A DNA stretch of 63,713 nucleotides, filler included, from Craspedostauros australis (taxonomy: Eukaryota): the NCBI GenBank assembly GCA_030167865.1. It is 15 parts of 15 records of this genome, joined end to end, with 100 filler letters (N's around TTAATTAATTAA, not from the genome) between each part and the next. Parts side by side here need not be neighbours in the genome. Positions count along the whole stretch, not along the records: positions 27,477 to 45,490 come from JALAGF010001058.1; 14 more parts are not named here. One strand, given 5' to 3'. A program made the position numbers and the translations under genes. Position 1 is the first letter of the stretch; each line of letters opens with the position of its first letter. The notes beneath the pieces were generated by a model. The model saw nothing but the letters and a program-made list of their open reading frames with translations. It searched no databases and was not told the origin of the DNA. Positions 1-63,713 of this stretch are shown piece after piece.

Positions 1-445
1 GTGGTGCTTCTTCGACAATGTCGAGTGGGGTGTTGATGCATTCTTGAAGACTGCCTCGTTGTCGCAGAACATATTCGTCGGTCCTTCGATAGGTACCCCA
101 AACATGCGCAGCTTGTATCGAAGCGACGACACCATCTCCACTGCGAGCCTCATCGCAGTGAACTCTGACCCAAAGGTAGAGGTCTCCACCGAGTTCTGCC
201 TCTTGCTGTACCATAGAACCGGTGCACGATTCAGGAAGATTAGTATCCCTGTTTGCGATCGCCTTGTCGCCTTGTCAGCTGCGTGGTTGGCATCCACGAA
301 GCAATGTGTCGATGCTGTGTTGCCTCTGGGCTCCGGCATGTCCATTGGCATGGCTTCCTCAGCATCGCGGTAGAAGTCCTCCCATTCAAATGACTGGAAG
401 CGGTCTTCTGATATCCTGGGGTGATCAGGGTCCATCAGAATTCAT
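1..445 (-). mobile_element. Ty1/copia (CoDi-type) retrotransposon pol fragment: RT-RNase H junction and RNase H domain, truncated
   Basis: Minus-strand frame, absent from the ORF track, reads MDPDHPRISEDRFQSFEWEDFYRDAEEAMPMDMPEPRG..CFVDANHAADKATRRSQTGILIFLNRAPVLWYSKRQNSVETSTFGSEF..LRYKLRMFGVPIEGPTNMFCDNEAV..STLSKKHH. This is a typical copia RNase H. Homology stops at a TGA near 445. Confidence 0.93.
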
Positions 446-976
446 TCTCCACAGAAGGTGCAAGGTGCCATTTGGGCAGAATCCGCTTGTGTCGTGACGC
501 CCATAGACTAACATAGGCCATAGCGTGTGAAAAGTAGAAATGATTGTCACATCATTCGACTTTCTTTTTTCACATCAACCGGACGACGGTCCGACTGCCA
601 CCAACATGTGCACAAGCAGACAGGACGAATCAACGCAGACCCCAACACGACACGACGCAACACCACACAACGGAACAAAACATGGTGCATTCGCTGCGAT
701 TGAAAAGGACACACCAACACAAGAACAACAGTCACAAACCATCAAAGAGGTTTGCATTGATCAAGGCCAAGATCAAGATCACGATCGAGATCAGACAAAG
801 TCGAGCTCTCCCCCTCCCTCTCTCTCTCTTTCTCTCTCTCTCTCTACTCGTCAAGTGCAGAGCATTGCAGAGAATAGAGAACGAAAGAGTTGGCATCTGA
901 TCATACGTGTGCTCTCGTGGAGAGTATTATAAAAAATTACCGTAGAATACAAGACAAGCGAAGAGAAGAGGAAACG

Positions 977-2668
977 ATGGTGTCAGGCAGCGAGCGCGCA
1001 ACGCGCATGAGACAACTGCGTCGCAAGGCATCGAGAGGATCGGCCGTTCGCAGCGATGACTTCGACGACGATGATGACTTCATTGCTGACGAGGAATCGC
1101 CGGAGGCGGAGTTCGATGAGAAGCCATCCGACGGCGATGCGATGAGGAATCGGTTGATGGGACGCGTCAAGAAGTCCAAGGACGAAAGCAAGGAGCGGCA
1201 GCTGCGTAGCCAGGTGCGGACGACGACGAAGGAGGTGGAGAAGCCGAAGAAGGAAGGGACGATGATTCCCAAAAAGTCGCCCGGAGGCATCCCCAAAAAG
1301 GAGGCAAAGCCGGAGATGACCTCGTTGCTTTCCGGGATGAAGGCCCCATCCGCCTCGGCCAGCAGCAATATCAACAATAACACCAACAACAACACCAACA
1401 CTAGCATTAAGAACAGCAGCAGCGGCGGCAAGAGGAAGGAGAGGAAAGACGACGGAGCAAATCAGCCATCCAAAAAACAAGCGAGGTCTCGCAGCGAAAG
1501 GCGATCGGATGGTGGTGCATCAAGCAAACAGAACAACAAGAGTGCCGGAGGATCAAAGGACAGATTAAGGCAACCTGAGACGCAGTTGAATGTCACTCCG
1601 CGCATGACGCCCCCTGTCGTGGTTCCGACTCCATCGTCTCAAGATAAACAGAACTCCGCGGCCAAACTGTACCAATATCAGTCTCAACCCTCGGACGCTG
1701 CAGCCTTCATTGCAAGCTCCAGGAAAACGCGATTGCTGGACAGCATCGAAAGCGCCTGCACCAAGATTCTGCAGGACGACGTTATGGGCCAATTCCAGAA
1801 GTCTTCATCGGCAGGCACCTTCGATCTTTTCATGTCCTTCCAAGCCAACGACGAGTTTGATTTCTTCGACACCGACACGATGGGAAACATCGTCATGCAG
1901 CCCAAGATACCAATCTTTCCCGAGGATTTCCCGCAGGGCAAGGAACCTTGGCCGCTGTCCTGGTGGGGCATCGTCGACCCGGCCGAGCTGGGAGAGGCCC
2001 GCGGACGCGAAGGCGGCAGGAGGTCCAGATCAGGCCGACGCCGCGCCGACAGCCTGGACGACGACAGAAGGAAGCGTCGGCGCTCGTCGTCGCGGGAACG
2101 GCGCTCCAGAAAGTCGCACGGGGACCGCGAAGAGGATCCTTCACGGCGCAGGGAGCGCAATGGTCGCGGCGAACCGGATCATGGACGGGCGCAGGATTCA
2201 CGCCGCCAACGAGATCGGGAGCGAGAATCGGAGCGCGATCGTGCACGCGAACGTGACCGCGACCGCAGCCAACGCGACATGCACAGGGATGGCGGCCGGC
2301 CACGCGAGCATCGGCGGGAGGAACGTTATCCACCACACCCCAAGAACATGCCGCCGGCAGGGTACTACGGTCACCCGGCCCATCCTCCGCGAGACGAGCG
2401 TCGTTTCTTCGATGACCATGACGCCCCCTGGCGCAACCGCCCTCCTCCTCCAGAGCAGAACAATCACTACGGACCGGCGCAGCAACCGAAACAACCGAAG
2501 CCGTTCGACGAGGGGCATCATCATTATGGAAGGATGCCACCGCACCCCTTCCCTCCTGGTCACTTCGACGGTCCTCCGCCACCCCATCAACGCATGGACA
2601 ATCGTCGACCGCGTGACAACCAAAGGATGCACGAGCCTCCCAGGCAGCAATCGCGCAGGAAGTGGTGA
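977..2668 (+). CDS. Hypothetical low-complexity protein with Arg/Asp/Glu/Ser mixed-charge and Pro/His-rich regions, probably nuclear
   Basis: Long single-exon ORF with first good ATG at 977. Contains RS/RE/RD dipeptide tracts and one ordered-looking motif (MQPKIPIFPEDFPQGKEPWPLSWWGIVDP). A (CT)n tract lies upstream at about 805-845. Confidence 0.75.
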   Translation: MVSGSERATRMRQLRRKASRGSAVRSDDFDDDDDFIADEESPEAEFDEKPSDGDAMRNRLMGRVKKSKDESKERQLRSQVRTTTKEVEKPKKEGTMIPKKSPGGIPKKEAKPEMTSLLSGMKAPSASASSNINNNTNNNTNTSIKNSSSGGKRKERKDDGANQPSKKQARSRSERRSDGGASSKQNNKSAGGSKDRLRQPETQLNVTPRMTPPVVVPTPSSQDKQNSAAKLYQYQSQPSDAAAFIASSRKTRLLDSIESACTKILQDDVMGQFQKSSSAGTFDLFMSFQANDEFDFFDTDTMGNIVMQPKIPIFPEDFPQGKEPWPLSWWGIVDPAELGEARGREGGRRSRSGRRRADSLDDDRRKRRRSSSRERRSRKSHGDREEDPSRRRERNGRGEPDHGRAQDSRRQRDRERESERDRARERDRDRSQRDMHRDGGRPREHRREERYPPHPKNMPPAGYYGHPAHPPRDERRFFDDHDAPWRNRPPPPEQNNHYGPAQQPKQPKPFDEGHHHYGRMPPHPFPPGHFDGPPPPHQRMDNRRPRDNQRMHEPPRQQSRRKW

Positions 2669-2856
2669 ACATCATTGCACAGGGATGGTCTCAGAGTACT
2701 CTCCCATTGATAAGCGTTAAAAAACAGTCTACATCTCTATTTTCTTGCGACATGAATTCAATTCAGCACTTCATCGTTACGCGAACATCGATGGTGTTGA
2801 ATAGAGATGGCGGAGCAAGGTAGTGCCGTGATTCCGTTGCTGCGTTACGCACTCTT

Positions 2857-5800
2857 TCATCCATGATTTCTGACCCTCAGGAACGCATACGTCCTGCTCA
2901 TGCGGGCGATGATCTGAATTTGCTGGCTGACGCAGACCGCACCTGACAAAGACAGAGCGGAGTGCATTGCGGGACAAAGCAGAGCAGGATAGTGCACGAG
3001 TAGCAAGAACCAAACAGAGTTGCGAAGTTGTGCACGAACGCACTCGGAGGGTTTTAATGAGAAGATAGCAAACACACGCACTTGTATGGTGGAGAATCGT
3101 CCTGTCGGTATCGCCATCATCATCATCATCATCAAGCATCGTCGTCATCAAGGACGGCACGATGGCCGTACTCGAGAGCATGCGTCACATCAACGTACCT
3201 CGTTCCCCAGCCAGTTCTGCCAAGTCCTCAGCGACGCTCCGAATGTCATTTGATGAAAAGCGACGACGGTCTCTCCACAGGATCGTTCGCAACTCGTGAA
3301 TGTGCAACATCATCATACCTGAGTTGCGAAGCAGGAGTATCACACATTTGACAATACTCGTTGATCGAGCGAGCAAGGTAGAACATGTTAGTTCAGTGAG
3401 ACAAAGCAATCCACAAGGAAGAGGAACCAAGCGCAGGAATGCCATCACAGCGGCAGTACCTACCTAAGTCGTCTGACCTCAGCACGATACCATCATGGCG
3501 AAGACCCCCGCGCGTTTGCTGTGCTGGACCAGCACCGGCAACGCTATCGTGGCGAAGCATGGGCGTTTGATACGATGATGAATTATCTCGCATCACCAGC
3601 AGGCGTTCCATCTCGAGCAGTCCATGCTGGAAGGAACCATACGTCTCCTCCTTGCTCTTTCCCAACTTCAGCAAAGCGTATCGCACGAATCGAAGCATTC
3701 GCTGGCATGCGTAGATCAAGAACACTGCAGGCGTGACAGCCGCAAGGTTCATGTTCATGTTGTTCGATGCTTGCATATCATCGAGTGCCACAAGCGCATT
3801 CATCATTTCCTATGGGGCATTTGAGGCAGTTGAGGGGAAGGTGCGAAGAGCACGTACGAGTACGATGTAGGTCAGCAGAAGTGCATGACACATGTACAGA
3901 CACGCACATACAGACCGTAGCGATCATAATGATGGCGATGACGATGGGGATGCAAGTGAATGTGAGGGTGAGCATTTTGGGTGGCCATATGGCACGGAAC
4001 AAGTACGCAACACATGGGTGAGATCAAAACTACCAGAGGACGATTGGAAGGCTTCGATGTCAACGTTGGTACACTTGCAAGGCCTTGCGATGCTGCATGG
4101 GCACGCTGCGCATCCTACTAGAATGTTCGATAGGATCATGGACGTCATGCATGCTTGCGTGTCTGTGTACCCGTGCACACTTGTCCATACCTCGCGGCAT
4201 CCGCATGGCGCTGTTGCTCACCTTTTTGAGGAACTGTGCTTCGATGAAGCTCATCCGAATGACGTTGTTAATTTCGTAAAAGGTCTTCAAGCTCTCCGCC
4301 TTCTTGGTTTCGATCAGAGACATGTCCATGGACTTGGCGCGGAAATCCCGTTCTTGCTCGTTCATGCTGGGGTAGTTCTCGTCAAGCCAGCTCCGTATCA
4401 TCAGCTGCAAATTCTCAACCACGATGTTCCGCGTCTCTCTGTCGCTAATATTCTCGGATCCTTTCACAAGTTCATCGAAGATGGCCACGACGGGTTCGTT
4501 GATGTGCTCCTTGAAGAATGTGATGATTTGGGATGCGGTGAATTTGATGAATTGGATACCGTATCCATTTTCGGAGAGTCGGATGCAAAGGAACAGGAAG
4601 GCCGGCACGCCAAGTGCCGTGATGTACCAGTTCCGTCTCATCCAGTTCGGCTGTTTCAATACATCCAACCGACGTGCCCTTTGCATGGCGATGACATCTT
4701 TCATGACATCCAACAAGCTGCCAACTTCTTTCGCCATGAGATGAAGGTTAGTGACCTTCGCCCGCGTCTGCTCATCTGGAGATGTTTCGGGTATGGATTG
4801 CATGGATTCGTTGAGCCCATGCTTGGAGCTAGGCTGCGGCAAAGCTGCCCACGACGGGGTTTTCCTCATGCTTTCATCGGTTGCTGCCACATCCAAGCGT
4901 TCGATCTCGTCCAGTTGTTGAGAGGAGTCGAAGAAACCAAAATCGCCCCCGTCACCAGTCGAAGGACCTTCCTGGCTGGTATTGGGGTTGGAGTTGGTGC
5001 CGATGTTGACCTTGGCGTTGGGATTGCTCATGGTGGGCGTGTTCGTAGAAGTGGCACTTTTGTTGTGGATATCGTGGCTGAAGTTGCCGCAATTCTCATC
5101 ATGCCAATGCTCTTGGTACGGCAACCTCAGCATACCATTGGATGCTCTTCGGAGCTGCTTGCGAACAAGATGGATTGCATCCACCGACCATTGGGCCAGC
5201 GCTGGATCGTCGATGTGTATCTTCCCATCATGCTGGTTGCGAACGAAGATATCGGCGTAGTACAAAGCATTATGATGACCTGAGTGACTGGGCAGGTTGC
5301 TGACGTTGGATTGCGGCGCACCCGAGGGAATGCCATCCAGCTTTGGGAGACGCATTTCGCTGAGCTCGGACGAGACGCGTTGGAAGCGCCCCGGTGGCAA
5401 TGGACGGCTGACGGTCTGTTGCACTGGAGTGTCGGCAGCCATGGATCCATCAAATATGGTCACGGCTGCCCATTCGCCTCCTTCACCCAGCACGCCCCAG
5501 GCGGAGACTCCACGTTGCCAACCCGATCGCAATAGATGCTGCAAGCAATCCGAGAAAAGCAGAAATGAGGAATGGTGAGCAAAGTTGCGTACTCGTGCAA
5601 CGACAGAAGCATATCTGCACCTGCACTTCGATGCCGATACGGCCGACCACGCGAATACTACGCACGCCGCTGCATATCACTGTTTGCATCCTGACCAGTA
5701 TGACTGTTATTCCCGTCCTCTTTTTTACGCTACTGTGAATGTTGGACCATAAAATGGATAAAACACTCTGCATCCGACGTACCTTTTGAAGATCCCCAAT

Positions 5801-7063
5801 GGATGCACACCGGCGTGCGAGAACAGCTTGGATCTGCGTCACTTTCTGCCCGATCACATGATGGTCGTACCCCATCGGGGAGAACCAGACTGCAGATAAT
5901 GGTAGAATGATTATCAGAATGGATGATAAGGCAGTTTTTGAGTGTGCATGTGTGTAGGCGTCGGTGAATGTGAATAGTCTGCGCAATGCAACTGTGCTGG
6001 CGCTCCGTCCTTACAACATCGGTGTCAAACTGCTGTACAAAAATGATTTTCAAAGCCCAATGGGACCATCGACCGCATCGCTGCGCCCAACGGACAGTAC
6101 AAAGAAGCAAACGGGCAAACACAAAGACACGCGCATCATACTTGGACTCCTCCCATCGCACCTCCAACGCTGTGTCATGCTATCCCGTGTTAGAACGCGC
6201 CATGCCATGCCGTGCCATGTTACATCGTGCGTACCATGAGGACCAGCCTCCAACCATGACAACATGGGCCGCTCCCATCGGTAGGACCAATACCGCAAGG
6301 CCTCATGCAGCTCTACGGCCTCGTCCAGAGCCAAATCTCGATACGCTCGCAATGTCCCCTCCGCCAGCTGCGACGCGGTTTCGGACGGCGACGACAATGC
6401 CTCCTGATTGTGTCTCGCGGCCGCGATAGTCGCGGTGCAACTGAGATTGTCGCCGTGCGAGTCCGCCGACGACGAATCCTTGGAGCCATTCTCGCCGTAG
6501 ACATCGTACTCGTCGCTCTCGGCAGGATCGAAGGAACGACTGTGAACGGGGACCGTGTTCAGCAAGGAACGCACGGCCATGAGACTGTCATGAGGCTGAG
6601 CCTGATCGTTGCGTCCACCGCGGATGGAAATGTACGGATTCTGAAAGAGGCCGGTGAACATCGGTCCGGTGAGCAAGTTGGCAGAACCACGCGAGTGCTT
6701 GGAATCGCTGTCATGACTTGGGAGCTTGTCGATGATTGGGTGCGACGCCTCCGTGCTGCCCTTCGCATGTTCGTGCATCGCTGAACCCGCATCGGCCCAG
6801 CCACCGTAGTATCCCGTGGATGCGACCAAGTCGGAGGCATAGGCATACGATCGATCGACTGCTGATCTCATCGAATCTGCTGTGCTCCAGAAGTACTGCT
6901 GTGCGGATGCTGCGGCCGATCCCGCGCTGGATGCCGCATTCGGTTCTGTGCTCGTGTTTGTGTTTGTGCTTCCTCTGATGCTTGTTGATGTCGAGTTCGT
7001 TCCTCGGGAAGGAGCCAGAGGTGATGCGCCTTTCCGTGGAGCAGATCCGCCATTTGACGTCAT
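2857..7063 (-). CDS. Nuclear control of ATPase 2 (NCA2)/DGS1-family mitochondrial membrane protein, 6 exons
   Basis: GT-AG exons that join in frame: about 7063-6235, 5889-5783, 5538-4222, 3809-3464, 3318-3198 and 2943-2857. Motifs QPNWMRRNWYITAL, FFKEHINEPVVAIFDEL, IRMSFIEAQFLKK|EMMNALVALDDMQASNNMNMNLAAVTPA and EDLAELAG..QQIQIIARMSRTY match the NCA2/DGS1 C-terminal region. Confidence 0.82.
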
Positions 7064-7618
7064 CGTGTGATGCTTGAGCTGTTGTTATTCTTCGTTACCA
7101 AAACGCACCCTTCTCCAGCTGCCTCGATTGGGTCCAAGTTAGTATTGCTTCCTTCTTGATGCTCTCCGGCTGCACACACACGAGCGCACACACGAGTGGA
7201 GATGCGATTGTCTGTGATGTGTGGGGCCTCCTTCGGTTTCTGCGTCCACCCTCATTTTCTGGTTGCCTTGATTTCGTGTTTTGGGCGGGTGATGTCCGGG
7301 GACCGTGGTAAACACTGATTTGTTAATAATATCAGCAAAATTTCAATCGGGGATATCTCAGTCTGTCCTTGATGCGAATGATGGATACTTGTGGCTTCAC
7401 GATGGTGGTACCGTGTTTGGACGATTCGTCATCAACAATTTCACCCACCACAAACAACCAAACCCACCCAGAAACGTGCACACAACATCAACGCACGTTG
7501 TCGTCATGGGTGGAATGCTGAGCAACAGATTACAGCGAGCTCACCATAGAATCCAGTTCATGCTGTTGCCCCTCACTTCCTCGAACAGCGTTGACCCACT
7601 CCCCTTCCATCTCGCACC

Positions 7619-8977
7619 ATGACGGTCTCTCCCTCCTCCCTCTTCCAGATCTCGAACCTGAAGCTCGCCAACGAGGCAAAGTTGAAGGGCGTTCCCATCT
7701 CCACAGGAATCGGTTACTTCGATCACATGATCGATCAACTGAATTCCCATGCGCAAGTTGGCATCGGTCTGCAGGTTCAGTTGGCGGGAGGCGGCGGCAG
7801 CAGAAGCAGCGACAGCGGCGAGAATCGCAACTTCCATGCCAACCAGGATCAGAAGGCGTTGCTGGAAACGGTGGGACGAGCTGTTGGGTCGGAGCTGAAT
7901 CAGATGATGGCGTCGATGTGGACGGACAGCGACGCCATGGCCTCGCTGGAGAAGGAATCCTTCCGATTCTGCTGTCCGTTGGACGAGGCGTTGGTGGAAT
8001 GCGTGTTGCAACGCGTCCCCACGAACGGAGAGCTGTCGGGAGATCTGACACCCTACGGTCACTTCCCGAAGGCGGGTGGACGCAAGCACATTGGGTCGTT
8101 GGAGACCATCGCGCTGGCCGAATTCTGGAAGGGCGTGGCGTCGGAATCTCACTTGAACATCACCCTGCAGCAGATCCGTGGCACCAACGCCCATCACGTG
8201 TGCGAATCGGCCTTCAAGGCGTTCTCTCGTGCCTTGCGCACCCTGCTGGACTCGTCCTATCCCGACAGTCTGTGGGCCGCCCAAAGCGAAAATCAAAAGG
8301 CCAGCGCCGCGCTGAACCGCCAAGGCAAGGTGGCGCGCCAGACGAAAGAAACGTCGATCGAGATCGATTTGCGATTGAGCCAGCCCGATGTCAACGTGCA
8401 GATCTCGACGGGCATTCCGGTGCTGGATACTTTCTACACGCTGTTGGCGGAAGCTGCTGAAATGAGCCTCACTGTGGAGTGCAAGGGCGATCTGTGGGTC
8501 GACGAGCATCACACTGCGGAGGATGTCAGCATCGCAATTGGCCAGTGCCTGACGCAAGCCTTGGGCACCAAGGCGGGGTTGAATCGCATGTGGCTGGGCA
8601 AGGGTCAGCACAACGACGCCACGGTCGAAGTCACGATGGATCTCAGCAACCGCCCATGCTTGGGACACAACTTGGAAGAGTTTCTGCAACGCCAAGAGTA
8701 CGTCGACGACGACACGATCAACAGCACGCTGGACGTTGGTTCCTTGCAGCAGCACACCAAGCTGACCTGCGAGATGATGGAACACGTGCTGGATTCCCTC
8801 GTCATGAATGGTCGCATGACGGTGCACGTGGTGCAAACCAACAAGCCAGGCGCCAGCGTGCAGGATACCTTCCTGGCCACCGCCAAGGCCTTCGGTGCGG
8901 CCTTGCGCGTGTGCGCCATGATCGATTGTCGTCGTGCAGGACAGACGGCCAGCAGTAAGGGGACGTTGTCGGTTTAA
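7619..8977 (+). CDS. hisB: Imidazoleglycerol-phosphate dehydratase (histidine biosynthesis), tandem two-domain fusion
   Basis: Domain 1 has ISTGIGYFDHM, PLDEAL and GTNAHHVCESAFKAFSRALR. Domain 2 has RQTKET, ISTGIP, KGDLWVDEHHTAEDV, MDLSNRP and the C-terminal SSKGTL. At 452 aa it is about twice a normal IGPD. Confidence 0.93.
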   Translation: MTVSPSSLFQISNLKLANEAKLKGVPISTGIGYFDHMIDQLNSHAQVGIGLQVQLAGGGGSRSSDSGENRNFHANQDQKALLETVGRAVGSELNQMMASMWTDSDAMASLEKESFRFCCPLDEALVECVLQRVPTNGELSGDLTPYGHFPKAGGRKHIGSLETIALAEFWKGVASESHLNITLQQIRGTNAHHVCESAFKAFSRALRTLLDSSYPDSLWAAQSENQKASAALNRQGKVARQTKETSIEIDLRLSQPDVNVQISTGIPVLDTFYTLLAEAAEMSLTVECKGDLWVDEHHTAEDVSIAIGQCLTQALGTKAGLNRMWLGKGQHNDATVEVTMDLSNRPCLGHNLEEFLQRQEYVDDDTINSTLDVGSLQQHTKLTCEMMEHVLDSLVMNGRMTVHVVQTNKPGASVQDTFLATAKAFGAALRVCAMIDCRRAGQTASSKGTLSV

Positions 8978-9221
8978 AGGAGATATTTAACTAATCTCAC
9001 AGAGTATACCTGTTGGCATGATACAGCAGTGTATTTCGTTGAGAAAATGTCGCTGCTATTGTTGTTGCTGTGGCTGCTAACTCATGTGGAAGTTGATAGA
9101 GTTCTGAGAGTAGAATCAATCTTACCTCTCGAGAGAGTGGGCGTTGCAACACACACACACGCGCGCGCACGCACTCGTATAGTAGTATATGCACTCTACG
9201 CGCACGAAAAATGAGCAACGA

Positions 9222-10430
9222 TCACGACAACAACGCTAACGACACCGTGGCGACGCTGCGCGCATCTCCGAATTTGCCTTGCAACAGCGCCTGCTTCGTC
9301 TCGTCGCGCGTCAGAACCTCGACTTGCTGCGTGCCGGTGTAATCCGATGGCAACCCCGTGACGCCCTTCAGGAGATAGGAATGCACGAAGGCGCCGCCGC
9401 GATCGGGCATGGTGCGATGCCGTCCCAAGTAGGTCCATTGCGATGCCGTGCTGCTGCCGTCGAGCAAGCCGTACTCGTCGACGGTGCGGGGTTGTGGCGT
9501 GTCGTTGTTGTCCGGTATTGGAATGCCGACCGCGATGTGTACCAATTGCTGGGCCACGGCAAAGACGGAACGCGCTTGTTTGTGATCTTGCGATGTCATC
9601 TGGCCCGAGACCGGCCGCCACCGGCGATGTGCTTCGGGGATGGTGGATAGTTTGGCATCGCTCGTCGTTGTGACCCATATGCGCTGCCGCGTGTCGAGGA
9701 TGACGACCTGGATGACGTCCATCTCCTGCAGGATGAGGGCGTCGGGTGCCAGGACGTCCTCGGAGAAGTAGGCGAAGTACGATTGCTGCGGGTTGACGAT
9801 GCGCTGGCAGATGGCGGATTCGGTCTCGGCGACGGTGATGAGAGATGGGTTGACGATCTGATCCATCTGCAGCCAGGATGGGCCGTGGTAGAGCGTGGAC
9901 GTGTCGTCGTCTGCATTCAACGTGCTGCTGATGACCTGGTTCAATGATGCTTGCTGCTGTTTCTGTTCGCCAGCCTTTTGTTGCATACGGTCCAGCCGTT
10001 TCATCTGCTTTTCCAGGTTGGTGCTGAGGAACGTGACGACGAGACATGGGATGAGCAGCAGGATGATGAAGCTGAAATACAGCGGGCCCTTGCGGATGAA
10101 GCTGCTGTTCCGACCTGCCGTTTGGTAGCTGTAGGACGTCCTGCCACCGCCGCTGTGGTGGTAGGGATTGGCATTGTTGAGACCGACGGTGCCTGTGCTC
10201 GTGCTGCGATGGTTCGCAAGGTTGCCAGTGACGTTGTTGTGAACGTTGCTGGAGCCACTGCCAGTGATGGTGTTGGTGTTTGAACTGGCACCGGTGTTGG
10301 CACTGGCGTTGGCACCGGCGTTGGCACCGGCGTTGGCGTTTGGGATACTGAGGTTGCTGTTGCTCACACGACGTTGCGTCTGCATCATGGAAGCATTTGC
10401 AGGCGGATGCGCTGATGATGATCCCATCAT
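9222..10430 (-). CDS. Type II membrane protein with a degenerate Nudix-hydrolase-like C-terminal domain
   Basis: ATG ATG at 10430. Asn/Ser-rich N-terminus, one TM segment (LYFSFIILLLIPCLVVTFL), a short coiled coil, then WTYLGRHRTMPDRGGAFVHSYLL..QVEVLTRDETKQALLQGKFGDARSVATVSLAL, resembling ADP-ribose-pyrophosphatase-type Nudix C-termini. Confidence 0.6.
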   Translation of the reverse strand: MMGSSSAHPPANASMMQTQRRVSNSNLSIPNANAGANAGANASANTGASSNTNTITGSGSSNVHNNVTGNLANHRSTSTGTVGLNNANPYHHSGGGRTSYSYQTAGRNSSFIRKGPLYFSFIILLLIPCLVVTFLSTNLEKQMKRLDRMQQKAGEQKQQQASLNQVISSTLNADDDTSTLYHGPSWLQMDQIVNPSLITVAETESAICQRIVNPQQSYFAYFSEDVLAPDALILQEMDVIQVVILDTRQRIWVTTTSDAKLSTIPEAHRRWRPVSGQMTSQDHKQARSVFAVAQQLVHIAVGIPIPDNNDTPQPRTVDEYGLLDGSSTASQWTYLGRHRTMPDRGGAFVHSYLLKGVTGLPSDYTGTQQVEVLTRDETKQALLQGKFGDARSVATVSLALLS

Positions 10431-10484
10431 CGTTCCTTTCCTTCCATTCGTCTTTCGACGTACTTTAATCCGTCCTGCCTTTGT

Positions 10485-10521
10485 TTGCCTTGCCTTGCCT
10501 TGCCTTGCCTTGCCTTGCCTT
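10485..10521. repeat. (TTGCC)n pentanucleotide microsatellite
   Basis: About 7 tandem copies immediately upstream of the 10430 start codon. Confidence 0.9.
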
Positions 10522-11496
10522 GGTTTCACCTCTTGCTTGAAATGGCTCGGATGGAGCCCGAGGTGACTGCCGAGGCTTTGTCTGTGAACGTTCAGGCAGG
10601 GTCGGGCACTCAATTCCAATTGATTCCACTCCACTCTATCTGCCTCCTCTATCTGAGTATTCGACAAGTGCCCTTGACGCTCTGTGATCTGTTGGTGAGT
10701 TGAGAGGAGGAAGCGTGATGCTTGTGAGTGAGTGACGGGCGCTGGCACGTACACGTAGTCGTAGGAGAACAAGCCAACGTCGCGCTCAGCCGATGTGCAG
10801 ATGCGATGTTCTGTTCGTCTTCGACGATAATCGTCAGTGCTGCTCGGTGTTGAGAGAAGTAATATATGTAGAGGAGAGTATCGATACGCTGGAGTGGTGA
10901 TCGATGGAATGTGGGACAGACCCAATTGAAATGGGACGAGATGAGATGAGGCGAAGTGAGATGAGATGGAGAGGACGAATGAATGAAGCAGGAGCAGGCG
11001 GTTGTTCGTGCGTGTTCTCCATGAGTTCGGAACCAACGCGATTAGAGTAAGTTCAACACGACACAACGTGGTACAGAGCAATACTCGTAGAACCGCATGG
11101 AACCAAGAATTTGTTCGCTGTTGATATTATAGTCGAATGAGTCGAAGAAATGAAATCAAGCGTGTTTGGGTCTTTGCGCGATGTCGCACGACTGGCGGAA
11201 ACACTCCAAACCGCCGAGCGAACGAGAGCGGACGAGGCGGGAGACAAGGACGCTGACGAAGAGAATGGCGGTGCTTGCGGCCCCACCAGCGTCTTCGTGG
11301 TCGCAGTCGTATCCATCACCGCTCTCTGCCGCTCTCTGCCGCTCTCCGAAATTCTTCATCTCTCATTGTAGTCATATCCTCTTGCCACACACTCCTCTAT
11401 ACCTTTGCACGCATCCATCCGATCGACTGGGCTTTCGGGATTGTGGGCATCGTGGGCATCGTGGGCGTTGAGATAGTGGAACGTCTCAATTGTCAA

Positions 11497-11499
<3 letters not shown>

Positions 11500-11543
<44 letters not shown>
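11500..11543. repeat. (GA)n microsatellite
   Basis: About 22 perfect units roughly 100 nt upstream of the 11643 ORF. Confidence 0.95.
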
Positions 11544-11544
<1 letters not shown>

Positions 11545-11642
11545 GCTGAGTCATTGCGAAGTTGCTGCCGAGAGGGTCGCTGCTGGCAGACAGCACTCCA
11601 TGAGCTGCGAGCAGATCGCGCTCACCAAAGTCTCACCAAAGT

Positions 11643-14600
11643 ATGATCAACATGGAGGCCATCTTGCTGGAGGGAGACGATTCGTCGTCAGGATCGGAGG
11701 ATGAGGCGGTCATCGTTTCTACCAACACTTCTGCTGCGGCGGCAGTGGCGGCAACTGTCCCCCAGTCGGTCGCTCCCACTCCCGCGCCGGTGGCAATGCA
11801 ACGCCCAGCGCCAGCCCAAGCCAGAGCGCAGCCTCAGGCGCAGCCTCAGAGACAGATGCAAGCGCCAGCACCGGCGGTTCCCATTGCAGCCCCTGCGCCA
11901 AGGGCTGCACCCAGGGCCGCGTCGGCCGGAGGCAAAGGCAAGCAGCTTCCGCCTCCTCCCACGATGGCGAGGGTCCCCGCACCTGCGCCCGCCGCGATGC
12001 ATGCTCCCGTGGCCGTGCCCACATCTGTGCGACCATCACAGGCCCAACCGCAGACATCGGGTGTGGCGCAACGGCGACCAGCTGCCACCGCCACAGCAGG
12101 AGGGACGTCCATGAATGAAGCGGATCGCTTGGCGCGCTTGAAGAACCTCTACAACTCACAGCCAAAGCGATCGCAACCATCTCCAAACGTGGTTCAGCAG
12201 CAACAACAGCAACAACAACAGCGACACCAAGCCCGTCAGCCCCATCCACAAGCTCGAGTGCACCCAGGATCTCGTCCACAGCAGCAGCAACAACAGCCGC
12301 AACAACAGCCGCAACAACAGCAACAGCAAATGCAGGTGATGCCACAGCAATCCACACCTGGTCGCCAGGTCAGGACCATGCCTGCTCCAGCACAGCGCGT
12401 CATGGCACAACAACCACCACAGCAACAACATCAGAAGCAGCAACAACAACAACATCATCACCAACAACAGCAACAGCGACAGGCATTGGCTGCGCGCCAA
12501 CGCACCATGCCGATGCAACCATCGCAGAACATCCCGCGCGGTCCTTCGAACGCGGTGCATCACCGCGGAGGTACACCATCCCAAGCGATGCAAGCGTCAC
12601 CTTCGATGCGCCATGCCTCGACGCCACCCGTGGAAGATCCATTGGCACCAACTCCCCTGCACAAGATCCAACAGCGTGAGGCGGAGAAGCAACGAAGAGC
12701 CTTGCAGCAGCAGCAATACCAGCGTCAAAAGCAGGCACAGCAACAGCCAGCACGATCCCATGCTCATGCTCGCACCCACCAGCAACAGCAGCAACAACAG
12801 CAACAACAACAACAACAACAACTCCCCTCGCAGTCCACAACGCCACCATCGTCATTGTCCCGCCCCGCGTCATCGCGTACCCATGTGCACTCATCTCGCG
12901 ATCGAAGCAACGATGCTCAGCTGAGACGCCAGAAGGAGCGGTTCCTCATGTTCACAAGGGTCCTCATGCGGTACATCGAGCAGAAGGATCCAGCGCTGCA
13001 TCAGAAGGCCAAGATGATAATCCGAGATTGCGCCGAACGCAACAAGCGGCAGGAGCCAGGCTTCGAGAGCGTCACCACCAGCATGAGGAACCGCCTCAAA
13101 ACCTTGGTCGGTGATCAGTACTGGTCGAAAGCCGAGGCCTACCTGCGCAACTACATCGAGCGCAGAAACGAAGCAGCCAACGCTGCGAACGGAGGCTCCG
13201 GCCGTGGCACAAGCTCCTCCGGAGGAGGGGCCGCCGGCTCGTCGTCCACATCGCGGTCTGCTTCTTCTTCTTCGCAAGCAGCCGTTGATGCCCAGGCTGC
13301 GCAGTTGCAGAAGAAGCGCATCGAACACGAACGTGCGAAGCGATTGGCAGCTGCGCAAGCGGCTAAGCAAAAACAGAGCGCCGCAGCAGCCACTGCGGCG
13401 GCAGTATCATCGGCCAGAACGGCTGCAATCACCGCAGCAGCCACTGCACCAACGTCAGCCATTGTCTCCGCGCCAACATCAACCACGGCACCGGCGCCAC
13501 CACAACCACCACCATCATCAGCAACAACAGCCATAACAACAGCCATAACAACAACCACCACCACGTCGAGCGCATCAACATCCAAAGGCACTTCCAAAAA
13601 GACAAGCGCTTCAAAAGAAACAACCACGAAGAAATCCACAGCAAAGCCCAAGGCATCATCCAAGTCCACAGCGTCCAAACAGGATGGCGAGAAACGACGT
13701 CAATCCTCAACGTCAACCAGCAAGACAGCTGCAGCTGCGGCTGACAAGGCCGCTTCTTCCACCACCACGACCAAGACCACGAAGAAGACCGCAGTGAAAC
13801 GCAAATCGGCCACGTCGTCTCAACCAAGGCGAGCTTCGGGAACGAGCACTGCGAAGGCAGCGGCCGAAGCCAAGGCAGCAGCCGCGGCTAGTTCCGTGCC
13901 CATCAAGCCACCAGAACCGCCGCGTGAGCCACCGCCGCGCGAATTCAAGGAGTACATGGAGATGATCGACCACGCCGCCTCGTACGATTGGACGACGTCT
14001 GGACAGCTGCTGGGATCCACCGCAGACGTCAAGCTGACGGAGGAGCAAAACTTGTTGATGTACAAGAAACCAGTCAAGTCTGCTGCAGACGATGCCAAAA
14101 GCCCCACCACCGCTGGCAAATCCGCCAAGATCCGAAAGGGGTGGGGCAACGAGAATGTGTGCTCCGCCAGAGCGGCATTCGCCCGCGTTCGGTTGGCGCA
14201 ACGGAAACGATTGAATACGCAGCGTCAAAAGGCATCGATGACGACGACGACCACAGCTCCGCCGGCTGTGGCAGATGGATTGCTCAAGCTTCCAAGCACG
14301 GCAGCCCAGGCGGCGGCCACTCCAGCGCCAGTACCGGAACTCTCCGACCCTCGCCTGGCCTGGAAGAATGAAGCGACTGCGGAGCAAGATCCCGTTCTGG
14401 CCTTGTTGTCCGAAGCATGCCAGGCCTACCTGAAGGGCGTCCTGGAGAAGACAGTATTCTGCGCACGCCAACGTCAGAACGTGGACGCCATCCGTCTGTG
14501 GCATGATCAGCATCTCATCAACAAGAAGACGGGCAAACCCTCCAAGCTGTCGCAAGCAAAGATGGAGGAAGCAGCGCCGCCGCTCTCTTTGAGGCTTGGT

Positions 14601-14978
14601 TGCGATGTCACGCGACAGGCGGCGAGGGCGGCTGGCAACGCCGCAATGACCTGCAAGCGCATGGAGGACGCGTTGGAACGGCAGTCCGATCTGCCTCCCG
14701 CAGCGCGCGTCCTCGATGCATCCACCTTCCAGGATGTCTCCAGCATGTCCGAACTGGCCATGCGTCCCAAGCTTTTGAAGGGCGTCGAAACCGCCGATTA
14801 CAACGCCAAGCGAAGCTTCGAAGTGTACGGCGGCAAGCACGCCAACGAACCTCCCTTTGGGCGTCTGGCGAAGCAGGCCAAGTTAGAACTGGTGGATCTC
14901 TCCGCTGCAGGGCAGTTTGCGAATACTGGAGTCCACCAGGCCACCACTACCTCCATGTCTCTCTTCCTTCGCATGTAA
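11643..14978 (+). CDS. TFIID subunit TAF4-like protein (polyQ N-terminus, central helical domain, C-terminal histone fold)
   Basis: 1111-aa intronless ORF. Q/P/A-rich N-terminus, a helical domain (KERFLMFTRVLMRYIEQKD..LKTLVGDQYWSKAEAYL), and DPVLALLSEACQAYLKGVLEKTVFCARQR resembling the TAF4 histone-fold helix, followed by an AAGNAA segment. Confidence 0.6.
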   Translation: MINMEAILLEGDDSSSGSEDEAVIVSTNTSAAAAVAATVPQSVAPTPAPVAMQRPAPAQARAQPQAQPQRQMQAPAPAVPIAAPAPRAAPRAASAGGKGKQLPPPPTMARVPAPAPAAMHAPVAVPTSVRPSQAQPQTSGVAQRRPAATATAGGTSMNEADRLARLKNLYNSQPKRSQPSPNVVQQQQQQQQQRHQARQPHPQARVHPGSRPQQQQQQPQQQPQQQQQQMQVMPQQSTPGRQVRTMPAPAQRVMAQQPPQQQHQKQQQQQHHHQQQQQRQALAARQRTMPMQPSQNIPRGPSNAVHHRGGTPSQAMQASPSMRHASTPPVEDPLAPTPLHKIQQREAEKQRRALQQQQYQRQKQAQQQPARSHAHARTHQQQQQQQQQQQQQQLPSQSTTPPSSLSRPASSRTHVHSSRDRSNDAQLRRQKERFLMFTRVLMRYIEQKDPALHQKAKMIIRDCAERNKRQEPGFESVTTSMRNRLKTLVGDQYWSKAEAYLRNYIERRNEAANAANGGSGRGTSSSGGGAAGSSSTSRSASSSSQAAVDAQAAQLQKKRIEHERAKRLAAAQAAKQKQSAAAATAAAVSSARTAAITAAATAPTSAIVSAPTSTTAPAPPQPPPSSATTAITTAITTTTTTSSASTSKGTSKKTSASKETTTKKSTAKPKASSKSTASKQDGEKRRQSSTSTSKTAAAAADKAASSTTTTKTTKKTAVKRKSATSSQPRRASGTSTAKAAAEAKAAAAASSVPIKPPEPPREPPPREFKEYMEMIDHAASYDWTTSGQLLGSTADVKLTEEQNLLMYKKPVKSAADDAKSPTTAGKSAKIRKGWGNENVCSARAAFARVRLAQRKRLNTQRQKASMTTTTTAPPAVADGLLKLPSTAAQAAATPAPVPELSDPRLAWKNEATAEQDPVLALLSEACQAYLKGVLEKTVFCARQRQNVDAIRLWHDQHLINKKTGKPSKLSQAKMEEAAPPLSLRLGCDVTRQAARAAGNAAMTCKRMEDALERQSDLPPAARVLDASTFQDVSSMSELAMRPKLLKGVETADYNAKRSFEVYGGKHANEPPFGRLAKQAKLELVDLSAAGQFANTGVHQATTTSMSLFLRM

Positions 14979-15601
14979 TCGCATGCCAGCAGGTGCGATG
15001 GATACCATTCATACGTACATAGTCGTACCATGTGTGAAGATGCAAACATATTTGATGTCTGAAAAGTGGCTCCCAACAAACAAGCAAACAAACAAACAAG
15101 AACAACAGAAATAAAATAGAAAAACAGAAAGGTCGTTGGGAGCATAACCGTGATTCTTGTGGAACAGCTTGTATCGATGTGTCGGCTTGTTGTCTTGGCG
15201 TGAACACGTTGTCTTGTCTCTGTCTCTTTCTCTAGATCTGTTGGGATAGTTTATTGGGCTGTGGACAATCGTGCGAGATGCCTCTTGCGTTGTCATGGCC
15301 CGAGGTGGAGAATGGCAAAGTCAACGCGAAAACGAGAGCGAAACAAAGTCACAAGACCAATCCTCTTCCGCATTCTGTCCTCGTTCACTCTCTCGTGCTC
15401 CAACCTCATCAATCGTACGTGCTCGGACTCGTGCAACTGCATCCCCGAGACCGAACTGACTCACACACTCGCTGATACACTCGCTGATACAATCACCACC
15501 CACTTGTTCGGAGTGCAATCGTGGAGGACAGCAAACAACACGATCCCACGATCCCACAATACACGCAATACAACACAACCCAATACTACTATACGAGTAG
15601 C

Positions 15602-16411
15602 ATGCCAGGACCAATTGCAAGCCTGACGTACTTCGGGCTCATTTGCCCCTGCTTCGAGAAGGAGGAGGATCGCAATGCGAGGAGCTCCGTCAACGAGCTG
15701 AACCAATTGGGCGCCTGCGTAGATTGGCATCCCGTCGCACAGAACAATACAAGCGCGTCCGGGTTCGTGCGCGGTTTGTTCTCCAGATCTCAATCCTCCT
15801 CATCCTCGATGGGTGCGTCACCCATGATGGCGCAGATGAAGCTGGTCGATGCCACGAGAGACAACATCAACAACGGCGACCCGTTTCCGGAGCTGCAGAT
15901 CAAGCCGTTGGGGTCATCCAGCGTGATGGAATCGCCGGATCTTGAAACGGATGATCCCGAATTGGGCGGTTCGGCGATGCGATCAGGCGGCGGCGCGCCG
16001 GCGATACAGCTGGATATACCGTTGCATCACATCTTGAGGGTGGAGGATTCGGCGGCCGATCCCACGATGGTGATCCTGCACACCAAGGACATTCATGCCG
16101 TCGACGACAAGAAGTTTCAGAAGGAAGCTGCGAGGATCGCCTTCGATTCGCAAGATAAGCGCGACAAGGTGTCGCTGGATTTGAAGCTGCTGATCGAGTG
16201 GCACAAGCACAAGCAGCCCCACATCGAAGAAGAGCTGCCACGGGACGGACTCAAGGCCCGCGCCAAGAAGGCGGCGCATTTCGCACGGCGGGAACTGGAA
16301 ATGCGGGAAACGAAACGGACCAGGGAATCGCGGAAGGCCAAGTACATTCAGGATTCCGGTGGCCTCAAGTACACTGCCATCGCAATGGCCAATCGGACGG
16401 TGGGGTCGTAA
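15602..16411 (+). CDS. Hypothetical protein with a possible PH-like beta region and basic coiled-coil C-terminus
   Basis: ATG at 15602 with coding-like GC3. Segment LDIPLHHILRVE..MVILHTK..RIAFDSQDKRDKVSLDLKLL has a PH-like strand-helix pattern. Ends GGLKYTAIAMANR. Confidence 0.7.
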   Translation: MPGPIASLTYFGLICPCFEKEEDRNARSSVNELNQLGACVDWHPVAQNNTSASGFVRGLFSRSQSSSSSMGASPMMAQMKLVDATRDNINNGDPFPELQIKPLGSSSVMESPDLETDDPELGGSAMRSGGGAPAIQLDIPLHHILRVEDSAADPTMVILHTKDIHAVDDKKFQKEAARIAFDSQDKRDKVSLDLKLLIEWHKHKQPHIEEELPRDGLKARAKKAAHFARRELEMRETKRTRESRKAKYIQDSGGLKYTAIAMANRTVGS

Positions 16412-17019
16412 CGTGCACGTTCGCTTATTCTTGCATTCTTGTATTTGAAGAAGATTTGAAATGGGATGCATGGTGCGGATACAAGTATATACTAGTACAC
16501 TTTGCACTATTTTACTTGGATACTCGTAGCGCAGACGGATAGTATTGATACCATGCAACTCCGAACGTAGCTTGTATGGCCTTTGTACAGGCCAGTGCGA
16601 CATTATTGTGGGTTCATCGTTGCGCGGTGCTTCTCACAAGATAGCAACAATGGTCATCTTGCCATAGGTACTCTGATCTGCTCGTAGGTCGCACAAAATG
16701 TGACCGTATTGAATCACTCTAGCTTCATTCCACTCGTACTACGCATAGACTTGGATCGAGTCAAGAGTTGGGAATGAACACTTTCAGTTGACCAAAATGA
16801 CCAACAACATTTTTCGAAACGCGGGTTCCAGGTGGAGGAAACACCTCAACAACATCAGCACCTGCCGATCGGTTTCGCTCATCTTCGTGATCGTGCGCAT
16901 CTTCGTGTGTACGTGAACGTACTGATGCCATCCTCACAAAAATCTGAGCCCCAACCCAACCACTACACCCAATCGAGTAGATCCAGCAGGCAACAGAGGG
17001 CAAGAGGAGACAAGGACTC

Positions 17020-17886
17020 ATGAGCATGACGACCACGAGAATATCCGTGCTGCGAGCCATCTTTCTGGCCGTGACGGCATCGTTGTTGCTCCTGGCAACT
17101 GCCAACGCCAAGCATGCGCACGCGGCTGCCTTGACCTCGGGAAGATGGAATGGACGATGGGCGACAGGTGCTTCCACAGTCGATCTTTCACTGCTGCTGA
17201 GGCAGCGAGGTGGTGCTGCGATGGATGACGAGGACGAGGACGAGGACAGCAATATCGATGGCGATATCGATGGCGATGGCGATTCCGATGATGAATACGA
17301 TGATGAAGAGGAATCCGAAGTAGATGAAGACGAAGAAGATCTTTTCGATGACTTTGAGACGGATGATGACAACGCCGATGATTTCGCCGAAAACGAGCTC
17401 GGTAAGGTACTTAGAAAGGGGTACGAAGACACACCGCCACTGACGAAGATGTACCTGGGCGCATCGCTGTTGGCAACGACGATTGGCTGCTTCACGAACC
17501 AAAACCAATTCCCGACATTCTTGTCGTTGGACTGGACGCTGACGCTGAAGAAAGGGCAGATCTGGCGGCCGTTCACTTCGTTCTTGAACTTTGGCGGTGT
17601 TGGGCTCAGCTACGCGATGACGATGAACTTCGTGTGGAACTACATGTGCTCGTTGGAGCGATTGCATCACGACAAACCGTACGAATTCTGGACGATGTTC
17701 CTGTTCGGCATGACCAGTCTGCTGGTGGGCTACCCAGCGCTCAAGCTAAGCCCGACCTTCTTGGGTCACAACCTCTCGACTTTCTTCGTCTACGTTTGGA
17801 GCAAGTACAACGAAGGAACCATGGTGAACATGTTCGAGCTCGTCGAGATCAAGGCGGAGTTGCTGCCCTGGATCTTCCTAGCACAG
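17020..17886 (+). CDS. Derlin, symbiont-derived ERAD-like (SELMA) sDer1 type; first exon only, 3' part lost at the contig end
   Basis: Signal peptide, transit-like segment ending LRQRGG, acidic linker, then the Der1 core TPPLTKMYL..GQIWRPFTSFLNFG..SLER..FLGHNLSTFFVYVWSKYN..KAELLPWIFL. Splice donor CAG|GTGAG at 17887. Confidence 0.88.
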
Positions 17887-18185
17887 GTGAGTTTGCAGAT
17901 GGCGTGCGCATCAAATGGCACTGACGCCGTGATTGATGTGATATCGACGGTGGTGATGGTGGTGATAATCCTGTCGGACCGGCGCTTGGTCTCTCCATGC
18001 TTCCTCCACCAAGTGTTTGGAGTACATGGATGTCGGCCTGCCTGCCTGCCTTGATAGAGTACACCTTGCCGGCATTGATAACAAGATTGTATGCCTGTAG
18101 GCAAGTGCTTTTGTCCAAGTCGATTGCATCCCGCCAGACTCTTCCTCTCTCTGAATTCTTCTTCTCACATCGCTTTCCTCCCCCC

Positions 18186-18285
18186 NNNNNNNNNNNNNNN
18201 NNNNNNNNNNNNNNNNNNNNNNNNNNNNNTTAATTAATTAANNNNNNNNNNNNNNNNNNNNNNNNNNNNNNNNNNNNNNNNNNNN
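18186..18285. other. Artificial contig linker N44-TTAATTAATTAA-N44 (first of 14)
   Basis: Identical 100-nt linkers with stops in all six frames start at 18186, 22241, 23700, 25412, 27377, 45491, 47000, 48476, 51266, 56202, 57399, 59223, 60707 and 61890. Confidence 0.98.
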
Positions 18286-20199
18286 GATGCTGTCAATTCG
18301 ATATCCTCTTGATCTGCTTCGTGGTCGCGCCGATGATGATCGTTCATCGCAGGACTTCCGTCGCCCATCTTCGCCACATGGTGTCGATTGGCTACGGCCA
18401 CGTTGATTTGGTCTTCGCGAACTTCCTCGGTCATGCGTTCGGGAAGGTGAGCCCTTGGGCCGTTGCAAACCAGTCCCAGCGGAGTGCGCATTTGAGTTGG
18501 TTTCGCGTGAACGCGAGGCTGCGTTCATGTCATCCGAACTGCCAGATGTTCGTTGTCGCCGTGATGATGGCGATGAGTCCATCGATACTCGCGCAGTTCT
18601 TCTGCGGCCGCGGTCGGACGGGCTTCGAAGACTCCGCGCCGATGGCGAGCCGCGGCTTCTTCCAGAGGAGCAAGTGTGAATTGCTCCGCCACAACGATGA
18701 CGCAATGATGTCGAATGCTCCACACTCTTTGATCTTGACGATGTCGAGTACAGCTTGCCACTGGTGTGCTGTGCGCTTCTCCGCCGATGCCGTGGCGACG
18801 GTAATATCGATGGTGATATCGATGGTGATGACACGCCTCTTGTTTTGCTGGAGTGGTGACGTCGGGGCCCATTGCCAAGCACCTTGGAGATCCTTTCCTT
18901 GATCGCCTCGCGCAGAGCATCCGTGCTTCATTCGCATGAACGTCGTTGCTTTGAGTCTTCACTTGGGCGCAACGAACTGCATGCAGATCTGTTGTGAGAA
19001 GGAGCCCCTCGTTCCTTCTTGCTCGATTGCAATTCGATTCCCAAACTCAAGGCTCCAGGACTGGATGGGGCTTGGGGTGCGGCCGAGACACCTCTGTGTT
19101 TGTGTTTGCGTTCGAATCGTTCAAGATTGAGTTTGGATTTGGACTGTGATGATGATGACGGTAGCGACGATGATAATGCCTTTGCGGATGCTTTGGTCAA
19201 GGCAAGATTGGCCAATTGTGATGGTCGGGATTCAAGAGATGGTCGTTGCTTCGATTTGGGAGGATTGGTCAACGACACTTCACGTCATGATGATCGTTTG
19301 GCCTTGAGGATGCTTGCCAACGTCAACCTGCACTTGTTCAACGACCAAGACTGTTGTCTCTTTCATGTATGTGGCTGAACGGGGCTGGTGTAGATGCCGC
19401 GCTCCGACCTCCAGGCGTGACAGGGACCACAGAGCTTCTCCCACCGTTCGTTACGGCAGCACTTGTTGCAATACCCGATGTCGTCGTTGTTGTGGAGACT
19501 TGGCAGATTTATCAATGACTCCAGGCTCTTGCTACGTGGCGTTTTCGTTGTCGCAACTCGAGATAGAGCCAGCGTGCTGGCTGCACTCGTCATTCCGGTT
19601 GTGTCTGATGTGTCTGGTGTGACTAGTATGCTGCGTCCATCTTTCGAGAATTCCAAGAACTCCAAACTCTTGCTCCTCGATTTGTCGCTGCTGGTTGTTC
19701 CGTTGGAATTCGTTCTTGGCCTTGGCCTACGTCTCCAACTCTGGGCAAGCTTCGTTTTGTCTTGGCTGCTCCGTTCGCAGGCCGCGCCGAGTGCTGGGGC
19801 TGTGGCGAAGCTGAGTCCACCTGGGGTGTTTGGCACTGGTATCGATTCGTTGGTGTTGAACTTGGTGGGATCAAAGGAGCTGGATGACATCTCGTGATCT
19901 TGCATGTTGAGCATGTCCAGACTCTTTGCATGTGATCGTTTCACAGCCGAAGCTTTCGCATCTTTTGCTGTACTTCTATTGGCGCTGCTTGGTGTATCTG
20001 TGCTGACACTCGCACGACCACCTGATTTTGCAGCTGCTTTGGCCTCTTTGGCAACGCTGGTGGGCTTGCTCGCCTTCGATTTCGTGTCGGCCTGTTGCGG
20101 TTGTTTGGTCTCCGTTTGCTTCTCTGCTATCAGTTTGACACCGTCCTCTTCCAGCAACTTCGATCGTCCTGGCCGCACGTAGGTTCGAACAGAGTATCA
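18286..20199 (-). pseudogene. Long Ser/Arg/Lys-rich reading frame interrupted by in-frame TGA stops
   Basis: ORFs 19363-20178, 18928-19278 and 18238-18882 share one frame. They are separated only by TGA codons at 19365-63, 19287-85 and 18930-28, with another TGA at 20199-97. A (R/A)SKS(L/V)E-like motif recurs along the frame. Confidence 0.6.
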
Positions 20200-20712
20200 G
20201 GCTGGACGCTTTGCCGTGGCAACTCCCAGAGTAGATCGTACTCATGGAAGGTTCCATTCTCATCGTCGTACGGCGGGTGGGTCAAGGTGCAGAGCAACTG
20301 GCGAGCCTTCCCACAATGCCCCTTGGATGTCAATGCCTCGTCATCTTGTCTGATTGTTTGTCTGATGGTTTGCGTTGTTGGTGGTGGTACCAATGTGAAG
20401 GGATGCGGCTTCATTGGAGGGGTCGTCATCGTCATCGTCGAACAGAGTTGTGTCGCATGAAGAGATGCTGGTTTGCGTCATCATCATCGGTGTCGTCATG
20501 GGTGTTGTTGTTGACGGATATCTCGCCTGTGTAGATGCATTGGAGGACGTATCGGACGTGTTTTGGTTGAAGGTTGGGAAGAGGGATGGTTACTTGCATG
20601 GGGGGCGCGCCGTCTTCGGTGCCATCATGCGCGCATTGATGTTGGATTCCTTTGTCGACCAGTGTCTCAATTGATAGGACGGCAATCATGAGAACTTCAG
20701 AGTTTGCCTAGG

Positions 20713-21723
20713 TTAGTTGCTGTTGGTCGCCCTGTCCACACGAGTAGATGGTGTCTGCCCTGCTGTCGGTTTGGAAGGATCTGAGCCGGACTTCTGCAAT
20801 GCGATGTTGGTCCTCTTGTGGGTACTGTGTTTGTGTTCATTCTCTTGCTCGTTTTGTTGTAAGCGTTGCTGTAGTTGCTGCAGTTGCGTGTGAGATGAAG
20901 GCGAAAGTCCTCTGATGAGGGACTCGATACACTCCAGCTTGCCATGTTCGCATGCGTGAAAAAGGGGTGTGGAACCGTGGTTGTTTTGACAGTTGATGTC
21001 TGCCCCACCTGATTCGATGAGATACTCGATACACTCCAGCCTGCCCCAGCAGCATGCCGCACCAAGGGGAGTATCACCATCGCTGTCTTTGCAGTTGATG
21101 TTAGCCCTACCTGATTCAATGAGGTACTTCATGCACTCCAGGTGGCCTTTTATGCCTGCCACATAAAGGGGAGTCCATCCATCATCATTCTTGCAGTTGA
21201 CGTTCGCCCCACATGATTCGATGAGGTACTTCACACACTCCAGGTGGGGGCGGGGCCTGTAGCATGCGCGATGAAGAGGAGTATCACCATCGCTGGCTTT
21301 GCAGTTGACGTTCGCCCCACATGCTTCGATGAGGTACTTCGCACACTCCACATTGCCGTCGGCGCATGCCCAATGAAGGGGAGTTTCACCATCGCTGTCT
21401 TGGCAGTTGACATTCGTTCCACATGATTCGACGAGGTACTTCACGCACTCCAGCTGGCCGGTTTGGCATGCCCTATAAAGGGGTGTGCGTTTACAGATGT
21501 CTTCGTAGTTGACGTTCGCCCCACATGATTCGATGAGGTACTTCACACACTCCAGCTGGCCTTCGAGGCATGCCAAATGGAGGGGCGTCCAACCATTACT
21601 GTCTTCGCAGTTGACATCAACTCCTTCATTCTGCGTCTTGTTCTGCTTCTTCCATTCCTTCAACACCGACAAGTCACCTGCCTCGGCAGCATCAAAGAGT
21701 TGTTCGTTCGTAACATTCGGCAT
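20713..21723 (-). CDS. Ankyrin-repeat protein
   Basis: About 7 tandem 34-aa (102-nt) repeats of the form GxTPLHxACxxGxLECVKYLIESCGANVNCxDxD. Likely start MPNVTNEQLF at 21723. Confidence 0.93.
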   Translation of the reverse strand: MPNVTNEQLFDAAEAGDLSVLKEWKKQNKTQNEGVDVNCEDSNGWTPLHLACLEGQLECVKYLIESCGANVNYEDICKRTPLYRACQTGQLECVKYLVESCGTNVNCQDSDGETPLHWACADGNVECAKYLIEACGANVNCKASDGDTPLHRACYRPRPHLECVKYLIESCGANVNCKNDDGWTPLYVAGIKGHLECMKYLIESGRANINCKDSDGDTPLGAACCWGRLECIEYLIESGGADINCQNNHGSTPLFHACEHGKLECIESLIRGLSPSSHTQLQQLQQRLQQNEQENEHKHSTHKRTNIALQKSGSDPSKPTAGQTPSTRVDRATNSN

Positions 21724-22340
21724 TTTGAGAGGATGGTCGATGGTTGGTGGTCTGTTGGCGTTGGATTGGCTGTCGAGAAAGTGTGTAGTCTGAGCTATTA
21801 TGCCTATGGCAGAGATGTCTGTTGTTGATGTGCTCGAGTATGGTGTTGAGTGGTGCGTGTTGTGGTCTTGGCCGCATGGTCCTCTCTTTCTCTTGTGTTT
21901 GTGCTTGTTTTCCTCCTTCTCCATCACGGCACATGAATTCTGCTGAATCTGTTGTTCGGAAGTCCACGATGTGCAGATTTAGTGCCAATTCCCGAATCTG
22001 GCCGAATCCGAACAATGAGTGTCGATGGACAGACGATACCGCACAAACCACGTGTAGGATCCACGTTGAGCAAATGACCGCTCCGCACAGTCATAATTTT
22101 TCAGAACAGACAGGTTTCACCCCCCAACACCTCCGGTCACGTGAAAAACCTGCACACACGAACATTGCTCGATTCAGTCGTGTTTAGAGCCATTCAACCT
22201 CAAGTCGATCGAGTCAAACTCATACCATTCACCTCTTTGCNNNNNNNNNNNNNNNNNNNNNNNNNNNNNNNNNNNNNNNNNNNNTTAATTAATTAANNNN
22301 NNNNNNNNNNNNNNNNNNNNNNNNNNNNNNNNNNNNNNNN

Positions 22341-23699
22341 TGGACTTGTCCAAGGCATCGTCGAAGTTGGTGAAACCCTTGTTCTGGTAGATGACGGTGG
22401 CGTTCGTTTTGAGGGTCTGGATGCCACGGAGATCTTTGAGGAGTTCGGGGTTGACGCCGTCTCCGTTGCTGTTGAGGGGCTTGTAGCGTCCTGCTGGCAT
22501 GTAGTCGCCCTTGTAGAAGCCGGAGGTCTCGAACACCACAACACCAAGGTCCACGTTGTCGTTATCCAGAACGTCGGAGTTNTCGATGACCTTGAGCAGC
22601 TGGAGGACCGCGCCAATCTCTGCATCCAAGATCGTGTTCGCCTTGCCGTCGCCGTTGAGGTCGCCAATGTGGGAACCGCCGAATTGGGTGAGGTAGCTGG
22701 AATAGGAGATGTCGATGACGATGTTGATGTTGACCGGTGGCTTGGTGAGGAATCCGTCCTGGCATGCAGTTGGCGAGTCGGTTGGGCTTTCAGTGCACTC
22801 GCTCTTCTTCTTCTTGAAGAGATCGGTGACCCACATCTGACGTCCGAAGTTGTACAGATCCAGACCTTGCTCGTTGCTGGTGCAGCGGTACTGAACCTCA
22901 CCCTCAAAACCGTTGCTCTTGAGACGGATGACGCGCGTGTCGCCGCTTCGCCAGGTGTGCACCTTGGGGGACTTGCCGTAGACGAACTTGGGGGTGCGGA
23001 CATCGTGTCTGGTGCAAGATGGCCAGGAGGTTGCGCAATCCGTGAAGAATTCCCACACGTCGTTGGTACGGAGTTGCTCGTCGCTGTTGACATCCATGAC
23101 GACAAAGTCGAATGGGCCGCAGAAGTCGCTCTGCTTGGTGTCGGCAAAGCAAGCGGTGGAACCATCGTCGACGCACATGGGGGAGATGCCGCACTTGTTG
23201 TTCTCGTCGTACGTGTTGAAGACCTCGTTGTCATTCTTGGCGATCTCGAAGAACAATCTGCGGAATCGGGAGACGTAGGTCCTGGACTCGAAAAGGAAGA
23301 TCTTGTCGGCATGTAGCACACCTTCGTGCTGTTCGAACTTGGCGTACCACCAATCCTTCTTGCACCACGGCTCATCCTTGCAAAAGCCGTATCCGATCTT
23401 CTCCTTGTCCATCCTTGCGAGCGGGTCGAACTTGGCACCATTGTCGATGAGAGTTGCGCCCCAGGCTTCGGCGAAGGCTTCGACCAGCTCCTCGGCGTTG
23501 TTCACGTACTTGTTACCCTGGACACCGCCTCCGTACAGGTAGTACTGGCAATGCTTGTTGACCACCACGGTGGTCTTTCCAGATGGTCCGTCGGACGATC
23601 GCTTGGCATGGTCCTTGGTCCTTGGCTTTGCGTACGGGAAGTGGTAGCCAAGATCCTTGGTACAATCAGGAGCGACGGGAAGGGATGGGGCTGGACTGG
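22341..23699 (-). CDS. Partial secreted-type protein with a Cys-rich domain, SPT linker and von Willebrand A domain
   Basis: The frame is open across the whole contig. MIDAS-like IVIDISYSS and GFTNFDDAL, Ca-loop-like GDLNGDGKANTILDAEI, and the linker ESPTDSPTAC. Strongly C/G-ending codons. Confidence 0.8.
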
Positions 23700-24004
23700 N
23701 NNNNNNNNNNNNNNNNNNNNNNNNNNNNNNNNNNNNNNNNNNNTTAATTAATTAANNNNNNNNNNNNNNNNNNNNNNNNNNNNNNNNNNNNNNNNNNNNT
23801 CTGTGTGTCCTTCACAACTAACAGAACCAATGGAGTACGTGCTTCAAAGGAGGCCACTTCTTCAAATCAATCCCCAGTCCATTATTTGTTCTCTCTGCTT
23901 CCTCGCGTGCGGGGAGTGCGATGTGTGATGGATCGTTTGCATACGGGCACTGATGCGATCAGAGTAAACAGAACAAGTAGAAGTCAATTGTTATGCAACT
24001 GTTT

Positions 24005-24800
24005 GCATGCGCTGGCCCGCAGAAGTCTCTGCACCCCTGGATTCTTCGCACACTGGCAGCTGGGTGCCCATCGTCATCAGCCGTACCAGTTCAAGATCCA
24101 GCGGTTGCCAAATGCTTACTCCAGAGAAAGGATGCGTACACAAGGAACCACCGATACGAGCACAGAAACACGCAATACGCCGCAGCGGAGGGACAAGGGA
24201 GATTCAAGCTGTACCACTGATCACTTGGGATAGTGCTGCATGAAGTCTCATGCGATGAGTACATGGTAGCGCTGCAACGGATATCAATATGTGCTTCAAG
24301 AGAGGCAGCGACCAACAAAAGATGGAAAAAAGAGCACAAGAGATCCCGTTGTGAGTAGGTCTTTGGAAGATTGCCGCTGTTGGTTGCGTGCCGACGTTGG
24401 GTTGCTTGAGCCAAGAAGTGCAACATGTAATTACATCTAAGATTAACGGGTGGACCGCTGGTGCCACGAGTTGTCAATCGACAAATCGTGCTATATTGGT
24501 AACTCTCCCAGGGGGAAGTTCGTTGTACTCTGGAGGCATCGGTCTCTCGTGCGGCGCCAATGTTCCTGCCCATGATGTGTCATTCACTTCATTGTCGCCA
24601 AACGGTCCTACGTCTCCATTCACCACGTTTGGTTTCCGTTTGCGGTTTGATCTCCACCGTGCTTGCCTGTAGATGTCTACCACCAGCGCCCCCTACTGTA
24701 CTGCTTGCATGCACTGGCCCATGGAAGTACCCACACTTCTGGATTCTCCGCGCACTTGCGGTTCATGGCTGTCACCACCAGTTGTCCCAGTACATGACCT
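24005..24800. repeat. Diverged direct repeat pair of about 95 nt (about 24005-24100 and 24706-24800)
   Basis: tgcatgcgctggcccgcagaagt..ctggattcttcgcacact..ccagt aligns with tgcatgcactggcccatggaagt..ctggattctccgcgcact..ccagt. Confidence 0.7.
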
Positions 24801-25051
24801 ATTTGCTTGTAGGTGAGGATCCCAAAACATGGATGACAACAAAACAAAAGAGACAGAGATACAACAAAGAAATTGCGCCATACATTGCAGGAAGAGGATA
24901 CAATTAACAAAATAAATCACCCACTGATTAACCGCTCCTTATCTACAGCTGCATCGATGACGCTTTTTCCACCTCCTTTCAACTTTGCGTGGCACGCGAA
25001 GGGGGCACGGACTCGGGTCTGTTGCGTTCCTTAATTTTGTGCTTCCACGTC

Positions 25052-25411
25052 TGTTGGCAAGTTCCGCTCACGGTAACCTACGATCGTGGAAGATGGTGTT
25101 GGTTGATAGTCGTCTGTTTGCTATTTCATTAGTTGGCTACTCCGATCCTCTTGGTGTACGCCTGTTCTCTTGCCCGATGCTCTTGGTGCTTCAATCTGTT
25201 TTGTAGATTCAGCCTCCGACTATGAGTCGGTACGCGAGATGCTCTCTCGCTCCTCTCTGTATTCTCTCTCTCTCTCAACATCGTGTGTTCGTGCTGCACG
25301 ATACTCCATGTTCGATGCGTACTCTGCATTCGACACTCCGTTCATTCAGTACTGGTTCCTACTCCATGAGTACTCGCCATTTGAAGTTCACCTTCTGTAT
25401 CCATGATGCTG
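25052..25411 (-). mobile_element. LTR terminus, copy 1 (copia-like, ...CTTGCCAACA end)
   Basis: Homology with 26572-26930 and 48576-48659 begins exactly at TGTTGGCAAGTTCCGCTCACGGTAACC, with unrelated flanks. Confidence 0.8.
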
Positions 25412-25796
25412 NNNNNNNNNNNNNNNNNNNNNNNNNNNNNNNNNNNNNNNNNNNNTTAATTAATTAANNNNNNNNNNNNNNNNNNNNNNNNNNNNNNNNN
25501 NNNNNNNNNNNTTGGCAGCAGCAGAGGGAAACATGGTGGAATTGTTGGTGGAGAGTGTAGTTGTTATTTGGTCGGATGTGATGATCTGCACAGGTTTGAG
25601 ACGAAGTGAGGAGAGGAGAGCATGGGATGAAAGGCCACCATTCATTGACAGCCACAGCAACTATTACTACTACTACACTACTAGGGCGAGCACAAGCATG
25701 GAACACAACAAAGAGTACACATGACATTGGCGAAGAAAGNTGCGAAATGGAGCGCAAGTGTGGCGATGATGCCTGAATTTGTGAACAGATGCCGAT

Positions 25797-25851
25797 GATG
25801 TGTGATGTGTGATGTGTTTTGTGTGATGTGTTTTGTGTGATGTGTTTTGTG
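25797..25851. repeat. Short tandem repeat of (GTGATGTGTTTTGT)-type units
   Basis: Three 14-nt copies preceded by TGTGATG units. Confidence 0.8.
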
Positions 25852-26571
25852 ACGAGCAAAATGTGAGAACATGTCGCAGATGCTAACGTGTATTTAACGC
25901 GTACCAAACGAACGACAATCCCGGCGTCTATTCCGTGATTGGATACCATACGATAAATGCATGAGAACATAATCGAACTTTCTGCGAAACAACTAGGAAT
26001 TTCACAGGGATCGACCCATACGACTTCAGAAAACCTTTGAATATGCATAAAACTTAAAATAGGATCTATCTCAAAAATGTAATGGTTAATTATTTATAAG
26101 AAGAGGTGGGAGAATACGATTATATGCTTGGTTTGGATCTACTGAATAAATGTTCTTGAGTCCCGTAACAAAGTGCAGGTCGACTCACTAAGGCGGCTCG
26201 TATTGGAATAATAGATTGCAGCAGGGTGCTTCAGCGTGTCAGGAATCGGGTGTTGTGAAACACCGAATTGCCGCACCTCCTAAGAGTGCGGAGTTGATCA
26301 TTGTGTAATGCTACATTACCGCACCTCTCAACAAGTCAAGAGTCAGGAGTCGAATGTCATGAAATGCTACGTTACCGCAGATCCCACCTGTGGATCTTTG
26401 TGACAGAAAATGTGAGCTACACGCGTTTTGTGGTGAAGAACGCCACGTGCCGAATGCGAACCGGACTATGGTGTCCGTGACCTCAATGCAGGAATGCCAA
26501 TCACACATGAATGTCGCAGGGGGCAGGGATGTTGGAATCGTGACCAACATCACGATACGAGCGACTACGGC

Positions 26572-27376
26572 TGTTGGCAAGTTCCGCTCACGGTAACCTA
26601 CGATTGTGGAAGATGGTGTTGGTTGATAGTCGTCTGTTTGCTATTTCATTACGTTGGCACTCCGATACTCTCGGTGTCCGTTTGTTCTCTTGCCCGATGC
26701 TCTCGGCGCTTCAATCTGTTTCGTAGATTCAGTCTCTGACTATGAGTCGGTACGCGAGATCCTCTCTCGCTCTTCTCTGTATTCTCTCTCTCTCTCTCAA
26801 CATCGTGTGCTCGTGCTACACGATACTCCGTGTTCGATGCATACTCTGCATTTGACACTCTGTTCGTTCAGTACTGGTTCCTACTCCATGAGTACTTACC
26901 ATTTGAAGTTCACCTTCAGTATCCATGATCTTCATGGGTCATCGTATCTTCACCTCCTGTTCTGACTTGGAGACAGATGTCGACGTGGTGACACGATGGC
27001 ATCCTGTCGACGTCAGTAGGCGTCCTTCTGCTCTCCAGATGTCACGTTCCATTGGTGATGCAGTAGTCTGTCAGATGATATCGTCATCTGAGGTTTAGTT
27101 GGGAAGTACCTCGAGATTCTCTTGGTACCATTGATGGATGGATGGACGATCTTCCAATTTTCTCAGAAATCGTTATTTGCAAATTTCCTCCAGAAATCTT
27201 GCCTCTTTTCGTGTGTTCCATTTCCCCTGTGATTTTGCCAAATTACAGCATATTATTGACACAAATGTAGTTGTACCGTCCATACATGTATAAGAGAATA
27301 GCAGGTGAACGATGCACATATACACGTACATCTTGACATATACTCACATGTACATCTCGACACCCTTCCTGTGTGC
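26572..27376 (-). mobile_element. LTR terminus, copy 2, probably running to the contig end
   Basis: Highly similar to 25052-25411 and starts at the same TGTTGG boundary. Extension beyond about 26930 is inferred. Confidence 0.75.
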
Positions 27377-27476
27377 NNNNNNNNNNNNNNNNNNNNNNNN
27401 NNNNNNNNNNNNNNNNNNNNTTAATTAATTAANNNNNNNNNNNNNNNNNNNNNNNNNNNNNNNNNNNNNNNNNNNN

Positions 27477-27935
27477 CTGCCGACAGCAGCAGGAAAGGTC
27501 GATCGGTCAGTGCGAAACGCGCAGCTCGTGATGGTGTCAACCGCAAGGCGACCATCGTGATCGAGCATCTCATCCAGGCTTCGGATGTTGCCCACACCAT
27601 GCAGCATTGGCACGTGTACCGCAAGTGGAACGAGCGGTTGTTCCACGAGCTCTACGCTGCCTACCGAAGCGGACGAGCAGGCAGCAACCCAGCAGACTTC
27701 TGGGCGAAGGGCGAGGTGATGTTCTTTGACCATTACGTCATCCCGCTGGCGAAGAAGCTGAAGAACTGTGGAGTCTTCGGTGTGTCGAGTGATGAATACC
27801 TGAACTACGCCATCAGCAACAGGCAAGAGTGGATCGAGAAGGGTGACACGATCGTTGCGGACATGGTGAGCAAGCTGAGCGACCAGTTCGAGGCCAGCAG
27901 CACGGATACGGAGGAGGAAGAGGAGGAGAGTGAGT
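27477..27935 (+). CDS. C-terminus of a cyclic-nucleotide phosphodiesterase domain of a diatom cyclase-PDE fusion protein (partial)
   Basis: RKATIVIEHLIQASDVAHTMQHWHVYRKWNERLFHE..FWAKGEVMFFDHYVIPLAKKLKNCGVFGVSSDEYLNYA..NRQEW. Confidence 0.92.
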
Positions 27936-28996
27936 GAGTGAGTGAAGCATGGCAGATGCAGAATGGATGCAGAGCTGATGACACCGCGAGGGTACGATGG
28001 TGATGCAGGTGCGCGCATCCAGAAGTTGCCAAAAGGGAATAATGCCACATGTGGTTGTGACGGATGGCTCTACTCCAGAGAGTATACAGGCATGGTATCA
28101 TTCGAGACCCAGGGAGTCCAGGAGTTTAACCTTCGACCAAGATACATGTTATACGCATGATGCAATACATCCGAGTACTCGCAGGTGCCATGAGCTATGC
28201 ACAGCGTGCGACATGGTGCACGACTACTATAGAGTAGTTGATTCAGTCAAGAACAGTTCGAAATCGTCGTTCCCAGCGTGCAGCTTCGTGACCAGAGTCC
28301 GCACACCAGCAACGATGCATCGCCCTCGCCGAGCGTGAGTCAGATGTATGGTACGCGCGGTAGTATTGCCATAGTCGTACATATTATACCACACAACCCA
28401 AGGGAAACATCTGGACCACACGCGACAAGGTGACGGTCTCATGGACGCTGGTGGCATTGTTGTTGTCGGTATTATTCCTCCAGCCCTGCTTCTTCGAAAT
28501 TGTGCCGTCCTAGTCTCTCTTGGGGAGGCTTGTGTGTAGTATCATAATATTATACCATACAATCTACAAGTGAAATATATGATATAACCTAATAGGTCAT
28601 ACTCGCATGCCACGTGCTCCACCATGCTGGTGTGCGGAACGCGACGCGCTAACTCATTCTCTCTCTCTCTCTCTCTATCTAGACATTTATCTTTAGCCTG
28701 CATGGTTGAGCGGCGAGTGGATTGGATTGGACTGAACCGATTGAATTTCTGGACAACGAAAAACGCACGATAAAGTGGTCTGGATACTCACACGTTGTGT
28801 GGAAGCTTCCGATCATGATGCTCGTGACACATCAACGCTCGTGAGAACAGAACGCATGTGCGCTTCTCAAGAAAATCGTGACACTTCGAGAAATCGAAAT
28901 CGACAACCAACCAACCCCCCAATCCTCCCACAATACCGATCACAAGCCAGATTCCCACCACCATTGTCAGCACCAGCACCAGCACCAGCACTCAAG

Positions 28997-30151
28997 ATGC
29001 CTTCCCCCAAGCACGCAGCCTTCTACGATGAAGACAATTTCCCTGTCCCTGGGACAAGAGTAATCATCTCAAAAGCAGGGAGGCTCCCTGCAAAGGGAAT
29101 CGTGGTTGGGTACACCAAGCACAAGATGAAGGTCCACTGCACGCAGGGGAATGCAGAGATACGCACTGGGCGGACAGTAATCATCGGTCTCGGTGGGCTT
29201 TACCCCTTGTCCAAGCCAGAATACAAGAGCGCTAGCATTGATCCGTTCGAAGTGATGAGCATCGCAATCGCGGATGGCCAGTGCTTCGTGCCTGGTGAGG
29301 ACGGTCGGTGGACCGAGACCTACAATGAGGGACGGCACCAGGGCGCTGCTCTGGAATCTTTTCCATACTTCAAAGTCAAGGAGGACCGCGTGGAAGACAT
29401 CAAGGCCCGAGCTCAGGTCGCTCGAACAGTCGAAAGAGGCCACAGATTGCTTGCGGACTATCGCGCGGCGCAGAGAAATGCTCTCAAGTCTTGCCCTCCC
29501 ATCCAGCGCCATCCGCACGCCGAATGGATCTCCACGTTTCCCAGCCACACCAGAACGACGGAACCGAAACCAATCAACACGGAGGCCGCACATTTATCCG
29601 CCAAGATGCAAGTTCCGAAGGACCTCTCCAACAAGAAGCAGGAGAAACAATACATCGCGGATAGCGGCAGCGAGTACGAACAAGATACTGACACCGAAGC
29701 GTCGCCGTCAGTAATAGAAAAGAAGCGCGCACGCCGAAAGCGCACCGAGGATCCCAAGCCTCCGCCAAGGGAGATTTCTCTTCCCAGCCGCCGCCTGCGC
29801 AGTAACAGCCGCGACAGCGGAGCCATGGAAGAGGCCAGGGTCGTCTCTAATCAATCTTTGATAACCGACACCAGCCACACCAGGAGGATGGATGAGGAAG
29901 AGTTTCCGGTCGACCTATTCATTAGCTCAGATGAGGAGATCAAGAGCATGCTGCAATCCGACTACGCAGCCAGGGGCTCGATCACGACCTTGGCGGCGTG
30001 CCTCACAAGAGCTGGTGTCCCGACGGTCAATCGCTACCACATCATGTCGTTAGCCCAACATATCAACGACGAGATGCAGCAGATGAATTGTCCACGCCCG
30101 AGAAGTGCGAAACGATCCCACAAACGCCGCCGAACACGTCGAAGTGCGTGA
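28997..30151 (+). CDS. Hypothetical protein with N-terminal KOW/SH3-like segment and basic C-terminus
   Basis: Intronless ORF. PGTRVIISKAGRLPAKGIVVGYTKHKMKV resembles a KOW-type beta barrel. NLS-like KKRARRKR and KRSHKRRRTRRS. Flanks are AT-rich. Confidence 0.6.
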   Translation: MPSPKHAAFYDEDNFPVPGTRVIISKAGRLPAKGIVVGYTKHKMKVHCTQGNAEIRTGRTVIIGLGGLYPLSKPEYKSASIDPFEVMSIAIADGQCFVPGEDGRWTETYNEGRHQGAALESFPYFKVKEDRVEDIKARAQVARTVERGHRLLADYRAAQRNALKSCPPIQRHPHAEWISTFPSHTRTTEPKPINTEAAHLSAKMQVPKDLSNKKQEKQYIADSGSEYEQDTDTEASPSVIEKKRARRKRTEDPKPPPREISLPSRRLRSNSRDSGAMEEARVVSNQSLITDTSHTRRMDEEEFPVDLFISSDEEIKSMLQSDYAARGSITTLAACLTRAGVPTVNRYHIMSLAQHINDEMQQMNCPRPRSAKRSHKRRRTRRSA

Positions 30152-30714
30152 GCGCACAACCACGAAAGGCCCCCAACACGTTATGGCATCTGCAACCATG
30201 ACGCCAGCGCGGCCTCCTGTTTGTACTCCGATCATTAGGTGTTTGCGAAATCCAACGAATCGGGTTAAACCAGTTTTATTTTGTATCTATAATATTCTAT
30301 TATACTATTATACTTGTATTGGGTCATGTACGCGTATTTAACTACGATTCATCACACCTACCAGCAGCAATGATCTATTACATTAGAATACTTGGAAATC
30401 AATAGAATACTACTCCGGAGCAGATGAATTTAGAATCTGTGGTATTACTCGTGCAGTACGAGCTCGGGTATTCTGCGCTACTCGATGTAGTTTTGGACGT
30501 TCCGCTGAAAACAGATTGCCAGAGGAAGGCACTTCCGAGAACTATCTTCCCAATTCCGGGTGATGTGATTCTTTCAAGTAACATAGTATGTTAGTAGTGG
30601 TGTACTAGTTGTACAGTGCATGGAGAGCAATGGGGGATGCTCGAAGTACGTATAATAGATAGGCATGGTACGGTACATGGAATGCAAAATTGTGGAAAGT
30701 GGTTGGCAGGTTGC

Positions 30715-31536
30715 TCAGGATGACGCGTTGCGGTGTGCATGTTGCTGCTGCTGCTGCTGCTGCTGGGTGAGATTGGAGTTGGAAGCTGCCCCAATGTCGC
30801 TGTTCGGAGCAGTCGGCACCAATTCCTCCATCATCTTGGAACCATCGTCGGAGTTCACAATGTGCGATTCCAAGTTGGAAACGAAGCTGAGGAAGCTGGA
30901 ATCATGCAGCAAGCGGGTGACGTGGGACATGACGCAATGATTGTGTTGCTGCTTGTTTGGGCGATGCTGTCGCGTGATAACGGTATTCTCGCGACTCGAC
31001 GATGAAGGCACAGCCAACGACCGCTTCGGTGGATTGTGTCGCAAGAAAGCTGCCGAGAAGCCATGGCATTCTTGCCGAGAGCGAAAGCGCATCACCATGG
31101 CGCGCGGTTGCCGCTGTTGCGACGAATTGGAGACGAGCAAGATGCAGTCGCCGCGTTGGATCATGGTCGTTTTGTCTGCTGGTTTCGTGGTGCTCTTGCC
31201 GCCATCATCATGTTGGTCGTCGTTGCCATTGTTGTTGTCGTTGTTCAGCGTGAACTTTTGGCGCAGCGCCGGGATGACGATGCAGTTTCTTCTTGGCGCC
31301 ACGCTCAGGCATGGCCTTCTTCTGTTGCCATCATCAAGGACACCATTCTCATCGTCTGCCAGGGGCGTCTGTTGCTGCCATCCATGACTCTCGGTGAAGC
31401 GGAAGATATCGACTTCCCAGCCTCGCGACTTTTCTTCGCGCATCGTCGTCATGTTACCGCCGCTGTTTTCGTTGCAATGAATGCAGTTGTTCACGTTGTG
31501 CACGTATTCGTTGTGAAGAACAGACATGGTCGTCAT
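30715..31536 (-). CDS. Rec114/PHS1-like meiotic recombination protein (PH-like domain plus C-terminal helix motif)
   Basis: N-terminal WEVDIFRF..GW, beta-rich core ending RAMVMRFRSRQECHGFSAAF, a disordered linker, then VTRLLHDSSFLSFVSNLESHI resembling the Rec114/PHS1 C-terminal motif. Confidence 0.55.
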   Translation of the reverse strand: MTTMSVLHNEYVHNVNNCIHCNENSGGNMTTMREEKSRGWEVDIFRFTESHGWQQQTPLADDENGVLDDGNRRRPCLSVAPRRNCIVIPALRQKFTLNNDNNNGNDDQHDDGGKSTTKPADKTTMIQRGDCILLVSNSSQQRQPRAMVMRFRSRQECHGFSAAFLRHNPPKRSLAVPSSSSRENTVITRQHRPNKQQHNHCVMSHVTRLLHDSSFLSFVSNLESHIVNSDDGSKMMEELVPTAPNSDIGAASNSNLTQQQQQQQQHAHRNASS

Positions 31537-31805
31537 GGTGCGACGACTGCTTTTCACTGCTGTGTGTTGTGTGTTGTGTGTTGTGTGTGGGCGATCTTAC
31601 GTATGTCTGGAAGATCGACGAACGGCAAGGAGAGCCAGAAAGGAAGTTTAATCTGCTCGTACGTCTGGATCGCAGCAAGTTGTGAATCGAAGGATTGAAA
31701 ATCGCGGTGCCAGGCAGTGTGTGCGGCAACGACGCAGTGCGAGCGCGGCTGTGTGTGGACCGGGTTCTGAGGTGCCAGATGGGTGAATGGATGGATCGGC
31801 AGGGC

Positions 31806-31856
31806 CAACTCAGCTCAGCTCAGCCCAACTCAACTCAACTCAACTCAGCTCAGCTC
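31806..31856. repeat. (CTCAR)n pentanucleotide microsatellite
   Basis: About 10 units of CTCAG/CTCAA in the divergent intergenic region. Confidence 0.85.
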
Positions 31857-32929
31857 TCTTCCTTCGGCATCGCTTCAACTCCCTCACTTCAACTCGGCAC
31901 ACACTCAGGACAGCACCGTTGGCAGGGTGTCGCTGCCAGAGTGGACCTTCGTGCCGATTCGCTTTGTCCCGTGTCGCTCCTCTCTTGTGTCTTCCTCCTT
32001 TCTCCGTGATGACGCCAACGGATGCAACAAGAAGACGAATGGCGCCTGCGCTTCCTCTGATTTCTCAAGGAACGCAGGAACAAGTGACAATTCGCTTCTC
32101 CCAAAGATGCGCCATCTGCCAAAGATCGGTGTTCGTTTCGGCTTCTCTCTAAAATCCTGCACAAACTTGTATTCGAGTGGGTCGATTTTCCCTTTTCAAA
32201 ACGTTGGTTTTTTCGAATGTACGATTTCATGAACGAAGAACGGATATTGAGAAAAATGGTGTAGCGAGGCAAGACTCCCCGGAGCACTGTGGAGACAGAG
32301 CACTATTGCGTGTTCATTCGAGGCATTCACACGGATTAAACGTAGGCCATAGAAATAAATCATATTTTTTACCTTGCTTGCCCTGCGCCACGACGGTGAA
32401 AAGCTGTTTTGTGTGTCGGTCTCGATTCGTGTTGCACGCCACTCTTGTGGAACCCGTTGGGACGGCTCCACCTTCCACTCCTTGAAGCTTGCAGCTTCGA
32501 GGATTCGGTCTCAGTTGTGCTTCAACCTTCACCCTGGGGATATGTAGAAAGAGAGAGGAGCAGATCACACGTTCTCGTCAACGTGCTGAGGTTGCCATCG
32601 TTGCAGCAACCATGTTGATTTGGATGAAATATGGATGTTTTATATTTGGTCCATCCGTCCATCAGAACGCCACAGCTTCTGTCGTTTCGATTCATCGAGT
32701 TTCGAGGAACAACGATGACGCAGATCGAATCGTTTTCGGGATCGAACACAAACACACAGAACGACGCAGCGCAACGCACAACGCAACGCACAACACAAAA
32801 TTGATTCAGAAGCGCACCAACAAAGTCACAAATCGCCGCAAATAGTCACAATCACATTCATACTCGTAGCTCGTATAATACCAGTATTGGCATAGAAGAG
32901 GAGGAAGAGGCACCGAAAGAGAGCGGATC

Positions 32930-34183
32930 ATGTGCAACGACTGCATCAAACGTAGAATCAGCGCCAGCGGCGGCAGCAACGATGGAGGCAATTCGTCGAC
33001 GCCCGTCTTTGACATGGTGGTATCCTGCAAGGGGCGCAGCAAAACGCTGTGCGTCACGACAGCGACAACTCCAAGCGCTGTCCACGCAATGGCCTTGCGG
33101 CATCTTGGACTGGATTCCGCAACCAGCAGTGTCAAGCTGGTGCTGAAGGGCAAGAGGCTGGATCCCACCGACGCAGCGACGCCCCTCTTCACAAAGCAAC
33201 CGAAGAAGACGCCGCGCCTCATGGCACTGGTCACGCCGCTTCAAGTGGCCAACGAAATCGCCGACAAGCAATCGGATCCCACGATCCGCGGCTTCGACAA
33301 GGAGGCCGAACGCACGCAGCAGCAGCACAAGGCCAACGCACGCAGCAGCAAGCAGCACTGGGGCTCCAACACGGCGCAAGATCGGCAGTACCGCTTCGTG
33401 CAGATCGAGGCATGCACGTGGCATTCCTTCGGACATCGGCCGACCGAATCGACGCCGCATGCCTTCGAAGCGTTCGCGCTGTTGGAGAAGCTGTCGACGG
33501 ATCCCGGAATGGTTGCCATCATGCGAGAACGCGAGCTCGTCGTCAACACGTTGGGCGAGATGGATCCCGTCGACGATCGGCTCATGCAAAAGAAGCAGCA
33601 GCAGGGCGGGTGCCTGCTGGGGTACAACACCAACCATGGTCTGCGCATCGACATCAAGCTGCGCACGGATGACCTGGCCTCGTTGCGCCCGTATCATGAA
33701 CTCGCGGCGACGTTGATTCACGAGCTGTCGCACAATTGGGTCGGCGAGCACAATCTGCTGTTTTGGACCAACTACGCGCAGATGCGAGCTGAGTATCTGT
33801 ACATGCATCGCAATTTGCAAACCTCCTTGTTGTACCGGGTGCAAGGCAAGACGACGGCGCAGATCGCGGGGTGGTCCAAGGAAGCGCTGCAGAACATTCC
33901 CGAAAGCATCCTCAACGAGCTGACACGAGAAATGGCACAGCACGGATTGCATCCTCGCATGATCGAGAATGCAATTCGTGTGCGATGCGCTGAGTTGGAA
34001 CGCGAGAACAAGATGCCACCGATTTCAGGTGGTCAGCGTTTGGGAGGTGGTGGTGCTGCTGCTGCTGACAATGTCAATGCCAATGCTGCAGTATCGACCA
34101 ACCAAGCCATGTCCGCAAGGGAACGAGCATTGGCAGCCGCAGAACGACGCGCGAGGGAGCAGAGGGAGAGGTCAAACAAATGA
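32930..34183 (+). CDS. Ubiquitin-like plus WLM (Wss1-like) zinc metallopeptidase
   Basis: UBL-like VKLVLKGKRLD. WLM core LEKLSTDPGMVAIM..LGEMDP..LLGYNTNHG..IKLRTDD..TLIHELSHNWVGEHNLLFW (HExxH). GGQRLGG (SHP-like) and RERALAAAERR tail. Confidence 0.92.
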   Translation: MCNDCIKRRISASGGSNDGGNSSTPVFDMVVSCKGRSKTLCVTTATTPSAVHAMALRHLGLDSATSSVKLVLKGKRLDPTDAATPLFTKQPKKTPRLMALVTPLQVANEIADKQSDPTIRGFDKEAERTQQQHKANARSSKQHWGSNTAQDRQYRFVQIEACTWHSFGHRPTESTPHAFEAFALLEKLSTDPGMVAIMRERELVVNTLGEMDPVDDRLMQKKQQQGGCLLGYNTNHGLRIDIKLRTDDLASLRPYHELAATLIHELSHNWVGEHNLLFWTNYAQMRAEYLYMHRNLQTSLLYRVQGKTTAQIAGWSKEALQNIPESILNELTREMAQHGLHPRMIENAIRVRCAELERENKMPPISGGQRLGGGGAAAADNVNANAAVSTNQAMSARERALAAAERRAREQRERSNK

Positions 34184-34530
34184 AACTCGGACGATTGTGC
34201 TGAAACCATTGCAAGTACTCTAGAGTAAGAAAATGATCATTATTTGTATTATATGACTTCCATCGTTGGCTTTCGCGATTCTTCGGGACGTACTGTTCAA
34301 GCACTGCATTGGCGAAGGAAAGGCGATTGCCCATTCTGGTTCGTCATCTTCATCTCGGGCGTTTGTTCTGTTCCCGTTGTCACAAACCAATCAGTATGGA
34401 TGCGACTCCAACGATCCTCGTTAACAGTAAGCACGTACGATGACTCTACTCTACTCTCTGGAGTCCAGAAGCAAGTAATTCTTCGACTACTCAAGAACGC
34501 GCTATCATACTTGTACGCTGCCCTAAATGG

Positions 34531-35522
34531 TTACTTCGACAAGTGGACACCCATCTCGACCACGAACTTGCTGAAGCCATCCTTCTGCCCACGACCAAAG
34601 ATCTCCAGATGATTCATGATGGGACACTGGCGCCCGCAGTTCTGCTGGGTGAATTGCACCGTCGATGACGCGCCAAGGTACTTGCCGGTGTCGACGTGCT
34701 GGAACTGCACGTGCTTTTCGCGCTGCCAGTGCTCGCCATCGCAGACGACCATCCAATCATCGCCGGCGTCGCCGCGTCCGTCACCCTCCCCGTAGGCCGT
34801 GACCTCCTGCTGCCGGCTCAGCGGCGATCGCTGTCCGTGCGAGTGCAGATTGCGCATCGTGTTGAGGTGGGTGAGGCGGATGGAGGATCCGCATCGGATG
34901 GGCGTTCCGGGTCCGTCCTGGCAGGCGCTGGCGACGTCGGAGCGGTCAGAATTGGGCGCGCGGATGAGCCAGAGGGCGTTTGTGGTGGTGGGGTTGGAGA
35001 CGGCCGTGACGATCTGCTGACCGCTGCCACCGCCCAAGCTCTTGGCTTCGCTGTTCAGGAAGTACGAATCGTGCTTCTTCATTCCGCTTTCCACGTGCGT
35101 CATCTTGACAGCGGACCCGCAGGTGACGAAGCCATCGTCTATTTGTGTCATCGAACGGATATATGGTCGTAGAGTATGGTCATCGTATCGCATTGGCAAT
35201 GCCAGGTGGGGGAGCGCGGTTAGAGTAGTGCATTGGTGGGGTGATGTCCGCGCAGTCAAGCGTTCGCGATGGCGAGCGGTGAGATAGGAGTGGGCAAATG
35301 AAATAGGTGATCGAACGATTTTACAAGGAGTATGTACCATCGCTTCGTCTCTCTTCCTGCCTGACTCAAGAATGCAATGCGGCAAGTGCATGGGCACAGT
35401 ACACAGTGCGCAGATGGACAGATCATGTGCACACAACAGCCACAAAGTTCGTTGCAACACTCACCGTCGGCCAGGATTCCAACCGCGAGGGAAAAGAGGG
35501 TGGTGATGCTCAGTGTCTTCAT
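34531..35522 (-). CDS. SDF2: Stromal cell-derived factor 2-like ER protein (MIR domains), 2 exons
   Basis: Exon 1 is a signal peptide (MKTLSITTLFSLAVGILAD, donor G|GTGAG). Exon 2 from 35138 reads VTCGSAVKMTH..GGGSGQQIVTA..IRCGSSIRLTHLNTMRNLHSH..SPLSRQQEVTAYG..GDAGDDW..FQHVDTGKYL. Confidence 0.92.
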
Positions 35523-36380
35523 TTGTGCTCCCAATTGCTCGATCTTCCTGTTGTTGTTGCCACTGCTGCTGCTGTTGCTGCTGCTGCTGTGCGTTTTGTG
35601 TGTGTTGCGTGATTATTGTTGATGAACGCTCTGTGCGTAGCTCTTATGCAGTCATAGTAGTACGTACCCTACAAGTACCAATACCCACAGACACACAAAC
35701 TCGCCACACTTTCCTGGTTGGAGAATCGTCTCGTGGCAAACGCTCGGTCATCGAACGGTATTCCACCATGGTCGATCCGTTGGTCTGTTCGCTGATTTTC
35801 GTCGTTCATCCTTGTTCTGAGCAGTCCAATCAGTCAACCGTCGCGTGTAAACGTGTCTCAAATGCGAAATGAGTCCCATCAAAGCCAAAGCACACACACG
35901 ACTCACACACAAACAAACGAACAAGAACTTCGTTTCTTGTCGCATGCCGACCACACACGAAAAATCAAGGAAACAGGGTACGCTCACAATACAAACCGCT
36001 CCGCTTTTCCAACCACAATCAACCACACAAGACGCCTCTCACAGCGTGGAAGAAGACGCAAGAGGATGAGATGGTGTGATGAGTCGCCAATACTCGTAGC
36101 GTGACTTCCACCGCAGTCTTTCTGCGTGCGATGCCCGTCACCTTCATCTGCCCATCTATCACATCGAATCCCGTACTATTCTGTGCTCACAAATGCGGAC
36201 GACTCCTGAACTGGCCACACAGACACCAAAGAAGCGCACTCACACTCAGACTCGCAAGCACAATCACAAAAGCGAGAATCACAAGACACTGCACGAACAT
36301 TTGCCAATTACCAATTATCACACACTGTGATACCATCTGTATCTCCCACAGGAACGATTCCCCAAAACACGGCAGCCAGC

Positions 36381-37334
36381 ATGCGTATCAATATCACCAC
36401 AGGCAAGACCAAGATGACCGTGAGAAACGAGGGGACAGATCAACGCAAAGATGCTGCCGTCCTCCGTCCCAACGACAGCGGGGATGTCTTCGAAGCCATT
36501 TCACTGGACGATTCGTCCATCGGCGACGTCGCCCCCCGCATCCCCCATCGTAAGTCCAGCGCTCGGGGTCTCACGTTCCAAGCCCCGGCGTGCTTGTACT
36601 GCGGAGAGATATCGACGATGACGGAGCAAGCTTTCGGTACGGTCCGCGTGGACGAATTGGAACGAGGCGATGGCCTGGTGGTCTTCGAGGCCGATCAAGC
36701 CGAAGGCGATCATGATGCTGACAGCGATGGTAGCGACGGCGGCGGAGATTTGCACTCGGTGCTGAAATTGCTGATCCGACGCGAAATCGTCGTTCTCCGA
36801 TCTGTGGGTCGATTGGTCACCTTCGGAGGATTGATCGTCGTCGAGGACACGATCGGCGATGCCACCAAGGCAAGAGACTTGACGCAAGGCCACCACTCCA
36901 CCAAGCCGAACATCTGGGCCATCCATTTCGACCACGAGACGGACGCGTGCTGCTTCGAGCATCTGCTGAACTGGTATGCCAACCACGACGACGACGGCAG
37001 TGATGACGACGAAGTGGTGGCCACCAGCGCCATCAACGACCTCCATGCTACCAAGACCTCTGACGAAGATCTCGGCCATGGTGGCGAAGATAACCTCATG
37101 CCCAACGATGAGAATCGCAACCCTCAAGATGCCGGCCGTCGCGTCTGCATCGGTCGCCGCAACGGCTGCGTCGCGAAGTCTGGTGCCGGCCGCGCAGCCG
37201 CACAGAAGCATGGATTCGCTTCTATCTTCAATCCCAACGAGGGTCTGTTCCCCATTTGGGAAGTCGGTTCGAGCAGTCAGTCATTCGATGATGACTCCGT
37301 CGCCGCATCCTCGCCATCTGATGGTGAGGAATGA
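36381..37334 (+). CDS. Hypothetical acidic protein
   Basis: Open frame with coding-like GC3, likely start MRINITTGK. No recognisable family. Confidence 0.55.
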   Translation: MRINITTGKTKMTVRNEGTDQRKDAAVLRPNDSGDVFEAISLDDSSIGDVAPRIPHRKSSARGLTFQAPACLYCGEISTMTEQAFGTVRVDELERGDGLVVFEADQAEGDHDADSDGSDGGGDLHSVLKLLIRREIVVLRSVGRLVTFGGLIVVEDTIGDATKARDLTQGHHSTKPNIWAIHFDHETDACCFEHLLNWYANHDDDGSDDDEVVATSAINDLHATKTSDEDLGHGGEDNLMPNDENRNPQDAGRRVCIGRRNGCVAKSGAGRAAAQKHGFASIFNPNEGLFPIWEVGSSSQSFDDDSVAASSPSDGEE

Positions 37335-37779
37335 GACGATGGTTTTATCATCGATGAGGGTTTGCAGCAGGTGTAGTCCAACCTCTTCACGATATCGGAC
37401 TTCCATTGCTCATCGATTGCATGATAAACACATCTCCCCTTCAAGCCGGCCGCCATCCGATCAGCGCACATGCGCTTCTTATAATCTGGATCCTCGAACA
37501 CATCGCCATCGTTCTTGTCGAAGACGACTTCCTGACTGGTGACGACTGGCGAGTACATCAAAGCTGATGCTTCCATGACCTTCTTCATACTATCTGTTCA
37601 CATTCAAGACTTCGCGTTGTCTTGGCTCCGACGTACGAGTAATTCCGAAATAGTACAGTAATCGATGTAACAACGATCTGAACACTCTTGACGCGTGTCG
37701 AACGCCCTGAAATGTGCACGTCATGGCACGACACAACGTAATACGAGTATGGCATCGCCAATCATATCCTGCCTGACCG

Positions 37780-38973
37780 TCATGTTCCGACCAGAACATT
37801 GACGAAGATCTGCGAGAATACGTAGAACACGATGCTCGGATTGTCCGTTTTGCAATATCTTTCCAAGATCGTTGCATACAGATAAGCGGGCGTCGTCGAC
37901 AGTTCTTCCAGCAGTTGCTTTCGATTCAGATCATTTAGCTGCGTGCAGAGACCCAAGACTTCTTCGGTCGAGTAAGGAAGACCGTCAATTTCAACATCGA
38001 TGATCGAGTGGTTGTTGTCGAGCAACCGCCGTGCCAGCATCAGCAACTCTGGATCATCGTCCATGGGCAGAAGATCGAGGAGCGCGTCATTCTGATGCTT
38101 CCTCCCATCCAGCCCGACGGATTTTATCCGCTGGAACGGCTGCAGGAGGATCCGAAGCGTGGCCCTCATGTCTTCTATGGAAAGATGGTAGTTCCCCAGC
38201 ACGAGCATCTCCAGCGAAGCCATCTCTTGCCGATCCTTCAATGATCCTTCGATGGCGACGAAATGCTCCGCCTGCAATCCCAACCACACCAGGCTCACCG
38301 TCTTGAGAGACGGTGCCAGGCGCAGGAAGAATGCCCGAACGCATTCCACGCTGACAAAAGACTCCACCTCCAACGATTTGTTCTGCACCGAGGATAGGTG
38401 CAACGTCTCCAAATTGGCAAGCTCGGGGATCATGTCCAGCAGTGGATCCAGCAGGGTGTCATTGTATCGTTGCACCGACACGATGAAGCAATCATCCAGG
38501 ATGATATCCACCAAGTTCGGGCAGGTCCACAGCGCCTCCGCGAATCGTGCCACTTCGGTCTCGCTACAAAAGGTGAGACATGAATGGCATTGCAAGCTGA
38601 TGAGGTGCGTGTTGTCGAGAAACAGCGGACTGATCCGTCCGGGTCTCACCATGCCCGCCATGCAAGGCTGGATGGACAGCGTTTCCATCGCGAGTTGCCC
38701 GACCTGCTGCAGCAACCGGACGAAGTCTTGACGCGAGAGATGCTGTCGGATGCGCCGCAACGGAAAGAAGGACTCGCGGATGATGACATGCCGCACGGTG
38801 GTGTTGGCTTGCAGGGCATAGAGGATGTCATCGAGTTCGTGCGGCTCGCATTCTGCGGTGAGGGCCATGGTGGTGAGATTCGGATCGTTGTGGTAAAGGC
38901 AGCTCGCCAGGCTCTCCAGGCTGTACCGTCTGGATGAGTCGAACGAACCGTCCGAAGTCATGTGACCGCTCAT
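37780..38973 (-). CDS. RNI-like leucine-rich-repeat protein
   Basis: LYHNDPNLTTM, ALQANTTVRHV, LANLETLHLS, SLKTVSL, SLEMLVL, LDNNHSIIDV and the C-terminal QLNDLNRKQLL..IVFYVF cap typical of expanded diatom LRR families. Confidence 0.75.
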   Translation of the reverse strand: MSGHMTSDGSFDSSRRYSLESLASCLYHNDPNLTTMALTAECEPHELDDILYALQANTTVRHVIIRESFFPLRRIRQHLSRQDFVRLLQQVGQLAMETLSIQPCMAGMVRPGRISPLFLDNTHLISLQCHSCLTFCSETEVARFAEALWTCPNLVDIILDDCFIVSVQRYNDTLLDPLLDMIPELANLETLHLSSVQNKSLEVESFVSVECVRAFFLRLAPSLKTVSLVWLGLQAEHFVAIEGSLKDRQEMASLEMLVLGNYHLSIEDMRATLRILLQPFQRIKSVGLDGRKHQNDALLDLLPMDDDPELLMLARRLLDNNHSIIDVEIDGLPYSTEEVLGLCTQLNDLNRKQLLEELSTTPAYLYATILERYCKTDNPSIVFYVFSQIFVNVLVGT

Positions 38974-39506
38974 GGTCAACCCCGATCTTTCACTTCGCCA
39001 GCGTGTGTACTAGCAGTTGTACCTAGGCGGGTGTGGGTGTGGGTGAGGAGTTGGAGGGTGTTGTGTTGTTACTCATGTGTGTGGAGGCAGCTGTAACAGT
39101 AGCCTTGTAGTCGTACCACACGGCTGTGACCAACACCGCCGCCAGGCAAGCAACAGAAATCCACGTGTGCAGTGACACAAAGATACGATTTGTGGCTTGC
39201 GATGACTCGTGAATCAGAACGCAGCTACCAACCGTGACTCGCTGTCCCAAGGAAAGAAGAGGGAAACGAAATTGAAAATCTTTGAGATGACCAAGCGCAA
39301 TCACGTCGAAGCCAACGCCCAGGTTGGGTTCATGGTGGAATGAATCATAATTTTATATGCACGAGCATGGTGCTCACAGAGTAATGGATAACTGGAGTTC
39401 GTATGGATATGCATTAGCATTTGCTATAATATTTTTCCTGCGTGTGGATCTTGAGAACCGTCTATGAACTGTTGGTGGATGGTCCACACACGCATTTCCA
39501 GCAGAG

Positions 39507-40654
39507 TCACGGATCGGGAAGAAGCAGGGAGACGCCCAGAGAAAGCGCTAGAATCATGTTCGTGAATGATATGCGCTGCGGACAACCCGATTCTCCATCT
39601 GTGGGTTGCGCTGTGGGTTGCGCTGTGGGCTGTTGCGTTGGCTGCATAGTGGTCGTCGGCATTGCCGTTGGAGATGCTGATAAGCCCGTCGGTGCGCTTG
39701 TGGGTGCCTCCGACGGTTCCACCCCAATCTGCGAATTGTACATGTTCGCCAGCTGGACCAAGTTGCCCTCGCTCCAGAAATCCACGGAGATGAAGTTCGG
39801 CAGCTTTTGCCCGTGACGCGATTGGCATGCCTTGACCAACCGATCAGCGAATTCAACCGTGTTGATGATTTTGGCGTCATCCTGAGATGGTTGGAACTGG
39901 CCAAATATTGTGTCCAGAGTCACGAAATTGTTGATGAACAGCCAATCCCCGTTCGAGGATTGCCCGCGATCGACCGGGCAGTTGCCATCGATGATCACGG
40001 TTTCGATCTCCTCCTGATCCTTGAATGAAAACTCTGTCTCCATGGTGTAGTCGTACAGATAATGGATGCCATCTGGGTGTACACCATCACCTGTTGGGCC
40101 ACGGTGATAGAATAGGATGACTTGCTTGCCGTCATTCAACAGCGTTCCTAACTTGGGCCAATCGGTCGGCGACGTGGGAGGGTCCATGCCATCCTCAGGA
40201 TGATGGTACAATCGCGCCGCAAAGCCATCGCCAACACCGTTGACGATGCTCTCCACATCCAGCAGGGTGACGGGGCCGCCTGCTTCTCCGTTCAATTCCA
40301 GGTTGAGCACGACCAATTCTCCTGGATTCGCGATGAGCCAACTGTTGAGGAGCTGCAACGTGCTGACCGGATTGCGGCCTCCAATGCCGCAACCGACAGC
40401 GCTCGAACCATGGCACAGCAGCAACCCGTCGTCGCAGTTGCACACATCCAGAGACAGCCCACGATATCCTCTCTCCAAGGCGTCGTTGAACGGATCGTTC
40501 ATATGATTCGCCGCGAAAGTGAAACCGTGATTGGGTGACGACATCGCATTGTGGATCATCGGCATCATGATCTCGTTTACCGAGACGTTGCAGAGGTTCG
40601 AGAAGCCATTGCATGTGGTGATGGAAGCGTCGTTGGCTGTGGCTTGCCCCATCA

Positions 40655-40685
<31 letters not shown>

Positions 40686-40781
40686 GAACGTCGGGGATGT
40701 CGGGAATGTCATGGTCGACGCGAGCAGCACCGTGACGAACGAAAGCAACGTGCTCGTACGAGTAGAGCAGAACATCTTCAT
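39507..40781 (-). CDS. Secreted or GPI-anchored PI-PLC X-domain (PLC-like phosphodiesterase) protein
   Basis: Signal peptide. CNGFSNLCN..MIHNAMSS, ALERGYRGLSLDV, LCHG, WLIANPGELVVL, PNFISVDFW. P/T-rich stalk and hydrophobic C-terminus. Confidence 0.88.
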
Positions 40782-43165
40782 TGTCATCCTTGTACTTTGA
40801 TGCAGTCGCAGGCTGCGTTTCGCGCGCTTTGAGAAGCGGATATGGCACTACGCGTGCTATATTATGAGGGGCTGGCTGATCTCCTACCCACTACTCGTAG
40901 GTAAGGCGTCTGTGCTCTACTCTGCACTTGAGATGGTCCCACAAGCATTCGTGTGGCACATGCAAGTCGCTGGAGGAGAACGCGCACAGCAAGGCGCCTT
41001 GTCTCAGGACATCACCAGATCTCGTTTCGCTTTCGCCATTTCTTCATACAATTTTTGTTTTTGCGCGTTTGTGCCATTGTCATTCTTTGCCCGTCGTCGC
41101 AGATTGATGCGCTCCCGAATCTTCTTTCACAGTCAAAATCACAACCTCAACATGACAGTTCGATCAAGCTACAAACGGTCATATCTGACCAAAGCTCCGA
41201 ACGGTCACTGACAAACGCGATCAGATTTTCGTCGAAGGCCATTCTTCGTTTCGGTGTGAAACACGAATGTGGATGCGAAAGGACTAAGGCAAACCTGTGG
41301 CCCACAATCCTTGTTGCTGGTTTGGAACTGCAGCAGTTGGCCTCGGATCGCATCAAGACCTGCAACGAGGACGAGTCATTCCATTCCCTTCACACTTGCC
41401 ATACGTTCACTATGCTCGAAGATGCACATTCCAAGTACGCGCTCTGCGGTCATCATTGTGTTTGGTTTTGCTTCATCTGTTGCCATGGCGCCAGACATCG
41501 TTCCTCGGGCGTGAAAGTTCCTTGTCGACGCCGAATTGCGTGTTGGGTGTTGCCAACGTTCCCATTGCTCTGCGAACGCTTTCATCCAGCCGAGGAAGTC
41601 GACGCTGACAGAAAATGAAAGCCAACCAAGGAGATTCGCGTTTTCGTTGTAGCGGCTCTGTCCTCGCACGACGCGAATGGCTCATCCACAAACTATTCCA
41701 CTCAACCCTCCACCGTGATTCGCACCTCGGTTGGTCTCGGCACTTGGAGCAACGTGTATGCGGATTGCCCAACGACGATAGTGCAGACCACTGCGGGTGG
41801 CACCGAGAAAGAGAGATCCGATCTACTCCAGAGTAAGAGAGAGAGAGAGAGAGTGTGTGTGTGTGTGCTCCGCAGAGTACTCCGTGCCACCTGTTGGAAC
41901 AGCGGAACAAACGCCTGGTGTGCGAGCTCTTGCTTGTGTGACCTATGAACCAAAGAGTTGTAACACGCACATGCCACACTTCCACGAGAAGCGATGGCCG
42001 TTGGGCAAGACTGCTTGCGCCTTGGGGAAAGTTGCAAGACCACGAAACGATGCGGATACGTGGTATTCTGACGCGCACCATCGTCTGCGATGTCGCGGCT
42101 GTTCTTTGCAGAAAACTCCATGAAATCACATCGTCATCATTTTTGCAACATCGCCCAATACACAGAAAGTCCATTGATCTCAATCGCCGCCATTGAAGAA
42201 CACACGACTATCACAAATATCCCCTTGGGCGCAAACTACCATCATTCATGTGTTCGCGTGTGGCTCGTGTGAGATACATTCGCTGGTGGAAGGAATGGTG
42301 GCGGGCCCGAATTCAACAATGGCGAACGAAGTCATCATCCTTCGTGCCTAATCGTAGTCTTCTCTACCAACAAGCACAGAACACTCATGTCCACGAGAGT
42401 CTTGGAAGGGAGACATCGCCTATTCTGTACATTTATTCGCGAATGGGGAGAACGCAGAAGCGTATTGCGCACAAACGATACTTATTGCGCGAGGATTTGT
42501 GAGTAAAGGAGACATCAAGCTCACTCATCGCCGCCACAAGTACCACAAAAGCCCAATCCTGTCTCTTCGGAATGTGATCACAGAGTCATCGTTCTCCACG
42601 GGCGGCGAAGGAAGGAGCCTCATCCCTCACTGAGAGGTCTCGTGCGCCCGTACCTCCTCTTCACCGACATCGTGCTCCCAAAAACGGATTCGAAGGCGTT
42701 GCGCATGTTGCCCAAATCAAACACCACCACCGTCCATTCGACACATGAAGTGACAACCTACGAGCTGCGCGTGCAAGTATGGGACGGAGATGCCCTTGAT
42801 GTTTCTGTCTCGCTGGTTGCGCGAGCACAACAATGGTATCGATGCGAGGCGAAAAACCAAGAAGCAGAGCCACCACCAATGTTCCAGCATTTCCGTTTCT
42901 TTGCTCACTCTTCTCCTCATTCTTTGCACACATCATCCATGGCATTATCGGACCAGTACTAACACCACACCCCTCCCAAAAGCCAGCAGCAGTATAATCG
43001 AGTATAATCCACACGTACCATAGTGCTCTTACCACGCCACACTTCATTCCTTTCAAAGCAAGACGTGCGGGAAGAGCAAAGCAGTTCTGTTGGTCGGAGT
43101 GACAACCCCAACCTTCGCAACCCCCGCAACCCCAAGACAACAATCCTGGTACAAGACGCCAAATC

Positions 43166-45490
43166 ATGAGTGCTGCGGCAATCAAGCCACCGAAGATGCA
43201 ATCCGACGATGGTTCCACGACCAACGGCAGCACCCGCTACGGCGGCGACGAACGCGACGAGATCAAGGAGCTCCAGAAGCTATCTCAAAAGGAGACAAAC
43301 CGAGTCCGGACTTGGCGCCTGTTCCTCTGCTTTGCCCTCTTGCTGGCCGCCATCTCCGTCACCATCGCAACCTACAAGCTCCTTCGTCGACAGGAACGGC
43401 TCAACTTTGAGCAGGCTGTAAGTTTGGAACAACCTTCAAGACAAGTGACGGCTGCCTCAACACTTGACGATTCTACCAAGTCGTGCCATACTCACTCTGA
43501 CACACATGTATCTTCTTGTCAATGTATACTATTCTATTCTATTCTATTCTATTCTATTACGTACTGCTCTAATTCTCACCGCCCCCGTCACGCGTGTGCC
43601 GATCCATCAGTTCACGCAATTCGCTCGCACCATCAAGAACTCGATGTTGCAAAACCAGCGAGATATCAGAGAGTCCATGGATGGTTTGGGCAGGGCATGC
43701 TCATCGGATGCCGAGGCTACGAACGCAACCTGGCCATTTCATGTACTGCACAACTTCGAATCTCATGCTAGGACGGCCATTGACCACTCTGGCAGCGAGT
43801 TCTTTGCAGTTGGCAAGCTGGTGACGCACGACGAGAAGGACGATTGGCTGGATTTTGCATCACAGACCTACCGACAGATGGTCATCGACGGCCACATGCA
43901 GGACAAGGGCAACCTGGATCGACTCGTGGACAACGCTGCCGACTACAACAACTACATCTCTCAGCCTGGATCTCCCAGATTCACCCCGCAGGTAGATCTT
44001 GACTACTACTGGCCCATGTACGAGTTCTCGCCCCCGTACTTCTCGTATGGTGCGATCAATTGGGACTTCAGATCGGTGCCAGTCTATGACGACATCCTCA
44101 AGACGATGCTCGTGCTCAAGAATGAGACCTTGAGCACGAAGGTCAAGGGATACACGACTGTCGGCCTCTCCTTCACATACGAAGAGCACCAGCAGATGCA
44201 CAGCCAGCTCCTCAATTCAGACAAGGACTTTCCGCATAGCTTCTTCTACCACCCAATCCACAAGAAGACGGGAGACTACAATTCCAAGATTGTGGGTTTG
44301 ATCGTCACGGCAGTTGCTTGGGATGCGGCCATGCGATTCCTTCTCCCCACCGGCGTTTCCGGCATCATCGCCATCCTGCGAAACACATGCGATCAAGCGT
44401 TTACGTACAGGATCATTGGCGCGGATGCCGTCTTCGTTGGCCCCGGTGATATCCACCAGAACGAGTACTCCCATCTCAAGCATGAAGTCGACCTGGCAGT
44501 TCACACTCATCCAGACTTCACCACAGCACCCGGCCACTGCATGTACTCACTGGTAAGATATCATCTGAGGAAGTCATGGGTCTGTTTGCAGCTGCGATTG
44601 GTACTGGCATGACCTGTTGTTTGCTCTACTTCATCACAATTCTCACTCTGATATACGTCGTTCGCTGTTCATCCATTCCTGCGCGCTCTTACATTGACAA
44701 CGCCATCAACATTTGTCCTTGCAACACACTCCACTCTTGCACCTACACCTGCACCTGCATCTTTATCCTCGCCTTTACTCACATTGTGGCATGAATAGGA
44801 TATCTTTCCATCGAAGGAATTCGAGGATGAATACACCACGGACACACCTGTCATCTACGCCACTGTAGTTGCCGTCACCTTCGTCGCGGTCATCCTCATC
44901 TTCTTCGTGTACGATCTCTTCGTCCAGAGACGCAACTGGAAGCTGATGGGACAAGCGGCACGATCCAACGCCATCGTCACGTCCCTCTTCCCAGGCAAGC
45001 TCCGAGACCAGATCATGGACCAAAGCCGAATGGACCAGAAGGAGTCACGAAGAGGAACGGCATCCGAAATGAAGTCCTTCCTGTCATTCGCCCTGAGCGA
45101 GGACAACGATTTCGTCAAGTTCGAATCACGGCCCCTGGCTGAGTTCTTCCTGGAGACGACCATCATGTTCGCTGACATCACCGGCTTCACAGCATGGGCG
45201 TCCGTCCGCGAGCCAAGCCAAGTCTTCACTCTGTTGGAGACCGTGTACAGCTCCTTCGATCAGCTCGCGAAGCGCCGGCGCGTGTTCAAGGTGGAGACCG
45301 TCGGTGACTGCTACGTCGCAGTGACAGGATTGCCCGAGCCCACAGCAGATCATGCCATCTCCATGGCGAGATTCGCCCAGGACTGCCTCTGGAGCTTCAG
45401 TACCATGGTCCATCAGCTCGAAGTCATCCTTGGTCCTGACACAGCCGACCTGAGCATCCGCATTGGGATCCACAGTGGGCCGGTGACTGC
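43166..45490 (+). CDS. Receptor-type adenylate/guanylate cyclase (TM, CHASE-like sensor, TM, class III cyclase), 3' truncated
   Basis: Exons 43166-43417, 43611-44552 and 44799 to contig end, with GT-AG introns. TM1 WRLFLCFALLLAAISVTIATY. Motifs ATWPF, PGHCMYSL, FVYDLFVQRRN, IVTSLFP, TIMFADITGFTAWASVREPSQVFTLLET, KVETVGDCY and IRIGIHSGPVT. Confidence 0.95.
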
Positions 45491-45590
45491 NNNNNNNNNN
45501 NNNNNNNNNNNNNNNNNNNNNNNNNNNNNNNNNNTTAATTAATTAANNNNNNNNNNNNNNNNNNNNNNNNNNNNNNNNNNNNNNNNNNNN

Positions 45591-46999
45591 GAGCTGAGCG
45601 TTGGTCACTCCGACATGATCGACATCATGGATGAGAGCAGAGAAGGCGCAGGCAAACTGGGTCAACGGATCAGAGGTGATACCGCACGTGTGATCGTGGA
45701 GGCTGGCCGCGACTTGATCGGTGGCTTCGGTGACCGAAACTCCATCGATCGACTTCTCCAGCATCAGGTCGGTCGGCGCAACGATGCGAGCCAGGAGCTT
45801 GATGACGGACATGGTCACGTGCGATGCGTGCTCGAAGTTGTGGAAGGAATTGGCACGGTACATGCTGGCGATGCTGGCGATCAGCTCTCGCAGCTGCTGT
45901 ACGATGACAGGATCGAGATGGATCTGATCTGGATCGGCATACTGTCTGGCGATCTTGGAATCGAACTCAGGAAGGCTGATGATCTCCCGCACCTCATCGA
46001 GCGGATTGAAAGTCACACCGATATCGATGTCGATGTCGGATGGGTGAGCAGAAGGCTGGTCCCAACTTGAGGAGCTTGTGAATACTTGAGATCGACGTGA
46101 CTTCACAGTGTTGGAGTTCTCGTTGATGGCATCCCTGCGAGCGACGATCTGCTTGATCAGATGCAGCATCATCTCCACGTTCCAGTCCACAAGACGCAGG
46201 CTGCGCTCGTCCAGTCCGCTTTCTGCGACGCGGCCTGATTGGTCCGCTGGTCTGGACGGAGCTGGCATGAGGCTCTGCAGGAATCCAGCATCGCTGTTGC
46301 TGGTGCAGCTTCCGCGATCCTTCTGGTCGTATCCAGAGCCGATCCAGTATCTGCGCATCGGAGAGACGTCGAATGAGCGATGGAGCAGACAGGAAGGCAG
46401 GTGACAATTGAGAGATAGATTGCACAGATCATGAGTAATCATGTGTGAGATGAAGAGGAAGACGACAAACGAAGCAACAACAGTGTAGGGAATAGTAGCA
46501 GTAGCATCAACAGCATCAACAGCATCAACAGCATCAACAGCATCAACAACACAAACACAAACACAAACACCAATGCAACCGTCAACTCACGTTTGCATAT
46601 CCCCCTTTCCTTTGGCCTTCACCATGTGCTCGCGTTTGATCAGCCAGTGNNNNNNNNNNNNNNNNTTCAAATACTCAGCAGTCTCCGTAGACACCTGGAT
46701 TCGCCCAACCTGACCAGTGTGCTCGATACGGGAAGCCGTATTCATCGTGTCCCCGAACAGCTGGAAGCGAGCCCTCTCTCCTCTCAGGACACCAGCGGTC
46801 ACCGGACCCGAGTGGATTCCGATACGAAGCGACAGATCACCCGTATCTGGGCCGTGCGTGATCTCCAGCTCCTTCGTCATCACGTTCACGCGTGTGAGGA
46901 TATCGCGAGCGAATCGGACCATCACCACGGCATGATCCTTTCGCGGATCAGGGATGCCGGTGGCGGCGACGTAGCAGTCACCGACGGTCTCGACCTTGA
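45591..46999 (-). CDS. Cyclase-PDE fusion gene, internal fragment (copy A)
   Basis: KVETVGDCY..RIGIHSGPVTAGVLRGERARFQLFGDTMNTASR..KGKGDMQT, intron, then YW..RLVDWNV..YRANSFHNFEHASHV..SDPLTQFACAFSALIHDVDHVGVTN (PDE HD motif). Confidence 0.93.
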
Positions 47000-47099
47000 N
47001 NNNNNNNNNNNNNNNNNNNNNNNNNNNNNNNNNNNNNNNNNNNTTAATTAATTAANNNNNNNNNNNNNNNNNNNNNNNNNNNNNNNNNNNNNNNNNNNN

Positions 47100-48475
47100 G
47101 AGCTGAGCGTTGGTCACTCCGACATGATCGACATCATGGATGAGAGCAGAGAAGGCGCAGGCAAACTGGGTCAACGGATCAGAGGTGATACCGCACGTGT
47201 GATCGTGGAGGCTGGCCGCGACTTGATCGGTGGCTTCGGTGACCGAAACTCCATCGATCGACTTCTCCAGCATCAGGTCGGTCGGCGCAACGATGCGAGC
47301 CAGGAGCTTGATGACGGACATGGTCACGTGCGATGCGTGCTCGAAGTTGTGGAAGGAATTGGCACGGTACATGCTGGCGATGCTGGCGATCAGCTCTCGC
47401 AGCTGCTGTACGATGACAGGATCGAGATGGATCTGATCTGGATCGGCATACTGTCTGGCGATCTTGGAATCGAACTCAGGAAGGCTGATGATCTCCCGCA
47501 CCTCATCGAGCGGATTGAAAGTCGCACCGATATCGAGGTCGATGTCGGATGGGTGAGCAGAAGGCTGGTCCCAACTTGAGGAGCTTGCGAATACTTGAGA
47601 TCGACGTGGCTTCACAGTGTTGGAGTTCTCGTTGATGGCATCCCTGCGAGCGACGATCTGCTTGATCAGATGCAGCAGCATCTCCACGTTCCAGTCCACA
47701 AGACGCAGGCTGCGCTCGTCCAGTCCGCTTTCTGCGACGCGGCCTGATTGGTGCACTGGTCTGGATGGAACCGACATGAGGCTCTGCAGGAATCCAGCAT
47801 CGCTGTTGCTGGTGCAGCTTCCGCGATCCTTCTGGTCGTATCCAGAGCCGATCCAGTATCTGCGCATCGGAGGGACGTCGAATGAACGATGGAGCAGACA
47901 GGAAGACAGGTGACAATTGAGAGGTAGATTGCACAGATCATGAGTAATCATGAGTGAGATGAAGATGAAGAAGACAAACGAAGCAACAACAGTGTAGGGA
48001 ATAGTAGCAGTAGCATCAACAGCATCAACAACACAAACACAAACACCAATGCAACCGTCAACTCACGTTTGCATATCCCCCTTTCCTTTGGCCTTCACCA
48101 TGTGCTCGCGTTTGATCAGCCAGTGNNNNNNNNNNNNNNNNTTCAAATACTCAGCAGTCTCCGTAGACACCTGGATTCGCCCAACCTGACCAGTGTGCTC
48201 GATACGGGAAGCCGTATTCATCGTGTCCCCGAACAGCTGGAAGCGAGCCCTCTCTCCTCTCAGGACACCAGCGGTCACCGGACCCGAGTGGATTCCGATA
48301 CGAAGCGACAGATCACCCGTATCTGGGCCGTGCGTGATCTCCAGCTCCTTCGTCATCACGTTCACGCGTGTGAGGATATCGCGAGCGAATCGGACCATCA
48401 CCACGGCATGATCCTTTCGCGGATCAGGGATGCCGGTGGCGGCGACGTAGCAGTCACCGACGGTCTCGACCTTGA
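47100..48475 (-). CDS. Cyclase-PDE fusion gene, internal fragment (copy B; allele or recent duplicate of copy A)
   Basis: Same endpoints and the same internal N gap as 45591-46999. Differs by SNPs and by intron microsatellite copy number. Confidence 0.93.
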
Positions 48476-48575
48476 NNNNNNNNNNNNNNNNNNNNNNNNN
48501 NNNNNNNNNNNNNNNNNNNTTAATTAATTAANNNNNNNNNNNNNNNNNNNNNNNNNNNNNNNNNNNNNNNNNNNN

Positions 48576-48659
48576 AACGTAATGAAATAGCAAACAAACG
48601 ACTATCAACCAACACCATCTTCCACGATCGTAGGTTACCGTGAGCGGAACTTGCCAACA
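48576..48659 (+). mobile_element. LTR terminus, copy 3, inserted into a LINE ORF
   Basis: Reverse complement of 25052/26572. Ends GGAACTTGCCAACA at 48659. Confidence 0.8.
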
Positions 48660-49690
48660 ACCATACAGAAACTTATGACGGGCACCAGTGCCAGTGGCAA
48701 GAACATGGCGCGACGGCAGCAAGAACGCACAGACAGGTGCCCCCGGTGCGGCCAGCCTGAGGACAACCAGCATATCCTCATGTGCCCCAGCACCGCCAGC
48801 CAAGCCATATGGGCCAAGGCGATCCAAAAGGTACGGTCAATCGTGCGACCGCCTACGACGCCGCCAGCAGTCGCCCAACTCGTGTGCACAGCCATCCGAC
48901 GCATCACCACAGGGGGCCTTCCACCATCTGGCATCCGGGACTCTCCAACCAAATCCATACAGCTCCAGCAGTCCAAGGTTGGATGGACGGCCATGCTCTG
49001 GGGAGGATGGGCGCGACAATGGCGGGAGCAAGCGCCCCCCATGGCGCCGCATCGCCGCCGACGCAGCCCACGGCTGCTGCACGACTGGCAGGCCAGCGTC
49101 ACCAATCTGATGTGGCACACTGCCCTTTCACAATGGCAGGACCGGAACGACGCCAAGGCATCCCTAACGTCGGCCGACGTGATGCCTGAGCTCTGTCAAT
49201 ACTTTCAAGCGATGACGGCGCGGCCAGCCGCCTCCATCCCTGCAGTCCTCCGCCCGCTATGGGAACAGCCCCCGCAGCAAGCACGCACCACGCAGCTCAT
49301 TCAGTGGGTCCAGGCGATGCGTCAGGGGCTTGGCACCGACGCACCGCCAGCAGACCCAGTGCTGGTGAACTGGATGCGAAACCACAGCCGCAAAGACCGC
49401 CCCGGTGACACTCCCGCTGACAACGCACCGCCCGCCGACCCCGCCGGCAACCCAGCACGGCAAGCTCTGATCACGCCACACTAAGACCACCCATACATCC
49501 GTTCCCGCTGCGTGCCCACACGTAGAATAAACGAGGCGGAATCAAAGCGCCCCCGGCGCATGACCTAACAGTTATAGTCCGTGTGATATATATATGTGCC
49601 TTTCAGGGACACACTCCCTGAGATGGCCTGTTCTCAACTGGCTTGGAAACTGCTTGCTGTTGAGAGCCAGGCAGGGCAAAGTAAATTAAT
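48660..49690 (+). mobile_element. 3' end of a non-LTR retrotransposon (C-terminal CCHC zinc-finger region plus 3' UTR), Ambal/L1-like
   Basis: RCPRCGQPEDNQHILMCP, QQSKVGWTAMLWGGWARQW and LMWHTALSQWQDRN (WxxRN). Stop at 49484. GC-rich relative to its flanks. Confidence 0.8.
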
Positions 49691-50612
49691 TGGTCAATGT
49701 GAACTGAAGAGTAATTGCAATAGGTTGTGAATTACAATCGAAGTGAATTATGATGAAAGGTTGTCCAACTTGAGGAGTCATAGAAAAGTCAAGCATGCAA
49801 AGCCATGGGATAAGCCGTCCTTTGGTAGAACCAAACAGGACACCACCTACTCCTGTGGAGCAGTTGATGCAGATCCTTTCTTTGGAGATCTCACCCAAAT
49901 CTTCCGATCCGGAGCAAGGAAGAGCCAATTCGGTCTTGTTGAGAGCTACAATCTGATTGGTTGCAGCAACAGATGACAGAAGGAAGCAATGCGCTTGCAG
50001 ACGGAGTGTTGCTTGCGTCAGAGCAGATGGTGACAAGCAGGATGCAAGATCAGATCGTCATGAGAGCATGGCGAGTGTCTGATTTTGCGCCCCGTCTTGC
50101 TTGGTTATCCACTGTGTCCTTGTTGCACGTTTTGTGCATGTCAGTAAGTCCTGGTTTCGAGTGAGCGAATCAATTTTGCTCACATAACGACTTACTTGCT
50201 TGGACGCACGGCTCTAACGCGGTTGTGGGTCTAGTGTGTCCCAACTCAACACGTGAATCCTAACTGAGCCGTTTCATGTTCTTTCTCGTCAGGCGGACAT
50301 GCGGACGGACGTTACACGTGCTGAATATTTCCCGCACTTTGATTTGAAGATGGTATCTTTCGGAGGAGTTGATGTGACACCCCCTGGATCTGACAGACAC
50401 GAACATCAACACGTTTTCCACATCTCTGTTGCGTTGGTTGCTGCTGCCTGCTCCGTTTGACATCGCTGTGGCTGATGTTTCTTCTCTTCGCACACTTGTG
50501 CAATGCTGGGTGCGCGCAGTGTCTCCACAACAACAAGAGAGCACAAGAAGCACAACACCAAGCACCATAACGCTATTCAACACAACGCATCCCTTTCCAC
50601 TACTCCAGCATC

Positions 50613-51265
50613 ATGACCTTCCATTCCATCTCCGTCCTCCTGATCCTCGCAGCATCCGCGAGCGCGTTCCAAACGCCGCGCATGCACCACACGCGCAATA
50701 CTGCCACCATGCTCGGCGCCGGCACGTTGCTGCCCGAGACGTTTCTCATCGCTGACGATGCCGTCGTGGCCGCCGCGACGGATCCCTCCATGCTGCAGCA
50801 AGCCGGCGGCGTCCTGCAGACCGTGGCAGCCGTCATCACAGGCCTCATCTTCTTCTTCGCCGCCGTCGCCTTTCTCTATGCCAGCTTCATCATCCCGGCC
50901 GCGGCCGAACAGCTCGAGAAGGAATGCAAGGAGCTGCAGCCGGGATTGTGGGAAGAGTACGTAGCGCAATTGAACAAAGGCGAGACGATGGCGCAGCGAC
51001 CCGATCTCATGCAGGAGCTGGGCACCAAGCTGCAGCCGTTTTTGGAAGACAAACTGAAGAAGATGGACGACAACGGAGAGCTCTCGGCCTTGCAGAGCAC
51101 TCTCAATCCCATGCCGCGATCAACGCCGGCGCAGCAGGAGGAGCCACCGGTGCAGTCCACTGTCATTCCGACGATGAACCAATGGGACGATGATGGTCCT
51201 GCAGGAACCGGGGTTGTGGATGCCACCATTGTGTCGAAGAAGGATGTTCCGGAGACCGGCGGCGG
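50613..51265 (+). CDS. Plastid-targeted single-TM hypothetical protein (3' truncated)
   Basis: Bipartite presequence MTFHSISVLLILAASASA|FQTPR (ASAFAP-type). TM segment VAAVITGLIFFFAAVAFLYASFII, then PAAAEQLEKECKELQPGLWEEY..RPDLMQELG. Confidence 0.85.
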
Positions 51266-51665
51266 NNNNNNNNNNNNNNNNNNNNNNNNNNNNNNNNNNN
51301 NNNNNNNNNTTAATTAATTAANNNNNNNNNNNNNNNNNNNNNNNNNNNNNNNNNNNNNNNNNNNNAAGAACCACGCCTGAATTCCAAACCTGCGCCACCT
51401 GGTCGCCCATTTACTTTGCTTCCATGTTTTGGCGTCAAGTTTTGGTGGTCGCACGTTTCCATATGTTGACACCGCAGATACAACTGAGTCGAGTCTCGCA
51501 TGGTTGGACTCGACTGACTGGTCTCAGTCACGGACGTTACCGGACTCGATCCAGTACTGGCAACAATAGATACATGACTGGACTCAATTGGGAGACTAGG
51601 ATATTCTAGCTAGTTATCAGTCTAGGTCAGGCATGATGCTGATAGGTACTGATGGGTGGATAGAG

Positions 51666-54600
51666 AATACTAGTGGCTTTTGGCTTGGATGGAGGCCAAT
51701 TTTTTGGTAACCATTGGGAACAATTGGTATCTAGTCGTATGAGTCGATTTTGACGTAGACGCTGGTACATTTTGTACGTCAGTCCCACGCGAACCGGCCC
51801 AAAAACCACCATTTTTGACACAAACCTCTTCGGCAAGTCCATGCCGCTCCATTTGTTTGAGCTCTCCTTTTGTGAGCATTCTCATGTGTGGCTTTTAATC
51901 ACCCTCTCCAAGTTTGGTGGCGATTGGTTGGGTAGGTGTCGAGATCTGCTCGTTTCTCTGGGGCCACCACTCGATATTGACATTCACGAATGCCAATCAC
52001 CACGATGCATCGTGGAGAATTTCAGTGCAACTATGCAGTGGTCATCTTGCTTCATCCTGGAGCCATCACCAATGCTCAACATTCCAATACATCATACATT
52101 CCGTCCATATTATGGTACTGTAGTTAAGTTCAGACAGTCAGTCCAGGGTCCTCGATGTGATTCAATGCATGTTGCTCAAAGCAAGTGCTTCTGCTGCCAT
52201 CTTCCCCAACTGGAGAGCAACACCACACTGTTTTATTCGCTGCTGCAGAAGGGCATCCGTGGCAGACGTAGTTGACACTCTTCTTGCATCTGCAGCACTT
52301 GCCTCTTTTCTTCCTCCACCCCATCACTTTCTGCCCCTTGGAGTTTGTGTACGAGTTGGGGATGGAGTCTTCGGTGACTCGAATGCAATGATTGCATATT
52401 TCGAACATTGTGTTCCTTTCTTTTGGCCTTGGTGGTAGTGGAGCAATCTCTATACCTCGTTGTGAATCGTTGCTGGTTGTATCACTTGATGTTGCACTGA
52501 TGCCAACAACAAGTGTTTGGTCATATCTTGCAATGCGGTCTTTGTTGTTTTGTATCATGTCTTCTGCAAGTAGATTGATGAAGTCCACAAGTGTCACATG
52601 CTTATGCCTGTGGTTGCCTGCCATGTGATGTTTGTATGCCAGCCATGCATCCACCACAGTTATACCAAACAATGTCGTCACAAGGCGAAAGTAGCCATTG
52701 CGGGTCCTCCACACCCTCTCAAGACTGAGGGTGTCTTGGCGTTCTTGATTGTGGCTATCCACTTTGCCACAGTCGCGGAAGTATTTTGCTGCGACTTGGG
52801 GTCTTGAAATTTCCCTGGACTCCGCAGTATCTTCATCTGAGGTCCACCGGGCGATGTATGGGTTGCCCGGGTTCGCATAACCCACCCCTTCTGAGAACAC
52901 AAACAAGATCACTTTCTTCTTGCAATACTTGTACCCCATTGCATAGTATGCAGTTCTTGTTTTGTTGCTGCCATCGCCACTGTCTTCGTCATTGCCTTTG
53001 CACCGAAGGAGCAGCTGCGATCCAGATGGCCAATTCTCCATTGATTTCTCAAGAAAGGCTTTCGGGAAACTGGCATGGTTGTTTTTGACGACGCCAGTGA
53101 AATCAGAATCTGCTTGAGTGGTCAAGGCATGAACTGTCCGATAGGAACCGAACCAGGCATCGCCAAGGAAGATGCTCTTTGGAAGGTGTGGTGGATGGTA
53201 GTGAAGGTTCTGCTCTCCCATTCTTCTGGTGGCCATCGCCATGCAAAGGGTGCAGGCAACATGTGCTTGCTTCACAGTATCAAGATACTTTGCGTTCTCC
53301 ATTCCCTTCTTGCCTCTCTGTATCTCCAGGTGGATGATGCCAGTTGCACTATCGGCCACTGACTTTAGCTCGGTACCTAAGGGCTCTGGCTTGCGACTGA
53401 CGAATGTCAGGTGTGGCAGGTTCCCAGTTTTCTTTGTTTGAGGTTGGAAAGCGCTCATGGATTCATCAAGTACTTTGATATGACTTGGTATGACAACTTT
53501 GGAGCGCCGGCGGTTGAATGCCTCGATGCCTGCCTGAATCTGCCACCATGGATCCTCGCCCCTCCTTGATTCATCCGCAAATATCATCGGCATCAGAATC
53601 TCGCGAAGTTGGCGGAAGCGTCCTTTGGACATGTAGTTCGAGATGTTCGTTGTCTGCAGGAACCCCTCCTGTTGTCCCTGTCCCCACAGGTTGCAGGTGT
53701 TGTGAAGCTTGCTCAAAAGCAGGATGCCAAAGAACACCCAGAACTCGCTGTCGGAGACAGTGCGAGAGATCCCGATCGAATCTCCTGCTGAATTCGCATT
53801 GATGATCCGCTGGTTGAAGCAGTCCACCTGCGCTTTCCAGTCACCTGGCCACATATGTTGGATGAGACGCAACAAGTTGGCATGGCCCCTTCGGTTGCTG
53901 CTTGACTTCCGCGATGTTTCGCGGAAGTCAAACCCAGTCACTGCCACAGTCTTGCATGTCGTAGGGCTGTGAGCTTCGATGTGGTCGTCAGGAACCACAG
54001 TCCAGGTCTGAGTATCAAGGCCCTTGCCCACAACCACATTCGTCCCCATAAGGGCAAGCTTGGCTGCCCTGTGCGGCACTGCGTCGGCCAGTCGGTTGCC
54101 TCGAAAGGAGTAGTCAAGGCGTGGTCCATCATGGACTGACAAGGCGCTGGCGTCGTCGCCCATTGGCAAGTCGCCGCCACCATCAGCATCATCGGCTCCA
54201 TCAGAGGCATCGCAGGTGCTGCAAAGATCAGCGCGAAGCTCGTCGCCATCGGAGATTGCTCCTTCGACGCGAAAAGAGCGAGAGGCGGAGTCTGATCCAG
54301 CTGGAGGAACTCTTGACATCGATTCAGGGTGGCCATGATGGGAATGATTGGAACTGTTTGAAATCGATGCGTGGGCGATGGAGACGCCAGCCATCACGTT
54401 CCTGACTGCTGAGCCAATCTGGAGCTCTGCATGGGGCGCAGCGATGAATGCGCGTTTCTTCTGGAAGCGTCGCAGTGCCAACACACCCTTCCCAATGTAG
54501 CGGGTGCGGATGAGGTCGGTAATTTCCTCAGGAGGGGCATGGTGAATGGGTTCGTTGCTGAGCTTCAACGTCGCAGCTTGGTGGTCACACACAACCTCGA

Positions 54601-55573
54601 GCGAGGTCCAGTGGATCGACTAGACACAATCAGCGAGGGACTTCAGGACGATGCCGCGGAGAGGGACCTTCTCACCATGAGATCCGTGGGAGGGATGGTT
54701 GAACTTGGAGAGGACGTGGGAACCAACTTTGAGAGGCATGGTGAAGAGGAGTGTTGGTGGTGGACGAGTTGATTGTGATACTTGGAGGAGCACTGATATG
54801 GAGGAAAGTTGGTATATGTGTGGAGCAAGTGAAGGACGAAGACCAATACTACATGGGCGGGTGCAAGAGAGGATACTATGTCGATTGAAGGCAGCCACAC
54901 GATGATACGACGTCAGGGCGATGCAACAACCTTGCATAAAGTAGATAGACTCATGTGAGCAACTCAGTCCGAATCAACAACACGTAAACAACACGCGATA
55001 ATTTTTGGCGCGAACTTTTTTACGTTCACGGATTGATGATCATGCCTGTCATGAGCATTAGTGACTAACTTCGAACACACAATGCAACACACAAAAGCAA
55101 TCTGGACCGCCGACCAGCACACCACCCGAAGCAGAATGAAGTGACGAATACAGCCATGCCATTCACTTGAGCAATTGACGAAACAGAATTGGATGCAGGT
55201 CTTTGGAAGATGGTTGGTCGAGATTGGACGAAAACGCAACAAATTTCTGTACCAGAACGTCGTAGACTCTACGCGGTTACCAATGGTTACCAACGAAAAA
55301 ATTCCGAAATCACGTCCGTACGTCGTCCGTACGAAAAATACCGATAAAGGGTTAAAACAGGCATCAAGATGAACAGCAAGCGGAGACCGTTTGCCAACAA
55401 TGAACACATCAACAGATAGCTCTCACTCTCCTCTTTTCTAATGGTGCAAAGATGTCGGTCAACGGCCATCAGCTCATCGAATGGTTGCTTGTGCTGTCGG
55501 CGATAGGCCAATGGTTACCAACAACTACCAAAAAGTGCAAAAAACCGGAAATTAGCCACTAGCCACTAGTATT
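51666..55573 (-). mobile_element. piggyBac-family DNA transposon, apparently full length, with inverted termini
   Basis: 18/20 inverted repeat (51666-51685 versus 55554-55573). Subterminal TTGGTAACCATTGG at 51704-51717, inverted at 55280-55293 and 55508-55521. Encloses the transposase. Confidence 0.75.
52130..54739 (-). CDS. piggyBac-like DDD transposase with C-terminal Cys-rich domain and one in-frame TAG near the N-terminus
   Basis: Catalytic-triad motifs VLDESMS, FLGDAWFGS and KVDSHNQERQ. Also RKPEPLGTELK, MSKGRFRQL and CCRC..CHGC..CC..CFEQH. The frame extends upstream to the ATG at 54739 through a TAG at 54622-54620. Confidence 0.92.
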
Positions 55574-57498
55574 GATGGAAGTGAACTGAGCAGGAGGAGT
55601 GCAAGAAGGTGACAATACAAGAACTACATGAACATGCCAAAAGCACAGCACACCACCGCAGAAAAGCAAAACTCGATTTGGCGGCAAAATGTGAGGAGAT
55701 TTGTGACATGTGACGAGAGTCAAATTTGAATTTGAATGATAACGTCTAGAAGCGGCTTGTTATTTCAAAAACGTGTTCGGACAGGTTGAACAATGACGTC
55801 GCTGAAATGTCAAATTCCGTACGCAACCCGTCAAAAATATTTCTCTCCCGAACGTGTCTGCGCACATTGCGTTGTTTGCATCGGAAAAGCTAATCAATCC
55901 CTTGCGATCATCACGGAGCATTGTGCATATTCGACCAAGAGGACCGTAAATCTACAAAGGTGGATAAAAATTAAAATAAGACATTAAAGCAAAATCTGCG
56001 TCCACTATGATTCTTATATTTTTCTCTAGTTTATGAATATGTGCGTGGTTTGGTATAAATCCCCGTAAGTTGCCACCCCTCCAGGACCGACTGCAGGTCC
56101 CGTCACACAACCGGGTCATATCGCATGTAATTTGATGAGTCCCAGGGTCCAAAATAACCTGATAGAGACATTTATTTTGGGGGGTGGATGAGAATTTCGC
56201 TNNNNNNNNNNNNNNNNNNNNNNNNNNNNNNNNNNNNNNNNNNNNTTAATTAATTAANNNNNNNNNNNNNNNNNNNNNNNNNNNNNNNNNNNNNNNNNNN
56301 NGAGGTACCCTGCGCACTCCACGCATCCCACGATCATGTTCTCAGATAATCCTTTCATGTGCGCGACAGTGGCAGTGGCATGGAAGGAATGGTACAGACT
56401 CTCAAGGACAACACAGGCACAGATGATCTTTGTGATTTAGCCACAGTGGACATCCTTTGGTATGACATGATGGCTTCGACGCATTGATGGTACCATGCAT
56501 TCCACCATTTCTTGCTGGACATGCAGGAGGATTTGGTCGGTTGTTGATGGCATTGATGTCATTGATGTCATTGATGGCATTGACGGCTGTGGGGGACTGG
56601 CCGATGAGCACAGTAGTTGACCATTGCTCCAAAAGATCTTCGGATGCGAAGAGCGGTATCGTATGTTTGGTTGGCATCTATTGGTGCAGCAGTTTGTCCA
56701 TTCTGTGTGTTCTGCCATTCGTGGAGTTGGTCGTTTGTCTGTTGGTTGATTTGCGCTGCTGAATTGTGGATTTTGTTTGTTGTGCGGAGTGATCACTTGT
56801 CTGCCCATTCATTTGNNNNNNNNNNNNNNNNNNNNNNNNNNNNNNNNNNNNNNNNNNNNNNNNNNNNNNNNNNNNNNNNNNNNNNNNNNNNNNNNNNGAT
56901 CGTACGATGCTCATGCTGTTTGACATTTGAGCCACGCAGAATCTGTAGTGTGTGCAGGCGCGCATCCGCATCAGACAGCATTCCATGGGATGCCAGAGGA
57001 GCAACATCAATTAGAGCACAATGATCAATGAGTGGCATTGATGTAGGTGATGACAAATCAAACTGGAACAAGTGATTGTTGCCAAATACTCTGCTGATTT
57101 GTTGGTTGCAGCCAACAGAACTCAGTCAGGTGTTCTCTGTTATGTACCCTGCAGGCTCTGCAGCTGTGACCTGTGAGCTCTGCTTGCTGCCAAATGATGC
57201 AGAGTGATCTGTTGATCGTTTTGAGATACTTTGCTTTATGTACTATGCTCTTTGTTGGATACTCTGGTGTTGGGGATTTGTAGTTTCTTGATTGTTGCCA
57301 ATTACTTTGCAGTGTATTCGATGCTTGATCCTTTTCTGCTGCTGGTTGCTTCCTGTTGGATCTTCTCTGTGAATTTGGTTGTGGTTGGATGCTCCTCGNN
57401 NNNNNNNNNNNNNNNNNNNNNNNNNNNNNNNNNNNNNNNNNNTTAATTAATTAANNNNNNNNNNNNNNNNNNNNNNNNNNNNNNNNNNNNNNNNNNNN

Positions 57499-59140
57499 CA
57501 TTAGTTACACTAAACACATAAGCTTCGGAGATAAACGCTACTGGACCCTGATCGTGGACGACTGCACGGATCACTGCTGGAGCTTCTTTCTCAAGAACAA
57601 GAGTGATCAACCAGGATACATCAAACGATTCGTCCAAACGATCAAATCACACACTGGTGACCAACAGATCATCTTCCGAGGTGACAACAGCGGAGAGAAC
57701 AAATCCACGCAGGATATTCTCATCGACGCAGGACTGACCGTGAAATTCGAATTCACAGCATCGAACACGCCGCAACAGAACGGTAGAGTAGAACGCAAGT
57801 TCGCGTACCTCTACACCAAGATCCGCTCCATGCTCAACGGAGCACAGCTCGACAAAGAGTATAGGCATGGCCTGTGGGCAGCAGCTGCTAGCACTGCCAC
57901 CGCCATCGCCAACATCACCATAGCGAAGAATCAAAAGGAGTCACCACATAGACAATTCTTCGGCAACGATCCACCATACGCGGATGCACTCCGCACATTT
58001 GGAGAGGTGGGTGTTGTGAAGACTACCTACGGCGGGATCACCGCAAAACTCAAGAATAGAGGAGAAGAGATGGTGTTCATCGGGTATGCACACCAACATG
58101 CATCAGGGGTCTACAACATGTACAGACCATCGACCAAGTCACTCATCTGCTCACGCGACATCAAGTGGCTCAACCAATCATACGGACAGTTCCGTGGCTG
58201 GGCGCCAGCACCGAACATATCCAACGAAACAGGAACAACGGACGCAGACGGCTTCACAACCATCGGACGGAAGGGAGCAACACCAAGAACGGCAACGCGT
58301 CAAACATCGAAAACAAAGAGAGTATCTTTTGCTGACAGCAACATGTACTACATCCTATCGGACAGCGAAGATGAGGATAATGAGGACGACGGAGCAGTAA
58401 CTCAACTAGTCCATAACGACGAGGAGGATCGGAGCGAATCCAATCACGAGGATGACGAGATCATACCATCCAACGATGAAGCCGAAGATGACACAGGCGT
58501 TACTCCTCCGAATACACCAGCGAGGTCTACACATGGCACACCATCCAGACCTCCACCGAGCAAGCCAAGCAAGCGTGACATAGCTAGAAAGGAGAGGATC
58601 CGACGTCATGAAGCACGAGGCAGGAAGGGAGAAGCTAATCCCAAGTCAACTACAGGGAAGAGCATTCCCATAGCTCTGCGTGAGCTCGCAGACTTCAACG
58701 AACGAGGTCGAAAGGAAGAGGGCTATGAGAGCGATCCATCATCCAACGAAGATAGTGACGAACTCAACGACGAGATGATCGACGATTCCAACAACGAAAC
58801 TACAGATGACGAAGAAATTGCAGATGAAGGAGAGATTGAGATCACTCACTATAGCACAACAGGACTATACGGGATGAACGCAATCATCAATGACGCACCA
58901 GCGATCGATATCGGATTATCGATGCAGGACGAGAACAAGGAACCAGAGAAGCACATCGAACCAACGACATTCGATGGAGCCTTCAATCATCCAGATCCCA
59001 TCCATCGAAAGGGATATCGAGCAGCCATCAAGAAGGAGTTCGACTCCATGGACACACGCAAGGTGTACAGCAAGATCAAACGAGACGCCATCCCACGCGG
59101 CCGCAGATGCTGCAAATGCAAATGGGTCTTCAAGCTGAAG
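57499..59140 (+). mobile_element. Ty1/copia pol fragment: integrase core, linker and start of RT
   Basis: YWTLIVDDCTDHCWSFFLKNKS, RGDNSGEN, EFTASNTPQQNGRVERKF, KLKNRG..FIGYA, SRDIKWL, AIKKEFDSM, CKWVFKLK. Confidence 0.95.
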
Positions 59141-59222
59141 TGTTAGAACGTAATCGTAGATGGGTGTGAAGGATACCGCACCGAGAACGTAGAGTGATCA
59201 AGTCGTTGTTGTTGGTGAGGAG
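59141..59222. mobile_element. Probable terminus of a second LTR element nested in the RT gene
   Basis: Pol homology ends abruptly after KWVFKLK and the sequence switches to TGTTAGAACG..., a TG-start typical of copia LTRs. Confidence 0.55.
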
Positions 59223-59322
59223 NNNNNNNNNNNNNNNNNNNNNNNNNNNNNNNNNNNNNNNNNNNNTTAATTAATTAANNNNNNNNNNNNNNNNNNNNNN
59301 NNNNNNNNNNNNNNNNNNNNNN

Positions 59323-60706
59323 ACCGTTTGGTATGACGCTTTTCGCGCTGGTACGGAATTTACCGCCACGGGCCTCAAGCCATTTCTGTGCCATCTTCGT
59401 GACCTCACGGACGTATCGCTGGGATCCCATGCTCCACTTCGGCCGCTCTGGTTCTGCTGTGAGATGGAACGGAGCGATTGTAGAGCCGAGGTATGTTGTT
59501 GGTGGACCGATCGAGGCAGGTTTGAGAAAGAAGTAAGAACCAATGTGTGAGAGTATCGCGCTGGGATCTTTGGAGATCGCCAGAATGTCATCAGTGTACA
59601 CGAGGATGTACTCGTAATATTCAGACCCATCGCTCGTNACNGNTGGCTTNATCCAAACATCGCTGTCTGCACGACACGAGGTGAATCCGAGTGAGTTCTG
59701 CAGTGTCTCTGCAAGGTGCGCCCTCCAGGCAGCGCCGCTTGATTTGAGCCCATAGAGTGCGCGACAGACTATTGCTACCTTGCCTGCGTCTGCCCCGAAC
59801 TCAGGTCCACATGTTGTGTAGACGCGTTCGCGGCATAGCGCGTTGAGGTATGCGTTCATTACATCTGCCGCAAGCACATCGAGGTCGTTCAGCGCCGCCA
59901 AGAGGAATGCGATTCGAACGCTTTCGCGTGTCACCACACTGGCATATGTTATGCTGGATGGTGCTTCAGTCATGTGACCNCCTGCCACAAGTCGNGCCTT
60001 NCGTGTGAGGTCGACTTTGATATCGAAGATCATGTGACATGCAATGTAGGTGTATCCGACTGGTGGCTTCGTGTCTTCGGTCTTGATGTCGAACGCTGGT
60101 CGAACGTTCTTCATCTCCTTCTCTAACGCTTTGCGCCAGAAGTCGGTTCCTGTTTCCTCGTCAATTGCAAGAGCTCGTTGGACGCTCTTCGGTAGTTCGA
60201 GACCATATTTCTCATTTCGTCGGAAGTATCGTTTACGGTTGGCCATCAGGATGCGGTTGCGCCGCTTCATTGTGTATGGAACCCACCATCGAAAGGCAGG
60301 CTCATTGGTGAGCTGGTTGTTGGTTGCATATTCGGCTGTCTTCACAGGGTCAGCCTCCTTGGCATCGCGTAAGTGAATCCATGATGTAGACCCGTCTTTC
60401 CATAACACACACAGCTTCCATCCCTTGGTCGTCTTCGTGGTCGTCTTGTCATCAGCGGTTGCTGCGGTTGGGAGTCGCTTATGGTCGATGATGTCCTCCA
60501 TCAAGAGTGTTGTGTATCCGTCGTCATCTGTTCGCGCGTAGATATTTTCCGCGATCTGATTCGCATTGAATACTTCGCTGTGCCCGTCGACAAATTCAAC
60601 CTCATACATGGACGTGTCAAGCAGTGGATTTGAATGTGAGTGACCAATCAGCTTCCCGCTCGCATCGCGTTTTCGGCGCTTCACAGTACCAAATTGGATG
60701 TCATCA
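59323..60706 (-). mobile_element. CoDi-type Ty1/copia pol fragment: chromo-like segment plus reverse transcriptase
   Basis: NPLLDTSMYEVEF, TTKGWKLCVLWKDGSTSW, EPAFRWWVPYT, CHMIFDIK, YASVVTRESVRIAF, RALYGLKSSGAAWR, ILVYTDDIL. Confidence 0.95.
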
Positions 60707-60806
60707 NNNNNNNNNNNNNNNNNNNNNNNNNNNNNNNNNNNNNNNNNNNNTTAATTAATTAANNNNNNNNNNNNNNNNNNNNNNNNNNNNNNNNNNNNNN
60801 NNNNNN

Positions 60807-61889
60807 AAGAACAAGGACAAGTCCCAGCGTCAGACCAACAAGTCAGTTGGCACTGACAAGAACCCATCGGTCCCCGCTTCTGGGGAGACCAGTACCAAGA
60901 ACAACGCTGCCCCCGGTGACGCTATCAAGCGTATGCTGGCGAACACCCAAACAAGCAAGAGTGAAGAGATCACAGTCGACGGAAAGGTCTATCGCGCTGT
61001 GAACATCACTGATGTTCGCTACAGCTTCAACAAGGCCACCACCAACATGTCTGGTTCCCTGATTGACAGTGGAGCGAACGGAGGTCTCGCTGGAGACGAT
61101 GTTGTGGTCCTGGACAGGACTGGGCATACNGCGGATATCAACGGGATCGGTGATGCCACGATCGTCAACCTCGACATCGGTACCGTGGCTGGCCTCGNCA
61201 TGTCGACTGAAGGACCCATCATCGCGAAGTTCTACCAGTATGCCATCCATGGGAAAGGCAAGACAATCCATTCCTCCAACCAACTCGGAGCGTTTGGGTT
61301 GGATGTGAACGAGCATCCAAGCAGCCTACCAGGTGGTCGTCAATCCATCATCGTGCCAGACGGACACATCATCCCTCTCGCAATCAGACAAGGTCTGTCC
61401 TACATGGACATGCGTCCACCCACAGCCAAAGAGATGGACACCTATCCGCACGTTGACTTCACGGCGGATGAGGTTTGGGACCCATCCGCACTCGATCAAG
61501 AAACCCTGACGGCAGAACAGTCACTCGATGAAAATTCTGACGAAACTCCTGATTTCCAGGACGCCCTTAAGGTTTCCAAGACCAAGAAATCTGGTGAGAT
61601 GACGACACCTGTTTCCATCCAACGTACGCCAATCGACTACGAGGCGCTCCGCCCACGTTTTGGTTGGATCCCTGCTCTACGCATCCGAGACACGCTCCGC
61701 TGTACCTCCCAATGGTACCGCTCCTCCGAGCGCTTTGCGATGCGTAAGCATTTCAAGACAAGATTCCCAGCAGCCAACGTCAACCGTCTCCACGAGACGG
61801 TGGCGATGGACACACTCTTTTCAGATACACCAGCACACGATGATGGTGTTCCAGGACATGGTGGGTGTACCATGATCCAGATCTACGTT
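60807..61889 (+). mobile_element. CoDi-type Ty1/copia gag-pol fragment: aspartic protease and start of integrase
   Basis: LIDSGANGGLAGDD (protease DSG), GKGKTIHSSNQL, IPLAIRQGLSYMDMRPPT, LRPRFGWIP, RFPAANVNRLHETVAMDTLFSDTPA. Confidence 0.93.
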
Positions 61890-61989
61890 NNNNNNNNNNN
61901 NNNNNNNNNNNNNNNNNNNNNNNNNNNNNNNNNTTAATTAATTAANNNNNNNNNNNNNNNNNNNNNNNNNNNNNNNNNNNNNNNNNNNN

Positions 61990-63713
61990 TCTTTCTTCAC
62001 CTTTACTTCCCTCTCTCTCACCATCGTCATCAATCCATTGCTAACCGCAATCAGATGATGTGGCCCTTGTGTCCTCAACCCGATGTTGTTCATCAGCTGA
62101 GTCTGGAAGCGGATCTCATTTCCAGCCTCCGATAGTGCGACGTGCTCTGCCTCCGTTGAGCTGAGTGTCACACTGTGCTGTGCTCGATCTCCAGATGATC
62201 GGCACTCCTTGTAGTAGGACGATATGTCCTCCCATGCTGATGCGGTTGTCCTTGTCACCACCGAATTCGTTGTTGGTGTAGATCACAATCTTTCATGCAT
62301 CGTTCTCCAATGGACTTGGCTTCATCCGTAGTCCATATTCTTTCCTGTCCGACATGTACTTCATGATCCTCAGCATTTCCTTGTATGCTGCAGCTGTTGG
62401 CTCCATCCAACATCTTGGTCAGATCTCGCGTTGCATTGGCGATGTCGGGTTGGAAGTGCTTCATTTGATATTGCAGCATACCTACTCCACTTCAGTATCT
62501 GCTGTGTCGGTCTCTGTCCACCTTGGGCGAATCGCTATCTCTTTGGATGCCTTGCCCTGGCGTTTCTGGTGTTCCTGGTGTGTCGTACCATTGCAATTTC
62601 ATCACATCGTCCTTGAATGTGTCGGTGATGAGTGGTTGGTTCACCCAGCAGTTGGTCTCGTCAAGGTTGGATACGATCTTGCAGCTGATGTAGCCTTTGA
62701 GATCTTCCGCCGCCTTGATACCAAACCGCTCTGCTTTGATGTCTCCCTTGAGTTTCTTCAACTCCTGTTCGTCCTCGATGCATAGGCAGTCGCCGACGTA
62801 GGTTCCAATCAATAGCAGTCTCCCTTCCTGATTCCGAATCAGAAGGCATGGATCAACTTGGCTTAGTCCGAATCCCAATTTGAGTAGGGTGTCGACCAGC
62901 TTCTTCCATTGTCTTGCCCTTTGCACGAGTCTGTTGATCGTCTTCTTGAGTAACAGTCATTCGCTCTCACCATGCTTCATGGCCTTCCGGCAAAGCATGT
63001 AGACCTCCTCTTCAAGATCTCCATGTAGAAATTCTGTCTCAAGGTTGATAGTGGTGCTGTCCAATGTTCAGTAGCATCTTCATTGTGAGCATTCCGCGGT
63101 AGGTTGCGTCATGCATCATGGGTGTGTTGCGTTGAGGAGTCGACTCCTGCGATCTGCGAGTATCCGCATGCAATGAGTCTGGCGATGAATACGCTGTTCC
63201 TCTTCTCCTTGAATACCCCCTTTGGCTTCACGCATCGCCGATCTCTCGGCATCTGGTCCTTCTTGATCTTCTGCCAGACTCCTCGTCTGACCATGTCGTA
63301 GAACTCCTTATTGATGGCATCTCGCCATTTCTTTTGCTTCGCTGGATCCGCATGATCCCAGCATTCTTCGGATGTGGTGGGGTCCAGCATCATAGCCGTG
63401 TATGCATGCTCGGACGTCTNNNNNNNNNNNNNNNNNNNNNNNNNNNNNNNCTCTGTTTCCTCAGCTGACTCACCACCTCCACTGCTTGAATCTGTGTCGG
63501 AGTGGTGTTCTGGCATGTTGTTGTGCGGTGCCAAGCCGCGTAGCATCCGTGGCATCCTTGCCACTGGTCTCATGGGATAGTACTCGAGGTCCGTGCCTTC
63601 AGCAGCTTGCCTCCGAGTTACTCGTACTCCGTCCCTTCCGCTAGTCAGGATCCACATGATCCTATCATTCCTTAGGCGCATATAGACTCGGCATCATTCC
63701 AGTGTTGATGTGC
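61990..63713 (-). pseudogene. Degenerate Ty1/copia RT-RNase H remnant
   Basis: Fragments WRDAINKEFYDM, FIARLIACGYSQIAGVD, ARQWKK..DPCL..GTYVGDCL (YVDD mutated), PDIANATRDL and VTLSSTEAEHVALSEA lie in different frames with stops. Confidence 0.9.

Follow-up and report, generated by a model that had tools for sequence, protein, structure and literature searches.

The window, the whole stretch of 63,713 nucleotides of Craspedostauros australis DNA that was analysed, carries on its plus strand a gene (7619..8977) in which one open reading frame encodes two imidazoleglycerol-phosphate dehydratase (IGPD) domains, referred to here as D1 and D2. An in-frame TGA at 7592-7594, 8 codons 5' of the ATG, precludes an N-terminal extension in this frame. 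The protein matched Pfam PF00475 at 1.1e-54 (184.9 bits against a gathering cut-off of 27 bits), and this was the 1 match obtained when hmmsearch was applied to 583 six-frame ORFs, revealing no second IGPD in the window. Two contigs from sequencing run X1 (possibly RNA) spanned only 8631-9143, with the D1-D2 junction outside them.

Herbicide and antimicrobial research has long targeted IGPD. In its canonical form, the enzyme assembles as a homo-24-mer of 432 symmetry that has 24 sites (PMC7284861; PMC6029752), and, according to PMC6029752, the active sites adjoin the molecular two-fold axes and draw on three chains: Mn1 is bound by H74 of chain A' and by H47, H169, and E173 of chain A, and Mn2 by H73, E77, and H145 of A' together with H170 of A, while K177, H55, and D108 (labelled there as D101 of chain A) are supplied by A, and R99, R121, and the C-loop Ser and Lys by chain C. 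The same ligand sets appear in Table 2 of PMC4509728. Equivalent residues are given below in Arabidopsis IGPD numbering (PMC6029752 uses Acanthamoeba numbering) and were mapped from four concordant alignments, namely HMMER (2f1d_A/4mu0_A), hhalign, MAFFT (121 homologues), and hmmalign (179 tandems). The features of the gene are the following, with amino acid positions in parentheses.

7619..8977, plus strand: whole gene, tandem IGPD, ATG to TAA, 452 aa, for which an intron-free reading suffices
7619..8251, plus strand: D1 (1-211), complete IGPD fold in which just the chain-A half of the site is retained
7718..7750, plus strand: D1 FDHMIDQLNSH (34-44), H36 = H47 (Mn1 ligand), Q40 = Q51, H44 = H55 (phosphate pocket)
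7823..7855, plus strand: D1 degenerate first metal motif NRNFHANQDQK (69-79), replacing DxHHxxE
7976..7990, plus strand: D1 PLDEA (120-124), D122 = D108, the carboxylate holding the Mn2 water, in 121/121 homologues
8186..8218, plus strand: D1 NAHHVCESAFK (190-200), H192 = H169, H193 = H170, E196 = E173, K200 = K177
8252..8317, plus strand: linker (212-233), short predicted helix at 224-231, replacing the D1 C-loop
8318..8914, plus strand: D2 core (234-432), complete IGPD fold with chain-A' and chain-C residues kept
8336..8353, plus strand: D2 RQTKET (240-245), E244 = E21, proposed acid-base catalyst
8420..8458, plus strand: D2 degenerate helix-1 motif VLDTFYTLLAEAA (268-280), H47 to T271, Q51 to L275, H55 to A279
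8501..8524, plus strand: D2 DEHHTAED (295-302), H297 = H73, H298 = H74, E301 = E77, each in 121/121 homologues
8579..8587, plus strand: D2 LNR (321-323), R323 = R99, phosphate binding, chain C, 121/121 homologues
8639..8656, plus strand: D2 DLSNRP (341-346), R345 = R121, phosphate binding, chain C, 121/121 homologues
8780..8785, plus strand: D2 EH (388-389), H389 = H145, Mn2 ligand, chain A'
8849..8887, plus strand: D2 degenerate second metal motif GASVQDTFLATAK (411-423), H169 to Q415, H170 to D416, E173 to L419
8915..8974, plus strand: D2 C-loop (433-452), RR at 438-439 and ASSKG at 444-448 (S445 = S199, K447 = K201)

Such an arrangement could in principle be an artefact, a single ORF having been called across two adjacent IGPD genes or across an assembly duplication, an explanation that we regard as hardly credible. 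The 452 codons are open without a stop, the length of the linker and part of its sequence (W219, S223, N225, R234) are conserved, and the two halves are too far from identical to represent an assembly repeat. Furthermore, 118 of the 120 best matches were full tandems of 403-530 aa, and at least nine of the best matches were MMETSP transcript ORFs labelled complete. Nothing was found in favour of an artefact; short D1-only and D2-only ORFs do occur in metagenomes, but they start or stop in non-homologous sequence, as is typical of exon fragments, and for that reason a natural two-gene split form was also rejected. The Craspedostauros protein shows the D1-then-D2 order within a single chain of the family's size (about 400-530 aa), and the same split in the same order, with an identical motif pattern, was present in 152 of 179 tandem homologues. 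Diatoms contribute to this set of homologues, as do a pelagophyte, a dinoflagellate, and green prasinophytes. One homologue, P0142, was 44% identical to the Craspedostauros protein over its full length. In the literature searched, no tandem or split-site IGPD was described; supplements (e.g., the 535-sequence alignment of PMC7284861) might include such proteins.

The reading of the ORF as two IGPD folds, made at first sight of the sequence, was borne out by Pfam, hhalign, AlphaFold2, and matches to solved IGPDs. Taken alone, the N half (residues 1-236) matched PF00475 at 2.8e-21 (76.6 bits) and the C half (residues 233-452) at 1.4e-33 (116.5 bits), and hhalign against 23 single-domain IGPDs gave probabilities of 99.95 over 172 columns for D1 and 100 over 201 columns for D2, which overall comprises aa 234-452. 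The AlphaFold2 whole-chain model was confident across both domains (pLDDT 92.4, pTM 0.92), as was D1 modelled alone (pLDDT 93.1). The D1 model matched solved IGPDs with Z 22-23 and an rmsd of 1.9-2.3 A over 162-171 residues, its residues 5-211 superposing on Arabidopsis 18-188, and D2 (232-448) matched them with Z 27-28 and an rmsd of 1.3-1.5 A over 184-194 residues, its C-loop following, as far as residue 448, the C-loop that is ordered in 4mu4 and 5ekw. The order of secondary structure elements was identical in the two domains, and in the predicted structures both D1 and D2 have the duplicated half-domain fold of IGPD, in which four helices lie between two four-stranded sheets.

In D1, the motifs DHM, PLDEA, and NAHHxxE..K were retained at the places first assigned to them. 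H36 was present in 117 of 121 homologues, and Q40 and H44 in 119 each, the remainder being gaps, and all three were invariant across 107 sequences; H192, H193, E196, and K200 were found in 121/121 homologues and 179/179 tandem proteins, within a segment aligned with 2f1d_A 167-177. The segment NRNFHANQDQK had neither a His nor a Glu that was conserved in the two alignments consulted (MAFFT of 121 homologues; hhalign), while N71 was kept in 118/121 and Q78 in 119/121 homologues; position 72 is Arg in 107/121 and Phe in the Craspedostauros protein. The position of E21 is occupied by I11 (I/V/L across the family). At the position of H145, D1 has E168, and Glu also stood there in 8 of 10 bacterial-type IGPDs aligned; across the family this position is variable (S53, T11, and C8 among 121), and therefore the loss of the second-half His in D1 (AEFW), as originally proposed, holds for the family. 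The conserved R116 was considered as the equivalent of R99 and rejected, as the strand register gives the variable E113 instead.

D2 retained RQTKET, DEHHTAED, LNR, SNRP, EH, and SSKG, each where the preliminary description had placed it. R240, T242, E244, and T245 were each present in 121/121 homologues, with the E21 position conserved in 179/179 tandem proteins; DEHHTAED aligned with 2f1d_A 71-78; H389 was found in 121/121 homologues and 175/179 tandem proteins (the other 4 being gaps), and the C-loop Ser and Lys in 120/121 (1 gap). The losses of DHM (DTF, 270-272) and NxHHxxE (SVQDTFLA, 413-420) proposed for this domain were likewise real. Among the 121 homologues, position 271 was mostly E (51), A (19), or Q (13), position 279 was E in 95, and position 416 was D or E in 117. 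A second 'HHxxE' that appeared in D2 of 8 of the tandem homologues departing from the shared motif pattern was dismissed, as the six inspected were all chance HH at 144-145.

Set against the chains that build a canonical site, D1 keeps 8/8 chain-A residues and 0/9 chain-A'/C residues, whereas D2 keeps 9/9 chain-A'/C residues and, as conserved residues, 0/8 of those from chain A (K stands at the K177 position in 28/121). A perfect split of 8 chain-A versus 9 chain-A'/C residues corresponds to a Fisher p of 4e-5, or 4e-4 with Glu21 counted as chain A, both to be read in light of the non-independence of residues within a motif; at the level of whole motifs (3 versus 6), p was 0.012. The eight Mn ligands (H47, H73, H74, E77, H145, H169, H170, E173) occur once per polypeptide, four per domain, and are invariant in the family, and the full set is absent from either single domain. 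Likewise, the equivalents of the catalytic E21/E173, the phosphate-site R99/R121/K177, and the C-loop S199/K201 are all present, as E244, R323, R345, S445, and K447 in D2 and E196 and K200 in D1. The polypeptide has two (D/N)xHHxxE motifs in total, one per domain, the second in D1 (NAHHVCE) and the first in D2 (DEHHTAE). The division of labour among subunits that had been set out from the plant structure agreed with Table 2 of PMC4509728 and with PMC6029752, and the view that the losses follow it was true at every residue named in PMC6029752 and family-wide. Aligning each half and mapping its ligands therefore confirmed, at the level of sequence, that the retained residues partition by donor subunit and that the active-site sets of D1 and D2 are complementary.

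The acid-base residue calls for separate treatment. The E21Q variant of Arabidopsis IGPD is inactive (PMC4509728), and the legend of Figure 2B in that paper labels the residue 'Glu21A', from which the retention of E21 in D2, without a counterpart in D1, departs; no other literature label for its donor chain was found. If Glu21 belonged to chain A, the sole assembled site would lack an acid-base residue, because D1 has I11. We infer, however, that E21 adjoins helix 2 of its own chain and is hence part of A', because of the beta1-beta2-beta4-beta3 topology with its internal two-fold repeat (PMC7284861) and the chain-A label of D101 in PMC6029752. A site without this residue would favour the alternative that the tandem is no longer an IGPD, being instead a neofunctionalised or regulatory paralogue (e.g., a metal- or ligand-binding shell protein), with a canonical IGPD elsewhere making histidine. 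Two IGPD ORFs reported in P. tricornutum (PMC3901274) point the same way, but in T. pseudonana every enzyme of the histidine pathway is stated to be encoded by a single gene (PMC3901274), and the presence of all 17 catalytic, metal, and phosphate residues once per polypeptide, and invariant, would be unexpected under a new function. A weaker argument against a paralogue is that no diatom single-domain IGPD occurred among the named short matches to D2 (335 candidates scored), in which high-identity matches were D2 pieces and the others fungal and other canonical IGPDs. We consider the paralogue quite unlikely, and the gene product is probably the imidazoleglycerol-phosphate dehydratase of the organism (EC 4.2.1.19), a fused and subfunctionalised enzyme with composite D1-D2 sites that arose by tandem duplication of a plastid-type gene. 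From its residues, it would be catalytically active, with Mn-dependent IGP dehydration presumed.

In the composite site, D1 would take role A only: it would bind Mn through H36, H192, H193, and E196, hold the water through D122, and line the phosphate pocket with Q40, H44, and K200. D2 would take roles A' and C only: H297, H298, E301, and H389 would bind Mn, E244 would act as the acid-base residue, R323/R345 would contact the phosphate, and the C-loop would close the site through S445/K447. Only where D1 meets D2, and a second D2 closes the site, would it be complete, so that there would be one active site per two domains and neither domain would work alone. A complex prediction with D1 1-215, D2 228-452, and two Mn scored 0.76, but one control with an unrelated partner reached 0.60, so that the prediction speaks neither for nor against such a pairing. 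The mirror-image site, with D2 as A and D1 as A', would be dead; in the protein studied here it departs from two family-conserved residues (R72 to F, E279 to A). Across the family, the conserved D1 N71-R72 might form a salt bridge with the acidic D2 279/416 in this dead site, and no covariation of the D1 71-72 columns with those of D2 279/416 was seen in 121 sequences.

With at most 12 sites per 24 domains, as the residue sets suggest, the particle would have at most one site per two domains, and octahedral symmetry would therefore be excluded. Instead of an octahedral 24-mer, it may be a 12-chain, 24-domain shell with tetrahedral (23) symmetry, in which all-D1 and all-D2 trimers would occupy alternate corners of the shell that is octahedral in the canonical enzyme. 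This closed 12-mer works only if a three-fold axis relates chain C to A'; should it relate C to A instead, then by a group-theory argument no closed shell with the two domains at 1:1 can have all its D1 sites complete. A working IGPD with composite D1-D2 sites need not form such a shell, and could instead rely on D1-D2 pairs formed between chains, or form a ring or trimer with fewer chains. Two or more chains have to come together in any case, since the site requires a second D2 in role C, and the covalent link removes the need for the Mn-driven assembly of trimers that characterizes the canonical enzyme (PMC10978614). Both domains nevertheless keep the full fold, superposing on 24-mer subunits with an rmsd of about 1.3-2.3 A, and many residues are invariant in D1 and D2 across 107 diverse sequences, non-catalytic ones as well as the kept active-site residues, as expected if the canonical interfaces persist; these points weigh weakly against a smaller assembly, which we consider unlikely. 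Our tentative proposal remains a tetrahedral 12-chain cage in which the linker and the metal-free dead interface replace half of the Mn bridges, so that Mn is not needed at every junction, and whose complementary decay may have occurred independently at least twice, in algae and in bacteria.

In the phylogeny, algal D1s formed one clade and algal D2s another (SH-aLRT 100 each) with similar inner branching, in line with one origin among algae; the Craspedostauros D1 and D2 each nested in their respective clade (SH-aLRT 100), and Cymbomonas P0205 joined both. The algal D2s fell inside the plastid/cyanobacterial IGPD group (SH-aLRT 99). The likely origin of the tandem is an alga in which a plastid-type IGPD was duplicated in tandem and the two copies then underwent losses that complement each other. 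As for the duplication, fusion, and subfunctionalisation originally suggested, the trees agree with duplication within one lineage without proving it. A bacterial-looking tandem, P0246, had the same order and split at 31% identity, and its D2 grouped with an Oscillospiraceae IGPD (SH-aLRT 97), outside the plastid/cyanobacterial group, which suggests that it arose independently of the algal one. A family-alignment scan of genome contigs found no close prokaryotic tandem in 80 retained loci, all of which were single-domain bacterial IGPDs at 29-37% identity.

Canonical IGPDs (bacterial HisB, yeast His3, plant HISN5; e.g., A. thaliana IGPD2 4MU0/4MU4, Acanthamoeba 6FWH, and Medicago 8QAW) share the fold of both domains, and their ligands and catalytic residues (8 Mn ligands, E21, E173, D108, R99, R121, K177, and the C-loop) occur once per tandem chain. 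Two (D/N)xHHxxE motifs were present in all 535 IGPD sequences surveyed previously (PMC7284861); the canonical subunit has both, whereas each domain of the tandem has one and half a site. As in E. coli bifunctional HisB, a histidinol-phosphatase joined to IGPD (PMC7284861), and in HisC-IGPD (e.g., P0248), an IGPD forms the C-terminal part of a longer chain, but those proteins join a complete IGPD to some other enzyme, whereas the tandem joins two IGPDs that complement each other. The ancient duplication inside IGPD itself, a 'gene elongation' (Sinha 2004, summarised in PMC7284861), likewise involved the duplication, fusion, and divergence of a module with one (D/N)xHHxxE. It built the single domain before LUCA, with both motifs still functional, whereas the tandem represents a second round of duplication in which one motif per domain has decayed.

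Trypanosomatid deoxyhypusine synthase and AdoMetDC/prozyme are heteromers of paralogues in which one interfacial site is live and the other dead; in both, the site lies across the subunit interface, the partners became obligate after duplication, and just one of the symmetric sites is functional. They differ from the tandem IGPD in having unrelated folds, separate genes, and small oligomers without a cage.

The tandem is a widespread natural form of IGPD in major marine primary producers, in which the canonical symmetry would be broken and the number of sites halved. If our reading is true, it would offer a clear-cut and testable example of duplication-degeneration-complementation at work within one active site and predict a new cage symmetry. 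The stoichiometry of inhibitor and metal binding may differ, and inhibitor sensitivity may be altered relative to canonical IGPD. Pathway annotation would be corrected, since either domain alone resembles a 'degenerate' IGPD, and the gene would be one more of green-lineage type common to prasinophytes and diatoms. If the decay was truly repeated, IGPD would be a natural, repeatable instance of ratchet-like subfunctionalisation of sites shared between subunits.

The tandem IGPD of Craspedostauros australis is encoded by one ORF that needs no intron:

7619-8977, + strand: tandem IGPD ORF, ATG to TAA, 452 residues

The query protein contains two IGPD folds with complementary conserved residue sets, D1 (residues 1-211) and D2 (residues 234-452), joined by a linker (residues 212-233). 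Pfam PF00475 matched the whole query (1.1e-54), residues 1-236 (2.8e-21) and residues 233-452 (1.4e-33), and hhalign, with 23 aligned single-domain IGPDs as reference, gave probabilities of 99.95 for D1 (172 columns) and 100 for D2 (201 columns). AlphaFold2 modelled the whole chain with a pLDDT of 92.4 and a pTM of 0.92 (107 homologues as input), and D1 alone with a pLDDT of 93.1. The modelled D2 (232-448) matched solved IGPDs at Z 27-28 and rmsd 1.3-1.5 Å, in an alignment that takes in the ordered C-loop of closed-form entries. The D1 model, spanning Arabidopsis IGPD residues 18-188, matched them at Z 22-23 and rmsd 1.9-2.3 Å over 162-171 residues; unrelated folds in both match lists reached Z 8 or lower.

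Residues were mapped by HMMER alignment to 2f1d_A/4mu0_A, by hhalign and by MAFFT, the last run on the query plus its 120 best relatives (n=121); labels follow Arabidopsis IGPD, with query positions in brackets. D1 keeps H47 (H36; 117/121, the others gaps), Q51 (Q40) and H55 (H44) (119/121 each), D108/E109 (D122/E123; 121/121), and H169, H170, E173 and K177 (H192, H193, E196, K200; 121/121 each). It lacks E21 (I11; I/V/L across the family), R99 (E113; A/R/S), R121 (T144; A/P) and H145 (E168; mainly S/T/C), has the linker in place of the C-loop, and shows no conserved His or Glu at H73/H74/E77 in either alignment, having there N71 (118/121) and R72 (107/121; F in the query). D2 keeps R17, T19 and E21 (R240, T242, E244; 121/121 each), K20 (K243; 116/121), H73, H74 and E77 (H297, H298, E301; 121/121), R99, R121 and H145 (R323, R345, H389; 121/121 each) and S199/K201/G202 (S445, K447, G448; 120/121, one gap). 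Missing from D2 are H47 (T271; E/A/Q across the family), Q51 and H55 (A279; E in 95/121), D108 (N332; G in 81/121), H169 (Q415, variable), H170 (D416; D or E in 117/121) and E173 (L419; L/M), and K177 is not conserved (K in 28/121). A separate hmmalign of 179 split tandem proteins gave the same pattern, with H169/H170/E173/K177 in D1 and E21/H73/H74 in D2 of all 179. The complementary half-sites claimed in the preliminary description were thus borne out at both n=121 and n=179.

At the dead site, the family shows conserved N71-R72 in D1 (7826-7831) and acidic residues at 279 (8453-8455) and 416 (8864-8866) in D2, the query departing at two positions (72 = F, 279 = A). A metal-free salt bridge might form where the second Mn pair once sat; no covariation was seen among columns 71-72, 279 and 416.

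The published active site divides along the same line. In the assignments of PMC6029752 (Acanthamoeba IGPD, 6FWH; converted here from Acanthamoeba to Arabidopsis numbers), which distinguish three subunits, A, A' and C, around one dimanganese site, Mn1 is bound by H74 of A' and H47, H169 and E173 of A, and Mn2 by H73, E77 and H145 of A' and H170 of A; chain A also gives K177, H55 and D108, which holds the Mn2 water, and chain C gives the C-loop Ser and Lys together with R99 and R121. Identical ligand sets appear in Table 2 of PMC4509728, the same paper reporting E21Q and a C-loop deletion as inactive, and PMC10978614 agrees on the Mn ligands and takes the arginines from a third subunit. The inter-subunit division given in the preliminary description was right, and the kept residues do split by donor subunit: judged by alignment, the whole chain-A set lies in D1 and the whole of the A' and C sets in D2, with no overlap. 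Fisher's test gave p = 4e-5 for 8 versus 9 residues, those within one motif being non-independent, and p = 0.012 for whole motifs (3 versus 6).

Under the mechanism we propose, every dimanganese site would require contact between D1 (as A) and D2 (as A'), with a second D2 (as C) closing it; D1 or D2 alone would be insufficient, and at least two chains would have to associate. The two-fold linking A to A' would be an edge axis, which belongs to the octahedral group but not to its tetrahedral subgroup. For this reason a 24-domain shell could be coloured in two, its cube corners carrying all-D1 and all-D2 trimers in alternation; it would have 23 symmetry, with 12 chains and 12 live sites. Such a shell would work only with chain C as the three-fold mate of A'; were A its mate instead, no closed 1:1 shell could have all of its live sites complete.

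The Figure 2B legend of PMC4509728 carries the label 'Glu21A', whereas E21 is kept in D2 and absent from D1. PMC7284861, in its account of the fold, gives the sheet order beta1-beta2-beta4-beta3 and half-domains related by an internal pseudo-two-fold, and Fig. 3c of PMC6029752 assigns 'D101A' (D108, on beta5) to chain A, the giver of helix-4 H169/H170. E21 (beta1) is the pseudo-symmetric partner of D108 and should therefore adjoin helix-2 H73/H74 of its own chain, that is, A'. From the sheet order, the pseudo-two-fold and the D108 label, we think that E21 belongs to A'; its co-retention with H73/H74 in D2, invariant in 179 proteins, fits, and the D1/D2 split favours the same placement. As they stand in that legend and figure, the labels 'Glu21A' and 'D101A' are mutually incompatible under the internal two-fold.

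A word-indexed search returned 504 relatives, and 118 of the best 120 were tandems (403-530 aa, 46-58% identity). Sources included Cylindrotheca, Nitzschia, Mediolabrus, Skeletonema and labels starting Odonte-, Synedr- and Thalass-. Transcript ORFs flagged complete accounted for at least nine of the relatives. An exhaustive search yielded 93 representatives at E <= 1e-30; in this search P0142 was 44% identical to the query. Thalassiothrix is another diatom with a tandem IGPD; non-diatom members by name were Yihiella (dinoflagellate), a pelagophyte and Cymbomonas (green prasinophyte), and the ESM Atlas held one Bacillariophyta and one Chlorophyta cluster of tandem length. The exact motif pattern was common to 152 of 179 tandem proteins, the others being truncated or regex quirks. 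Short D1-only and D2-only ORFs start or stop in unrelated sequence and were rejected as a naturally split two-gene form because they resemble exon fragments. The 80 loci retained from a search of genome contigs with the family alignment were all single-domain bacterial IGPDs (29-37% identity).

In a first tree (72 rows, quick IQ-TREE, mixture model), 17 D1s formed one clade and 17 D2s another (SH-aLRT 100 each) with like inner branching, which indicates that the algal tandem stems from a single fusion followed by joint descent of D1 and D2. Constraining D1 and D2 together was not rejected (p-AU 0.72), both lying on long branches. A second tree (74 rows; the very long row P0206 removed, Cymbomonas P0205 and P0246 added) nested the 17 algal D2s (SH-aLRT 99) inside a 31-row group (99) with three cyanobacteria and 11 single-domain proteins. 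Look-ups covered six of those 11: one had no name, and five were named plant, streptophyte-alga or red-alga proteins, or cluster-mates of a green-alga protein. P0246, a 389-aa metagenome tandem, low-GC-looking and K/I/N-rich, shows the domain order and complementary losses of the query. Its D2 lies outside the algal D2 clade and groups with an Oscillospiraceae IGPD (SH-aLRT 97). P0246 therefore probably represents an independent bacterial origin, and the split-site tandem appears to have at least two origins, on a quick tree in which the P0246 branch is long and the P0246 composition odd.

The gene sits in ordinary eukaryotic nuclear DNA, among ORFs for Der1, ankyrin, WLM, MIR, phosphodiesterase-like, piggyBac-type transposase and copia-type retroelement pieces, and its neighbourhood is therefore uninformative on function. 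A search of the whole window found no second IGPD, and two contigs from one sequencing run cover just 8631-9143, at the 3' end of the gene. Further features of the window are:

45546-46586 (-) and 47055-48062 (-): adjoining ORFs, which look like a tandem pair, each matching the 3'5'-cyclic nucleotide phosphodiesterase family weakly and in part (E about 6e-6, limited to profile positions 1-52)
52133-54619 (-): 829-aa ORF, piggyBac-type transposase domain DDE_Tnp_1_7 (E 5.7e-24)
57455-59143 (+) and 59278-60750 (-): copia-type pieces (SH3_retrovirus, RVT_2) on opposite strands, adjoining the window's lowest-GC stretch (0.408 at 56001-58000)
9225-11126 (-): 634-aa ORF without Pfam match, with low-complexity runs NAGANAGANA..., KARQGKARQGKARQ
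11604-14975 (+): 1124-aa ORF without Pfam match, within a strong AT-skew stretch (0.41 at 12001-14000)

Eight codons 5' of the ATG the frame is closed by a TGA (7592-7594), so no N-terminal presequence is possible in this frame; positions 7592-7621 encode neither a signal nor a transit peptide in frame ahead of the start codon, and Met occupies the query's start column in 86/121 aligned sequences (query counted). Unlike plant IGPD, the tandem form may lack plastid targeting.

No description of a tandem or split-site IGPD was found in the literature searched, and PMC3901274, which deals with amino-acid pathways in diatoms, includes IGPD with no comment on its architecture at that entry. The split-site tandem IGPD, its function predicted from sequence, is a real, conserved and apparently undescribed variant of a well-known enzyme.

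Follow-up and report, generated by a model that had tools for sequence, protein, structure and literature searches.

Does the open reading frame on the minus strand at positions 30715-31536 encode a diatom member of the Rec114/PHS1 family, the accessory factors of Spo11? The frame lies in the part of the window (the whole stretch of 63,713 nucleotides of Craspedostauros australis DNA analysed here) that comes from contig C1058 (JALAGF010001058.1) of the genome. Translation gave an intronless frame of 273 aa from an ATG to a stop codon, free of internal stops and enclosed in a 293-codon stop-to-stop frame of the same strand; the same register on the plus strand was interrupted by stops. The protein of about 270 aa described in the initial annotation was thus found, and both segments quoted from it were located exactly, VMRFRSxxECxxF at residues 148-160 and VTRLLHDSSFLSFVSNLESHI at residues 206-226. 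The W..RF motif, which had been placed at the start of the protein, is present, but at residues 40-47, with five residues between W and R and behind an Asn-rich leader. Met4 (31527) is the likelier start codon over Met1, since both the paralogue described below and the closest relative, P0002, start at its equivalent.

The leader (residues 1-39, 31420..31536) is weakly conserved and predicted to be disordered (pLDDT 39-64, low column occupancy). The AlphaFold model, the family alignment and structure matches place a PH domain at residues 40-168 (31033..31419); it is built from seven strands and one helix, and two of its loops carry low-complexity insertions. The linker that follows (residues 169-194, 30955..31032) is Ser/Pro-rich and predicted to be disordered (pLDDT about 50-66), in line with the low-complexity linker noted earlier. 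The terminal helix of the initial annotation is better described as a predicted helix-turn-helix (residues 195-211 and 213-228; whole module 195-228, 30853..30954, pLDDT above 90), after which come a third helix at residues 230-239 (30820..30849; D231-G232 turn, L/M236) and a Gln-rich disordered tail of residues 240-273 with the stop codon (30715..30819).

Homologues were found by each type of search: 13 among 246 candidates with a word-based search, 44 among 4,021 candidates with a profile, and, counting the query itself, 110 at E<=0.001 when phmmer was run against 1.84 billion representatives. This family of about 110 proteins is mostly unnamed. The only rows that carry a taxon name, Cylindrotheca fusiformis, C. 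closterium and Bacillariaceae sp., are all diatoms, and in a quick tree the gene sits together with all three in a branch of 57 rows (SH-aLRT 100), which makes it likely that the gene comes from a pennate diatom. The codon-position GC of the frame is 0.53/0.42/0.69. The existence of these family proteins, the codon-position GC and the purifying selection seen against the paralogue (below) together show that the frame is a real gene beyond chance.

The family alignment (A4) has 135 rows: of 141 proteins, seven were left out, namely P0013 and P0141 (fusions or repeats) and P0071, P0114, P0134, P0139 and P0140 (fragments), and the paralogue was added. P0133 was retained, and is probably a false member judging from its very long branch. 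In P0013 (428 aa), the PH half of the family is followed by an unrelated C-terminal part, which matches NAGLU weakly; the protein is either a chimeric assembly or a real fusion. Conservation in the alignment is concentrated in residues 40-168 and in residues 202-239, and the linker between these two blocks varies from 13 to 116 residues (median 31). Conserved positions of the PH domain are W40, R46, W53, R128, F151, C157, F160, the D162 position and N168; R128 is found in 134/135 rows, F151 in 134/135 and F160 in 133/135. In the C-terminal block, F215 (codon at 30892-30894) is kept in 130/135 rows and E223 in 125/135. All of R128, F151, F160, F215 and E223 occur together in 121 of the 135 rows, so that the two halves of the protein co-occur. 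The three marker residues of the extra helix behind the module are present in 116/135.

The initial annotation had foreseen that simple searches would miss a protein of this kind, and they did. The Pfam scan found no family for the query at E<=10, and no Rec114/PHS1-type family appeared when 13 aligned members were scanned with HMMER, nor among the best five families per protein for 97 further relatives. Eight of these 97 relatives gave weak matches, below the cut-off, to other PH-like models (best PH_35, E 1.3e-4). Neither phmmer nor a profile sequence search of solved structures matched any solved REC114 chain (0, 0 and 1 irrelevant match), and a search with the 135-row alignment returned seven known proteins of 7,994 scored, giving no link to named Rec114 sequences. 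The Pfam models PF15165, PF25349 and PF03525 are lineage-specific profiles; as stated in the accessible part of 10.1101/2022.12.16.520760, Rec114 orthologues are typically less than 10% identical.

We next turn to the predicted fold. In the AlphaFold2 model of the query, the seven strands and helix are joined by a linker of low confidence to three C-terminal helices; 109 residues have a pLDDT >=90, and the core pLDDT is about 90; the model of a compact relative of 162 aa had the same layout (mean pLDDT 87.7). When compared with 48,161 chains by VIA-align, the query model matched mouse REC114 (6nxf_A) at rank 1 (Z 9.9, rmsd 3.5, 104 aligned, 16% identity). For the compact relative, 6nxf_A came at rank 2 (Z 10.4, rmsd 2.9, 97 aligned, 20% identity), after CARM1-N (Z 10.5). 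The identity to REC114 was the highest among the listed rows in both rankings, while its Z-scores were tied within 1 Z with those of Dcp1, Homer EVH1, RanBD and CARM1-N for both models. The Foldseek comparison proposed in the initial annotation gave a mixed answer. REC114 was matched, at rank 15 for the query (yet with the best TM-score and rmsd among the matches listed) and at rank 5 for the relative, where no match reached E<=0.001; by E-value, however, RanBD or EVH1 came first for both. Both fold lists are taken up by matches to the PH domain. The PH domain that had been predicted is thus borne out by two models and by REC114 at ranks 1 and 2. As modelled, the fold is that of an EVH1/RanBD/CARM1-type PH domain, a group to which REC114 also belongs. 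Since REC114 ties with EVH1, Dcp1 and CARM1, the fold alone does not name the family.

More specific evidence comes from the C-terminal module. Numbered residues of the Mei4-binding module of yeast and mouse are given in the available sections of Liu et al. (10.1101/2023.01.18.524603) and Daccache et al. (10.1101/2022.12.16.520760). Anchored on F215, the query matches 10 of these 12 positions in exact spacing, as the claim of a Rec114-type C-terminal motif would have it. Yeast I402, L406, F411, I412, V415, V418, E419 and L422 correspond without gaps to V206, L210, F215, L216, V219, L222, E223 and I226, and mouse F230 and F243 to H205 and F218. At least 9 of the 12 positions are matched in 115/135 rows, against 25 of 27,000 shuffles, and 10 of 12 were reached by 4 of 27,000 shuffles; these rarities are overstated, as the residue classes were set after sight of the aligned family and helical periodicity is lost on shuffling. 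Of the remaining 103 open reading frames of the window, none reached 9 of 12. The two unmatched yeast positions, K405 and M425, are matched in 0/135 and 4/135 rows, and K405 is described in the available text of 10.1101/2023.01.18.524603 as a less conserved position. The same text places yeast F411 directly after the turn between two helices; F215 is located directly after the turn between two predicted helices. It also describes the C-terminal domain of mouse REC114 as acidic and weakly DNA-binding. The net charge over residues 200-240 of the diatom protein is -4, which is also the family median. S/T-Q sites are absent from the linker of the query, and 44/135 relatives have one. We consider residues 195-228 a putative equivalent of SSM7, a predicted dimerisation and Mei4-binding module; the match of positions is strong but not blind.

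The PH domain carries a further spacing of this kind. In the portion of Nore et al. (PMC9671922) available, R24, V97, R99, C102, L104 and R117 of mouse REC114 bind TOPOVIBL, and this surface is said to differ in yeast. In the diatom protein, I126, R128, C131 and L133 keep the spacing of V97, R99, C102 and L104 within a strand of the form I-x-R-x-x-C-x-L (residues 126-133, 31138..31161), the register being set by eye. The strict pattern is found in 47/135 rows and in 72 of 20,000 shuffles. By the same visual register, R46 is a candidate counterpart of R24, and R117 has no clear counterpart.

Language-model features point in the same direction. In the ESM Atlas, the top four rows for the query were REC114-like or PH_PHS1 clusters (0.90/0.87/0.86/0.86; top 183 features). 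For the C. closterium relative the top four were again REC114-like/PH_PHS1 (0.93/0.91/0.91/0.90; 180-192 shared features). For these two family members, REC114-like, PH_PHS1 and Meiotic_rec114 clusters stood above all other families; Dcp1 and EVH1 clusters scored 0.76-0.78, and separate diatom Dcp1 clusters exist. These scores should be read with the recognition value of the query, 1742, which is below the level at which a high score is a strong one, and with the fact that just 15% of the members of its top cluster carry PF15165. The first structure row for the C. closterium relative was REC114, at a TM of 0.39, below the bar for naming. The 10 of 12 Mei4-binding positions in exact spacing in the C-terminal helix-turn-helix, the spacing of the TOPOVIBL strand and the two Atlas queries topped by Rec114/PHS1 clusters lead us to the assignment that the gene is very probably a diatom orthologue of Rec114/PHS1. 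The proposal made from the DNA, that of an unannotated Rec114/PHS1 gene, is in this sense upheld by fold, module spacing and Atlas clusters.

Compared with mouse REC114 (6NXF, 7QWV; PF15165), the diatom protein shares the order of PH domain, linker and C-terminal helices, the F230/F240/F243 spacing, in a register set by eye that of V97/R99/C102/L104, and a net acidic C-terminal module. It differs in its low identity over the structural match (16-20%), in having no Pfam match, in its short linker (median 31) and in the helix added after SSM7. Similarities to plant PHS1 (PF25349; At1g10710) were seen by eye as W-x-[IV]-x-x-x-R-F in strand 1 and R-F...F(+9) where the PH domain ends; over residues 206-226, the Arabidopsis sequence in the available part of PMC9957857 aligns by eye without gaps, with 6/21 identities, D-S-S-F and a Glu at +8. 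The Atlas scores to PHS1 were 0.86-0.91. Plant PHS1, however, is longer (about 350 aa), its linker is long, and little sequence follows SSM7. With S. cerevisiae Rec114 and S. pombe Rec7 (PF03525), the likeness lies in 8 of the 10 tested yeast SSM7 positions, F411 and E419 included, whereas the diatom protein has no equivalents of K405 and M425, no strongly basic DNA-binding face and few S/T-Q sites.

The genome contains a second copy of the gene, intact and 77% identical to the window copy, at G000:C1131:37218-38054 inside a contig of 58.7 kb. When the 9.9-kb flanks of both copies were compared, the coding sequence alone aligned (one blastn match of 862 nt, 82.6%), the similarity fading at the stop codon and, on the upstream side, within about 85 bases. 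The gene neighbours of the two copies differ. Next to the window copy and divergent from it, a WLM (Wss1-like) metalloprotease is encoded at 32879-34183 (+), with an N-terminus that gave a weak ubiquitin-like match; this gene has no close second copy in the genome (next match 36%). The two copies are sisters in the quick tree (SH-aLRT 99). Since only coding sequence aligns, the WLM neighbour is single-copy and the copies are sisters, the data fit a recent single-gene duplication. The dS between the copies is 0.26, with dN/dS of 0.34 over 135 core codons and 0.47 over the other 131; the paralogues are under purifying selection. The metagenome loci of two relatives (from 77 pattern matches) have unrelated neighbours, so that synteny does not decide between the copies as to which is the ancestral one. 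About 560 bases separate the end of the window copy from a member of a repeat family with 45 matches, which, as a guess, may have moved this copy.

Some other features deserve a record. The frame at 28745-30151 (+), of 468 codons, converges on the Rec114-like gene and belongs to a family with 45 genome matches, many of them inside frames of 500-1,900 codons. The L041 frame of this family presumably starts like the end of a copia RNase H, although Pfam gave no match, and the window frame may be an uncharacterised extra retrotransposon domain, here standing alone. A MIR-domain protein, which we take to be SDF2-like, is encoded at 34531-35460 (-). Beside the paralogue, a frame of 1,480 codons (L032 5460-9899, -) fuses DUF1800 and DUF1501, which are mostly bacterial neighbours. 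The frame at L018 3-2414 (+), presumably SMC-like, contains an intron-like, stop-free in-frame stretch of about 60 codons, and two overlapping frames at L025 2-1160 (+), which we assume to resemble a DDE transposase, adjoin a stretch shared with contigs C65 and C66.

What would such a protein do? We consider it likely, with slightly less assurance than the orthology itself, that the gene encodes a non-catalytic Rec114/PHS1 adaptor which aids Spo11 in meiotic break formation. By analogy with yeast and mouse, the C-terminal helices of two Rec114 copies would enclose the N-terminal helix of a single Mei4-like protein; F215 would face Mei4, and E223 would form a salt bridge with a basic Mei4 residue. 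Meiotic chromosome axes would be the site where the resulting trimer assembles. Through its Arg128 face, the PH domain would hold a short helix belonging to the Spo11 core complex (in mouse, TOPOVIBL), and this contact would set the timing, place and number of breaks. Direct DNA binding by the C-terminal module is expected to be weak because the module is net acidic, like that of mouse. The second, intact paralogue could fill one or both of the Rec114 slots of the trimer.

The genome contains Spo11/TopoVIA-family genes of two kinds. Each of the two is found on three contigs with equal scores (C1122/C4214/C4215 and C3181/C3482/C5037), which reflects either assembly redundancy or a real triplication. 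Profile searches of the genome with PF13971 (Mei4), PF25349 and PF15165 gave 0 matches; the positive controls likewise gave none, and this result is hence uninformative. Two short degenerate patterns for the N-terminal motif of Mei4 matched the genome 2 times against 4 for the control and 27 times against 23, that is, at chance level. Inspection of 2/2 and 25/27 of these matches revealed no Mei4 candidate at the start of a plausible gene. Among the runs examined for expression, none recorded as RNA contains the gene. In one presumed RNA run, X1, three contigs match the window copy exactly, whereas the paralogue is matched by short repeats only; this informs on neither life stage nor silence.

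It is worth considering other interpretations of these results. The protein might be an unrelated diatom adaptor of the PH/EVH1 clan (Dcp1-, RanBD-, CARM1-N- or PP4R3-like) whose resemblance to SSM7 arose by convergence. The tied fold scores, and the eight relatives whose weak Pfam matches go to other PH-like models and none to Rec114 models, would agree with this idea; the CARM1 N-terminal, Dcp1/EVH1 and RanBD domains indeed share the fold, and mouse REC114, too, has CARM1-N as its nearest neighbour in structure. An SSM7-type C-terminal module is not known in CARM1-N, Dcp1/EVH1 or RanBD proteins. The Atlas scores moreover separate Rec114/PHS1 from Dcp1/EVH1, for which diatoms have clusters of their own, and convergence would require that two separate Rec114-specific spacings, and the order of the domains as well, arose by coincidence. 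We regard convergence as very improbable. Hardly more probable, in our judgement, is that the gene is a true Rec114/PHS1 orthologue no longer needed for breaks, with a later role in pairing or repair or a non-meiotic one. Orthology alone is no proof of a break function, since Arabidopsis PHS1 is a true orthologue and yet dispensable for breaks (available text of 10.1101/2022.12.16.520760 and PMC9957857). The presumed RNA coverage of the window copy, the absence of the gene among the sex markers M1-M4 in the accessible part of PMC12618581 (tubby-like, lectin-like, SIG7 and multi-pass membrane) and the failure to find Mei4 would suit such a loss of function, although the last came from profile and pattern searches with no working positive control. 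The Phe facing Mei4, the Glu and the PH-domain Arg are nevertheless kept across nearly all rows, which implies that both interfaces are still in use, and no part of the PH domain is missing, whereas that of Arabidopsis PHS1 was modelled as incomplete in the accessible portion of 10.1101/2022.12.16.520760. We therefore retain the reading of a Rec114/PHS1 adaptor in break formation.

The second copy, in turn, could be a divergent allele, a homeologue, part of a contaminating genome or a redundant copy on its way to loss. Parts of the assembly are fragmented and redundant, as the three equal-scoring contigs per Spo11-type gene illustrate, and the dN/dS between the copies indicates moderate constraint at most. 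Such origins nevertheless appear unlikely, given the alignment restricted to coding sequence, the different neighbours, the WLM gene with no close counterpart, the intact state of the copy inside a long contig and the sister position of the two copies. A recent duplication remains our preferred explanation. Two Rec114 paralogues per genome are also known from Caenorhabditis, where, in the text of PMC9278955 that is accessible, the pair DSB-1/DSB-2 is predicted to form a mixed trimer, and their extra helix after SSM7 (10.1101/2023.01.18.524603, accessible text) is a further likeness. In nematodes the duplication dates far back (1.4-2.0 substitutions per site; PMC9278955, same portion), whereas that of the diatom is an independent and young event (77% identical, dS about 0.26).

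Full-text literature searches did not return any description of Rec114 from a diatom, although stramenopile rows could be present in Kumar et al. 2010, in subscription papers or in supplements. A paper on the meiotic toolkit of diatoms (PMC4647503) lists Spo11 genes alone for break formation, and rec11, prd, phs1 and mer2 do not occur in its main text. None of the four searched terms occurs in three supplements of PMC12618581, nor does rec114 in PMC8027222, and in PMC12678776 Rec114 appears in the references only. In the parts of the texts available, PMC9665070 surveys REC114 in metazoans and PMC5695089 names fungi, plants, mouse and worm. Likewise within the accessible text, REC114 was not found in 18/18 chrysophyte transcriptomes (PMC6339481), in Symbiodiniaceae (PMC7299967) or in the rhizarian Fisculla, for which the authors suggested a loss in the ancestor of SAR (PMC12096724). 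New here are the second, intact and non-syntenic Rec114 paralogue and the conserved extra C-terminal helix. The wider picture, in which diatom Rec114 was duplicated independently and recently to give a trimer of two different Rec114 subunits, with a conserved extra helix, and in which the SAR loss is a failure of detection, is offered as a tentative idea that we hold to be rather doubtful as a whole.

The diatom protein adds to a system already known, and no new mechanism is involved. It could serve as bait for the Mei4, Mer2 and TOPOVIBL of diatoms, as a candidate marker by which sex might be recognised in field samples, and as a knockout target in genetically tractable diatoms, and the young pair of paralogues offers a natural test of the change from a homodimeric to a heterodimeric slot. 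If the assignment is true, the reported absences of REC114 in SAR can be search failures, and the Rec114-Mei4 layer of break control would reach a fourth eukaryotic supergroup.
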